Shown here piece by piece: positions 1 to 64,000 of a DNA stretch of 64,000 nt. The DNA comes from Ostrea edulis (Eukaryota). The stretch is from assembly GCF_947568905.1 (NCBI RefSeq), contig NC_079171.1:8432001-8496000 (forward strand), read 5' to 3'. A program made the translations under genes and the position numbers. How positions within the stretch are numbered: position 1 is the first letter of the stretch; each line of letters starts with the position of its first letter. The notes beneath the pieces are model-generated. The model worked only from the letters and a program-made list of their open reading frames with translations, had not been told where the DNA came from and ran no database searches.

Positions 1-410
1 CAAGTTATCCGCATTACATAAACTTAACCGTCCATGTGACTGAAACTAGTGTGAATATATTTACCTTAAAGCAGGGCTTTTTTCCACGGGGTTATATATT
101 TTGCTTATTTTAGCGGTTAGATGGCTTTCCGCCAAAATTTCAATTGCCAAATATCCACTCAATTGCAACTTTAGTTACATGTGAAAGAGAGACAACTCTT
201 CCCTGTCCACCAAAATTTATTAAGGATACCTTTCAGCCAACAAATCGCCAAATTTTAAACCCGCGGAATAAACCCGCTATATGACATATGCTTCCAGGTA
301 TAAAAAAATAATCTGGATTTACAGCATAACAAAATATCAATCCAAAAAATTCTGCATTTCTTTTATTTCTTGAGCACATTATACAAAATAGAAGTGGACA
401 GCTTTAGACC

Positions 411-426
411 TTATTCATCTTCCCAT
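411..426 (-). CDS. Coiled-coil gene, last coding exon ((R)WEDE*)
   Basis: Acceptor ctttttcttacag|A TGG GAA GAT GAA TAA; phase 2 matches the preceding exon. Confidence 0.6.
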
Positions 427-3400
427 CTGTAAGAAAAAGACAAACTATCGTCAGTAAAGTAGTAATAGCATGTACAATTGAAAAGATTGTGTTTTTTATT
501 GGGGGAACTTATCACGTGCATTCATATCAAAGCGCATTCATATCAAAGCGTATTACCGAGGTGAAAATAAAGAAGTGATTAATGTATTTGCTTGTTCATA
601 GATTACAGACACGGCTGATATTAATAGATGGTGTAAAATTATGTCGTGTGTGTGTGTGTGTATGTTTGTGCAAGTTTTTTTTTTTTTTACTTTGTATTTT
701 TGGATAAGTTTTACGAGGCTCTCACAGTTTACACAATGATATGTATACATGATAAGTTTATGAGGTTCTCACAGTTTACACAATAACGTGTACACATGAT
801 ACGTTTTATGAGGTTCTTACAGTTTATACAATGATATGTACACATGATTAGTTTTATGAGGTTCCCACAGTTTACACAATGCTATGTACATATGATATAT
901 AAGTTTTATGAGGTTCTCACAGTTTACACAATGATATGTACACATGATTAGTTTTATGAGGTTCTCAAGTTTACACAAGATGTACACATGATAAGTTCTA
1001 TGAGGTTCTCACAGTTTATACAATGATATGTACACATGATTAGTTTTATGAGGTTCTCACAGTTTACACAATGATATGTACATATGATATATAAGTTTTA
1101 TGAGGTTCTCACGGTTTACACAATGATATGTATACCTGATAAGTTTTATGAGGTTCTTACAGTTTACACTAGATGTATACATGATAAGTTTTATGATGTT
1201 CTCACAGTTTATACAATCATATGTTCATATATGAGAAGTTTTTGAGGTTCTCACAGTTTACACAATGATATGTACACATGATTAGTTTTATGAGGTTCTC
1301 ACAGTTTACACAAGATGTACACATGATAAGTTTTATGAGGTTCTCACAGTTTCCACAATGATATGTATACATAAGTTTTATGATGTTCTCACAGTTTATA
1401 CAATGATATGTACATATATGATAAGTTTTATGAGGTTCTCACAGTTTACACAATGATATGTATACATGATAAGTTTATGAGGTTCTCACAGTTTATACAA
1501 TATGTACATATATGATAAGTTTTTGAAGTTCTCACAGTTTACACAATGATATGTACACATGATAAGTTTTATGATGTTCTCACAGTTTACACAATGATAT
1601 GTACACATGATAAGTTTTTGAGGTTCTCACAGTTTACACAATGATATGTATACATGATAACTTTTATGAGGCTCTCACAGTTTACACAATATGTACACAT
1701 GATTAGTTTTATGAGGTTCTCACAGTTTACACGAGATGTATACATGATAAGTTTTATGAGGCTCTCGCAGTTTACATGAGATGTACACATGATAAGTTTT
1801 ATGAGGTTCTCACAGTTTACACAATGATATGTACACATGATTAGTTTTATGAAGTTCTCACAGTTTACACTAGATGTATACATGATAAGTTTATGAGGTT
1901 CTCACAGTTTACACAATAATATGTACACATGATAAGTTTTATGAGGCTCTCACGGTTTACACAATAATATGTACACATGATAAGTTTTATGAGGTTCTCA
2001 CAGTTTACACAAGATGTACACATGATAAATTTTATGAGGTTCTCACAGTTTATACAATGATATGTACATATATGATAAGTTTTATGATGTTCTCATGGTT
2101 TACACAATGATATGTACACATGATAAGTTTTATGAGGTTCTCACAGTTTATACAATGATATGTACACATGACTAGTTTTATGAGGTTTTCACAGTTTACA
2201 CAAGATGTACACATGATAAGTTTTATGAGGTTCTCACAGTTTACACAATGATATGTACATATGATATATACGTTTTATGAAGTTCTCACAGTTTACACAA
2301 TAATATGTATACATGATAAGTTTTATGAGGCTCTCACAGTTTACACTAGATGTACACATGATAAGTTTTATGAGGCTCTCACGGTCTACATAATGATATG
2401 TACATATGATAAGTTTTATGAGGTTCTCACGGTCTACATAATGATATGTACACATGATAACTTTTATGAGGTTCTCACGCTTTACGCAATGACAATGTAA
2501 CCTGATAAGTTTCATGTCACATGTTATGTTACCTGACACCTGATAAGTTTCATATCACATGTTACGTTACCTGACAACTTTCGTTTCTTTGCGGTTCTTA
2601 GTTCGAATCATCCGGAGTTTGCGGTCCCGTTCAGTTAGGTTTTCTTCGTCGTCTTTATCCACATTATCCGCTTTCTTTTTACTTGTAATGTTCACCTACG
2701 TAAGACAATACGTAAACCGATTATGATTGCAAAATAAAAAAATAATAAATACTTTTCGATATTTCAAGAAAAAGTATCCCATTGCTTTAATTGCTGGACT
2801 GTAATATAACTGAATGCAGTCTTCCACTCAAGTATTTGATTTATTGTAGATGTAAATGTCTTCTCTACATGCCTTCAGTGAAACTATATTCAAGGGCGTA
2901 GCTAGGACCATTTCAATGTGTAGGCCCGAAAGATGAAGGTTTCACTGAGGCGAAGCGCCGAGGGGGGGGGGGGGGGGGGGGGGATAGGTGCAGGAGGGGA
3001 TAGCCCTTAGAAATTTTTGATATATTAGGACTTATTTGTACTAGTCTGGGCATCAAAATTATTGCAAAATTTTCAACGATTTTTAAACCGAGTCGAGTGA
3101 GTCATTGTGATCATAATTTCATTAAAAAAAATGTAACCGTTATTTACATCATGTAGAATACATTATAAAAAGAAAAGGCCTGACAGAAAAATAATTTTAA
3201 AAACTAGAGTATAATATGAACATAATTATTTTTTGCAAACATCTATGGAAAAAAAATGTGTTTTGGAAATAAAAAAAAATGTGTACGCACGTTCCTACTC
3301 GAGCCTAACGAAGCTACGCTCCTAATATTCAAGAATGGGTTATGTGTTAACCCAATGACAGTAGAGGCCTTTGCATTGTATAAAGGGTTTGCTTTCTTGT

Positions 3401-5476
3401 AAGAAAACCCATTTGTGTTCGCTACAGAGTAATTTTTGCCACAGATTAATTTTCGTTACAGGTTAATTTTCGTTACAGATTAATTTTTGTTAAAGGTTAA
3501 TTTTCGTTACAGATTAATTTTCGCTATAGATTAATGTTGCCTATAAACCAATTGTTGCTATATTCACTGTAGACCAAAATATATAACTTAACCATTGAAA
3601 CGGTACGGAATTGGCCTGAAAATGAAATGTTACAAGATGAATTGGCAAAGTGAATTCATAACTGCATGACAATAGATTGTTCCGTGAGTAATTGGCACAG
3701 TGAATTTAAAGCTGCATGAAAATAGAATGTTTCGTTGCTAATTGGCAAAGTGAATTTATAACTGCATGAAAATAGAATGTTTCGTGACTAATTGGCAAAG
3801 TGAATGTATAACTGCATGGCAATACATTGTTTTTTGAGTAATTGGTAAAGTGAATTTAAAGCTGCATGACTATAGATTGTTTCGTGACTAATTGACACAG
3901 TGAATTCATAACTCCATGACAATAAATTGTTTCGTGACCAATTGGTAAAGTGAATCTATAACTGCATGACAATAGATTGTTTCATGACTAATTGGCACAG
4001 TGAGTTTATAACTGCATGGAAATAAATTGTTTCGTGACTAATTGGCAAAGTGAATTTAAAGCTGCTTGCAAATGGATTTTTATACGGCGAAGTGAATTGA
4101 AAACTGCATAAAAACGGTTTTGTTACGATAATAGTTGACAAAGCGAATATAAAACTGCATGAAAATGAATTGTCATAAGATCACTTGGCAAAGTAAATAT
4201 AGAACTTCCTGACAATGGATTGTAAGGAGATACTTACCCATTTGCCTTTGAACTTCTGGAGCATCATCTGTCTCTGTACTCTGTTCATCATGTTCATCAT
4301 GGCGTTCCTCGCCGGATTCTCCTTGTGAATGGATTCCTCCTCCTCCAGGATCCGTCGTGATTTCTCCTCAGAGAAAACCTTGTTAGTCCACTTGATGCGT
4401 GCCCTGAGTAAAACACCGGGAGGTAGTTACGACACCATAACAATACATAATAGGGCTCACTGCCTCAGAGAAAACCTTGTTAGTCCACTTGATGTGTGCC
4501 CTGAGTAAAACACCGGGAGGTAGTTACGACACCATAACAATACATAATAGGGCTCACGGCTCACAGCGGGTGTGACCGGTCGACAGGGGATGCTTACTCC
4601 TCCTAGGCACCTGATCCCACATCTGGTGTGTCCAGGGGTCCGTGTTTGCCCACCTATCTACTTTGTATTGCTTATAGGAGTTATGGGATCGTTATCTTCA
4701 CCTTTCATAATGTACAATATTCAACAATATTCTAAATTCGCATGCTAACATTCTATTAGAAATAACTTATTTCTACTTTTTTCGCTTATCTAAATATCAA
4801 CTAAAACAAGAGGTCCATGGGCCACATCACTCACCTGAGTCACCTTGGCCCATATCTGAAGACTTTTCATATATATTTGCATGTAAAACCTTAGTCCCTA
4901 TTATGGCCCAAACTACCCTTTGCAAACTTGAATCTACACTATGTCAGAAAGCTTTCATGTAAATGTCAACTTCTTTGGCCCAATGGTTCTTGAGAAGAAG
5001 ATTTTTAAAGCTTTTTCCTATATTTGTATGTAAAACTTTGACCCCCCCCCCCCCCAATTGTGGCCCCATCCTACCCCCCGGGGGCCATGATTTGAACAAA
5101 CTTGAATCTGCACTATATCAGAAAGTTTTCTTGTAAATATCAGCTTTTCTGACTTAGTGGTTATTGAGAAAAAGATTTTAACTATATATTTGTATGTAAA
5201 ACTTTGATCCCCCTTGTGGCCCCATCCTACCCCCGGGGGCCATGATTTGAACAAACTTGAATCTGCATTATGTCAGGAAGCTTTCATGTAAATCTCAGCT
5301 TTTCTGGCTTAGTGGTTCTTGAGAAGAAGATTTTTAAATGACCCCACCCTATTTTTGCATTTTTGTGATTATCTCCCCTTTGAAAGGGACATGGCCCTTC
5401 ATTTGAACAAACATGGAAGCCCTTCACCCAAGGATGTGTTTGGCCATGTTTGGTTGAAATTGGTCCAGTGGTTCAT

Positions 5477-5513
<37 letters not shown>

Positions 5514-8500
5514 TGGACAGACAGACAGACAGACGGACGCCGACAAAATGTGATCAGAAAAGCTCACTTGAACCTTCGGTTCAGGTGAGCTAAAAACGAG
5601 AGTAATAAAGTTATTAAATTTTCAGAAAAATTGTTTAATCTGAGACAGGAGGTCTGAAGAATTAAAATCTCCACATACTCAGTAGTTACACTCAGTCGAA
5701 GGGTTGGCTTCCATTGGGAAAAAACCCTCCAAACTGTCTAAATTTGCAAAAAGACAATTTACACCAGAATTTAGCAATGTTAGATCCAAAAAGATGTACA
5801 TTATATAGAGAATATTACAAGCTAAAATTCATGTTGTATTTCATATCAGCTCGAGTGGTCCCATATCAGCCCGAGGGCCAAAGGCTGATTTTACATCATG
5901 GTATTTTTTATAGCATGCGGGTTTCTTTCGTGCATTTTAAAGGTGGATCAAGGGATATTTGATACATTGCCTAACTTTGGTATAAACCTTGATACATTTA
6001 TTTACCATGAATATTTGAAACATTGCCTAACTTTGGTATAAACCTCGATACATTTATTTACCATGAATATTTGATACATTGCCTAACGTTTGTATAAACC
6101 TTGATTTACTATGAATATTTGATACATTGCCTAACTTTGGTATAAACCTTGATACATTGATTTACAATGGTAAAACCTTTGATAATTGATTTATCGTGAT
6201 TAATATAATTTGATACATTGATGAACTATGGTTAAATCCTCGATATATTGTCTTATTATACTAAATATCATGATATTTTGATTGACCATGATAAAAACTT
6301 TGATACACATATCATTATAAGCGAATACGTTATTTCTGAATTTTTATTTATTTTTGTACGCCAGTCTGATATATTTTTCGGACCGTTTGTAAATATGGGC
6401 TATAGCGATATCACTCGTATCACGCAGTACAGAATACCCATAACCAATAATTCATCTAATTCACATTGATAGGGGTTGTCAATTCCTTATGCTGTACCAG
6501 TGTACGACGTTTGGTGTTAATCAAGCCACTAATTTCTAATCTGTTTTATGTAGTTTGTTTACAAAATGTCAGGGGGCAAAATTCCCAACAATTCAGTAAC
6601 ATCAATGAATAACCGGGGGAAGGGGGTAGACATGTAATATTAAGAATATCCCATAGTTTGTGGTTTGATATGATTTATATCCAACTCCTTGTGTTTTCTA
6701 TCCCTGGGCCTTAGAGAGCTATGGATGACATGGAAATGTAAAATAATTATCCCCGCCTCCTTCAAAGAGGAGGAGCATATTTGCGTTGCATCTGTCAGTC
6801 AGTTGACCACGTGTTGTCTGCTCAATATCCTGAGAATCATGTGTAATGGATGCCACAATTGACGTAGAAAATTATAGTGTATTAATTAAAATGCATGTTA
6901 TAATTAAATAAAGAAGTAAACATGCATTAACATTTTAAAATACAGCATTAAACAAGTAACAGAGAAGAAAACAGATAAATCCAGACAGATAAATCCTTGG
7001 CGTTCTGATAAATGTGGTAGTGCTTACATTCTGACAATGTCCTCTTGTACAGAAAACTTGAGATCCTCGTTATACTGCCTCAGTGACTCCTCTTCCGTCC
7101 TCATCTTACTCTACAGAGATCACACACACACAGAATTAATCATCTTACTCTACAGAGATCACACACACAGAATTAATCATCTTACTCTACAGAGATCACA
7201 CACACACAGAATTAATCATCTTACTCTACAGAGATCACACACACACACAGAATTAATCATCTTACTCTACAGAGATCACACACACACAGAATTAATCATC
7301 TTACTCTACAGAGATCACACACACACACAGAATTAATCATCTTACTCTACAGAGATCACACACACACAGAATTAATCATCTTACTCTACGGAGATCAGAC
7401 ACACCAAACTAAAGTCGGTGGACAATTTTAAAGTTTCTCTTTAACCAACATACATTTAACTGTACTTTAAATAAAAACACTATTTATTGATTCTTTACCT
7501 CGAGCTCATTGTATGTCGCTACAAGCCTCTTCAGCGCTCTGCTGAACTTCCGTTGGTTGGCTGAGACAGTCTTATCATTTTCTAAGATCTTCTGCATCTC
7601 AATCTTCTCCTTCCTAGCCTGCTCAGCCTAAAATGACAACAGTTTCATTAGACCACAGCTCAGCCTAAAATGACAACAACTTCATTAGACCACAGCTCAG
7701 CCTAAAATGACAACAACTTCATTAGACCACAGCTCAGCCTAAAATGACAACAGCTTCATTGGACGACAGCTCAGCCTAAAATGACAACAGCTTCATTAGA
7801 CCACAGCTCAGAAGAATGACAACAGCTTCATTAGACCACAGCTCAGCCTAAAATGACAACAGCTTCATTGGACGACAGCTCAGCCTAAAATGACAACAGC
7901 TTCATTAGACCACAGCTCAGAAGAATGACAACAGCTTCATTAGACCACAGCTCAGCACTGATAACTCAGAATAGGTCAACAGGGGATGATTGCTGCTCCT
8001 TAGCACACCTCTAGTGTGTCCAGGATGCCGTTTCATCAAACATCGTAACTCGTTGTGTAAGCTTAGTTTGGCGTAACTTTCTGACTAGATTAAATATTTT
8101 ACGCAAGTCTGTTTCATCAAATGACGTAACTTTAGAATTTACGCAAGTTTTCTACTATCAACTAGTAGAAATGCTACCGCAGGTCAAAGTCTTACATAAG
8201 TACCTACGTAAGCTTAAATCATGGCAGACCATTTGATGTATATACAAAATTTTTACCAACAAACTTTGCATCATGATAGATTTTTTTCGAGGCAGAATGC
8301 TTTTAGACGTTTATTACTATAAATATGTAATGGTTACTTCCCTTAGAATTTACAGGATGAGTAAGATAGTGAAATTGACAAAGGATTTAAAGCTTACATG
8401 TATCTCAGAATAATTGTGTCCCTGTGTTTTTTGCAGTGTTTATTTTTTCAGTACTTCACTTTCACTGAGCATGTGCCTGCAGTTTTCCTTCAATATCTAC

Positions 8501-11500
8501 ATCTTCCCTGAGCATGACACAATGGTCCTTGTGTACTATGGTCAGTTTTTACCTGTTGTCTGAGCATGTCCCGGTGGTTCTCGTGTACTAATGTCAGCAG
8601 GGACTGGTCAATATTTACCTGTTCCCTGAGCATGTCCCGGTGGTTCTCGTGTACTACGGTCAGCAGGGACTGGTCAGAATTTACCTTCTGTCTAAGCATG
8701 TCCCGGTGGTTCTCATGTACTACGGTCAGCAGTGACTGGTCAGTATTTACCTTCTGTCTAAGCATGTCCCGGTGGTTCTCGTGTACTACAGTCAGCAGGG
8801 ACTGGTCAGTATTTACCTGTTCCCTGAGCATGTCCCGGTGGTTCTCGTGTACTACAGTCAGCAGGGACTGGTCAATATTTACCTGTTCCCTGAGCATGTC
8901 CCGGTGGTTCTCATGCACTACGGTCAGCAGGGACTGGTCAATATTTACCTGTTCCCTGAGCATGTCCCGGTGGTTCTCGTGTACTACGGTCAGCAGGGAC
9001 TGGTCAATATTTACCTGTTCCCTGAGCATGTCCCGGTGGTTCTCATGCACTACAGTCAGCAGGGACTGGTCCAGAAGTTCTCCCACCGCCTTGTTGTACT
9101 CTACGTCTGTCTCCTTCTCATCATCCTACAGTCCAAAAACCTTCCCACATTACAGTTCTAATACAATATTGTATACCACAACATAATAAATTTCACAAAT
9201 CACATATATCTATACATCCTGTGGGGATCGGGGTTAGAATACATCCTCAGTACCCCCTTGCTCATCACAAGAGGCGACTAAATGGGGCGATCCTTTAGAT
9301 GAGATTGCAAAAAACCAAGGCCCTGTGTCACAGAAGGTGTGGCAGGATAAAGATATCTCACTGCTAAAAGGCCATAAGAGCCAAAATTAGGCCTACATTT
9401 TGCAGCCCTTCATATGAGTGCAAGATTCTCAGTTAAACAATATACAATCAATCAAATATCTATATAAGATGAAAGTGGGAACTGCTTAGATCAAATTAAG
9501 TTTTCTTTTACAAATATGAAATCAATTCTGTAGCCATTTCAAGGGGTATGACTTGGTTCAACAGAAGAGTTAAGGTATCAATGGCTCTCTGATACCACTT
9601 CAGGAAATCTTTAACAGCTGGATCATGAAATAACTAAGTCATAACCTTCATGAACTTCCCTTTGACTAATTACTGACCACTGACCTTTAACCTTTCTGAG
9701 GCCTCCTCCAGATCCGTGTTGACGAGTGACCGTTTGTGATTGGTTTCTGCCATACTGTCCACCAAGGAGTCAATACTTGCCGTTTTCTTTGAAAAGAAAT
9801 GAATTGGATAGGTTTGTACCAAATAACTATTTTCTTAATACAGTTTTTTTTTTAATTTGATTATAAGAGGTTAACAATTAAATCGAAGTGGCTCATTACA
9901 CCAAACATGTATTTAATGGCTCGATCCTTAAAGCACCTCGTATTAAAATCCTCCACCCCTATTAGATCCACTTTAACTTTTAAGTAAATAATTGAATCCT
10001 CATGTCCTAACAATATGCACATCTACAAATGTCAATGAAGCATTGTACAAAATTTCAAATCTATCACATAAGCCATATAGGAGGAGAAGTGTTAACAAGT
10101 TATTTTACATCCTCTACCCTTCTTAGATCCATTATAAGTTTTAGGAAGACGATTGGATCCTCCTGTCCTGACAATATGCACATCTGCAAATGGCAATGAA
10201 GCATTGTACAAAGTTTCAAATCAATCCAATAAGCCATACAGGAGGAGAAGTGTTCACAAGCTATAAGATCCACTATAACTTTTAGGATTATAATTGAATC
10301 CTCCTGTCCTGACGTATCTAATTACATAACTTTTCATTGGTTACTTCTAGATATAATTATCATCAAATCATAATACAGGTGACTTTTACTTTCATTCTGA
10401 CTTTTGTTAAGAACGGTATTTAAAACTGAGCACAACTTTCCATGCTCATGCAGGGCTAATTAATTCTGCTGAGCCAAAACCTTTCAATAATATCAGGAGT
10501 TATCTCACCCTATATTTTGATTATATTTGTTTATTTTTTCGATTTAGTTATATTTTTCTCTTAAGCCACATTCATTCCCTCGGAACATTATTTTGCTACC
10601 TGGGTATTTGGTATTTATCATACAATTGCTGAATTTTATTAATTAAAGATATAAAACTTTATTCATTTACCTGGGTTGAATACTTTACATAAAACATATT
10701 CTTAAAAAAAAAAATACCCGGTAAAAAACATTTCAATAGTAGTGGGCTGAATGCCCAACTACTACACATGTAGCATAAATCTAGTTTGGCATCGGTGAAA
10801 GCTATATATAGCTTTCTTCATGCACGTGAAATATTATCTCCGACACGCGAAACAAAATAGTTTGTGATGACTCACTGCGGTGTCATCTTTCATGAAATAT
10901 TATCTCCGACACGCGAAACAAAATAGTTTGTAATGACTCACTGCGGTGTCATCTTTCATGGCTAGCAGCAGTTTGAGCTGGTGCTCGCGCTCTTCCTCGG
11001 CCATTCTGTCCACCAGTTTAGCGTTCTCTTTGTGAACCAGTTCACACTGCACTGTGTCCTTGACCACCTCCTGTTGATGGGTTTGGACTCTCTTTTCTGC
11101 CGCCATTTCTCTCTGTAGAAATTTATGTGTCACAGAAATTAAAACCCAATTAAAACATGTCTAATTAATACCTTTATATCAGGGCCAGCTATCACGTTTG
11201 ATATATATTCTTCGAAGAGGGAGATCGCATGTTTATGTTATGTTCATTTAATAAATAAATTTCAATTCTGAAAATACACGAGGTCATGTAAGTGCAATGT
11301 TTTACACCAGAATGAATAGTATATATATGCCGGCTAGATTAGCCTTGCATGCAGTTCAAACTTCCAACCCTCACGTATTTTCAAAATTGAAATTTATTTT
11401 TTATATTTACAATTTCTACTTTCATTTCTGTTGGATTTCCCAGTTGTTACATATACGTGCTATATTTATTAAGATTCATACGCACATTGTTTATATCTAA

Positions 11501-14007
11501 ATCGCATTCATGAGGAAATGGTTATCATTAAAATTGGTAAATATTGAGCGCAAACATTAGAAATGTAAATATATATATATATAGCTAATATAAGGATCAG
11601 CAAACACAATGTTTTGCATGTAGGATACATGTCAATTTTGACAATATTTGATAAGATTCTGTGAGTGCGATAACGTTAATCTAAGAATTTAAGTTATCCC
11701 CCCACCCTCCCCCCGGCTCCTTCTGAGTTTAATGCCAGGGAAATCTGTCAGAATTCTTAGAATCCAACATGTTAACTCGATTTTCTCACCACGCTGATGG
11801 TGATGGTGTCGTTGAATTCGTCCAGAAGGGGCTGGATGATCTGCCTGGCGAGCCGCGCTGTCTCCGCCTCGTGAAAGGCTCGCTTTCGCTGCTCCTCATC
11901 CATCTCTCTGTAACAGGAAATAACAAAATGTCTGAAGTGTGTGCGCAGGGGAAATAACAAAATGTCTGTTGTAACAATCTGAAGCGTGCGCGGGGGAAAT
12001 AACAAAATGTCTGACTGTCCTATCAATCTGAAGTGTGCGCCGGGAAAATGACAAAAAGTCTGACTGTCATAACAAATCTAAAGTGTGCACGGGGGAAATA
12101 ACAAAATGTCTGACTGTTATAACAATCTGAAGCGTGTGCAGGAGAAATAACAAAATGTCTGACTGTCCTAATAAATGTAAACCGTGCGCGGGGCAAATAA
12201 TAAAATGTCTGGCTGTTGTAACAATCTGAAGCATGTGCGGGGGGAAATAACAAAATGTCTGGCTGTTGTAACAATCTGAAGCATGTGCGGGGGAAATAAC
12301 ATAATGTCTGACTGTTGTAACAATCTGAAGCGTGCACGGGGGAAATAACAAAATGTCTGACTGTTGTAACAATCTGAAGCGTGCACGGGGGAAATAACAA
12401 AATGTCTGGCTGTTGTATCAATCTGAAGCGTGCACGGGGGAAATAACAAAATGTCTGACTGTTGTAACAATCTGAAGCGTGCACGGGGGAAATAACAAAA
12501 TGTCTGACTGTCATAACAATCTGAAGCATGTGCGGGGGAAATAACAAAATGTCTGACTGTCATAACAAATATAAACCATGCGCGGGGCAAATAACAAAAT
12601 GTCTGGCTGTTGTAACAATCTGAAGTGTGTGCGGGGGAAATAACAAAATGTCTGACTGTCATAATAATCTGAAGTGTGCGCGGGGGAAATAACAAAATGT
12701 CTGACTGTTGTAACAATCTGAAGCGTGCAAGGGGGAAATAACAAAATGTCTGACTGTTGTAACAATCTGAAGCGTGCAAGGGGGAAATAACAAAATGTCT
12801 GACTGTCATAACAATCTGAAGCATGTGCGGGGGAAATAACAAAATGTCTTACTGTCGTAACAATCTGAAGCATGTACGGGGAAAATAACAAAATGTCTGT
12901 CGTAACAATCTGAAACATGTGCGGGGGAAATAACAAAATGTCTGACTGTCCTAACAAATGTAAAGCGTGCACGGGGGAAATAACAAAATCTTTGTTGTAT
13001 CAATCTGAAGTGTGCACGGGGGAAATAACAAAATGTCTGGCTGTTGTAACAATCTGAAGCATGCGCGGGGGAAATAACAAAATGTCTGACTGTCATAACA
13101 ATATGAAGCAATGTGCGGGGGAAATAACAAAATTTCTATCGTAACAATCTGAAGCATACACGGGGAAAACCTAATGGGGGGTGAGACGTCGTACTATAAG
13201 ATTTTCCTTTACCTGTCTACGGCGTGGGCGGTGAGACGTCGGGTGGCCCTCTCCAGATTTCCGGTCTGTGATGAAGCCTCCCAGTGTTTTCCCTGGTAAC
13301 CCAGTCCTTTGTAGTTCACCACAGCATGACGACAATCATTCAACTGTGTTAAAATCATCAGCGTGACGACAATCATTCAACTGTGTTAAAATCATCACAG
13401 TGTGACGACAATCATTCAACTGAGTTGGAAAATCATCAGCGTGACGACAATCATTCAACTGAGTTAAAATCATCACAGTGTGACGACAATCATTCAACTG
13501 AGTTGGAAAATCACAGTGTGACGACAATCATTCAACTGAGTTGGAAAATCATCAGCGTGACGACAATCATTCAACTGAGTTAAAATCATCACAGCGTGAC
13601 TGAAATCATTCTACTGTGTTAAAGTCACAACAACATGTGACAATCATTCAACTGTGTTAAAATTACAACACTGTGACGACAATCATTCTACTGTGTTAAA
13701 ATCATAACAGCATATGTGACAATCATTTATTATTCTATGATTATAGTAAGTTGACCGATAGCAATCAACCTGACATTTCATATAATAATTATACATATAG
13801 TTGATAAATCCCGACCAGTGATAACCATGTGATATGTTTGGTAAATCTGACCTGATAATGACCGGGTTGGGCCTTTATCCCGCCCTGACGTCGGAGGAGT
13901 GCTTTCCCCTGAGTCAGGCCGGACTTGAGATCCTGTTTCAGATAACGCTGGATCACGACTTCATCAACACTGTCTGAATCCGACTCATTACTGCTAGACG
14001 TCTCCAT
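411..14007 (-). CDS. Uncharacterised coiled-coil protein, 11 coding exons, ~418 aa
   Basis: complement(join 411-426, 2571-2695, 4238-4403, 7028-7110, 7499-7627, 9015-9125, 9685-9786, 10942-11112, 11790-11907, 13213-13292, 13852-14007). All junctions are GT-AG and phase compatible; the 1257 nt sum is one open frame from METSSSNESD... to ...RWEDE*. E/K/R/Q-rich helical sequence. No family recognised; the start codon is inferred. Confidence 0.8.
705..2500. repeat. ~48 bp minisatellite, ~37 units
   Basis: Unit ctcacagtttacacaatgatatgtacacatgataagttttatgaggtt; runs up to a duplicated donor at 2500-2575. Confidence 0.95.
2571..2695 (-). CDS. Coiled-coil gene exon (VNITSKKKADNVDKDDEENLTERDRKLRMIRTKNRKETKVV)
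   Basis: cttacgtag acceptor, AG|gtaacg donor, open frame, phase 0 to 2. Confidence 0.75.
2893..3323. mobile_element. hAT-like MITE, 8 bp imperfect TSD
   Basis: TIR agggcgtagct/agctacgctcct; flanks tatattca/aatattca. Confidence 0.6.
3425..3560. repeat. 17 bp tandem repeat
   Basis: (agattaattttcgttac)n, about 7 units. Confidence 0.85.
3630..4200. repeat. ~50 bp minisatellite next to a splice donor
   Basis: Unit aattggcaaagtgaatttataactgcatgaaaatagaatgtttcgtgact. Confidence 0.9.
4238..4403 (-). CDS. Coiled-coil gene exon (ARIKWTNKVFSEEKSRR...QKFKGKW)
   Basis: tttactcag acceptor, TGG|gtaag donor, phase 2 to 0. Confidence 0.8.
4366..4557. repeat. 97 bp tandem duplication containing a splice acceptor and 38 nt of exon
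   Basis: cctcagagaaaacc...gggctcac begins at 4366 and again at 4463. Confidence 0.9.
4805..5592 (+). mobile_element. Non-autonomous Helitron/Helentron-like element with Cg170-like central repeats
   Basis: aacaagagg 5' end, ~166 bp internal repeats, (caga)n tract, ...tcaggtgagct 3' end; family assignment from recollection of oyster repeats. Confidence 0.7.
5955..6240. repeat. ~54 bp degenerate tandem repeat
   Basis: ttgatacattgcctaactttggtataaacc repeated. Confidence 0.85.
7028..7110 (-). CDS. Coiled-coil gene exon (SKMRTEEESLRQYNEDLKFSVQEDIVR)
   Basis: tctctgtag acceptor, AT|gtaag donor; AT+G forms Met with the next exon. Confidence 0.8.
7103..7405. repeat. ~37-41 bp minisatellite containing a splice acceptor
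   Basis: atcttactctacagagatc(ac)nagaattaatc, about 7 units, each with tgtag|AGTAAGAT on the minus strand. Confidence 0.92.
7499..7627 (-). CDS. Coiled-coil gene exon (AEQARKEKIEMQK...TYNELE)
   Basis: gtcattttag acceptor, GAG|gtaaag donor, 129 nt, phase 0-0. Confidence 0.8.
7621..7957. repeat. 37 bp minisatellite containing a splice acceptor
   Basis: gctcagcctaaaatgacaacagcttcattagaccaca, about 9 units. Confidence 0.92.
8505..9070. repeat. 66 bp minisatellite containing the exon 3' end and donor
   Basis: 8 full units plus a partial; open frame on the minus strand (ORF 8490-9086). Confidence 0.95.
9015..9125 (-). CDS. Coiled-coil gene exon (DDEKETDVEY...RDMLREQ)
   Basis: ctgtag acceptor, CAG|gtaaat donor, 111 nt; the donor is ambiguous because it is tandemly repeated. 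Confidence 0.75.
9216..9456 (+). mobile_element. SINE, related family
   Basis: Shares the ccctgtgtcacag..gtgtggca..taaaga core and caatcaat tail with 52211-52543. Confidence 0.7.
9685..9786 (-). CDS. Coiled-coil gene exon (KTASIDSLVDSM...EEASERLK)
   Basis: cttttcaaag acceptor, AAG|gtcagt donor, 102 nt, phase 0-0. Confidence 0.75.
10809..10962. repeat. 66 bp tandem duplication containing a splice donor
   Basis: gactcactgcggtgtcatctttcatg occurs at ~10869 and ~10935. Confidence 0.9.
10942..11112 (-). CDS. Coiled-coil gene exon (REMAAEKRVQTHQQ...MKDDTA)
   Basis: tttctacag acceptor, GCA|gtgagt donor; overlaps ORF 10900-11133. Confidence 0.8.
11790..11907 (-). CDS. Coiled-coil gene exon (EMDEEQRKRAFHE...DTITISV)
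   Basis: ctgttacag acceptor, GTG|gtgaga donor; GC-rich island; ORF 11772-12026. Confidence 0.8.
11917..13170. repeat. ~60 bp minisatellite filling an intron
   Basis: ggaaataacaaaatgtctgactgttgtaacaatctgaagcgtgcacgggg-type units, about 21. Confidence 0.95.
13213..13292 (-). CDS. Coiled-coil gene exon (GKHWEASSQTGNLERATRRLTAHAVD)
   Basis: ttaccag acceptor (weak pyrimidine tract), AG|gtaaag donor, phase 0 to 2. Confidence 0.65.
13323..13720. repeat. ~39 bp minisatellite next to a splice acceptor
   Basis: gacgacaatcattcaactgagttaaaatcatcacagtgt-type units. Confidence 0.9.
13852..14007 (-). CDS. Coiled-coil gene, probable first coding exon (METSSSNESDSDSVDEVV...PGHYQ)
   Basis: tttactag|GT ATG acceptor at 14009, CAG|gtcaga donor; ORF 13789-14028. 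Confidence 0.7.
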
Positions 14008-14845
14008 ACCTAGTAAACAAAATAACAATCCGACTCATTACTGCTAGACGTCTCCATACCTAGTAAACAAAATAACAATCCGACTCATTACTGCTCGAGT
14101 TCTCCATACCTAGTAAACAAAAGAACAATCTGTCTCATTACTGCTCGAGTTCTCCATACCTAGTAAACAAAATAACAATCCGACTCATTACAGCTCGACA
14201 TCTCCATACCTAGTAAACAAAATAACAATCCGACTCATTACTGCTCGAGTTCTCCATACCTATTAAACAAAATAACAATCCCGACTCATTACTGCTCGAG
14301 TTCTCCATACCTAGTAAACAAAAGAACAATCTGTCTCATTACTGCTCGAGTTCTCCATACCTAGTAAACAAAATAACAATCCGACTCATTACTGCTAGAC
14401 GTCTCCATACCTAGTAAACAAAATAACAATCCGACTCATTACTGCTAGACGTCTCCATACCTAGTAAACACAATAACAATCCGACTCATTACTGCTCGAG
14501 TTCTCCATACCTAGTAAACAAAATAACAAATTGAATCTGTCTCATTACAGCTCGACGTTTCCATACCTAGTAAACAAAATAACAAATTGAATCTGTCTCA
14601 TTACAGCTCGACGTTTCCATACCTAGTAAACAAAATAACAATCCGACTCATTACTGCTAGACGTCTCCATACCTAGTAAACAAAATAACAATCTGACTCA
14701 TTACTGCTAGAGGTATCTATACCTAGTAAACAAAATAACAATCTGAATCATTACTGCTCGAGTTCTCCATACCTAGTAAACAAAATAACAAATTGAATCT
14801 GTCTCATTACAGCTCGACGTTTCCGTACCTAGTACACAAAATTAA
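13977..14845. repeat. 50 bp minisatellite containing acceptor and putative start codon
   Basis: aatccgactcattactgctagacgtctccatacctagtaaacaaaataac, about 16-17 units. Confidence 0.95.
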
Positions 14846-15098
14846 CAATGATAGCAAGAAAATGTACAAAGCTTTAAATCATATGACTGTTCCTTTTTGT
14901 TGCGCAGGTACTGGACTTTTTTCTGGGGGGTGGGGTGGGGTGCGGGGGGTTAGAGTTTTTTATTCTTTTATGAGGAGGGGTTATATCTGTAGTAGTATTT
15001 GGTTTAAATCTAAACCGTACATCACTCAGTTAAAACAATCTTACTTTCTGATCATTTCATCAGATGTCTATTAAATTATTGAGTTTAATCTGCAGTTA

Positions 15099-15510
15099 CA
15101 GTGATTTTTTAAAGGCCCATTTTGGTTCCGAATTTCTGTCCTTTCCCCTCCTAAAAATTGCCATTCCCCCCCCCCCCCCCCCCCCCCAATTTAGCTTGCA
15201 TTTTTCCCTATAATAAAATTATGAAAGGAAAATGTATTTGAAAAAAATAAACATTCGATGTGAATTATATACATAAGACTTAATTAACAAAGAGTTATGG
15301 GAATGATGATTTGGATAGAATCATAGAACTTTGAAAATTTTAGAAGGTAAAAGAAAATTAGATGTGTGAAATAAAGATAATATACTGTTTGATATGATTT
15401 TGAAACTTATTTACGATAAAATTGATTTTTCCCAATTTGAATGAAATGTCGACAATTTTTCCCAATTCGAAAGCCACAGGACCCTTGTAAAAAATGTAGA
15501 AAAATCATTG
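15099..15510. mobile_element. MITE with CAGTG-type TIRs and 5 bp TSD
   Basis: cagtgattttt/aaaaatcattg; TSD agtta. Confidence 0.65.
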
Positions 15511-15764
15511 AGTTAAAACAATCTTACTTTCTGGTCATTTCATCCGCCTATTATAAAGTATAATTGTAAATATTTTTAATGTGATGAACTACTAGTAGCT
15601 CATACATGTAAGAGTGATATCCCTTAGTTATCTGTTTCATCCTGACCACACTTTATTTCTTAAAACATAGGCACATGCAATTACATGTACTCACACCACG
15701 TAAACTGTGCGTGGAATATTACCTGTAAAAAAAATAGGATTATTGCTACCAAAAGTTGGCTTAA

Positions 15765-16319
15765 GGTCGATCGATCCTCATGTGATGTCATAGGTTTTTG
15801 TAAAACCTTTATTTAATTAAATTTTGCACATGATAGAAATATATCTCTCAGAGGAATTTTGTTCACTGAATAAAATTAAAAAAACTGGTAAACTTTTGAT
15901 ACTGAAAAAGTTTTTTATTTTCCATAGATAATCAATTATTTATAATTTTAAAAATGTTCTCAAGGGCAATAACTCCTATGATGGAATTTCCTCTACTGCA
16001 TGTCTATGACACAATGATTTCCCTAATATCCACAATTAATTTTGATATATCTATGAATTAGCAGTTTACTTAACTGTTGAAATTTAGAATAAGTAATTTC
16101 AACAAGTTTTAATAAATTTCATTGATCTATATAACGAAAAATGATTTTTTATGTTGATATATACTTCTGTTTTTTTGTATGTCTGACATCTTTAAAAAGG
16201 TGGCAACATACACATTTTCTTTGGCTATTGATTAAATTAAACTATATTGAGTGGAAATTAATACAGTTTTCCCACCTTCAACCATTAATATTGATAAGTC
16301 ACATGAGGATCGATCAACC
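15765..16319. mobile_element. Kolobok-like MITE (TTAA target)
   Basis: TIR ggtcgatcgatcctcatgtga/tcacatgaggatcgatcaacc; flanks ttaa/ataa. Confidence 0.7.
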
Positions 16320-16448
16320 ATAAATCATCATATATCTGTTTATAATATAATTCATTAATCAAATTATATATTCCTTGTGATTTTCTACTTTTCAAACCGT
16401 TTATGAAATCTACAACCTCTTCTGTAAGTTATAAATAGTAAGTACTAC

Positions 16449-17219
16449 CAGGGTTTGACACTAAGGCACGTCCGACCGACCAAGTCTACTAAATGATAGG
16501 TCTGGTAGGGTAAAATGTCGATTTACTAGTCCCACTGGTCGTGTTAAAAAATAAACAAGAAACTTTATTTTAAACTGTAAGATATTTTATTCTTAACTAA
16601 AAAGAAAATAACTGTAGAGAATTTGCAAGCAATCTTGAACCGTGTGATGGAATAATATAATAATATAAGTCGCGGTCGGAAGTGATGTTTTACGACATCT
16701 ACTCGATGTTGATTTTAAACAGTTTATTTGAATTGACAATAATAAAGTGTTTATCAAGTTAATAAATTACGTCGTAAACGGCTATTTATCGATGTTGACA
16801 TATGTGCGGGAATGTCTATATTTAAATACGACTTCTCGTCCTCAAGGAAAGACGTCCCAGGAGAGAGAAAAAAGGTTAAGAAGAAACAAAGCAGGGCTTA
16901 TAAAATGTAAATGAAATAAAAAGCCGGTTGTGATCATTTTATACTAAACAGATTAAAGAATATCCATGCTGGGTAGAATTTAAAGAAACAGAAAACGTGT
17001 TTGAAAGTCAAATTGAATGACGAGACTTAAGATATTTTTGAAACAATTAAATACGTTTTGGTTCAAACTTAACGTTGAAGTATCTAAATATGGAGGAACT
17101 ATCAGGGGGTTTTTTCTGGAAAGTTGGTCAGGACTAGTGGATATAAAGTCAGGTCTAGTAAAAAGCATTTGAAGTAGCCCGACTGGTCTAGTGCTCAAAA
17201 AAGTAAATGTCAAACCTTG
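16449..17219. mobile_element. MITE with CAGGG-type TIRs and 5 bp TSD
   Basis: cagggtttgaca/tgtcaaaccttg; TSD actac. Confidence 0.75.
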
Positions 17220-17331
17220 ACTACACATGAAATCTACTTCATTAAATACAGCATCCTCTTTCCATGAGGAATGGAGAGGAGTGGAGGGAACAGCCTTGGC
17301 TAGTGAAGATGCAAATACAGTACTCCTATCA

Positions 17332-17694
17332 CAGTCTATGCGAAAGACATCGGACCGTCGGACCTGACCGATGTGCAGTGCCTCAGGTCCGATGAGTCAT
17401 TTTTTATACCGGACCGGAATGTCCGATGTCTCAGTGTCCGGTTATATCACACAAATCCTAATACGTAAATGAATGTGATTAAACCGCATGGACCGTCTAA
17501 AGTATTATGCGGGAGGGATCCCTGGTATACTATTACTAATATAATAAATAAGATTTCCTTGGTTTTACATTTTCATGTGTTTCACTTTTTTACATTCGGT
17601 TTTTCGGTCTGACAAAATTTGGTTCGGTCCGGTGTGTTCATTGATTACACAGGACCGAATGTCCTGTGTAGTCCAAAAAACTTTCGCATAGACT
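17332..17694. mobile_element. MITE with 6-7 bp TSD
   Basis: agtctatgcgaaag/ctttcgcatagact; flanks (c)ctatca on both sides. Confidence 0.75.
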
Positions 17695-17829
17695 CCTATC
17701 ATATCTGATTGAATTGAAAAAATGAATCTGTATTTGTTCAAATATTACAGATTCCTAGATTTCTTAATACACATATATATGTTCTAGTCTAAGATTACAA
17801 TTGATATTTGGCTTGTGATTTGTATAAAT

Positions 17830-18565
17830 CAGAGTTCTTGAAAAGTGTCGGTAATGTCGGATTATCCGATAAAAGTAGTAAATGTCCGACATAAATTACT
17901 TAATTGTCGGTCCTGATGGCCGATAAAAGATCGGGATCGAAGTCCGTTTTTTACCGGGAAAAATGGCGGCCATGTGGCCCATAAATTTTCAAACCGATGC
18001 TAAATCCTGCAAGACATTGAAACGTAAACGTGAAGAATTTGTTGTGAGAACTACGAGGAGAAAAGAAACCGGGAAACTGGGAGACAATGACTTTTGTTTG
18101 ATGCGGTTTTACCTATTACTAGGTGACACCATCTGCTCAAAGTCGCGAGACCAACTACACCCGGGTCAAAGTGAGAGAGAGTAATTTAAACGATTGCAGA
18201 GGAAGATGAGAAAGAAGTTGAGAGGAATAGACAGGATAGAGAGAAAAGTGGAGGATGAAAGAGAAGTGGAGGATGGGACAGAAGTGGTGGATGAGAGAGA
18301 AATGCAAAAAAGTGACTCGGTGAATTGAAGAAGATTCAGAGTGTGAGGAAGATGCGAAAGGGTATGAAAGGAAAATTTATGAACGTATAGCTGAGATGGA
18401 GATTGAATACAATAACACATGTAGTTGATTATAAATAAAATTTATAAAAACCTCAAAAAGTAATGCATTTTTTTCTGGACTGACAAAATTTTGTTTGGGC
18501 TGACACTATTTCTAACAGTATCGGACCAAATGTCTGACACTTCAAAAGAAATTTCAAGAACTCTG
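17830..18565. mobile_element. MITE with CAGAG TIRs and apparent 6 bp TSD
   Basis: cagagttcttgaaa/tttcaagaactctg; flanks ataaat; purine-rich interior. Confidence 0.75.
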
Positions 18566-18865
18566 ATAAATAACTTTCAAATAAATAATTATTTTACAAT
18601 CTTTACTGTATGCAGATAAAAGAAAACAACTGATCAATCTATATTTTAGTTTCTCCAAAAACAATTATTATACTGCATTGGAAAAACTGTTCTCCCTGTA
18701 CACCGACCCAAGTGCTATATATAGTCCCCTTCTTATAGATTGCTGTATCCATTCATCCCTCTATATTCATAAGTTGGGTATTTGTCATCAAACAGTATTT
18801 CAACTCACTTGACCACATGGTTAGCCCAATAACAAATTATAACGAAAAAAATCGATGATAGCAAA

Positions 18866-19208
18866 ACTCACCTGGACAAGGTCTTTTCTGTTTGTTTACA
18901 AAATTTCCCGCGAGCAACGATTGTGACGTCATAGTAAACTCTCGGAGACTCAGTGTCACCGTGAAAGAAAAAAATGAAAAGAAAGTCTTCTGGAATTAAT
19001 GCTTTAACAAACTCAGATGCGCTTTAAGAAATAAAACAAATTGGCGACTGGTATATGTTATGCATGATTTATCATCTTTATATACTTTGGATTGAGACTA
19101 CATGATATGTGGTCACTTGAACGCTTTTATAGACGTATGTGTATACTGAATGTAAAGAGATAGAGAGACACTGACGCACAATAACAGATTGTCGGTGAAT
19201 TTGACAGC
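18866..19208. promoter_or_regulatory. Probable bidirectional promoter/5' region between the coiled-coil gene and SRP19
   Basis: Minus-strand CAG|gtgagt donor at 18872/18871 (candidate non-coding first exon); TTTCCCGC E2F-like site at 18904; TGACGTCA CRE palindrome at 18924-18931; SRP19 ATG at 19209. Confidence 0.5.
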
Positions 19209-19276
19209 ATGGCACAACAACAGCCCCAGCAAGCTCGTCCTTGGAACCCTGATTTCAAACACACGGACAGAGAAAG
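19209..19276 (+). CDS. SRP19: SRP19 coding exon 1 (MAQQQPQQARPWNPDFKHTDRE)
   Basis: ATG at 19209; AG|gtatgg donor, phase 2, matches exon 2. Confidence 0.85.
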
Positions 19277-22200
19277 GTATGGTTTATTCTCAAGGTAACC
19301 CTTAACTATTCTGTGCATGCGGAAATACTATGAAAAGAATGTATCAAAGGGCGTTTTCTGTTTGTGAAACACACTGGGACAAACAGCTGTTTGTTTACAC
19401 ACTCGGAAACTGTTTTTTAGAATTTAAAATTGTTGTTTATAGATTTTTTTTTTTTTTTGTGAATTCTGATAACAAAAACCAAAACACAAGTCTCATTTTA
19501 ATATCGCATCTTTTTTTTTTTTTTTGTGCAACTTAAAAACATTTTTATTCAGTTTTTGCTAGTTTAATTATATTTTCTTTCTAAGCATTCGTGTTACCAG
19601 AGACCTATATAATATAGGTCCCTGGTGTTACCTAAAAGGAGAGCTCTGCCCGAAAGGCCGTGAGATGAGCAGTGTTTGAAAATTGGTCATTGGCATGTCT
19701 CAAGTCGGTGGTAGACAAATAGCACTGCCCGATGCCTGGATCAATGATGTTTTAGAGTCGGGCAGGTAATATTACAAGTAGAACTTTCCGTGGACAAGTG
19801 AATTTTTAAAGTAAAATAAAAATGTAAGATAATGATAGTAAATAGTAAATATATAATAAATTCACTGACAGCTTTGATCGTGGATAAACTAAAAATATGT
19901 CAGCATTCATCCAATGATTAAATAAAAATACATACACCCCTGACACTCAAACACTTTTAATTGTGTACAGGAAAGTTAAATCGATTGCAAAGTGCTGCAT
20001 CTAATTGGACGCAGTGTCAATGTGCAATGTGTTGAAGAATTAAAACATGGACAAGTTTGTGACATTTAGTCAGGGAAAAGATCTGTAATAATAACGTTAT
20101 GTATTTACTAGTATCTACAAAGCACGCAATGAAGAGAACCTGCGGATATCTTAAATCCTGGGAGGAAACATCGTCATGGCTTTATTACGATGAGCAAACA
20201 GAAATAGACATGAACATGATGAATGCACTGATTGGATAAAATACAAGATAAACAATTTCAAATATTTTATTTATATGTCTTAATTTACAGTGGAGCAAGT
20301 GAAATTTGGCATTTCCTACCTGTCCCCATCTATTTGTCTGCCATTGATAATCATATTTAGTGAAATACGATAAATAAGAAATAGAACATTTTCTAACTTT
20401 TATATCTTATTCATGAAATTACTCTGGTGCTGAACGCCTCGTAACATCCATATATTAAAGACTTGGCTTTCATATGAAACTAGAAAAGTGTCCACTGAGA
20501 CTTGAGGGGATGGTAGAGCATGTGATGTTACAGTTTTGAGAATTTAGGGCTGAGACGTTACGATACGCCTCCTTCACGATACGATACATATTGCAGTACT
20601 TATGCCACGAATCAATGCTTTCAATACAATACAATTTACAGAAGAAACCAATAATTACATTGAAGAAAAATTTAATCACCAAGATTCACATTCATAATTT
20701 TAAAAGCAAATGGTTTCCAAATTGCCAAATGGTAAGATACATGTTGGCTGTGTAGTTTAAACTGATAAAGTTCATTATTATTTTCATAAGACTCAAGGCA
20801 AACAACAGTCTGAACGTTATTTGAAGCTATTTTTCCCTCATGCAGGTAAATATAATCATTACAAGCAGAACCTTTATTTTACTGTTGTAATAAGTGTATC
20901 CAACCTAAAATCAAGGCAATGAATCGAACATTTATATTGGAACAGTATCTACATTTCAGTGAATCGTTTCAGAGATTTCTTGTTTAGATGTTGTGATACA
21001 CAATGACATGCATATGGATGATCAAAATGTATTTTACATCTTGCAACACATTTTAGGTATTTTATCTGCTTAATCATTTAAATAAAAATTAAATGCGAGA
21101 AATGTAATGCAGTCGACAGTAACAGTGCAATAAAACACACAAACAAAGGTATATTGTGTGAGAAATCTTGTCTCATTTTTCTGCCTATCAAAAAAAAATT
21201 CTCATACTTTCCAAACAATTCATCTATCTTATCTACCGGTGAAGCACCACAGTGAAATATTTTTATTCATAAAAACTCATGAGCTGTACGTTCCGTGCAT
21301 TTAGTTGAAGTACCGTCTTCTAAACACTTTTTTTTTTTTGCTAAAGACTGTTACAATGATTATAATAAGTATACAATTCCTTTTGATCAGATTGAATATA
21401 TATAAATTACAAATACCACATCAGAGTCATGTATTTTTTGGCAGTCATATTTTAGAATTTGAATAACTATTCAAGCAACCAATGAATCTATTTATTACTT
21501 GAATTACTACACAGTGTTGTTGCATTGCTCTGGTTTAGTACTGCAGAACTAAATTAATTAAGACTTGTGCTTCATGAAGTATGCTAGTGTGTTGTCATTC
21601 ATACCCCCATGTATCTTCAGAAATGAGATTCATTTCTTAAATAGCTCAACATTTGAATTTCCCAGGGATTTTTTTTTCACTGACCCAGTCTCTTCTTGAT
21701 TTTCCACCAGTTAACATGGGTTCCTTCCTTGAAGATCTTTCTTAATTAAGTTTTGAAATATAAAGATTTAGGCTTCTTGATTTTATTATCTTTAGGATAA
21801 GAGTATTGTAGTTAAACTTCTGCGACTTTTTTGTCACATATTTGACAGATTTATAGAATATTGATTCCAAGCTTAAACCTTTAGACATAGGTAAATATTG
21901 GTAAATCCTAAAGTATCTAAAGGTATGAGTTCTTAACAAACCCCAAACAAAAAACTTTTATTTTGCGGGGAAAAAAATGTCCATCGTCCGGCGGAAATTT
22001 TTAGGTGTCATTTTGACAAAAAAATGACTGCTTTTCAGTATTGGGAACGGGGCTAAATTTTAACCCTCTTACAGACCCTAAACAATCCCTGGGATTACCT
22101 CTACACACACATATTCTCACTGTGACTCACAAAAACTTCCTTGTTATAAAGTAGTCCTTTATGTGGTGTCTTGTTATAAAGTAGTCCTTTACGCGGTATC

Positions 22201-25200
22201 TTGTTATAAAGTAGTCCTTTACACGGTGTCTTGTTATAAAGTAGTCCTTTACGCAGTGTCTTGTTATAAAGTAGTCCTTTACGCGGTGCCTTGTTATAAA
22301 GTAGTCCTTTACGCGGTGTCTTGTTATAAAGTAGTCCTTTATGCGGTGTCTTGTTATAAAGTAGTCCTTTACGTGGTGTCTTGTTATAAAGTAGTCTCTT
22401 ATGCAGTGTCTTGTTATAAAGTTGTCCTTTATGTGGTGTCTTGTTATGTAGTCCTTTACGCGGTGTCTTGTTATAAAGTAGTCCTTTACACGGTGTCTTG
22501 TTATAAAGTAGTCCTTTATGTGGTGTCTTGTTATGTAGTCCTTTACGCGGTGTCTTGTTATAAAGTAGTCGTTTACGCGGTGTCTTGTTTTGTAGTTCTT
22601 TACACGGTGTCTTGTTATAAAGTAGTCCTTTACGCGGCGTCTTGTTATAAAGTAGTCCTTTACGCGGTGTCTTGTTATGTAGTTCTTTACACGGTGTCTT
22701 GTTATAAAGTAGTCCTTTATGTGGTGTCTTGTTATAAAGTAGTCCTTTACGCGGTGTCTTGTTATAAAGTAGTCCTTTACACGGTGTCTTGTTATAAAGT
22801 AGTCCTTTACGCGGTATCTTGTTATAAAGTAGTCCTTTACACGGTGTCTTGTTATAAAGTAGTCCTTTACGCGGTGTCTTGTTATAAAGTAGTCCTTTAC
22901 GCGGTGTCTTGTTATAAAGTAGTCCCTTATGCGGTGTCTTGTTATAAAGTAGTCCTTTATGTGGTGTCTTGTTATGTAGTCCTTTACGCGGTGTCTTGTT
23001 ATAAAGTAGTCCCTTATGCGGTGTCTTGTTATAAAGTAGTCCTTTACGCGGTGTCTTGTTATGTAGTTCTTTACACGGTGTCTTGTTATAAAGTAGTCCT
23101 TTATGTGGTGTCTTGTTATAAAGTAGTCCTTTACACGGTGTCTTGTTATAAAGTAGTCCTTTACACGGTGTCTTGTTATGTAGTTCTTTACACGGTGTCT
23201 TGTTATAAAGTAGTCCTTTACACGGTGTCTTGTTATAAAGTAGTCCTTTACGCGGTGTCTTGTTATAAAGTAGTCCTTTACGCGGTGTCTTGTTATAAAG
23301 TAGTCCCTTATGCGGTGTCTTGTTATAAAGTAGTCCTTTATGTGGTGTCTTGTTATGTAGTCCTTTACGCGGTGTCTTGTTATAAAGTAGTCCCTTATGC
23401 GGTGTCTTGTTATAAAGTAGTCCTTTACGCGGTGTCTTGTTATGTAGTTCTTTACACGGTGTCTTGTTATAAAGTAGTCCTTTATGTGGTGTCTTGTTAT
23501 AAAGTAGTCCTTTACACGGTGTCTTGTTATAAAGTAGTCCTTTACACGGTGTCTTGTTATAAAGTAGTCCTTTACGCGGTGTCTTGTTATGTAGTTCTTT
23601 ACACGGTGTCTTGTTATAAAGTAGTCCCTTATGCGGTGACTTGTTATAAAGTAGTCCTTTACACGGTGTCTTGTTATAAAGTAGTCCTTTATGTGGTGTC
23701 TTGTTATAAAGTAGTCCCTTATGCGGTGTCTTGTTATAAAGTAGTCCTTTATGTGGTGTCTTGTTATGTAGTCCTTTACGCGGTGTCTTGTTATAAAGTA
23801 GTCCCTTATGCGGTGTCTTGTTATAAAGTAGTCCTTTACGCGGTGTCTTGTTATGTAGTTCTTTACACGGTGTCTTGTTATAAAGTAGTCCTTTATGTGG
23901 TGTCTTGTTATAAAGTAGTCCTTTACACGGTGTCTTGTTATAAAGTAGTCCTTTACACGGTGTCTTGTTATAAAGTAGTCCTTTACGCGGTGTCTTGTTA
24001 TGTAGTTCTTTACACGGTGTCTTGTTATAAAGTAGTCCCTTATGCGGTGACTTGTTATAAAGTATTCCTTTACGTGGTGTCTTGTTATAAAGTAGTCCTT
24101 TATGTGGTGTCTTGTTATAAAGTAGTCCTTTACACGGTGTCTTGTTATGTAGTTCTTTACACGGTGTCTTGTTATAAAGTAGTCCTTTACACGGTGTCTT
24201 GTTATAAAGTAGTCCTTTATGTGGTGTCTTGTTATAAAGTAGTCCTTTATGTGGTGTCTTGTTATAAAGTAGTCCTTTACGCGGTGTCTTGTTATGTAGT
24301 TCTTTACACGGTGTCTTGTTATAAAGTAGTCCTTTATGTGGTGTCTTGTTATAAAGTAGTCCTTTACACGGTGTCTTGTTATAAAGTAGTCCTTTACACG
24401 GTGTCTTGTTATAAAGTAGTCCTTTACGCGGTATCTTGTTATAAAGTAGTCCTTTATGCGGTGTCTTGTTATAAAGTAGTCCTTTACGCGGTGTCTTGTT
24501 ATAAAGTAGTCCTTTACGCAGTGTCTTGTTATAAAGTAGTCCTTTACGCGGTATCTTGTTATAAAGTAGTCCTTTACGCGGTGTCTTGTTATAAAGTAGT
24601 CCTTTATGCGGTGTCTTGTTATAAAGTAGTCCTTTACGCGGTTTATGCTATAGACAGAGTCCTGAGTCCATGCACACACTTGCTGCATCACCAAAATCGT
24701 CATAGAACCTCATCTGTCCCTACCTGCTTCGACTGCTCAGGTGTCAATTTGTACAGCTTGTGTTAAAAATCCAGAAAATTTTATTTTCTCTAATATTTTT
24801 AGGTGGATATGCATATACCCAGCTTACATGAACAGCCGTAAAACGGTGACAGAGGGAAGAAGGCTCCCCAAAGACAAGGTGTGTTCACTGTATCTTACTA
24901 AGCAGTATTGCTCACGGCGTTACTAGAATAAGAATATGACGGTACTAGTAATTTACTTGCAGCGTTATAATAAAGTGTGTCGATGACATTCCCCATTTTC
25001 CAATATGGAGTTCCTCCTTAATCTCCCCAGCAAGTCACATTATGATAAATGGTGGTATTAGAAAGTCAGAGATAATTTCTCGAATTAATATTGACCTGGT
25101 GATGGCCACGTCATTTGTTTTGTATAGTGTTTATAGCCTCCACATTGGAAAATAATTACAATTCATTTAAACATGTTAAAACCAATGGCAATCTTACAAT

Positions 25201-28200
25201 TAGTGAGATCATCATGCTCATTTGAAATTAATGTAAGATTCATCTTTTTGATTTTAGTTATTGCTGAATTTTTGTTTTGCAGTGTGTTGACAATCCGACA
25301 TACAATGAAATCAAGGATGTGTTGATAGCCTCAGGTTTCAGTATCGGCATTGAGGTAAGGGGCCTTATAAACTCAGTCTGCGAAATTAGCGGTAGTCCGA
25401 ATGCCCGCGGCCAGTGATTTTCCTGTCGGACTTCTAAAATCCACTTGGCAACAAGTCCGACTGGCTTGTAAAAAAAAATTACCCATCGGAGTGTTAATTT
25501 GACAATCGGTAGTAAATAAATATTACGCGCATGCTCATTAAGTCATAGAATTAGAATAACTCGCCCCAAAGAAAGTCATTCATCCCATTAATTACACATA
25601 TTAACTCGGTCTGTTCCGGATTTGTCTTGAAAATTATTCAGATTTCGCATGCATATAATTTACTTTCATTTTCAACGACTTTCATTTTTTTAGGGGTTTT
25701 TTGTACATTTTTTTCTTGGGCAAGTGAAGTTGAGTTCGGGCATGTGGATTTCCTGAAAATGGTTGCCCAAATGGCTTGTGGTTTGCAAATCTTAATATCA
25801 TTGACTGTAAACTGATACAGGTTTGTGTGTTTACATTGAGGTAAGGGGCCTTATAAACTGATACAGGTTTGTGTATATACATTGAGGTAAGGGGCCTTAC
25901 AGTGATTCAGATTGATAGGACAGAGGGCCTAAATGATCCAAAAAGTATATGCCATTTTAGCCTAACTCTATGAAAACTTTAGGACCATAGCAGTGAGCGT
26001 TTTTTAATGTGCCAATGCCCACCGTGACTCGGGACCTCTGCTTTTAAGGAAATATCGGAAAGACCCGTGATTCTCACTTCTAAATCTAGTAAATGCAGAG
26101 TGTTTGTTGAAGGAGCAATCACTACCTATGTACACTATACATCTTAGGTTTGACACGTCCATGAGTGGGCTCGATCTCACTGCCTCCCTGTTACGAAGCA
26201 CTGAACTATCACAACTGGAAAATCTTAATTGGGTTTGTTCATCAAACCAGACTCTTTTCTTCAATCGGATCCATTTTCCCCTAAACTGGTTCCCCGCGGA
26301 TTGGTGTCATACACAATGAGAATCGAGATAAACAGGGGTACCAGTTTATCACTTTTTCTCTCAAAGTAATTTTAATTGGATGAAGTTTTACGAAAACCAA
26401 TCAAAATTATCTATACAAATGATCGATTGAGTACTTGTCCTTTTTATGACGAACCAAGATGGAGAGCGGTTATTTTCCCGTGGCCGGCAGCCACTAAAAA
26501 CGATCGGCCATACTGACCAAAAAAAAAATTTCATAGGCCATTTGGGCTTTTCTGATGAATTTTAGTAAGCCACTTTGAATACTTATCGGCCATTTGCCAA
26601 TGGCCAACGCCAATCTGAATCACTGCCTTATAAATTGATACTGGTTTGTGTATTGACATTGGTGTATTTACAGTGAGGTAAGGGGCTAATGATACTTTTG
26701 TAGCAGGTCTTGCGTTTGTATACTCTGTACTGCGTGCTGTGCTTGTTTTATTTCATTTCATAGTGGCGACTTAGAAAAGACCCAGCTACACTATGAACTT
26801 GATAGAAATAAAAATAAGATTGACAACACTTTGGGAATTTATTACCAGTATGAATATAACAAACAGACACTCCTAAAGCCTACAACTTAGCCTATAAACT
26901 ATCAAGAAATTATCCCAACCCAGAGGTAATCTTATAATTTAGTGAAGTTAAATGTGGCAAACTGAAAGTGTAACGACAAAATGGATAAACTAGACGTGAT
27001 TCCAGTATAGGAAGATTGGGAGGAGAAGTGTAGCTAGCACTAGACGTGATTCCAGTATAGGAAGATTGGGAGGAGAAGTGTAGCTAGCACTAGATGTGAT
27101 TCCAGTATAGAAAGATTGGGAGGAGAAGTGTAGCTAGCACTAGATGTGATTCCAGTATAGGAAGATTGGGAGGAGAAGTGTAGCTAGCACGGCCAACTCT
27201 CTCGTGTCGACGAATTGTTAGCTGCATGCCCTTATATAGTAATTTGAGCAAAAGAAATTGTCATTAAAGTTCTTGGCCGAAAGATAAAGTGGTCACATCG
27301 GGAACAAAATTCATAAATAAAAGTGAAAGTTAAACCGAAACTACCACACATTTAGCTAATACTCAGGTGACTGATAAGGACTGTGGGCTTGTGACACATT
27401 TAACTAATACTCAGGTGACTGATAAGGCCTGTGACTTGTGATACATTTAAGTAATACTCAGGTGACTGATAAGGCCTCTGACTTGTGATACATTTAAGTA
27501 ATACTCAGGTGACTGATAAGGCCTGTGGGCTTCTGATACATTTAAGTAATACTCAGGTGACTGATAAGGCCTGTGGGCCTCTTGTTGTGCATTGTTATGG
27601 GAACCATTTCTAGTATTGTCATTGAATTTTTCAGAATAAAGTATATCCTAGAGAACTAGATCACAGAGACCCAAAAGTCCGAGGTCGTATCCGAGTGCAG
27701 CTTAGAGATGAAAATGATGGATATGTTATGCCAGAATTCAAAACAAGTAAGAACTCTACAAAGCATTCCTTGTATACGCCAAACTAGAAAATGAAGTTTC
27801 TACTCCCATTAAGCTTTGCTCCTGCAATGAAAATTGATCATGTTTTCTCAGACCAGTCACAATAGGTTTGGGTGTTCGCTGTACAACAAGGAAGGGGGGG
27901 GGGGGGGGGGAGGTGGTCCCAATTTGATTCTCGATCCTGTGCTGCCTTAAACTTACAATATTATCGTAGGCAGTCATTGTTTCTAAACTCCAGGCTTTGA
28001 AAGTAAAAGTTACCATTTCCTAGATGAAAAACGGTTAAAATTATTGCTCCAAGGAGGTAGCAATGACCCGGAAATGTAAGAATATATCGAGTTACTGATC
28101 CCGTACTGAATTTGTCAGAGGATATCGACTTACTGATCCTGTACTGAATTTGTCGGAGGATATCGAGTTACTGATCCCGTACTGGATTTGTCAGAGGATA

Positions 28201-29424
28201 TCGAGTTACTGATCCCGTACTGGATTTGTCAGAGGATATCGAGTTACTGATCCCGTACTGGATTTGTCAGAGGATATCGAGTTACTGATCCCGTACTGGA
28301 TTTGTCTGTCCCACTCGCACCTCAGAATACTCTTATACATTGGTTGTCCTCCGCCTTTGTGCGTCGTCCGTCGTGCGTTAACACTTGGGCATTTCTAACT
28401 TCTTCTTGATAACTATTATTCCCATTCTTTTCAAATCTAAAGAACAAGGGGAACATCAATTTTTAATTTCAGGACTCTTGGACCCCTGAGGCCTTAGAGA
28501 CAGGGCAAAAACTACCAAAAATTGACCAATTTATACAAGTCTTTTTCCTAGAATTGCACATGTGTAAGACAAAGTAAATGCATAGTGATGTAAAGCAGGA
28601 TGGTCTCTACCAAAATTGTAAATTTCATGATCCCCAGGGTAGGAGTTTTGACCCCAGTGTGGGGCCAAACTTAGTATATAGTATTTATGTGTAAAACATT
28701 TAAACATCTTCTTTAGTGCTATTAACACTAATTGAAACTAAATGGATATTTAGAAAGAGTAGGTATTTCTTTACAAAAATTGCAAATTCCATGATCCTAG
28801 GGGTAAGGGTTTGGTTTAAGGGTGGTGTCAAAATTATAATAGTGATTGGAAGGACCTATTTAAGTTTGCTGATACTGTATAAAATCTAAATGTATACTAA
28901 GGAATAGCAAAAAAGGATGTACAAAAAATGGTGAATTTTACAACCCCAGGGTTTACACTGATCTTAGATGCGACCAAATAAGTCATATCTTTTAATGTTA
29001 ATACACATATTATATTATGTAAAACCTTTCATTAGTGTATGCACTTTTGAGGGCATTGAAGTTTTAAAACACATCTTGTTTTATACTGTTCCAGCAAACT
29101 GTTCTAATTTAGCTTAGATATTCAGAACAGGAATTTTTCCTAGATTTCATAAATACAAATGTAGTCTTTTCGAGTAGTGAATCATGTACTTTTTTATAGT
29201 ACTCAAGTGACCGTTAAGGCCTGTGGGCCTCTTGTTTAATGTAGAATCATAAAGAATATCGATTGGTTGAAACAAAACTTTTTTTTGCAGGGAAAGCGGT
29301 TCTGGAAGTTATATGTGAGAAAATTCCAAAATTAAAATCGCGGATTCAAGGTGCATCTTCCCAGCCTGCCCCAGCTCAACAGCAGACATCCGCAAAGTCA
29401 AAGAAAGGACGCAAGGGGAAATAA
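19209..29424 (+). CDS. SRP19: Signal recognition particle 19 kDa protein, 5 exons, 153 aa
   Basis: join(19209-19276, 24803-24878, 25283-25354, 27635-27746, 29291-29424), 462 nt, GT-AG and phase consistent. Diagnostic SRP19 motifs: RWICIYPAYMNSRKTVTEGRRLPK, CVDNPT..EI, KVYPRE, RGRIRVQL, IPKLKSR and a basic C-terminal tail. Confidence 0.96.
19598..19624. mobile_element. 27 bp hairpin micro-element with 7 bp direct repeats
   Basis: gtgttac|cagagacctatataatataggtccctg|gtgttac. Confidence 0.6.
22130..24640. repeat. 30/27 bp minisatellite in SRP19 intron 1, ~85 units
   Basis: gtcttgttataaagtagtcctttacgcggt with an aaa-deleted 27 bp variant. Confidence 0.97.
24803..24878 (+). CDS. SRP19: SRP19 exon 2 (WICIYPAYMNSRKTVTEGRRLPKDK)
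   Basis: tttttag acceptor, AAG|gtgtgt donor, signature motif. Confidence 0.95.
25283..25354 (+). CDS. SRP19: SRP19 exon 3 (CVDNPTYNEIKDVLIASGFSIGIE)
   Basis: ttttgcag acceptor, GAG|gtaagg donor. Confidence 0.93.
25374..25807. mobile_element. MITE-like insertion, 6 bp TSD
   Basis: cagtc...gactg termini, TSD taaact; only a short TIR match. Confidence 0.55.
25900..26625. mobile_element. MITE with 15 bp perfect TIR and 5 bp TSD
   Basis: cagtgattcagattg/caatctgaatcactg; TSD cctta. Confidence 0.8.
25995..26170 (-). mobile_element. SINE fragment nested in a MITE
   Basis: Reverse complement of the same SINE core (gtcccgagtcacggtgggcattggcac). Confidence 0.55.
26989..27189. repeat. 50 bp tandem repeat x4
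   Basis: actagacgtgattccagtataggaagattgggaggagaagtgtagctagc. Confidence 0.92.
27355..27586. repeat. ~47 bp tandem repeat x5 derived from a Helitron-like terminus
   Basis: taatactcaggtgactgataaggcctgtg...; ends in ggcctgtgggcctcttgtt, as does the element end at 29236. Confidence 0.85.
27635..27746 (+). CDS. SRP19: SRP19 exon 4 (NKVYPRELDHRDPKVRGRIRVQLRDENDGYVMPEFKT)
   Basis: tttttcag acceptor, A|gtaaga donor. Confidence 0.93.
28083..28307. repeat. 38 bp tandem repeat x~6
   Basis: gaggatatcgagttactgatcccgtactggatttgtca. Confidence 0.9.
28310..29236 (-). mobile_element. Non-autonomous Helitron-like element
   Basis: Ends in gggcctcttgtt (reverse of aacaagagg); cgtccgtcgt tract; internal repeats. 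Confidence 0.6.
29291..29424 (+). CDS. SRP19: SRP19 exon 5 (KAVLEVICEKIPKLKSR...SKKGRKGK*)
   Basis: tttttgcag acceptor, phase 1, TAA at 29422-29424. Confidence 0.93.
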
Positions 29425-31039
29425 TCAGGGATATAAAGGGGAAATAACCAGGGATATAAAGGGGAGATAAACAGCGATACACAGAGAAGAAGTATTTGGA
29501 TGACAATGGCTGGTGTGAGTGGACATCATACTGACTGGAATAGACTGATGTGTGATGATAATTTGAATAATCCATCATGTGCGACACGACATAGTGACAT
29601 TTTCCTTTCTACATTATATTCTAAAACATTACAGTTTGTCATTTCTTTCTGTTTGCACGTCCTAGGAATAATTTGATGTTATATATAATACATTATGTCA
29701 ATATAACTTCTGTCTTCACACCACAGGGATAATTTGATGTTATATATAATACATGATGTCAATGTTTGTTTGTGTATTATTGACAGTTATATATGTATAT
29801 GTACAAAGTGAGGGAACTCAAGAACTAATGTTAAGGTACTGCCTCTCAATTTCAGACAGGATAAAACATTAATTCATATAAAAACTGCTAGTTTGTATGT
29901 TCGGAGTCTGCAATGGTAATAGTTTTCTGTTTGAAACAAGGTTTATATCTCAATCACTGTCTGATATGCATGAAACTAAGAAGTCGTCAGTGATATTTCA
30001 CACATGTATTCTTTATTTGTATTGTGTATTGTTGATGTAGTACTGTTTTTGTTGTGTGAAAGCTAGGTAGGGATGTTAACATGGAACGGAAGTGAATAAT
30101 TGTGAAAGAGCAAATATACCAATTTATTATAAATGTAAAAATTACTGGTCGATTCAAAGTTTTGAAAAATAAATATGTTGTCTTATTGGTTATTTCAGTT
30201 TATCTATATCAACACGTGTGATGCTGGGTTGTTTTTATTTGGATATTGACAAATAAGATAATAATCAATAATAATAAGGTGAGACAGGGGATGCTTACTC
30301 ATCCTAGGTACGTGATCCCACCTCTGGTTTATCCAAGGGTCCGTGTTTGTCCAACTCTGTATTTTGTATTGCTTATAGTAGTTATGAGATTGATCAGTTC
30401 ATTAACTTCACCTTTTCATGCATCAGTTTGAGGAGGATATTCTTATTGGGATTAGTTTGTGACACCTGATCTGTTTATCTGTAATAGATTAAAAGATTTA
30501 TTTATCTGGACAAATTTGCCTGGACCTAAGGCGTCCATATTAGCGAAGTTTTTATGTATGTTTGACAAGTGGTCAAAAGCCAAAAAGGTTGTCGCAAGGC
30601 TAAGACAGGCCAGAAAGGGCACATGTAAAGTTACAGAGGTTGCCATGAGGCTAGGGATGATTAGGGGGACATGCACAAAGTTTCACATATTCTAAACCTC
30701 TGAAAAATCAAATGGATTCAAAATCGATATCATGAACTTACTTTGATTTGGTAAGAAGTTGTGGTCAAGGTTAAAGTTTGTGTCGAGATGCATCGTCAAA
30801 TATTGAAATACAATTTGCATAATTTAGAAATATTCCGATTTTCAAATTTAAACGAATTCCAATAGGAATTATTATAAAGGTTGTCATAAAGAATATGGTA
30901 ATCAGAAAACTACATGCCCTTGATATAAAATGACTGACAATTGAAATGAATTTATTAAAATATCTTCATGAAAGTGCATAAAATTAGCAATAAGTTGATT
31001 ATTTTAGTAAATTCTATCAATTTTGATCGGAATTGGTAT

Positions 31040-31745
31040 TTTTAGCTCATCTGAGGTAAAAGGTTATGTGAGCTTTTCTGATCAAAACTTTTCGTTGCCT
31101 GGTGTTGTAATCTTTTCACATTTTCATTTTCTTCCAAATCACCTAGCCAAATTAAACTAAACTTAACACAAAGCACCCTTTGGTGAAGGGGATTCAAGTT
31201 GGTTGAAATGAGGAGCAATGCCCTTCTCTAAGGAGAGATAATGAAGATACACTTACAAATTTTATTCTTCTCTAGAACTAGCAAGCCAATTTCAATGAAA
31301 TTTGGTACAAAGCATCATTGTGTGAAGGGAAACCCTATTGTGTTGAAATGAAAGTCCATGCCCATTTCAAAGGGGAGATAATCATAAAAATGGGATGGGG
31401 TCATTTAAAAGTTTTCTCAAGAGCCATTGGGTCAGGCAAGTTCAAATTTACGTTACTGATTCCTGACACAGTGCAAATTCAAGTGTGTTTAAATCATAAC
31501 CCCCGGACTTAGGGTGAGGCCATAATAGGGGATCAAATTTTTGCCCGCAGATATGTAGATAAAATCTACATATAAATCTTCTCCAGAACCACTGGGCAAG
31601 AACATGGAAGCTCTCTGACATAGTGTAGATTCTAGTTGGTTAAAATCATGGCACCGGAAGTTAAGTGGGATCACAATAGCTGATGGTGATTTAAGCTTTA
31701 CATGCAAATATATAGGGGGATCCTTAAATATGGATGTGACCCATA
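31040..31745 (-). mobile_element. Non-autonomous Helitron-like element, paralogous to 51662-52685
   Basis: tttagctcatctgag terminus; Cg170-like monomers. Confidence 0.6.
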
Positions 31746-31944
31746 TTAAAGCCTTCTTTTTATCTGGTTCGACTGAAATCTAAAATAAATAGCAATATTT
31801 CTTAAATTTGGTCATTTTATTTCAATTTCCTTTGATATGTATTTGTCTGATATATATAATATTATATATATCTTTTTTACAACTTGACAAATTAAAAGAG
31901 GGAGGAATATAGTAATTGGGACTATACGGGTCATGGATATCGGC

Positions 31945-32420
31945 CTATGTAATTCAGTGGTTAGAGCACCTGACTAGTAATGCAGGGGGCCCGGGTTTGA
32001 TTCCCGGTCCAGCCACAGAGGTTCTCTCTCCTATATATATATTACAGTTTGTACCGTGACCACCCCTGCAAAGCATGTTGTCCTGCCAGGGGCGAAAAGA
32101 ATCTGGGTTGTGTGTCTGAGGATGAAGGCAATTTAGGGAGGGAGGAATGTAAGCGGTCAGCCGAATTCGAACACCGGTAGTTGGTAGAACACCTGATTAG
32201 AGATTCAGGGAGTCCAGGTTCGAATCGCTGTATGGTCCGTTGCATTTTATCCTTTTCCGTTATATTTGGTGCCGTAGATCAGCCACTGGAACTGACTGGT
32301 GAAAATGTCTGTCAAGGAATAAATATCCTGGGTTGATGTCCTCAAGAGAATTCCAGGGACCCGGGTTCGAATCCCAGTAAGTTCCGTTTTCATTTTCTTC
32401 ATTCCTGTAATATAATTAAG
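31945..32420 (+). repeat. tRNA-derived tandem repeat, about 3 heads; paralog at 53320-53383 + 54462-54900
   Basis: gtggttagagcacctgactagtaa (Thr-AGT-like arm) and repeated B-box ggttcgaatc at ~200 bp spacing. Confidence 0.55.
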
Positions 32421-32714
32421 AGCTTGTTTTACTTTTCCGATGGTGAAATCATGCTTTATACAAAATGCTTATACGAGGCATTAGATGAACCACTTTTTCT
32501 AAGTCTTACATGTATGTATACAGTGGTGGACTTAAGGCGCCCCCCCCCCTCCTTAAATTTTCAAATTTAAGGGTATCTTGTTTATAAAAAAAAATGTAAA
32601 CGATAAAAGAAGCAATAATTTCTTCCAGTCTTGGCGAAATAAATGACAAAATCTTTTGATTTATTGAATTACTTTTATTGGGAGAACGTACATTTTTTTT
32701 TTCAAAACCCTTAA

Positions 32715-33705
32715 AGAGACACTACAGCTCATTTTGCGCAAAAATCATGAAATGACAATTTTCCCAGCGCTTTCTCAATTTTTGTTGCATTGTTGAAAGT
32801 ATGAACTTTGCGAAAATAACACTTATCTAAAGTTAAAAATTATCGTTTTAACGTTAAAATTAATACTTTTTGATGGCCTATACACAAAATATCGAGTCTC
32901 CTCCTTTCAGTCTTCAGACGCATGCGCATAGACAGTAAACAGAGCAGCATGTCGTCCAGAGAGAGAAAGTGTAGTTGATAGATCTAGAATTTTGACAGAT
33001 TCTGTGAGAAAAGAGGTAAAATTAGAATGAGATAAAACTCATACGTGAAATAAAATTTACCTTGGTATCAGTTTGACCGTTGGAAAACAAAGAGCTCGGA
33101 GAAACACATGTAACTCAGTGGCGGATCTAGGATATCCGAAGAGGGGTGTGAAAGTCAAAGATTAGCCAAAGTAATCGGCCATTCTGGTGCAAAATTTGGA
33201 TTTCCATTCACAATCTGTGGGGTAAAAAGGGAGGGGGATCCTGGCCCCCTAAATCTGCCATTGAGACTAGCTGCGAAGACACCACGTTTAAAAGTAAGTG
33301 TTATTTTTATCTGAACACGACACGTGTTAGTTGTAAAAACATCGGTCAGTGGGAACATGGAAGGTTTCTGTTGAAATAATGATTTATAATTACTTATTAT
33401 AAGGAGCAGGGAATGATCTTATACTTGAAAGGTGAGTGTGGACCCCTTGAAGGGGAATTTAAATAATTTCCTTCAGAACACCTTTGCTGTCATTCAAAAC
33501 CACGTGATGTAAATAAGCATTCAAAAGTCCGAGTCAGCATGAAGAAACCTTTGAATTCCGAACGATCTTCAAAGCGCATTTGAGAGTAAATTGATGCATC
33601 CCAATTGTTCAAAATTGTCAGCATCGATATGAAATTTATCATTTTATCAATACATGGTTTTAAAAACACTTTATTAAAATGTGGAAAATGAGCTGTAGTG
33701 TCTCT
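32715..33705. mobile_element. Kolobok-like non-autonomous element nested in a MITE
   Basis: ttaa|agagacactacagctcatttt...aaaatgagctgtagtgtctct|ttaa; empty site aaacccttaa at ~55745. Confidence 0.85.
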
Positions 33706-34364
33706 TTAAAATTTGCGTCATTTTCTTTTAATTTAATCTCATTTAAAATGACAGAAAATAGTTCAAATGACTAGATAAGAGATAATTTTAAGTGTTAAAA
33801 AATCTGTAAATTCCAAGAGCTCCCGGGGGCTTCACACCCTTCGTCTCCACCAACGTGACCACCAGACCCCCCTGCCTCATTAACTTGCGCCTCTATAACT
33901 GCAATTCCTGGATCCGCCCTTGGTATGTACATTTTTAGGAAGTTCCGAAATTCTGAAAACTGCGTTTGCGTCTAAATTTAGCATTTCTAATCTTGGAATA
34001 CCATATACAACTGTCATCAGCGTATCACTGTATTAAATTAGCCTGTATATAAATCGAATTTAAACCTTAACCCCCCCCCCCCCTTAAAATCAGATTAGGC
34101 CTACTTATGTTCCTCATAGCTTTCCATCTGTCTGACTACTTTGCCTACGTCACAGTTTTGTCCCGTTTCTGGAGACATTTTCTGCACGTCGATGTTCCAA
34201 ACAGTTTAGACTTTAGATCTAGCAAGGACTGTGAAATGTGTGCCTTTTGTGATTGTTGACAATGACGATGTCGACAATCGTCACTTCATCAACAGACATC
34301 ACGGTGTGTTCCCTTTGTTTCGGAAAAATCAAAACACCGAGGCTACAACGGGTTCGCCGAATTT

Positions 34365-34381
34365 GAAATGAAAACGAAAGT
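34365..34381 (+). promoter_or_regulatory. ISRE/IRF-E-like element before TRIM copy 1
   Basis: GAAATGAAAACGAAAGT, ending 18 nt before the ATG. Confidence 0.5.
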
Positions 34382-34399
34382 TGATTTGTAATTTAAAAG

Positions 34400-36271
34400 A
34401 TGGCCACATCCCTAGACAGCTCTTCGATGGAGGACGTTACATTGTGTTCGATATGTTTCGAAAAGTTCAAGTCGCCGAGGTTTTTACCGTGTACACATTC
34501 CTTCTGTCACGGTTGTTTATCTTCCTACATTGTAAATGTGTGTAAATCTACGGAGCCTCGTTTGGGATTTAATTGTCCATTATGCCGCGAGTACACACCC
34601 TGTCCTGGAGCCTTCGATAAGTCAGACGAGTGGGCGGGGCTATTTCCTGTGAATGAAGTTTTAGAGACAATCGTTAAGAAACCTGATGGGAAGTTATGTG
34701 ATGCCTGTTTACGAGAAAACGAAAGTGAAAACGCTATCGGGTTTTGCTTGTCTTGTTCTGAATATTTATGTAAGATGTGTACCAAATATCACAAAAGGCA
34801 ATTACACTCAAGAGACCATACCATATGTCAATTAAACGAGATGAAATCAGAGAACATATTTCCTGAATCAAGAAATATCCACGGTTGCCCTGAACATAAA
34901 AAGGAAACAATAAAATTCTTCTGTAACGATCACCAGCAGTCCTGTTGTTCAGTGTGTATAGGAACAAAACACAGAAAATGCGAAAGTGTTGATACTGTCG
35001 AAGATGCGGCCAAAAATATAAAAGAAAATGGCCAACTGGATGCTCTTTTGGGTGATGTGAAGAACCTGGAAAAGAAACTGACAAAAGCAAAGAGCGAACA
35101 AGAAAAGAATGTAGCAGAAATAGAGAATTCAGTGGACGAAATCATAGAGAAAACAGAAAGGGAATTCAAGGAACTTGTTGATCACCTAGAAATACTGAAG
35201 AACAAACATTTAGATGAAGTAGCAGGTGCCCTGAAGAAAGGAAGGAGGAAGTTAAGTGATTGTACAAATGCACTTACTGATGGTATACAGTGTACAAATT
35301 ACTGCTGTCGGAATATTGAAAGAGTTAAAGAGACGGAGAATGACGCTGAGATGGTTACTACTTATTACAGAGAGAAAGAGAGGCTCTTACAGCTTGAACA
35401 GTTTAAATTCACGAAGATAAATATAGCGATATCGGAAAAGAAGTCACAGGTTTTGAAAGAAGTGAGAAATATGGAAACTTTTGGAGATATTGAATATGCT
35501 GAGTCTGATCATCGCATCACATACGATGTACATGACATTGCGTTATCTTTAGTTTCTGAATTCAGCATTGCTGGAGGAAGTCCGAGTGTGCAAACTGGAA
35601 ATTTTCTGTCAAATGGTAACTTTGTAGCTGCAGACTACAGAACTAGTGGCTGTTGTTTTATTTATAACAAAGACTGGAAATCCATGGAAGTCATTGATGG
35701 ACTGACTCACCCTTTTGAAGCAATACAAGCTGGAGAGGAACTACTGGTGACGTGTTATGAAACTAGATCTATAGAAGTTTTTTCTGCGTCTGATTTACAT
35801 AAACTGCGAAGTGTCAATATAAACGAATATGTGTTTGGAATAACAAAACACAATGGAGCGTGTTATGTAGCATGTGGAAATAAAATTCTAAAAATTGATA
35901 TGTCTGGTAAAAAACTGAAAGAATATAAAGTTGAATGGGGTACTATTAACATAAGTACAACAAAACATGGACACCTTGTGTACAGTAACCCTTCCCTTAA
36001 TACAGTAACCGCAATCACCGATCAGGGAGACACCGTCTGGCAGTATAAACATATCAAAATGAAAGAACCCCGTGGACTTGATATAGACTCTGTCGGTAAT
36101 ATCTTTGTTGCCGCTACAGGAAGTGACAATATCCACGTGTTGTCTGGTGCTGGCAGTCTCATTAGGATTATCGAGGATATTCTACAGCCAGTGTTTATTA
36201 AACTAATGGAGGAGAGGAGTATATGTTGTGTGTGTAGCAATCGCAAAATCATGAAAGTGTATAAACTGTAG
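34400..36271 (+). CDS. Intronless TRIM E3 ligase-like protein, copy 1 (RING-Bbox1-Bbox2-coiled coil-NHL-like propeller), 623 aa
   Basis: C3HC4 RING CSIC...CTHSFCHGC...CPLC; B-box1 CDAC...CLSC...CKMC...H; B-box2 CPEH...CNDH...CSVC...H; heptad region; C-terminal PRGLDIDSVGNIFVA-type blades; AATAAA just after the stop. Confidence 0.93.
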   Translation: MATSLDSSSMEDVTLCSICFEKFKSPRFLPCTHSFCHGCLSSYIVNVCKSTEPRLGFNCPLCREYTPCPGAFDKSDEWAGLFPVNEVLETIVKKPDGKLCDACLRENESENAIGFCLSCSEYLCKMCTKYHKRQLHSRDHTICQLNEMKSENIFPESRNIHGCPEHKKETIKFFCNDHQQSCCSVCIGTKHRKCESVDTVEDAAKNIKENGQLDALLGDVKNLEKKLTKAKSEQEKNVAEIENSVDEIIEKTEREFKELVDHLEILKNKHLDEVAGALKKGRRKLSDCTNALTDGIQCTNYCCRNIERVKETENDAEMVTTYYREKERLLQLEQFKFTKINIAISEKKSQVLKEVRNMETFGDIEYAESDHRITYDVHDIALSLVSEFSIAGGSPSVQTGNFLSNGNFVAADYRTSGCCFIYNKDWKSMEVIDGLTHPFEAIQAGEELLVTCYETRSIEVFSASDLHKLRSVNINEYVFGITKHNGACYVACGNKILKIDMSGKKLKEYKVEWGTINISTTKHGHLVYSNPSLNTVTAITDQGDTVWQYKHIKMKEPRGLDIDSVGNIFVAATGSDNIHVLSGAGSLIRIIEDILQPVFIKLMEERSICCVCSNRKIMKVYKL

Positions 36272-39224
36272 ATTTTGTTAATTTTGTCGTAATAAAATAT
36301 TCAGAAAAAATCAACATTAATGTTTATATGAAAATTGTCTTATCCATATACATTGCTAGTATTACCTTCATTCTAAGAAACTTTGTTATCTCACCAAAGT
36401 ACTAATGAGTATCAGCTGTAATTTTTTTCTGCCTTAAATTAAAGGCACAAAACACCGTTTTTTAGAAAAAGCAAAGGTTGAATTTTGAGACTTAAAATTC
36501 ATAAACTAAAGTTGCCTAAATAAATTTGCCGAAACTCTGATTTCTTAAAGGGGTGGAACCCATCCGTTTAATTCATAACTTTTACACTTTTATTTTTCTC
36601 TTTCACTACTGCTATCCAAAATAATGGTAGAGACGACAGTAGGCACCCAATTATGATACATCTTTATTTCCATATGTAGGGGATCACAGATTTTGGATTT
36701 GTTTTAGCACAAACAATATTTAGCCTGGTCTATCTAATTGTCCAATTAGTTCTGTTATTAAGTTAATGTGAATATTTGTTCCTGTGTCAATGCTTTAAAC
36801 TATGGATACAATGCTAGATATATGGGATCTCACATGGTTCGTGATTTGATGCGACTTATATTCAACGAGTTGTGTGTTTTCTCTCCCTGAGACACAAACC
36901 ATGAGATGTTCTTTTTATCACATGTTAACCCCTAAGGCTATTCATTTATGTTGCTGTATTGTTGAGAATTTTACTTCCCGACATGTAAAATTTACGTTTA
37001 TTTGTGACGTCACAAACGGTGTAGGAAATAATAGGTTACATGTATGTAGTGATATATCCATTGAATACAGGAGTAAACATCTGATAAATGTCGTGGACAA
37101 CATACTGACGGGAATGGACTGATGTGTGATGATAATTTGAATATTTCTTCATGTGGGACAGAACATGTTGACATTTTTCATTCTACATAATATTCTAAAT
37201 CATTACAGTTTGTCATTCTTTCTGTTTTCATGTCCTAGGAATAATTTAATGTTGCATGTATTACATTTTCACGGATAACCGTGCTAGAATGGGATAAATG
37301 ATAAAATCACAAAAACAAATTACATATTTATTTGGTATACAACTAAAATTTAAGTTTCTGGAGACACAAATGCCAAATAGTAAACCTTTATAGCTATTGT
37401 TATATCGTTCTTGTAATTGCTGCATACTAAGTAACACGTTAAAATATGTAAATTCGTAAAATGTGTATAGATAATATATATATTTTTTTAAAAACATCCA
37501 TGGATGAAATTCAGATCGGCAAGTTTCATCATTTCCTCGACCCGCTGTAAATGGATTAACAAACGGCTGGTCGTGTTTACAAAGTAATCGTATGTACATA
37601 AACATAAGATGATATTTATTTTTCCCTCTTCTTTTAAAATTTCTTATGTAGCTCGGATTTTGTAATTCTTGTACAGTGGAGTTGGGTATCTGACATGTTC
37701 CAGTAATAGCACTTTCTCCCCTTTCTTTGGAACATTTTCATCCATGAGATTGACCTGAGCTTTCTTTCATGTTATAAAAGTATCAGGAACTCCCTTGGTT
37801 CATGGAGTGTTTCATTCATTGCAGTTCCAAAGTGCAGTGGTTTTGTTTCTTCATTTTCAGCCAATCTAACTTCATAATTTTTTCTTTTTTATGTCAAAAA
37901 ATATCAATCCTCGTAACACTCCTTGTTCCATAAGACCCATACCTCAACATCGTGAAAGGTAAAGACAACAAGCAGTCATCAATCTTTAATTGAATTTGGG
38001 TGAAAACGTCAACATTTATACCTGCAGATTTATTTCGCACAGACATTTCAACAAGAAAAAGTACTGCCTTATGAAATAAAATAGGTCAAATACAAACATA
38101 TACCGACCATTTCATTTGTTAATCAATATTATTTCAAAAATTATTTGGATTCGAAATTTAGGCTTCAGGCTATTCTCACTTGACTTTTGCGACAAGAGAT
38201 GACTTTTACAATGAACGATTGTCTTAGAAACGAACTTGATAAACGGAAACCGTTTTTGGTGATACTATAAAGCGGGATATATTCTATTGGGTTCGATTTC
38301 ACTATATTCGCGATTGTATTAAGGATCGTGAAAATAAAACCATCACAAAATTGTGTTCATAGTAATTTTGGGTATGAGTTTATCTGAAGGTAATGGTTCT
38401 ACCTTAGTCTATCGCCTGTACTTGATATTGAATATATGAGTTTATGGACAAAAGTAATCTTTAATATGTGCATTCATCGTTTTTCAAACACGAAACTATA
38501 AAACATGTACAAAGTAGCATTCAATCACCATTAGGAGTCAATATTAATACGTGTAGTTACACCCTCAGCGCACAGACATATTTAAATGCCAACAAATACA
38601 AATGCACATGATCATATCGTTTTGTTTTGATAGAAAATCGACAGCCTACACAAACCACTTAACATGAAGGAGTTTAATCAAAGATAATTTTTTGCGAATT
38701 TCCAGAACTTTAAGATTTCGTTCGACTTGACTTGCGTAATAATTTGGAAATTCTGTTTGGGGCAGAGACTTAAAATCACTGTTAATTTGTACATAAAGAG
38801 GTTGAAGGCGGTTAGTGCAGGTTTCAGTACAAAACAACTATAATGCCCTTTTCATCAATAAGTTTAAAAAACCTCTGTCCCATCGCCCTTTAAAACATCA
38901 AAATTGCAAACTGCTTTTTTATTCAAGAAGTCACGCCCCTCAAAATATTTTTTCCACATAACGACTCAGTTTAGGATGTTCTCAAATTAATTTCATTCAG
39001 TTAGGAGATCATGACGAAGGTGGCATTTTTAGTAATTCCTTGGTAAAAAAGAACTGATAGTAAAGTTGATATCTGGGTTTGTCGTCGTATCCTTTAATTG
39101 GGAAATGTTTTGAACCTGTAGCATGCACGACATTATGAAAATTACACAGCTATTTCTCATTTAACATTTCTTAAATCATTTGATTCGTAGATTTTATAAT
39201 GATAAAATCATCAAAAAAAAGATA

Positions 39225-39450
39225 CCGCATAGCAGGGGTTTTCCGTGGGGTGATAAATTTGGCTTATTTTAGCGGTTAAATAGCTTTCCGCCAAAATTTC
39301 ACTCTCCAAATATGCACCCAATTGCGACTTCAGTATCTGCAAGAGAGATACGACTTCCTTGTCCGCCAAAATTGTTTACCTTAAAATTATTAGTATACCT
39401 TTGAGCAAGTAATTGCTAAATTTCAAACCAGCGGAAAACCGCTAAACGGT
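39225..39450. mobile_element. TACCG-terminated MITE; relatives at ~65-290 and 63696-63935
   Basis: taccgcatagc.../...gctaaacggta inverted ends. Confidence 0.6.
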
Positions 39451-42400
39451 AACTGGGCAGTTATTATTGAAACATAAGATTTTAACTGATCGCTCTATTG
39501 TCCATTACCCACATGGGATGATGCTGACACCAGTTTGGTTCCAATTAATTACAAGTGAGCCAGAAATGTTATGTTTTTGGCTTTAGAGTAAATTCGTTCA
39601 AAGTCAGTTGGCAACGTATTCGTGCCTTTAGTGGCCTTCCGCTTTCTAAAACTCATTCTGGAGAGTAATGATTTTCCCGATCACTATTAATAGTGCTTCA
39701 GACAATGCTCTTATTTTTGATACATAAAACTCCCTGCACCTATCATTAAATTTTTGTATTAACAACACTTTTAGACGCACATGTCTGAAATCATCGTATT
39801 TCCCCAAATTCAAGGGACGTCGATGGGGAGAATATTCCTAACTGTAATCTTCTTTATATTTATTTGCAAAATCATATGTAACTTTTGATGGTCCATTATC
39901 AATGTATATTTAGTTATTCTTTAACGTGTAGCAGGCGAATTTGTATCATATAATCCCTAGTTACGTTTTTGCAACAGAATCCTGAGAACTTTTTTCCACA
40001 GAGTCATTGTGCACGTCTGTGATTCCTGCATCTTCAAGGTCGTCTATCTTCTGAGGATCAGGGTAGAATTGACAATGGGGGAGCACTAACCCTTGGGGAT
40101 TGTTCTTTCTTAACAAATGTAGAAGTAACATCAATGAACAGATGTAAACCTCTTGGATTCGAAAATACTAGTGAACAAAACTCAAATTTACAAGTGACAA
40201 TTTTTGTCTTAATAGCTGAAGGGAAAACTCATTACCAGCTATAATGAAAACTTATCCGAAGGTAAAAACGTATGTATAATGTTTTATACAAAACACGGGA
40301 GGTAATCGAAATATTCGAAGGTGTTAATCCGCAACATTCAAACCATCGTGAAACATCGAAGGACAAAACTCGCGAAAATTAGTCCTGCAAAGTTAAAGCC
40401 CCTTTAGTACATGGTCAGATATAAAGTGTAGCTAGGTAACTGATGCATCATGAACAAATGAAATATCAATTTTAAATGCTGGAGAATGTAGGAGTGTATA
40501 CATTCAAGCTTTAACTACGCTGATTTCGTGCATCTATACGTTTAATCTTGGGTTGTATCCATGTGATCGATGCATATACCTACACATTCATTTGTATTTA
40601 CATATCCTACTGCTTTTTCTGTGATAGCCTTTGAATCTTCAGGCTAATTATCTTTCTGTGAACAACATTTTGTAAATCAGCGCGTTCCATAATGTCTTTT
40701 GAAATGTACACGGAATGTGATGGGTATTTCAAATGCACTAAATGTGTGTAATGAGTGTCAAGTGTTATCTATATGTGGGGATTATTACACTAGGAAAGTC
40801 ATTTTATGTGTAACGACGGATATCTAAGTAGTAAATGATGGGTGGATTTCAGGATTTCAGGTCGGTCTCTGATATTGCATGAGCTATTCTGTCTTTTAAC
40901 CCCGAACTCTCAACGTCTGACAATGTTTTTTCCTCAGCATTTTAGTGATATTCGTCTAGTCTCTGTAAGTTGTCTGGTTTACAGTTGATATTTGTTTACG
41001 AGTGTCTTTCTGGTGTTGTTCAATGTATAGAAAATAACTTTGATATTGTAGTTTTTAGGAAAGGGGAAATTGAGTCATTTCATAAAACTTTATTTTTCCT
41101 TTTTCAAATTTAGGTTAACATTTTGAATTTTGTAAATGATTTTTCCAATTGGTAGACGGGTAGTTCTCAGTGTATGCACATGGATTCACTGTGTTACGCC
41201 TTTGACATATTCAGTTTTGTTAAGTGTGGTAACACGAATATTATAAAAAAAAAATTCCAAAATATATATGTGTAGCTTCTTATCTTTAGCTCTTCAACAA
41301 AACACGTAGGCGGACGAGAGCTACCTTTCAGAAAAACCGTTCCTGCACTTCACAGAAAATTACACTAACAGTTGAATCGGCAAAATCGCTATATTCTTGC
41401 ATCGCCGTCTCAAAGAACTAATACAAAAACTTCTTATATGTTTCCTCGATAAATTTGTGTCCAAACTCACCTCCAAACATTCATTAAAGTCTCTTGTCAA
41501 CTGAACACACGCCATACCTTCAAAGCATTTCGTTTGTAGACGCTACCATGTTAGTTAGCAGTCAATTAGAACCCTGCTGATCTTTGTATCTATCCATTGT
41601 ATCCAATATGTACGTATTCGGTGTTCATTTATAATAAACACAAACACTGGACATAAAATTCGTGAATGTTTGGACACAAGTGTAGTGGGGAAAATGTTGG
41701 AATTTTTTTTATATATTATGATATGGCGATGACAAAATACAGCGATATAAGGCCTCAATCGCGCGCTGTGAATTGAAGGATTTTATAAGGGGTTATTTCC
41801 CAGAGAGCTACATATCTGAAGCTAAATAGATATATATGTGATTCCGAACTTCTTGTACGTTTAGGATGCTTTGTGTTGTATATGTGTGGATGACTGAATA
41901 AAGCTGTATAACAAATTTATACATTTTGTAATAAACAAACGACAAAGTATTCCTTTACACAACATTTATTCATATAATGACAGTCAGGGTTTATCATCAT
42001 GCCTTTACAAACCCACCTAACTAGAAGGTACGGGTATTTTATCTACCATTTACTCACACATATACTCTAATGTGCATTCATTCAAAGATAATAAAAAAAA
42101 GAGGAAAAGGGATAGAAAAGAATGAAGTTTCTCTGGATTATGATATGTACAGATTAATGTTAATCTGATAGGTTGTCAAGTGTACATGTATATCAAATGT
42201 ACTGTTATCACATTGATAATACCTTAAATACACCAATGCTAATGTATACAATTACATATATCTCCTACATCATATAAAACTATAAATCCATGTCACGCAT
42301 TCCATTTCTTCGTAAAAACATCAACATAATCATTTTTAAATTCTAACTGCCTTTCTACGTTGTACACAGTTGTGCAAGTGTTAACAAACTTTTTCAACAA

Positions 42401-42929
42401 ATGAAGATTGGCTCTATATTTACAATGATATACAAATACTTTAAATAATAATCAATCAGACTGATCATTTCATTTTCTGAGCTAACCAGCAAAAAGTTTT
42501 TTTTTAATCAGCAACAATATTTACTGCCAAAAAATCCGTAAACCAGGACTGCATATTCTTTTACATTAAAATAACATTTTCACAAAACGCAAAGTCTAAT
42601 AAACTTACAATCGATTCATAATAATGCATTGGCTTTGGGGAAAAACAACTTAAACATGAATCGAAGTATATGTGAGAGTTAAAATTTTACATATATGTAT
42701 GTTTGAAAAATAAAGACTGAATTAATGACCTTGTGGGTTTATTTTGACAATTGTCAGGCAAATCAAAGAAGTTCAGATGTTTTAAACCGCAACGGGCATA
42801 CCGCAATACTATACCAACAATTCGACATTGCATATGTTTAACGATTTCCTGTTTTAATACAATACGCATATTTAAATGTCCAAGTAAGCTCATAACAGTA
42901 CTAATCAGCCCTCTTCGCAAAATTTCCAT

Positions 42930-43100
42930 ATGTAAAACTTATACGGCATCAATTTAGATGCACCAGATGCGCATTTCGACAAATAATGTTTCTGCAGTGA
43001 TGCTCAACCGAAATGTTTAAAATCCGAAATAGCAATGAAGTTTTAGAGCTATTATAGCCAACAACAGCGTGCCAAAAAAGTGGAGTCAAATTCGTCTAAT
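42930..43100 (-). mobile_element. 5'-truncated retrozyme-like copy
   Basis: Reverse complement matches the 3' ~170 nt of the 61994-62377 element and ends at gtataagttttacat. Confidence 0.65.
42960..43003 (-). ncRNA. Degenerate minimal type I hammerhead ribozyme motif (copy A)
   Basis: Reverse strand reads GCATCA CTGCAGA AACA TTATT TGTC GAA ATGCGCAT C TGGTGC; core A6>C and the first helix II pair is broken. Confidence 0.7.
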
Positions 43101-43274
43101 CCTAATGTATACAATTACGTATGTATCCTAGATCATCAAAAATCTTTGAAATGCACTTTATTTCTTCTCAAAACCATCACCATAATCTTTTCTTAAAAGC
43201 TAACTGCCTTTTTACTTTGTACACATTTGTGCAAGTGTTAACAAAGTTATTCAAGAAATGCGGATTGAATCTAC

Positions 43275-43412
43275 ATTAAAATAGCTAAAATAGCTCTAGC
43301 AATTTATCGTTATTTCGGATTTCAAACATTTCAGTTGAACATAACTGAAGATACATTATTTGTCGAAATGCGTATCTGGTGCATTAAAATTGGTAACGTA
43401 TACGTTTTACAT
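43275..43412 (+). mobile_element. 5'-truncated retrozyme-like copy
   Basis: Matches the 3' ~140 nt of the family; same 3' end. Confidence 0.65.
43339..43382 (+). ncRNA. Degenerate minimal type I hammerhead motif (copy B)
   Basis: ACATAA CTGAAGA TACA TTATT TGTC GAA ATGCGTAT C TGGTGC; core intact, helix I and II mismatches. Confidence 0.7.
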
Positions 43413-44271
43413 TTCCAACAATATACAAAATACTTTGAATAATAAGTAATCAAACCAAAAAATGAAATGATCAACATTTCATTTTTTGAGATAAACAGCG
43501 ACTGTTGTTTTTTTTATCAACAACATTTACTGCCAAAAAATTCCCTAAACTATAAACTTATATTCGATTCATAATAATGCATTGACGTTGTAAAACTTGA
43601 ACATCAATCGTGATATATTTGCCATATATGTATGCATGCAAAAAAAAAAAAACAACAAACAACTGAATTAATGGCCTTGTGGGTTTATTTAACTCAGGCA
43701 AATCAAATAGTTTCAAATGGTTTAAAACGTAACGGGCCTACCGCAATACTATACCAACCATTCGACATTGAATATGTTTAACGATTTCCTGCTTCAATAC
43801 AATACGAAGATTTAAATGTCCAAGTCAGCCGTTGACTGTACGAGTCAGCCCTCCTCGCAAAACTTCAATACGTCGTGTTGAGGCCTGGATCTTTAAATGA
43901 TGTCTACATTCGCCACCGTTTACTATTAGAAAGCACCGATATTTCAAAACCTGCATGTAGATCAAACGTTAATATTTCTAATCTCAGAAGAAGAACATCT
44001 TAACTGTCACTCACGTATCGATACATTGAAGCAGAGACTGTTTTTATTTCATTTACTCTTGCCTCACATAGGCTTCCTATTAAGGGTCTACGCCACAGTC
44101 TTGTCCCGTGACCCGTGGTATAGTGTGAATGAAAGTTTTCTCCCATAATCTCTTTCCACAGGAAGGACAGTGAAATTATTAGTTTGGTATGTGCTTGACA
44201 ACAGTTCATTTATAGACATTACGGTGTGTTCCATTTGTTTTCGAAAATTTAGACGCCGATTCGCCGGATTT

Positions 44272-44288
44272 GAAATGAAACCGAAAGT
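44272..44288 (+). promoter_or_regulatory. ISRE/IRF-E-like element before TRIM copy 2
   Basis: GAAATGAAACCGAAAGT, matches the GAAANNGAAA consensus. Confidence 0.55.
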
Positions 44289-44307
44289 TGATTTGTAATT
44301 TATAAAG

Positions 44308-45714
44308 ATGGCAACATCCCTAGACAGTTCTTCGATGGAGGATGTTACATTGTGTTCTATATGTTTCGAAAAGTTCAAGTCGCCGAGGTTTTTACCGTGT
44401 ACACATTCCTTCTGTCACGGTTGTTTATCTTCCTACATTGTTAATATGTGTAAATCTACAGAGTCGCGTTTGGGATTCAATTGTCCATTATGCCGCAGGT
44501 ACATACCCTGTCCTGGCGCATTCGATAAGCCAGATGCGCGGACGAGGCTATTTCCGTTGAATAAAGTTTTGGAGACAATCGTTAAGAAACCTGATGGGAA
44601 ATTATGTGATGCCTGTTTACGAGAAAACGAAAGTGAAAATGCTATCGGGTTTTGCTTGTCTTGTACTGAATATTTATGCAAGATGTGTACCAAATATCAC
44701 AAAAGGCAATTGCTCTCAAGAGATCATACCATATGTCAACTGAACGAGATGAAATATGGCAACATATTTCCCGAATCAGGAAATATCCATAGCTGCCCAA
44801 AACATAAAAGGGAAACTGTCAAATTCTTCTGCAATGATCACCAGCAGTCCTGTTGTTCAGTGTGTATAGGAAGAAAGCACAGAAAATGCGAAAGTATTGA
44901 TACTGTCGAAGATGCAGCAAAAAATATAAAACAAAATCGCCAACTGGATCTTTGCATCACGTACGATGTAAATTACATTGCGTTATCTTTAGTTAATGAA
45001 TTCAGCATTGATGGAGAAAATCCGATTGTGTGGACTGGGAATTTTCTGTCCAATGGTAACTTTGTATTTGCAGACTACATACCTCATGGCCGTTGTTTTA
45101 TTTATAACAAAGACTGGAAATCCACGGAAGTCATTGATGGACTGAGTTATCCTTTTGAAGCAATACAAGCCGGAGAGGAGCTACTGGTGACGTGTGATGG
45201 AACGAAGTCTATAGAAGTTTTTTCTATGTCTGATTTGCATAAACTGCGAAGTGTCAATATAAACGAAACAGTGTATGGAATAACACAACACAATGGAGTT
45301 TGTTATGTAGCATGTGGAAATGAGATTATAAAATTGAATCTGTCTGGTAAAAAACTTAGAGAATATAAAGTCGAAGGCAATTACAATATTCACATAAGTA
45401 CAACAAAAGATGGACATATTGTGTACAGTAACTGTTCGCTGAATACAGTAACCGCCATCACGGACCAGGGAGACACCGTGTGGCAGTATAAACATATCAA
45501 AATGAAAGTACCCCGTGGACTTGATGTAGACTCTGTCGGTAATATCTTTGTTGCCGCTAGAGGAAGTGACAATATCCACGTGTTGTCTGGCGCTGGCAGT
45601 CTCATTAGGATTATCGAGGATATTCCACAGCCAATGTTTATTAAACTAATGGAAGAGAGGGATATATGTTGTGTGTGTAGCAATCGCAGAATCATGAAAG
45701 TGTATAAACTGTAG
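44308..45714 (+). CDS. Intronless TRIM-like protein, copy 2, lacking the coiled coil, 468 aa
   Basis: Colinear with copy 1 except for an in-frame deletion of ~156 codons between KNIKQNRQLD and ITYDV; ORF otherwise intact. Confidence 0.88.
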   Translation: MATSLDSSSMEDVTLCSICFEKFKSPRFLPCTHSFCHGCLSSYIVNMCKSTESRLGFNCPLCRRYIPCPGAFDKPDARTRLFPLNKVLETIVKKPDGKLCDACLRENESENAIGFCLSCTEYLCKMCTKYHKRQLLSRDHTICQLNEMKYGNIFPESGNIHSCPKHKRETVKFFCNDHQQSCCSVCIGRKHRKCESIDTVEDAAKNIKQNRQLDLCITYDVNYIALSLVNEFSIDGENPIVWTGNFLSNGNFVFADYIPHGRCFIYNKDWKSTEVIDGLSYPFEAIQAGEELLVTCDGTKSIEVFSMSDLHKLRSVNINETVYGITQHNGVCYVACGNEIIKLNLSGKKLREYKVEGNYNIHISTTKDGHIVYSNCSLNTVTAITDQGDTVWQYKHIKMKVPRGLDVDSVGNIFVAARGSDNIHVLSGAGSLIRIIEDIPQPMFIKLMEERDICCVCSNRRIMKVYKL

Positions 45715-48700
45715 ATTTTGTTAATTTTGTCGTAATAAAATATTCAGAAAAAAATCAATATTAATGTTTATATGAAAATTGTCTTATCCATATACATTGC
45801 TAGTATTACCTTCATTCTAGGAAACTTTGTTATCTCACAAAAATACTAATGAGTATCAGCTGTAATTTTGTCTGCCTTAAATTAGAGTCACAAAACACCG
45901 TTTTTCAGATAAAAGCAAAGGTTGAATTTTGAGAAACTCATAAACTAAAGTTGCCTAAATAAATTTGCCGAAACTCCGATTTCTTAAAGGGGTGGAACTC
46001 ATCGGTTTAATTCATAACTTTTACACTTTTATTTTTCTCCTTCACTACTGCTATCCAAAATAATGGTAGAGACGACAGTAGGCACCCAATTATGATACAA
46101 CTTTATTTCCATATGTAAGGGATCACAGATTTTTGATTTTTTTTAGCATAAACAAGTTTCGGTCTGGTCTATCTAATTGTCCAATTAGTTCTGTTATTGA
46201 AGTTAATGTGAAGATTTGCTCCTGTGTCAATGCTTTAAACTATGGATACAATGCTAGATATATGGGATCTCACATGGTTCGTGATTTGATAAGATTAATA
46301 TTCAACGAGTTGTGTGTTTTCTATCCCTGAGACACAAACAATAAGATGTTCTTTTTATCACATGTTAATCCCTAAGGCTATTTATTTACGTTACTGTAGT
46401 TTTAAGAATTTTACTTCCTGACATGTAAAATTGACGTTTATTTGTGACGTCACAAACGGTGTAGGAAATAGTAGTTTATGTAGTGGTATATCCATTGGAT
46501 ACAGGAGTAAACATCTGATAAATGTAAGTATTTAGTCGTGGACAACATACTGACCGGGATGGACTGATGTGTGATGATAATTTGAATATTCCTTCACGTG
46601 GGACAAAACATGGTGACATTTTTCATTCTACATAATATTCTAAATCATTACAGTTTGTCATTCTTTCTGTTTTCATGTATTGGGCATACTCTAATGTTAC
46701 ATGTATTATATTGTCACGGATAACGGTGCTAGAATGGGATAAATGATAAAGTCACAGAAACAATTTACATATTTATTTGGTATACAACTAAACTTTAAGT
46801 TTATGGTCCTGGTGTATGGCGTTGAGCGTAAACGTTCCTCAAATAGCGTCTGGCTTATACTTAGATCCACTACGCTGATGTATGCTGTCATACGTGGACA
46901 CAACACACATGTCGATGCTCCCCAAAGCGTTTGGTTTGTATACTGTTGTACGTGGTACATGTGTACTTGGTATACAAACTTATAGGTAGCACCTATGACA
47001 ATAATGTCATGCTATATAAACGAACACATGCACACAGGTTTTCAGGTTGAAAACTTACTTTACATTATCCATGAATATATACAACATACACTGTTATACA
47101 TATAAGTTATTTCATATTATAACAAGATACACAAAGTCTAGCAATGCTATGTATATGAGTTACACAGTACGTTTCTTACAGCGAAACAATTATGGCCAGT
47201 ACTACGCGCCGTAACTTTACAAAAAGGACTATATAGCGAACACGTTTATGAAAACGGAAACCGGTATTGAAACAATCACAAAACACAAAGTATGACCTTT
47301 TTAACAAAGAAAATACTATATAAAGATCATTACATAAAGGTCACCTCTGAACACGAGCAACATTTACAACAAAGTCAATGTGTCTGCAATAGCTATTTTG
47401 TAATTGCTGTCATAACATTCTGGTGAAAATGTGCTCAGATGAATGCGTCAATCTCGCATGACAGCTCGGTTCCTACTGAGAGCACGAACTGGCGGTGTTA
47501 TGCTCCAATAGATTGGGGTTTAATAAAGGGGTATTTGTAATTTAAAAGAGGCCCCAAGCAGGATAAAGCTACGTTTGGTTTGACAAAACAAAACTGAACT
47601 AAAAAATGAACATACAAATAAAATTTCACGTGACATACATCATGTCAATGTTTGTATGTATACTATTGACAGTTATATGTACAAAGTGAGAAAACTCAAG
47701 AGAAAATGTCATGGTACCTCCTCGTAGTCCCAGACAGGATAAAACATTAAATTCATATACAAACTGCTAGTCTGTATGTTCGGATTTTGCAATGGTAATA
47801 GTTTACTGTTTGAAACAAGGTTTATATCTCAATCACTGTCTGATAGGCATGAAACTAAGAAGTCGTCAGTGCTATTTCACCCATATATTCTTTATTTGTA
47901 TTGTTGTATCGTTGATGTAGTACTGTTTTTGTTGTGTGAAAGCTACGTAGGGATATTAACATGGAACGGAAGTGAATACATACGAAAGGGTAAATATACC
48001 AATTGATTATAATTGTAAAGATTACTGGTCGATTATTCGTTCATTTAAATAGCGTTCATTTATCAATGATGAAGCATGTAAAACTCTAGTAAACTCGCTA
48101 GTTACATCCAGATTAGATTACGGAAATGCATTGATTTATGATGTTCATTCTCAACACACCAGCACATTTCAGAGAGCACAAAAACAGCTGCAATATTAAT
48201 AACACGCTCAAAAATAATTCGACCATACTACTCCTGTTCTAATAGATCTTTAGTGGCTCCCAGTTGAATACAGAATTCAATATAAGATACCTCTTCATAC
48301 TTTCAAATTTCTCCAGTTTACATAAAGGATATCCTTGCAATTTACAATCCCACAAAATCACTAAGATTCGAATCTCTGATTCTTTTCGAGGTACCTCGGA
48401 CACGTACGAAAACATATGGGAATTGACGTTTAGACAATGCTGCATCGAGTATCTGGAAGTCGCTGTCTTTTAAACTCAGACAATGTCCTTCGCTGTCTAC
48501 TTTTAAAGTGGACCTCAAAACGCATCTATTTTAGATTAGCTTTTAATTTGTGATTATTTTGATATACTTAGTGCCCTTACATACAAAAAGCCTTTGTCGT
48601 TTGTTATTACACCTATGTACTTTCTATGTATTTAATTATTACTATGGCTTGTTTTAAATTGTTTCATATGTTATTAGGGTAATCATATCATTACATTAGG

Positions 48701-48999
48701 CGCTATATATTAATATAATAATTATGCATTTTAATTCTGACACTATGAATATTTTATTCACATGTACCGGGGTATGTGCAAATTCTCTTTCACATTTGTA
48801 AAGAGAACTAATGTTGATAGGGCGCTATATAAATCGTTTCATTACAATTACAAATTACAATTAACATGAAGCGAAAGTGAATAGATGCGAAAAAGCGAAT
48901 ATACCAATTTATTATAAATGCAAACATTACCGGTCGATTCTAAGTCTTAAAAAATAAATAGGTTGTCTTAATGGTTATTATAGTATATATATATCAACA

Positions 49000-49160
49000 C
49001 ATGTGATGTTGGTTCTTATTGGTTATTTTAGTGTATCTATATCAACACATGTGATGCTGGATCTTATTGGTTATTTTAGTTTATATATATATCAACACAT
49101 GTGATGCTGGATCTTATTGGTTATTTTAGTTTATCTATATCAACACCTGTGATGCTGTTT
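49000..49160. repeat. ~47 bp tandem repeat x~4
   Basis: tatcaacacatgtgatgctggatcttattggttattttag. Confidence 0.85.
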
Positions 49161-50044
49161 TCATTTTTTATTTTATTTTTTTATTTGGACTAATTTGTGA
49201 TCTGTTTATCGGTAATAGATTAGAAGATTTATTTATCTAGACAAATTTGCCTGTACATATTAAGACATTCACATTTAGGAAGGTTGATTTGTATGTTTGA
49301 CAAGTGGTCAAAAGCCAAAAAGGTTGCCACAAGGCTATGGCAGGCCAGAAGGGGCACCAGTAAAGTTACACAGGTTGCCATGAGGCTAGGACTGATTAGC
49401 ACTGGCGGAATTATTGACCCCCCCCCTACAATTTTCAAAGTATGTTACAAATCACTGCATACTATAAAAATCAGTAAAATCAAATCATATATATAATAAT
49501 TGATTCTAAAAGGTGAACGTCAAAATACACAAAGTCTATAAATCCATATTTTACATAAGTAGAAGAAATGTACACACATAAATGAATAACTGTATAAAGA
49601 TTCCGAGTTGATTATATATATATTTTCAATAGAAATACTAATAGGCGTTTCTCGAGAGTTGTTTATATATACCATAGTTTAATATTTTGCAGCCCCCCCC
49701 CCCTCCCCGAAATCATGCATTATTTTTTTATTGGCTATTATTAATTTTTTTTCCAAATTTACTTTTTATTTTAAAAACGAGAAACATATTTTGAGGCAAG
49801 AGACGTAACATGCTAGGAAAAGATGTAAGGGTGGATCCAGAAGATAGGGGTCCAGTCGATGGGTCCCCTCCCCCTTTGCGGAAAAAAAGTAAAGTTATTC
49901 AATTTTAAGGAGACTTCGCGTCAAAATGATATGAATGGTGGATATTTGCATGTGATAGCAGCATTCAAATTTATCAACACCAGTATATCATTTAATTCCC
50001 CGATGAATAATACGAAATACTCCTATATATTTAGATTTATATTC

Positions 50045-50177
50045 CCCCCTAAAATAACTCTAAAAGTTCATTTTTATTTCGGATTTCAAACATTTTGGTT
50101 GAGCATCACTGAAGAGACATTATTTGTCGAGTGCACATCTGTTGCATCAAAATTCGTAACGTATAAGTTTTACATTT
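50045..50177 (+). mobile_element. 5'-truncated retrozyme-like copy
   Basis: Matches the 3' ~130 nt of the family; same 3' end. Confidence 0.65.
50103..50145 (+). ncRNA. Degenerate minimal type I hammerhead motif (copy C)
   Basis: GCATCA CTGAAGA GACA TTATT TGTC GAG TGCACAT C TGTTGC; helix II perfect, GAAA damaged. Confidence 0.65.
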
Positions 50178-51661
50178 ATGATATTTTCGTTAGATACAAG
50201 TACATCTACCCCATAAAATTCTTAAACAGTATATGCAACATAAAAGTTTCCTTCAAGGAGGTATGCTTCACCAAGGAAATTTGATATGGATAAAAGTGTT
50301 GGATATGTACAACAATATTTTGAAATTGAAAACTTTCAAATTTACTTTATTTAGTCAAACAATACAATTTTAGTTGAAAGTACTCTGAGAAAAATTCAAA
50401 ACCCTGTTGGACTCGAACACGCAATCTACCATTCAACAGTCGATGTGCGAACCTACTGAGCTACTCAGTTAGGCAAGAATGTTTTAAATGAATAGACAAA
50501 TATTGCTGATATTTATATTTTTATCCATGTTTTAAAAGGACGTCAGCCATCGTGATGATGTAGAGAACCTCCTTAAGAAACAGAAAATTGAAAAGTGAAA
50601 AAGAAGTCCAGGAAATCCTCAGAATGCAGGATTTTACACCACTTACCGCAGAGCCTATTGAGAGTAACCTTTGAATCACTTTTTTTAAAAAAGATTTTAT
50701 ATAAAATCTGAATATATGGATAAAAATGACTCGAATGCGAGAAACAAATAGTAAAACGAAAGCAAATAGATGTATAAACTGTCCGAAGATCTCCCTAAAA
50801 TGTTATGTACACAAGCAAAAAAGGTGTAATTGAGTGGGGTTGGACATTGTGAAAAATAGCTAAAAAATCGATCAAATACTAGATCCCCCGCCACCTTCAC
50901 AAATTCCTGGATCTACCTATGAGGTGTGAGTAGGGGGGATTCAATTCCAAGAAATACAAACAGATGGACTAAAATCACAGCTCAATGTCGAGCAAATAAA
51001 TTTGATTAGACAAAAAAATCAACGGATGATAAATTTTGCCTCATTTGAGTAGTGATAAAGGTGTGTTTGTAAGAGGGGGTGTAACTTTACCTGTGACGGC
51101 TAATTACATGGTTGAATTTTACTCTTGAAATTAGTAACATTCAGGAGCTCCCGAGGGATTCGATCCCGGGGCCCCACCAGAGCTTTGCCTTGGACCAACT
51201 AGGGGCTTTAGGGCGGCCCTCGATCCCCTGCCTCCGGAAACGAATTCCACCCCCCCCCCAACCAGAACTCCAAGATCCACCCCTGATTAGGAGGGACATC
51301 GACAAGGTTACACATTTTCCAAACCACTGAAAAATCAAATGGATTCAAAATCGATATAATGGACTTACTTTGATTTGGTAAGAAGTTGTGACCAAGGTTA
51401 AAGTTTGTGTCAAGTTACATCGTCAATCATTTATTTGAAATAGCCAAAATTCAGAAATATTCCGATTTTCAAATTTAAACCAATCCCAATAGGAATTATT
51501 TCAAAAGTTGTCATCAAGAATATTGTAATCAGAAAACTACATGCCCTTGATATAAAAAGACTGACAATTGAAATGAATTTATCAAAATATCTTCATGAAA
51601 AGGGCATAACATTAACAACAATTTGATTTAGTATATTCTATCAATTTTGATCGGAATTTGT

Positions 51662-52685
51662 ATTTTAGCTCATCTGAGGCAAAGGGATATGTGAACTTTT
51701 CTGATCAAAACTTTCCATTGTCTGCTGTTGTAAACTTTTCATATTTTCATCTTTTTCCAAACCGCCAGGCCAATTTCAACTAAATTTAACACAAAACATC
51801 CTTGGGTGAAGTGGATTCCAGTTGATTGAAATGAGGAAAAATACTCTTTTCCAAGGAGATATGATAATGAAGATGCACTCTCAATTTTTAATGTTCTCCA
51901 GAACTAGTGAGCCAATTTTAATCAAACTTGGTACAAGGCACCACTGTCCCTTTCAAAGGGGAGATAATCACAAAACATTGGATTTAGTAATTTAAATGTT
52001 TTCTCACGAGCCATTGGTTCATGCAAGTTCAAATTTACATAACGGATTCCTGACATAGTGCATATTTGAGTGTGTTAAAACCATAACCCCCGGACTTAGA
52101 GTAAGGCCCTAATAGGGGATCATTTTTTTTACATCCTAATATGTAGGTAAAATCTTTTATAAGTCTTCTCTAGAAAAACTGAGCCAGAACATGGAAGCTC
52201 TCTCACATAGATCGCCGCGGTGGTCAAGAGGTTAGAGCGTTCGCCCCGCAAGCGGTAATCCGGGATTCGAATCCCGGGCGCGACAGACCTAAGTCGTTAA
52301 AATAATTCCATCGCCAAACGCTCGGCATCAGGTGTGAATGTCACGGGTCCTCGGAGATGACCTTTAAAACGGATGTCCCGTGTCACAGTGGGTGTGGCAC
52401 GCTAAAGAACCCTCAACTCTCAATGGCAAAAAATTAAGCGCCAAGCATTGGCTTAAATTTGCAGTCCCTCACCGGTCTTGGTGACGTCTTCATATGAGTG
52501 AAAAAATTTCCAGCTAGACGTTAAGCAAGATTCAATCAATCAATCTCCGACATAGTGTAGATTCAAGTTTGTTGCAATCATGGCACCGGAGGTTAAGTGG
52601 GATCACAATAGGTGATATGATTTAAGTTTTAGGGGGATCTTTAAATATAGGCAATTTGTTTCGGGCGAGGGATGTGGCCCATAAG
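51662..52685 (-). mobile_element. Non-autonomous Helitron-like element interrupted by a SINE
   Basis: Colinear with 31040-31745. Confidence 0.6.
52211..52543 (+). mobile_element. tRNA-derived SINE, full length
   Basis: A-box tggtcaagaggttag, B-box gattcgaatccc, (caat)n tail, imperfect ~12 bp TSD (tctctcacatag/tctccgacatag); empty site at ~31615. Confidence 0.85.
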
Positions 52686-52859
52686 CCCTTTCTTTTATCT
52701 AGTTTGACTGAAATCTAAAAACAAAATAGCAATATTTCTTAACTTTGGTCATTTCATTTCAATTTCTATTTGTCCGATATATCTTTTTTTACAACTTGAC
52801 AAATTAAAGGAGGGGGGATGTAGTAATTAGGACTATACGGACCATGGATATCGCCCTCT

Positions 52860-53300
52860 CAGGGGCCGAAATTAACATTTTTACCCCAGGCTAATTTTAG
52901 CCTGTGGATATAAAATCCACAGGCTAAAATGAAAACCTACATGCAAAAATTTAAAAAAATATATCAAACAATGCTTTTTTGTGCTTTATTTTAATAAGTG
53001 ATTTTCCCATGATTACTTAGTCTTGTGTTTAGACAAGTCAGTCACTGATGTGGGCCATAGGGTGCGATGTTGGGTCTCTTGACCCTCATTCCACTGATCC
53101 ACCACCTGTTGACAACAGGTCTGGGCTCGAAGTCTTCCAGTTTCTTACCACACATGTTTATGAGCATTAAAATGTTCATGGTTTCATTATTTAGACTACA
53201 ACGCCAACCACTTTTTATTCTCTTCATTGTAGAAAACCCCTTTTCACATGAGGCATTGGAAAAGGGAAATGGTGATGCAAGATAATAATTTCCATGATGA
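52860..53300 (-). pseudogene. hAT transposase C-terminal dimerisation-domain remnant with one terminus
   Basis: ORF 53042-53332: SNASCEKGFSTMKRIKSGWRCSL...LMLI...W resembles the hAT dimerisation motif; caggggccgaaatt terminus at 52860. Confidence 0.7.
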
Positions 53301-53383
53301 TCTTGTATATGCATATATAGCCTATATAACATAGTGGTTAGAGCACCTGACTAGTAATGTAGGGGCCCCGGGTTTGATTCTCG

Positions 53384-54461
53384 GTGTTGTAGCATAGAAT
53401 ATCCCCCGCATAGACTTTCCCCCCGGAAAAATGGGCCCGGGATAGACATTCCCCCTGGAAAGATGAGTCTGGCATAGAATTTCCCTCGAGGAAGAATTAC
53501 CCCCCCCCCCAGGAAAAATCGCCACAGTATAGAATTTCCGTCTAAATGACAGTACGCGTTTTCCCCCTTCTTACATTTTAGCTATGTGTCCATTTCCAGT
53601 TCAATTACTAAAATTTTCTTGCTTATCTGGACCCAGGAATTCTTATTATTTTTTTTAATTTTGAGCAGGGTCTTGTGTATCACAATCATCATCTTATGTT
53701 TGGGGCCTTTTTTTTAAAGGAAATTATTCAAATTGTGTAATGGTATATCAAAATTCATTCATACATTTCAAGTCTTTGATGTTATCTACCAGTATCTAAC
53801 ATCTGCAATAATGAAGTTGGGAAGAAGTTAATGTCTTTTTAATTCAAAATTTCGAATTCAAATAAACGGTTAGTTTTATTCATACAGTGCATTTAATTTA
53901 CTTTTTAGATATTCTAATTGTACATGTATATCTTTTAGTCGACTTTTTACGAAAAACCCTGATAATATTGATCACTGTTCAAGTCTTGGGAAGCGTATTG
54001 TATTTATTATACGCAATTCAAAGTTTTCAGCGTGTAAACCCAACTTCAACAACTCCACAGAATTCCTTTATTTTATGAATATCGTAATATTAACGAGCGC
54101 ATATATATTTCATTAAACTATAACAATTTAAAAACACATATTTGTTTCTTTCTGTAACTATTTTTTTGATAACAAGTAGATACCTCTTTATAGCAATAAT
54201 AATAAATTTCATTGATTATTATCTTCAGCTACATGGATTTGCTTCATTCTATATTTATTTAAAAGCTTCTACATGAGAAGAAAAATATTCCAGTATATGG
54301 AAACAGGAGGGGGAAATTCTATACCAGGACGGTTTTTCCAACAAGGGGGAAATACTATACTGACTTTGTATATAGGGGGGATTATATGCCTGGGCGCTTT
54401 TTCCCCCTATGGGGAAGATCTTTCCCGGGTCCGTTTTTCCGGGGGGTCTATGCTACTATAC
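53384..54461. mobile_element. ~1.08 kb TIR element inserted at a CG dinucleotide
   Basis: gtgttgtagcataga/tctatgctactatac; absent from the paralogous site at ~32000. Confidence 0.65.
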
Positions 54462-56473
54462 CGACCAAGCCACAAATGTTCTCTCCCCTATATACTACAG
54501 TTGGTGCCGTGACCACCCCTGCAAAGCATGCTGTCCTGACAGGAGCGAAAATAATCTGGGTTGCGTATCTCTGAGGATGAAGGCAATTTAGGGAGGGTGG
54601 AATGTAGCGGTCAGCCGAATTCGAACACCGATGGTCAGATACCTTAGTTGGTAGAACACCTGATTAGGCATTCAGGGGGGTCAGGTTCGCATTTCGGTGT
54701 GGTCCGTTGGATATTATCCTATTCCGTTACATGGTGCCGTAGATCAGCCCTGGAACTGACAGATGGAAATGTCTGCCAGAGGATAAAGATCCTGGGCTGG
54801 TGTCATCAAGGAAATTCAGAGGACCCGGGTTCGAATCCCTGTGTGCTCCATTTTTATTTTCCCCATTCCTATAATATAATTAAGAACTTGTTTTACTTTT
54901 CCGATGAAGAAATGATGCTTTATTTAAGGTGCCTATACGAAGCATTTAAGATGAAAAGTTAGTTAATGAACCACGTTAAATATTTTCTAAATCTGAAATA
55001 TATGTATACAGTGGTGGATTGAAAGAGGTGCAGCCGCCCACCCTCTAAAATTGTCAAATTTGAGGTAAAATGTGGTCTCTTGCTAAAAACAATGTAAACA
55101 ACAAAAGAAGTAGAGACAAATCAATGACAAAATCTTATTGAATTACTATTATTGGGAGAACATTTTCCCTTAAAATCTGCGTCACTTTATCAATTCAACC
55201 TCCTGCTTCATAAAGTTGTGCCCCAATAGCTGCAATTCTTGGATCCGTCCAGGTATACATTCTTAAAAGGAAGTTCCGAAAGTTTGAAAACTGTATATCC
55301 GTCCAAATTTAGTATTTCTCATCTTGAAATACCAATACAGTAACTGTTACCCACGTATTACTGTGTTGAATTAGTCTATAGATAAATCGAATCTAAACCT
55401 TAACCACCACCTCGCCACCAAATCGGATTAGGTCTATTTATGTCCCACATAGGATTCCATGTTTCTGAATACTCTGCCTACGTCACAGCTTTGTTCCGTT
55501 TCTGCACACATTTTCAGTGTGACTATATTCTGCACATTGATGTCAGTGGCGGATTTAAGGGCGGCGCAGTCTCCCCCCCCCCCCCCCCTAACATTTTCAA
55601 ATTTAAGGTAAATTGTGGTCTCTTGTTTAGAAAAATGTAAACGATCACAGAAGGAATTATTCCACTCTCGTAGGAATAACTGACAAAATATTTTCATTTA
55701 CTGAATTACTTTTAATAGGAAAACTTACATTTTTTTCTTCCAAAAACCCTTAATATTAGCGTCGTTTTATTAATTTTACCTTTTTACATGTAAAAATTAC
55801 AGAAAGTAGTAAAAATTACTACATAGGAGAAATATTTCAACCTTATAAAATTTGTAAAATCCAGCCAGGACCCCAAGCGGGCTTCGCCCCCTGGACTTCC
55901 TTCAGGGCTTTGTTCTTGACCCACTAGCGGTCTCATGGCGGCCCCAAGCCTCACAGAAACGTTGCACCCCCTCACCGGAATTCCTGGATCCGCCCCAAGT
56001 GTTGCGAACATTATAAACCCCGACGTACAGGGAAAACAGTATCACTATTTAGTTATCTAGAATTCAAACCTTTAGATAGATCTATACTCGGCCTTAAATG
56101 GTCTCAATCTTGGAAAAAAATCCCTTTATAAGATCGATATATTATATTCCAGTAATACATAAGCATTGAAAAATATATATGTTTACATATTCGATAGAAT
56201 TCAAACCTTAACAAAATCAAATTACATTTATTTATGTCCCGCATATGTTTCCATGTTCCTAGATCTTGTCCCGTTTCTACACGCCGAGGTTGACTTCGGA
56301 TATTTTGATATTTTAAAATCCAGATCTACAAGGAGGACAGTGGAACGTATGCTTTATGTGCTTGTTGGCAATGACAACGTGGACAATCGACACTTCATCT
56401 ACAAACACCACAGTGTAATATTCCATTGTTTAAAAAAATAGAACTCCGAGGTTACAGCGGGTTCACCGAATTT

Positions 56474-56490
56474 GAAATGAAACCGAAAGT
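56474..56490 (+). promoter_or_regulatory. ISRE/IRF-E-like element before TRIM copy 3
   Basis: GAAATGAAACCGAAAGT, identical to copy 2. Confidence 0.55.
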
Positions 56491-56507
56491 TGATTTGTAA
56501 TCTAAAG

Positions 56508-58382
56508 ATGACAACATCACTAGACAGCTCTTCGATGGAGGATGTTACATTGTGTTCGATATGTTTCGAAAAATTCAAGTCGCCGAGGTTTTTACCGTGT
56601 ACACATTCCTTCTGTCACAGGTGTTTATCTTCCTACATCGTTAATGTGTGTAAATCTACGGAGCCTCAATTGGGATTCAATTGTCCATTATGCCGTGAGT
56701 ACATTCTTAGCCCTGGTGACTTAAAAAAGCCAGAAGAGTGGGCAGGACTTTTCCCTTTTAATGATATTCTACAGACAATCGTTAACAAACCTGATGTGAA
56801 GCTGTGTGACCCCTGTTTACGTGAAAACGAAAGTGAAAATGCTATCGGGTTTTGTTTGTCTTGTACTGAATATTTATGTAAGATGTGTACCAAATATCAC
56901 AAAAGGCAATTCCATTCAGGCAACCATATCGTATGTCAATTGAACGAGATGAAATCCGACAATATATTTCCTGAATCGGGAAAAAATCACGATTGCCCTG
57001 AACATAAAAAGGAAAAAATCAAATTCTTCTGTAACGATCACCAGCAGTCCTGTTGTTCAGTGTGTATAGGAACAAAGCACAGAAAATGCGAAAGTGTTGA
57101 TACTGTTGAAGATGCAGCAAAAAATATAAAACAAAATGGCCAACTGGATGTTCTTTTGGGTGATGTGAAGAACCTGGAAAAGAAACTGACAAAAGCAAAG
57201 AGCGAACAAGAGATACATGTAGCAGAAATAGAGAATTCAGTGGACGAAATTATAGAGAAAACAGAAAGGGAATTCAAGGAACTTGTTGATCACCTAGAAA
57301 TACTGAAGAGCAGACATTTAGATGAAGTAGCAGGTGCACTGAAGAAAGGAAGGGGGAAGTTAAGTGATTGTACAAATGTACTTACTGATGGTATACAGTG
57401 TACAAATTACTGCTGCCGGAACATTGAAAGAGCTAAAGAGACGGATAATGATGTTGAAATTGTAACTACTTATTACAGAGTGAAAGAGAGGCGTTTACAG
57501 CTTAAACGGTTTAAATTCACGAAGAAACAGATAACGATATCTGAAACGAGTTCACAAGTTTTGAGAGAAGTGAGAAATATGGAATCTTTTGGTGATATTG
57601 AATATGCTGAGTCTGATCGTCATATCACGTACGATGTAAATGACATTGTGTTATCTTTAGTTTCTGAATTCAGCATTACTGAAGGAAATCCGAATGTATA
57701 CACTGGGAATTTTCTGTCAAATGGTAACTTTGCAGTTCCAGATTGCAAATCTAATGGCCGTTGTTTTATTTATAACAAAGACTGGCAATCCACGGAAGTC
57801 ATTGATGGACTGAGTAGCCCTTTTGAAGTCATACAAGCCGGAAATGAACTATTTGTGACCTCTCCAGGGACGAAATCTATAGAAGTCTTTTCTGCGTCTG
57901 ATTTACATAAACTGCGAAGTGTTAATATAAACGAAACCGTGTATGGAATAACAATGTACAATGGAGCGTGTTATGTAGCATGTTTAGATAAAATTATAAA
58001 AATTGATATGTCCGGTAAAAAACTTAGAGAATATAAAGCTGAAAGCAATAATAATATTAACATAAGTGCAACAAATGATGGACATCTTTTGTACAGTGAC
58101 TATTCCCGTAATACAGTAACCGCAATCACGGATCAGGGAAACACCGTCTGGCAGTATACACATCTCAGAATGAAAACTCCCTGTGGACTTGATGTAGACT
58201 CTGTCGGTAATATCTTTGTTGCCGCTACAGAAAGTGACAATATCCACGTGTTGTCTGGCGCTGGCAGTCTCATTAGGATTATCGAGGATATTCCAAAACC
58301 AGTGTTTATTAAACTAATGGAGGAGAGGAGTTTGTGTTGTGTGTGCAGTGACTGCAAACTTATGAAAGTGTATAAACTGTAA
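56508..58382 (+). CDS. Intronless TRIM E3 ligase-like protein, copy 3, 624 aa
   Basis: Colinear with copy 1; ATG at 56508 is homologous to the starts of copies 1 and 2 (the ORF track begins at an upstream TTG). Confidence 0.93.
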   Translation: MTTSLDSSSMEDVTLCSICFEKFKSPRFLPCTHSFCHRCLSSYIVNVCKSTEPQLGFNCPLCREYILSPGDLKKPEEWAGLFPFNDILQTIVNKPDVKLCDPCLRENESENAIGFCLSCTEYLCKMCTKYHKRQFHSGNHIVCQLNEMKSDNIFPESGKNHDCPEHKKEKIKFFCNDHQQSCCSVCIGTKHRKCESVDTVEDAAKNIKQNGQLDVLLGDVKNLEKKLTKAKSEQEIHVAEIENSVDEIIEKTEREFKELVDHLEILKSRHLDEVAGALKKGRGKLSDCTNVLTDGIQCTNYCCRNIERAKETDNDVEIVTTYYRVKERRLQLKRFKFTKKQITISETSSQVLREVRNMESFGDIEYAESDRHITYDVNDIVLSLVSEFSITEGNPNVYTGNFLSNGNFAVPDCKSNGRCFIYNKDWQSTEVIDGLSSPFEVIQAGNELFVTSPGTKSIEVFSASDLHKLRSVNINETVYGITMYNGACYVACLDKIIKIDMSGKKLREYKAESNNNINISATNDGHLLYSDYSRNTVTAITDQGNTVWQYTHLRMKTPCGLDVDSVGNIFVAATESDNIHVLSGAGSLIRIIEDIPKPVFIKLMEERSLCCVCSDCKLMKVYKL

Positions 58383-60879
58383 TGTTCGTTAATTTTGTGT
58401 TAATAAAATACCAAGTTTCACCTTCATTCAAGGAGACATTGTTATTTCACAAGTATACTCACGTGTATCAACTGTAGAGTTTTTTTTCTGTCTTGAATTA
58501 CAGGCACATGTTATCGACTCGATTTCCAAATAAAGATAGAGTGCAGTCGGAGGTTAGCCTAAAACAATGAACAAGCAATATACAAAATAGTAAATCATGG
58601 GTGTAGTGACGATGGAATCTTGGGACTTCATCAACTAAAATCGCCTAGCTTGTTTTGACTAAACTCTATTTTTTAAATCGAATGTGGGGTGTTCATTGGT
58701 TCAAATCATAACTTTAACACCTCCATTCTTCGCATTCACAACTGCTTTCCAACATAATGGGGAGGCGACAGTAGTCACCCATTATATCTTCATTTGCATC
58801 TGTAGGGTGTCACAGAATCTGGATTTTCAAAATTATTAACATTTATTTATTTTTAACATTCAGTAAGGAATTTTGGGTCTGGTCTATCTAATTATCCAAT
58901 TAGTTTTGTTATTGAAGGTAGCATACAGATTTTCTCCTTTGTTAACGCTCTAAGCTATGAAAAAAATCTTTGAAATATAGGATATCCCGTGGTTCGTGGT
59001 TTGATATGATTTATATTCAACGAGCTGTGCGTTTTCTATCCATTTCCTACAAACCATAAGATATTCTTTTAATTACATGTTAACACCCTAAGGCTATTTG
59101 TTTACTTTACTGTATTGGGAATTTTACTTCGGGACATTTTTTACACAAACAACGTAAAATTGACATTTATTGGTGACATCGCAAACAGCATATGAAAACA
59201 TAGTGAAATAACCATGTTTATGTGATGGGTGATATCCACTGGATAAAGCAGTAAACGTGTTATAAGAGTAAGTATTTTGTCGTGTGCGACAAGGAAATCC
59301 CCACATTCTTTCTTTAAAATGAAGAATTTAATGATTTCTTTGTCGGTTGGATACTTAACTTGTCTATCTGTGTATGTTATGTTTAGATCTGGTTGTTCTT
59401 AATTAGTGGGTCAGAGTTACATAATTTGATAAACTGAAAGTATTCGGGCACGGACCCAGTAAGATTTTTTTCAGGTGACAGACTCCTTCGAATTGTTGTC
59501 TGAAACAACTGATTATGGTGGTAATCTACAATATGTTTTAGATTTTAAACCCTCCAACAAATATATATTACCAAGACAGTGGAGAATATGCTCAATGAAA
59601 TCGAACAGAAAAATGTCTGTTTTTCTTTGTTTTTATGTGAATAAATGCGATTCTGATAGAAGATCAAATATAAACAATGCTATCGTTGAATGCCTCGCAC
59701 ATGTATCACATGTATGTTACGCAACGAAGCGTCAACGCACTGGACTTACTAAAGCAGGCCTTTGAAGCTAGTTTTGCAAAAGGGAGTTCATGGGCGTCAT
59801 TTTCAATCCCTGCAAACTGATAAACTTAAGACTTTGTACATTGGTGGTGGCTGTTCCTTTCCTAAGAATCCAACATTAGAGGTGAAGATTAAAAGGTAAA
59901 GCTGAAATGAGATTATAGATAGCCTTTGATTTGTTTTCGTGTGCATTTTGTGCTATATCTCTGCACGATATCGAGTCTTTAGAAAACTACACAGTCTCCA
60001 GTGTTCATTAAGCCTGGTTTATTCACTGTTAGTGTTTTATTATGGCGAGGTGCCGTGTCCCCTTTTTTCCGGCACCGTGCTTTTTTTTGGCGTGCTTTTT
60101 TATTCGTGCCCTTATCCAGCGTTGTGCCCTTTTCGCTTGGAAAATATCGATTTTGCTCTTAAAACGATATCACCATGCCCTATTTTCATTTTGGAAAAAA
60201 ATATTAAAAATACACATATTCAGGTATTATAGCCTGGTATTTTCAGATTTGCAAAAACGCCTCATTTATCTTGAATCATATTGTTATTAAAATACCTACT
60301 ATTAAGCGTTTAAAACGGAAGAGCAACAATGAAATGAAGCTGAAAGCCAAATCTTACTAGACGATGTCAGCATTTTTTCAACAGGTTCGTAAAATTTAAA
60401 CGTGCTCATCTAAAATCAGCGTAACGAAACTGAATCAGGTCACCGATCAGCTGATTGAGGACACAGATGCCAAATAGTAAACCTTTATACCTATTGCTAT
60501 ATCGTTCTTGTATTTGTTGCATACTAAGTAACACGTGGAAATATGTAACTTCGTAATATGTATGTATATGTAATATATGTATATATTAAAAAAATGCATG
60601 GATCAAATTAGATCGGCAAAATCCCTAATTTCTTCGACCCGCTGTAAATGGATTAACAAGTGGTTGGTTATGTTTAAAAAGTATGTCCATAAACACCACG
60701 TTATATTTATCTTTTTCTCTCTTCTTTTAAAACTTCTTATGTATCTCGGGTTTGTAATTCTTGTACAGTGGAGAGGGGTATGTGACGTGTTTCAATGACT
60801 GCACTCCCTCCCTTTTCTTTGGAACATTTTGATTCAAAAGAATTCATGAGATTGGTGGACTGGTGGACTGTTAGCTAGT

Positions 60880-61254
60880 ACATCAAAATTGGTACCGTAT
60901 AAGTTTTACATTATGACCCCTGGGTCGAGGCCTCTGCTAGTGGACTATTAGTCCCCGAGGGTCGTACAGCCCAGTAGCTAAGTACTTCGTTACTAGCTTG
61001 AAAATATGGATGTATATTTGATTGCTGTGATAAAATTTAGAAATTCATTTCAAAACCCTCATGCATAGCTCTTATAATAAGACGAATTTGACTCCACTTT
61101 TTTGCACTCAGTTTTTCCCTAAAATAACTCGTACGATCGTACAAAAAATGTTATTTCAGATTTCACAAATTTCGGTTGAGAATCACTGAAGAGATACCAT
61201 TTGTGAAAATGTGCATCTGGTGCATCAAAATTGGTACCGTATAAATTTTACATT
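60880..61254 (+). mobile_element. Retrozyme-like non-autonomous element, one full monomer (342 nt) plus terminal repeat
   Basis: catcaaaattggtaccgtataa..ttttacatt occurs at both ends (60881 and 61223); hammerhead motif near the 3' end. Confidence 0.7.
61180..61223 (+). ncRNA. Degenerate minimal type I hammerhead motif (copy D)
   Basis: GAATCA CTGAAGA GATA CCATT TGTG AAA ATGTGCAT C TGGTGC; helix II disrupted. Confidence 0.6.
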
Positions 61255-61993
61255 GATCACTGTGAGGTCTTCCCTTGTTTAAAAAAATGGTCATATGCGG
61301 AATATCTCCTGATGTGTTAACTCGGATGGGAAATATCAACACCAGGTGATACTTATCTTTCCTCTCTATCAAGTTTTTTAAGTATCTCGAATTTTGTTAT
61401 TCTTCTACAGTGCAGTGGAAGATCTGAGGTATTTCAAGGATTTCAACCCTCTCCTTCTCGTTGGAATATTTTAATTCGAAAAGGTTACATTGTCTTTAAA
61501 CGAGAATCGTGATCCTCTCTGTTGGGCTGAAAATTACTTGAGGTTCAACGATTCCCAATTTTAAAAAAAGTAGATACTGGACACGGATAGATAAAGATAC
61601 ATCTAGAGATATCTAGATCAAGACTGACGTCGAAATATCTCTAAGGAGGTTGTTAATCGAACGTAAAAATGTTATTTTCTATATCTAACAAAATGGATGA
61701 AATCAGCAAAGATTTTTATTAAGATGGGTAGGGACAGGGAGACACGTCCTTGACCTGAGCTTTCATTCATGTTATAAGTGTATCACGAAATAGCTTGGTT
61801 CATGAGGTGCTTCACAATGACATTCAGTGCAGTTCTAAAGTGCACTTAAAAAGAAATCATTTTCAACCAATTTAACTTCATAATATTTTTTTTCATGTCA
61901 GAAAAATAACAATCCTCGTTCCCTAAGACCCATGCCTCAACATCGTGAACAGTAAAGATAACAAGCAGTCATCAATCTTAGATTGGATTTGGG

Positions 61994-62377
61994 TGCATCA
62001 AATTTGGTACAGTATAAATTTTACAGTATGACCCCTGGGTCGAGGCCTCTGCTGGTGGACTGTTAGTCCCCGAGGGTCCTAAAGCCCAGTAGCTAAGTAC
62101 TCCGTTACTAACTTTAAAATACGGATGTATATTTAATTGCTGTTATAAAATTTAGAAATTCATTTCAAGATTAAAGATTATCTCCCTCACGCATAGCTCT
62201 TATCCCTAGACGAATTTGATTTCACTTTTTGGCACTCTGTATTTCCCTAAAATAGCTCTAATACTTCATAGTTATTTCGATTTAAAACATTTCGGTCGAG
62301 CATCACTGAAGATATATTATTTGTCGAAATGGGTATCTGGTGCATCAAAATTGGTACCGTATAAGTTTTACATTATA
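61994..62377 (+). mobile_element. Retrozyme-like non-autonomous element, one full monomer (347 nt) plus terminal repeat
   Basis: Same layout as 60880-61254; absent from the paralogous site at ~37995-38020. Confidence 0.72.
62300..62343 (+). ncRNA. Degenerate minimal type I hammerhead motif (copy E)
   Basis: GCATCA CTGAAGA TATA TTATT TGTC GAA ATGGGTAT C TGGTGC; core and helix I intact, helix II and III mismatches. Confidence 0.7.
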
Positions 62378-64000
62378 CCCGTAGATTTATCTAGCACGGG
62401 CATTTTAAACAAGTACTGGTTTATGAAGTAAACAAGGTCAAATACAAACATATACTGAACATTTCATTTGTTTGTCAAAATTATTTTAAAAAATAGTTGG
62501 ATTCGCAATTTAGATTTGAACCTATTCTCACTGAACTTTTGCGAGAAGAGATGACTTTTAGAATTAACGGCTGTACACGAACTTGATAAACGAAATCTTT
62601 CCATGAAACTATAAAGCGGGACATATTTACTTCGGTTTATTTTTCACGATATTGGCGATTATATTAAAGATTGCAAAAAATAAAACCATCGCAAAGTGCT
62701 GTTCAAAGTCTTTGGGGGTATGATTTCATCTGAAGGTAATGTTTCTAGCTCAGTATATCTACTGCACTTGATATTGAATATATAAAAATACTTGCTGATG
62801 ATTATTATTTAAAATACAGAGGTATGGACAAAGCTATCTTTATTATGTGCATTCATTATATATTAAGTACATTTAGAAACAATTAGGTTATAGCGTTTTT
62901 CAAACACGAAACTACAAAATATGCACAAAGTAGCATTCAATCACTGTTAGCAGTCAATATTAGTAAGGGTAGTTACACCCCTCAGCACACAGACATATTT
63001 AAACGCCAACAAATACAAATGCACCTTTGATCAGATAATTTTGTTTTGATAGATACTCGACAGTCTGCACAAACCACTTAACCTGAAGGGGTTTAATCAA
63101 AAATAATTTGATGTCAATTTCTAGAACTTCAATATAGGACCCATCTTTAAGATTTCGTTCGACTTGACTTGCGTAATAATATTGAAATTCTGTTTTGAGC
63201 AGAGACTTAAAATCAATATTAATTTGTACAGAAAGAGGTTAGAGGCAGTCAGTGCAGGTTTCGGTACAAAACAACTATAATGCCCTTTTCATCAAGAAGT
63301 TTAAAAAAAGTCTTTGTCCCATCGTTCTTTAAAAAGATGAAAATTGCAAGGTGCTTTTTGATTCAAGGAGAAGTCATGCTCGGCAAATTATATTTTCCAC
63401 GTAACGACTCAGTTTAGGACGTTCTCAAATGAATTTCATTCAGTTAGGAAAGTATGACGAAAGTGGCATTTTTAGTAGTCACTTTGTAAAAAACAACTGA
63501 TACTAAAGTTGTTATCTGGCGTTTGTCGTCATATCCTTTAATTAGAGTTGTTTTGAACCTGTTAAATGCTTTAATTTTCAATATATGTGTCATTTACTAA
63601 TTTAAGACTTTAAGAAAAGTGCACAACTATTTCTCATTTAATAGTTCTTAAATTATTTGATTAGTAGATGACATAATGATAAAATCATAAAAAAATACCG
63701 CATAGCGGGGATTTTCCGCGAGGTGATAAATTTGGCTTATTTTAGCGGTTAAATAGCTTTCCGCCAAAATTTCACTCGTCAACTATGCACTCAATTGCGA
63801 CTTCAGCATTTGCAAGAGCGATAGAACTTCCTTGTCCGCCAAAACTTATTACACAAAAAGTATTAGTATTAGCATATCTTTGAACCAGTAATCGCTAAAT
63901 TTCAAACCCGCGAAAAAAAACCCCGCTAAACGGTAACTGAACAGTTATTGTTGAAACAAGATTTTACCTGCTCGCTCTATTGTCCATTACCCACATGGAA

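What the first reader, a model, noticed from the sequence alone, without database searches (positions are those of the whole stretch)
42930..62377. Hidden hammerhead-ribozyme retroelement family (oyster retrozyme / non-autonomous Penelope-like element)
Seen: five copies of one non-coding repeat (42930-43100 minus; 43275-43412; 50045-50177; 60880-61254; 61994-62377). Their column consensus is GCATCA-CTGAAGA-GACA-TTATT-TGTC-GAA-ATGCGCAT-C^TGGTGC. That gives helix I (GCATCA/TGGTGC), the CUGANGA box, a 4 bp helix II, GAAA, a self-complementary helix III (ATGCGCAT) and an AUC cleavage triplet. Established: minimal type I hammerheads with palindromic helix III, acting as dimers, are typical of Penelope-like elements and of metazoan retrozymes that give small circular RNAs. 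Inference: this is such a family. Every copy here has at least one disabling change, two at the CpG of the palindrome, so only the consensus or source copies would cleave.
Basis: partly seen in the sequence, partly recalled or inferred. Interest (0 to 1): 0.88.

Follow-up and report, generated by a model that had tools for sequence, protein, structure and literature searches.

The report
Oyster hammerhead retrozyme repeat family

Summary
Five copies of one repeat lie within 1-10 bases of the stated coordinates.

Intact copies match Rfam Hammerhead_1 end to end at 31.2 bits, just under the curated cut-off of 34. None of the five window copies gives any hammerhead match.

The unit is 349 nt, 39% GC and non-coding. 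It is dispersed as arrays of 0.24-3.8 units. The 3' end is fixed 35-43 nt past the predicted cut. 5' ends vary, and there is no consistent target duplication. These are marks of retrotransposition, not of a satellite. Penelope-like elements (RT plus C-terminal GIY-YIG) are present, but none with this hammerhead or tail was found among the nine loci read.

The family fits the metazoan non-LTR retrozyme class (Cervera and de la Pena 2020). It is a new member of a known kind.

Self-cleavage, action as a dimer and circular RNA remain untested. There is no covariation and no unusual folding stability. 5' ends show a step at the cut site, which is suggestive only.

The scan had already noted this family on other pieces of this genome.

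The parts
42930..43097 (-). Copy 1: 5'-truncated (unit positions 219-349 plus the 36-nt tail). Hammerhead segment at 42960-43003 has core A6 changed to C and G10.1 changed to A.
   Evidence: blastn; alignments; no Rfam hammerhead match
43285..43413 (+). Copy 2: 5'-truncated (258-349 plus tail), head-to-head with copy 1 and 187 nt away. Hammerhead segment at 43339-43382 keeps the core, but helix I has two mismatches and the G10.1 pair is broken.
   Evidence: no Rfam match
50046..50176 (+). Copy 3: 5'-truncated (255-349 plus tail). Hammerhead segment at 50103-50145 has one A of GAAA deleted, the palindrome CpG mutated and a helix I mismatch.
   Evidence: no Rfam match at E up to 10
60878..61254 (+). 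Copy 4: one unit plus tail (3-349 plus 1-37), 85% identical to the reference. It carries a single hammerhead at 61180-61223, with core G12 changed to A, C11.1 changed to G and the CpG changed to TpG.
   Evidence: no Rfam match
61992..62375 (+). Copy 5: one unit plus tail (2-349 plus 1-38), 91% identical. It carries a single hammerhead at 62300-62343, with the core kept, the G10.1 pair broken and the palindrome reading AUGGGUAU.
   Evidence: no Rfam match

Best explanation
The five stretches are dead copies of a young, very abundant, non-coding retroelement of 349 nt. It belongs to the metazoan 'non-LTR retrozyme' class.

Shown here:
- Intact members carry a type I hammerhead with helix I of 6 bp, the CUGAAGA box, helix II of 4 bp with a 5-nt loop, GAA, helix III of 2 bp closed by the palindromic loop GCGC, and the cut after AUC.
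- Insertions end at a fixed point 35-43 nt downstream of the cut site.
- Insertions start anywhere in the unit and hold from 0.24 to 3.8 head-to-tail units.

Inferred from the described families:
- Arrays that hold two or more hammerheads are transcribed.
- The ribozymes cut out unit-length RNA. Because helix III is so short, they probably act as a pair through the 8-nt palindrome.
- A host tRNA ligase closes the RNA into a circle.
- A Penelope-like reverse transcriptase/GIY-YIG endonuclease starts cDNA synthesis at an internal site (unit position about 37). It copies circular or multimeric RNA into nicked DNA, giving more-than-unit and 5'-truncated copies.

All window copies carry only one hammerhead, and each is mutated. 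They can neither cut nor release a unit.
For: - Five copies and their unit coordinates.
- The exact 44-nt hammerhead occurs 5,537 times against 0 for the reversed control; 15,075 times with up to 3 mismatches.
- Rfam RF00163 match over model positions 1-45 of 45, 31.2 bits, E 7e-6 in a 500-nt search, every core base and every helix pair present.
- In 47 independent arrays the 3' end always falls at unit position 35-43, while 5' ends range over the whole unit and lengths run from 85 to 1,313 nt.
- Copies are only about 2-4% from the majority sequence per site.
- The unit is 39% GC, with no frame open for more than 69 codons.
- 5' ends per 7-nt window jump from 68 just upstream of the cut site to 226 just downstream. 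Four of the 47 arrays start exactly at position 1.
- Literature: mussel retrozymes of 350-390 bp with about 5,000 hammerheads and circular RNA (PMC7229834); Penelope-like RT initiates internally and leaves a 30-40 bp 'tail' (PMC11167929); retrozymes related to Penelope pLTRs (10.64898/2026.07.22.740005).
Against: - The Rfam score is below the gathering cut-off (31.2 against 34), and no match appears at gathering level.
- There is no covariation. No pair has changes on both sides, and shuffles equal the observed values, as expected for a young family. The structure therefore rests only on its fit to the known consensus.
- The circular fold is no more stable than shuffles (-73.0 against -69.6 +/- 5.4, z = -0.6). 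The catalytic fold (-3.7 kcal/mol) is not the minimum-energy fold of the 44-mer (-7.8).
- No Penelope-like element with this hammerhead or tail was found in the nine loci read.
- Only 41 hammerheads with the exact first 28 bases have a different context at positions 4-7 upstream of helix I, and their flanks are diverse.
- Target-site duplications are not clearly above the control (mean 3.9 against 3.5 nt).
- The excess of 5' ends near the cut site is partly confounded by tail-only mini-copies and indel artefacts.
Confidence: 0.85

Rival explanations
1. These are solo terminal repeats (pLTR fragments) of an autonomous Penelope-like element, not a separate non-autonomous family. The 349-nt unit would be the element's terminal region, left behind or over-replicated.
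For: Penelope-like elements carry hammerheads in their pLTRs, form partial tandems and inverted pairs, and have a 30-40 bp tail (PMC8557442, PMC11167929). Copies 1 and 2 are head-to-head. A recurrent junction, TAAATTCAC|ATCAAAATTGG, makes up about 14% of the matches listed. It may be another element that shares only the last 31 nt or so.
Against: Arrays are continuous head-to-tail units with no coding insert. Of the hammerheads whose first 28 bases are exact, only 41 have a different context at positions 4-7 upstream of helix I, and their flanks are diverse. Nine RT/GIY-YIG loci show no similarity to the unit beyond one chance insertion.
Confidence: 0.07
2. It is an ordinary satellite or tandem repeat spread by DNA-level processes (unequal exchange, or carriage on Helitron-like elements). 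The hammerhead would be a relic without present function.
For: Tandem arrays exist (L003 has 3.8 units). There is no covariation and no special fold stability. Some copies are multiplied by segmental duplication.
Against: - About 15,000 hammerhead copies are scattered over all ten large contigs.
- Arrays are mostly under two units in the less biased sample.
- Every array shares one precise 3' end while 5' ends differ.
- Flanks are unrelated.
- 37% of the hammerheads are still letter-perfect.
Confidence: 0.04
3. It is a SINE-like element moved by a LINE, and the hammerhead-like stretch is a chance resemblance.
For: It is short, non-coding, dispersed and 5'-truncated, with a fixed 3' end. Two weak polymerase III box-like strings were seen by eye in the unit. 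This was not tested.
Against: - There is no poly(A) or simple-repeat tail.
- ARAGORN finds no tRNA in the window, which holds all five copies, so the unit shows no tRNA-like head.
- Head-to-tail more-than-unit copies are not a SINE feature.
- The motif has the full 13-base core plus three helices and matches RF00163 with E 7e-6 in the local search.
Confidence: 0.03

Closest known systems
Non-LTR retrozymes of invertebrates, best studied in the mussel Mytilus galloprovincialis (Cervera and de la Pena 2020, PMC7229834)
   Same: Both are from bivalves. Both have a 350-390 bp non-coding unit of low GC and a type I hammerhead with a 6 bp helix I, a 4 bp helix II and a short helix III. Both have thousands of copies, are tandem from dimers upward, and co-exist with Penelope-like elements.
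   Different: The sequence is unrelated as far as could be checked (no sequence string found in papers). Most copies here are below two units. Cleavage and circular RNA are shown for the mussel and not for this family. The circular fold here is no more stable than shuffled sequence.
Penelope-like elements: pLTR hammerheads, partial tandems and the 30-40 bp 'tail' (PMC4209133, PMC8557442, PMC11167929)
   Same: The insertion ends at a fixed internal point a few tens of bases downstream of the hammerhead cut. Unit-plus copies have a 37-nt terminal redundancy. Arrays are head-to-tail and there is an inverted pair. Target duplications are variable or absent. RT+GIY-YIG elements are present in the genome.
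   Different: There is no ORF. The hammerhead is of the canonical type, without the extra base between A9 and G10.1 and without the long helix II of the minimal Penelope motifs. No sequence shared with a Penelope-like element of this genome has been shown.
Newt and axolotl satellite 2 hammerhead repeats (about 330-350 bp)
   Same: The unit length is similar. Both have a type I hammerhead whose helix III is 1-2 bp closed by a palindromic tetraloop. In the amphibians this acts as a dimer.
   Different: Amphibian repeats form long arrays with more than 100,000 motifs. Here arrays are short and dispersed. Action as a dimer is not tested here.
Plant LTR retrozymes (PMC4918200)
   Same: Both are non-autonomous and hammerhead-bounded, and the plant elements have circular RNA intermediates.
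   Different: Plant elements have type III hammerheads inside true LTRs, a primer binding site, a polypurine tract, 4-bp duplications, high GC and Gypsy-type helpers. None of these is seen here.

Membership tests
Hammerhead ribozyme, type I (Rfam RF00163) | Conserved core: CUGANGA, GAAA and a cleavage triplet UH | tested here: met
   Met by the family: the exact motif occurs 5,537 times and is the majority sequence of 83 copies. Window copies 2 and 5 keep the core. Copies 1, 3 and 4 have lost a core base.
Hammerhead ribozyme, type I (Rfam RF00163) | Three helices around the core, with helix I open (type I) | tested here: met
   Helix I has 6 pairs, helix II has 4, and helix III has 2 plus a tetraloop. 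92.7% of cells are paired, against 11-52% when the 3' partner is slid. No pair has compensatory changes, so this is fit to the consensus, not covariation.
Hammerhead ribozyme, type I (Rfam RF00163) | Score at or above Rfam's gathering cut-off (34 bits) | tested here: not met
   Intact copies score 31.2 bits over model positions 1-45 of 45. There is no match at gathering level in the window or in 20 loci. The whole-genome search with RF00163 gave nothing, but its positive control also rang nowhere.
Hammerhead ribozyme, type I (Rfam RF00163) | Self-cleavage after H17 | not testable with these tools
   Indirect evidence only: a step in 5' ends at the predicted cut (68 against 226 per 7-nt window) and 4 of 47 arrays starting at position 1.
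Metazoan non-LTR retrozyme (PMC7229834) | Type I hammerhead inside a short (150-450 bp) non-coding repeat of low GC, without LTR, primer binding site or polypurine tract | tested here: met
   349 nt, 39% GC, longest open frame 69 codons. Ends are a 37-nt redundancy, not LTRs.
Metazoan non-LTR retrozyme (PMC7229834) | Head-to-tail tandem copies, so that two ribozymes flank a unit | tested here: met
   Met by part of the family. Arrays reach 3.8 units. In the less biased sample, five arrays hold two or more hammerhead cores. It is not met by any window copy, each of which has one hammerhead.
Metazoan non-LTR retrozyme (PMC7229834) | Expressed as unit-length linear and circular RNA | not testable with these tools
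   No RNA data are available here. The predicted circular fold is not unusually stable (z = -0.6).
Non-autonomous derivative of a Penelope-like element (10.64898/2026.07.22.740005) | Penelope-like elements present in the same genome | tested here: met
   The ORF at L057:1447-2844 (-) has RVT_1 plus a C-terminal GIY-YIG. 150 of 150 scored GIY-YIG candidates pass the cut-off, many of them as tandem or inverted pairs.
Non-autonomous derivative of a Penelope-like element (10.64898/2026.07.22.740005) | Sequence shared with the terminal (pLTR) region of an autonomous element | tested here: inconclusive
   Nothing was shared in the nine Penelope-like loci read. Only about 1.5 kb of flank was held for each, and no more genome sequence could be fetched.
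Non-autonomous derivative of a Penelope-like element (10.64898/2026.07.22.740005) | Penelope-type insertion signature: a fixed internal RT start, a 30-40 bp tail, and partial tandems or inverted copies | tested here: met
   The 3' end is at unit position 35-43 in 47 of 47 arrays. Unit-plus copies carry a 37-nt terminal redundancy. Copies 1 and 2 are head-to-head. Compare PMC11167929.

The most novel reading that the evidence does not exclude
The 37-nt terminal redundancy may be the Penelope 'tail', and its upstream edge is the hammerhead cut. On this reading ribozyme cleavage sets the 5' end of the retrotransposition template, and internal initiation by the reverse transcriptase sets the 3' end. 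The step in 5' ends at the cut site would then be the first genomic trace of a role for hammerheads in Penelope-type mobilisation. The published work leaves that role open: hammerhead mutants did not affect insertion in vitro (PMC11167929), and the function was called unclear (PMC8557442).
Probability: 0.2. Interest if true: 0.6.

Novelty: new member of a known kind. Interest (0 to 1): 0.3.

Why it matters
The finding adds a well-defined oyster family to the metazoan retrozymes. It has about 15,000 hammerheads, and a third of them are letter-perfect. Because the family is so young and numerous, its insertion ends can be read precisely. The 3' end is fixed 37 nt past the cut site. That matches the internal reverse-transcription start recently shown for a Penelope-like element, so it links retrozymes to that machinery from the genomic side. 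For genome annotation, the family accounts for up to about 0.5% of the assembly (rough estimate: 15,000 hammerheads times 349 nt) and escapes Rfam's curated threshold. None of this changes the accepted picture.

Tried and rejected
- Rfam at gathering level on the window and on 20 loci gave nothing. The laxer search was needed.
- The whole-genome search with RF00163 gave nothing, but its control also rang nowhere, so it is uninformative.
- Covariation on 83 natural hammerheads: none.
- Circular fold stability: not different from shuffles. Cofolding of two copies did not give the extended helix III as the minimum-energy structure. The double-hammerhead topology cannot be written as a nested structure, so its energy was not evaluated. 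The 8-nt palindrome alone gives a -10.5 kcal/mol duplex.
- Target-site duplications are not clearly above a shuffled-pair control. A few of 9-13 nt exist, and there are hints of microhomology to the TTTTACAT end.
- Apparent 5' ends at query position about 300 turned out to be an artefact of how candidate stretches were cut (compare).
- 5' ends at the cut site were counted with patterns of three excluded letters, six free positions and a 19-nt anchor. There is a real step at the cut site, but no sharp genome-wide peak at +1. Judged by eye from the first 100 listed matches, roughly 11% start exactly at position 1. The counts are contaminated by indels, slip deletions between the two GCATCA repeats, segmental duplicates and tail-only mini-copies.
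- Search for an autonomous partner: nine GIY-YIG loci were read. L051 is the host SLX1-like gene. L054:665 carries a different hammerhead-like motif on the opposite strand. No partner was found.
The recurrent junction and the young 787-codon Penelope-like family could therefore not be read.
- A search of papers for strings of the motif found nothing.


Full report
**What is in the window**

A natural monomer was cut from locus L003, from one predicted cleavage site to the next (349 nt). It was compared with the window by blastn. Exactly five copies appear:
- 42930-43097 (-)
- 43285-43413 (+)
- 50046-50176 (+)
- 60878-61254 (+)
- 61992-62375 (+)

Position 1 is defined as the base after the predicted cut. 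On that numbering all five copies end at position 36-38. Three start inside the unit (219, 258, 255) and two start at position 2-3. The window is G000:C8:8432001-8496000 of an 895 Mb assembly in 52 contigs. It is eukaryotic.

**The hammerhead**

- The 44-mer GCATCA-CTGAAGA-GACA-TTATT-TGTC-GAA-ATGCGCAT-C-TGGTGC occurs 5,537 times in the genome, against 0 for the reversed control.
- With up to three mismatches it occurs 15,075 times.
- It is the majority sequence of 83 copies taken from 44 sources, the window and 43 loci.

In a 500-nt search an intact copy matches Rfam Hammerhead_1 (RF00163) over the whole model (positions 1-45 of 45). Every core base and every helix pair is present, at 31.2 bits and E 7e-6. 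That is below the curated cut-off of 34 bits, so searches at gathering level are blank.

By the description in PMC4209133 this is the canonical metazoan type I architecture: helix I of 6 bp, helix II of 4 bp, and helix III of 1-2 bp closed by a small palindromic loop. It is not the 'minimal' motif of autonomous Penelope-like elements, which has an extra base after A9 and a long helix II.

**State of the window copies**

None of the five gives a hammerhead match, even at E up to 10 in short stretches. From the alignments:
- Copy 1 has lost core A6 and the G10.1 pair.
- Copy 3 has lost an A of GAAA and the CpG of the palindrome.
- Copy 4 has G12 changed to A, C11.1 changed to G, and the CpG changed.
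- Copies 2 and 5 keep the core but have a broken G10.1-C11.1 pair and further helix or palindrome changes.

'Disabling' is shown for three copies and inferred for two. In addition, each window copy holds only one hammerhead. Even intact, it could not release a unit.

**Anatomy of the family**

Fifty loci were read. Thirty came from a similarity search. Twenty were taken in listed order from the exact-motif list.
- After removing overlaps and segmental duplicates, 47 arrays remain.
- Every one ends at unit position 35-43 (...GTTTTACAT[T]).
- Lengths run from 85 to 1,313 nt, that is 0.24 to 3.8 head-to-tail units.
- 5' ends are spread over the unit.
- Flanks are unrelated. Target duplications are not clearly above a shuffled-pair control (mean 3.9 against 3.5 nt). 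A few clear ones of 9-13 nt exist, and some upstream flanks resemble the TTTTACAT end.
- The unit is 39% GC with no open frame above 69 codons.
- Copies differ from the majority by about 2-4% per site. Subfamily-diagnostic sites lie only between positions 201 and 281.

A fixed 3' end with variable 5' truncation, dispersed over all large contigs, is the signature of target-primed reverse transcription. It is not the signature of a satellite.

**Link to Penelope-like elements**

The genome holds them.
- One ORF has RVT_1 followed by a C-terminal GIY-YIG domain (L057).
- All 150 scored GIY-YIG candidates pass the Pfam cut-off. Many sit in tandem or inverted pairs with open frames of 787 codons.

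Frangieh et al. 2024 (PMC11167929) showed that a Penelope-like reverse transcriptase starts inside the RNA, downstream of the hammerhead cut. They showed that the 30-40 bp 'tail' of genomic copies reflects this. The fixed end 37 nt past the cut and the 37-nt terminal redundancy of unit-plus copies fit that picture. So does the head-to-head pair formed by copies 1 and 2.

No shared sequence with a Penelope-like element was found in the nine loci read. Among hammerheads with the exact first 28 bases, only 41 have a different context at positions 4-7 upstream of helix I, and their flanks are diverse. The helper is therefore inferred, not identified. A recurrent junction, TAAATTCAC|ATCAAAATTGG, makes up about 14% of the matches listed. 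It may be a second element that shares only the last 31 nt or so.

**Does the ribozyme cut in vivo?**

This cannot be tested directly. As a proxy, 5' ends were counted genome-wide in 7-nt windows. The patterns demand three non-matching bases, six free positions and a 19-nt anchor.

| Unit positions | Matches |
|---|---|
| 343-349 | 68 |
| 1-7 | 226 |
| 8-14 | 292 |
| 57-63 | 115 |
| 154-160 | 134 |
| 286-292 | 77 |

There is a three-fold step exactly at the predicted cut. Among the 47 arrays, four start at position 1 and seven within positions 1-6, where about 0.8 would be expected.

There are caveats. The windows at 1-14 also catch tail-only mini-copies. Many matches are indels, slip deletions between the two GCATCA repeats, or duplicates. 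By eye, only about 11% of the listed matches in the 1-7 window start exactly at position 1. I read this as suggestive evidence that some templates had a 5' end at the cut. An earlier follow-up in this scan came to the same cautious view (s1-311841).

**Structure tests that gave nothing**

- No pair of the hammerhead shows compensatory change, and shuffles equal the observed values. That is expected for a family this young.
- The circular fold of the unit (-73.0 kcal/mol) is no better than shuffles (-69.6 +/- 5.4, z = -0.6).
- The catalytic fold is not the minimum-energy fold of the isolated 44-mer.
- The palindrome AUGCGCAU can form a -10.5 kcal/mol duplex with a second copy. This makes paired action plausible, as in newt and Penelope hammerheads (PMC4209133). 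It is not a test.

**Comparison and verdict**

The family meets the sequence-level definition of a metazoan non-LTR retrozyme (PMC7229834). Its closest described relative in kind is the mussel retrozyme: 350-390 bp, about 5,000 hammerheads, abundant circular RNA. It also shows the Penelope-type insertion signature that a recent preprint (10.64898/2026.07.22.740005) uses to argue that animal retrozymes are non-autonomous Penelope derivatives.

I found no paper that describes this particular sequence, so it is a new member of a known kind. The scan had already noted the same family elsewhere in this genome (s1-292085, s1-274744, s1-311841) and on this window (s1-287577).

Interest is modest. The mechanism is the expected one, and cleavage, pairing and circles remain to be shown at the bench.

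Noticed in passing
window 34400-36271 (+), 44308-45714 (+), 56490-58382 (+): Three intronless ORFs of 623, 468 and 630 codons, each with a RING finger and a B-box (TRIM-like), form a paralog cluster. The retrozyme copies lie between them.
   Followed up: partly
window 52214-52285 (+): A tRNA-like relic with a clear T-arm. It scores 17.4 bits against RF00005 (cut-off 29), and ARAGORN finds nothing. It is probably a tRNA pseudogene or the head of a tRNA-derived SINE.
   Followed up: partly
window 22127-24766, both strands: Frames of 858 and 867 codons are open on opposite strands over the same stretch, with only scattered sub-threshold Pfam matches. It looks like a long low-complexity or tandem repeat, not a gene.
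   Followed up: no
window 42930-43413: Copies 1 and 2 are head-to-head, 187 nt apart and both 5'-truncated. This is either the inverted-pair arrangement typical of Penelope-like insertions or two independent hits.
   Followed up: no
genome-wide, e.g. G000:C1:13168476, C2:18409492, C3:13331424: The junction TAAATTCAC|ATCAAAATTGGTACCGTAT recurs in about 14% of the matches listed. It may be a second repeat family that shares only the last 31 nt or so of the retrozyme, and so a candidate helper or sister element.
   Followed up: no
L054:665-730 (+): A different hammerhead-like motif (CTGACGA, a 4-bp helix II, GAAA, and the palindromic loop GCGC) lies next to a GIY-YIG locus, on the opposite strand to the GIY-YIG match. 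It suggests that other hammerhead-bearing elements exist in this genome.
   Followed up: partly
G000:C1:110503255-110516013 and many others: A young Penelope-like family shows identical GIY-YIG scores, open frames of 787-840 codons, tandem copies spaced 3,717 bp apart, and inverted pairs. Its ends could not be read.
   Followed up: no
L052-L060: The Penelope-like copies that were read are flanked by (TA)n microsatellites, in line with the published target bias of some Penelope clades.
   Followed up: no
G000:C8:65458109-74979094: One truncated retrozyme copy with the same flank is repeated more than 20 times along about 10 Mb of contig 8. It has evidently been carried along by a larger segmental or tandem duplication.
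   Followed up: no
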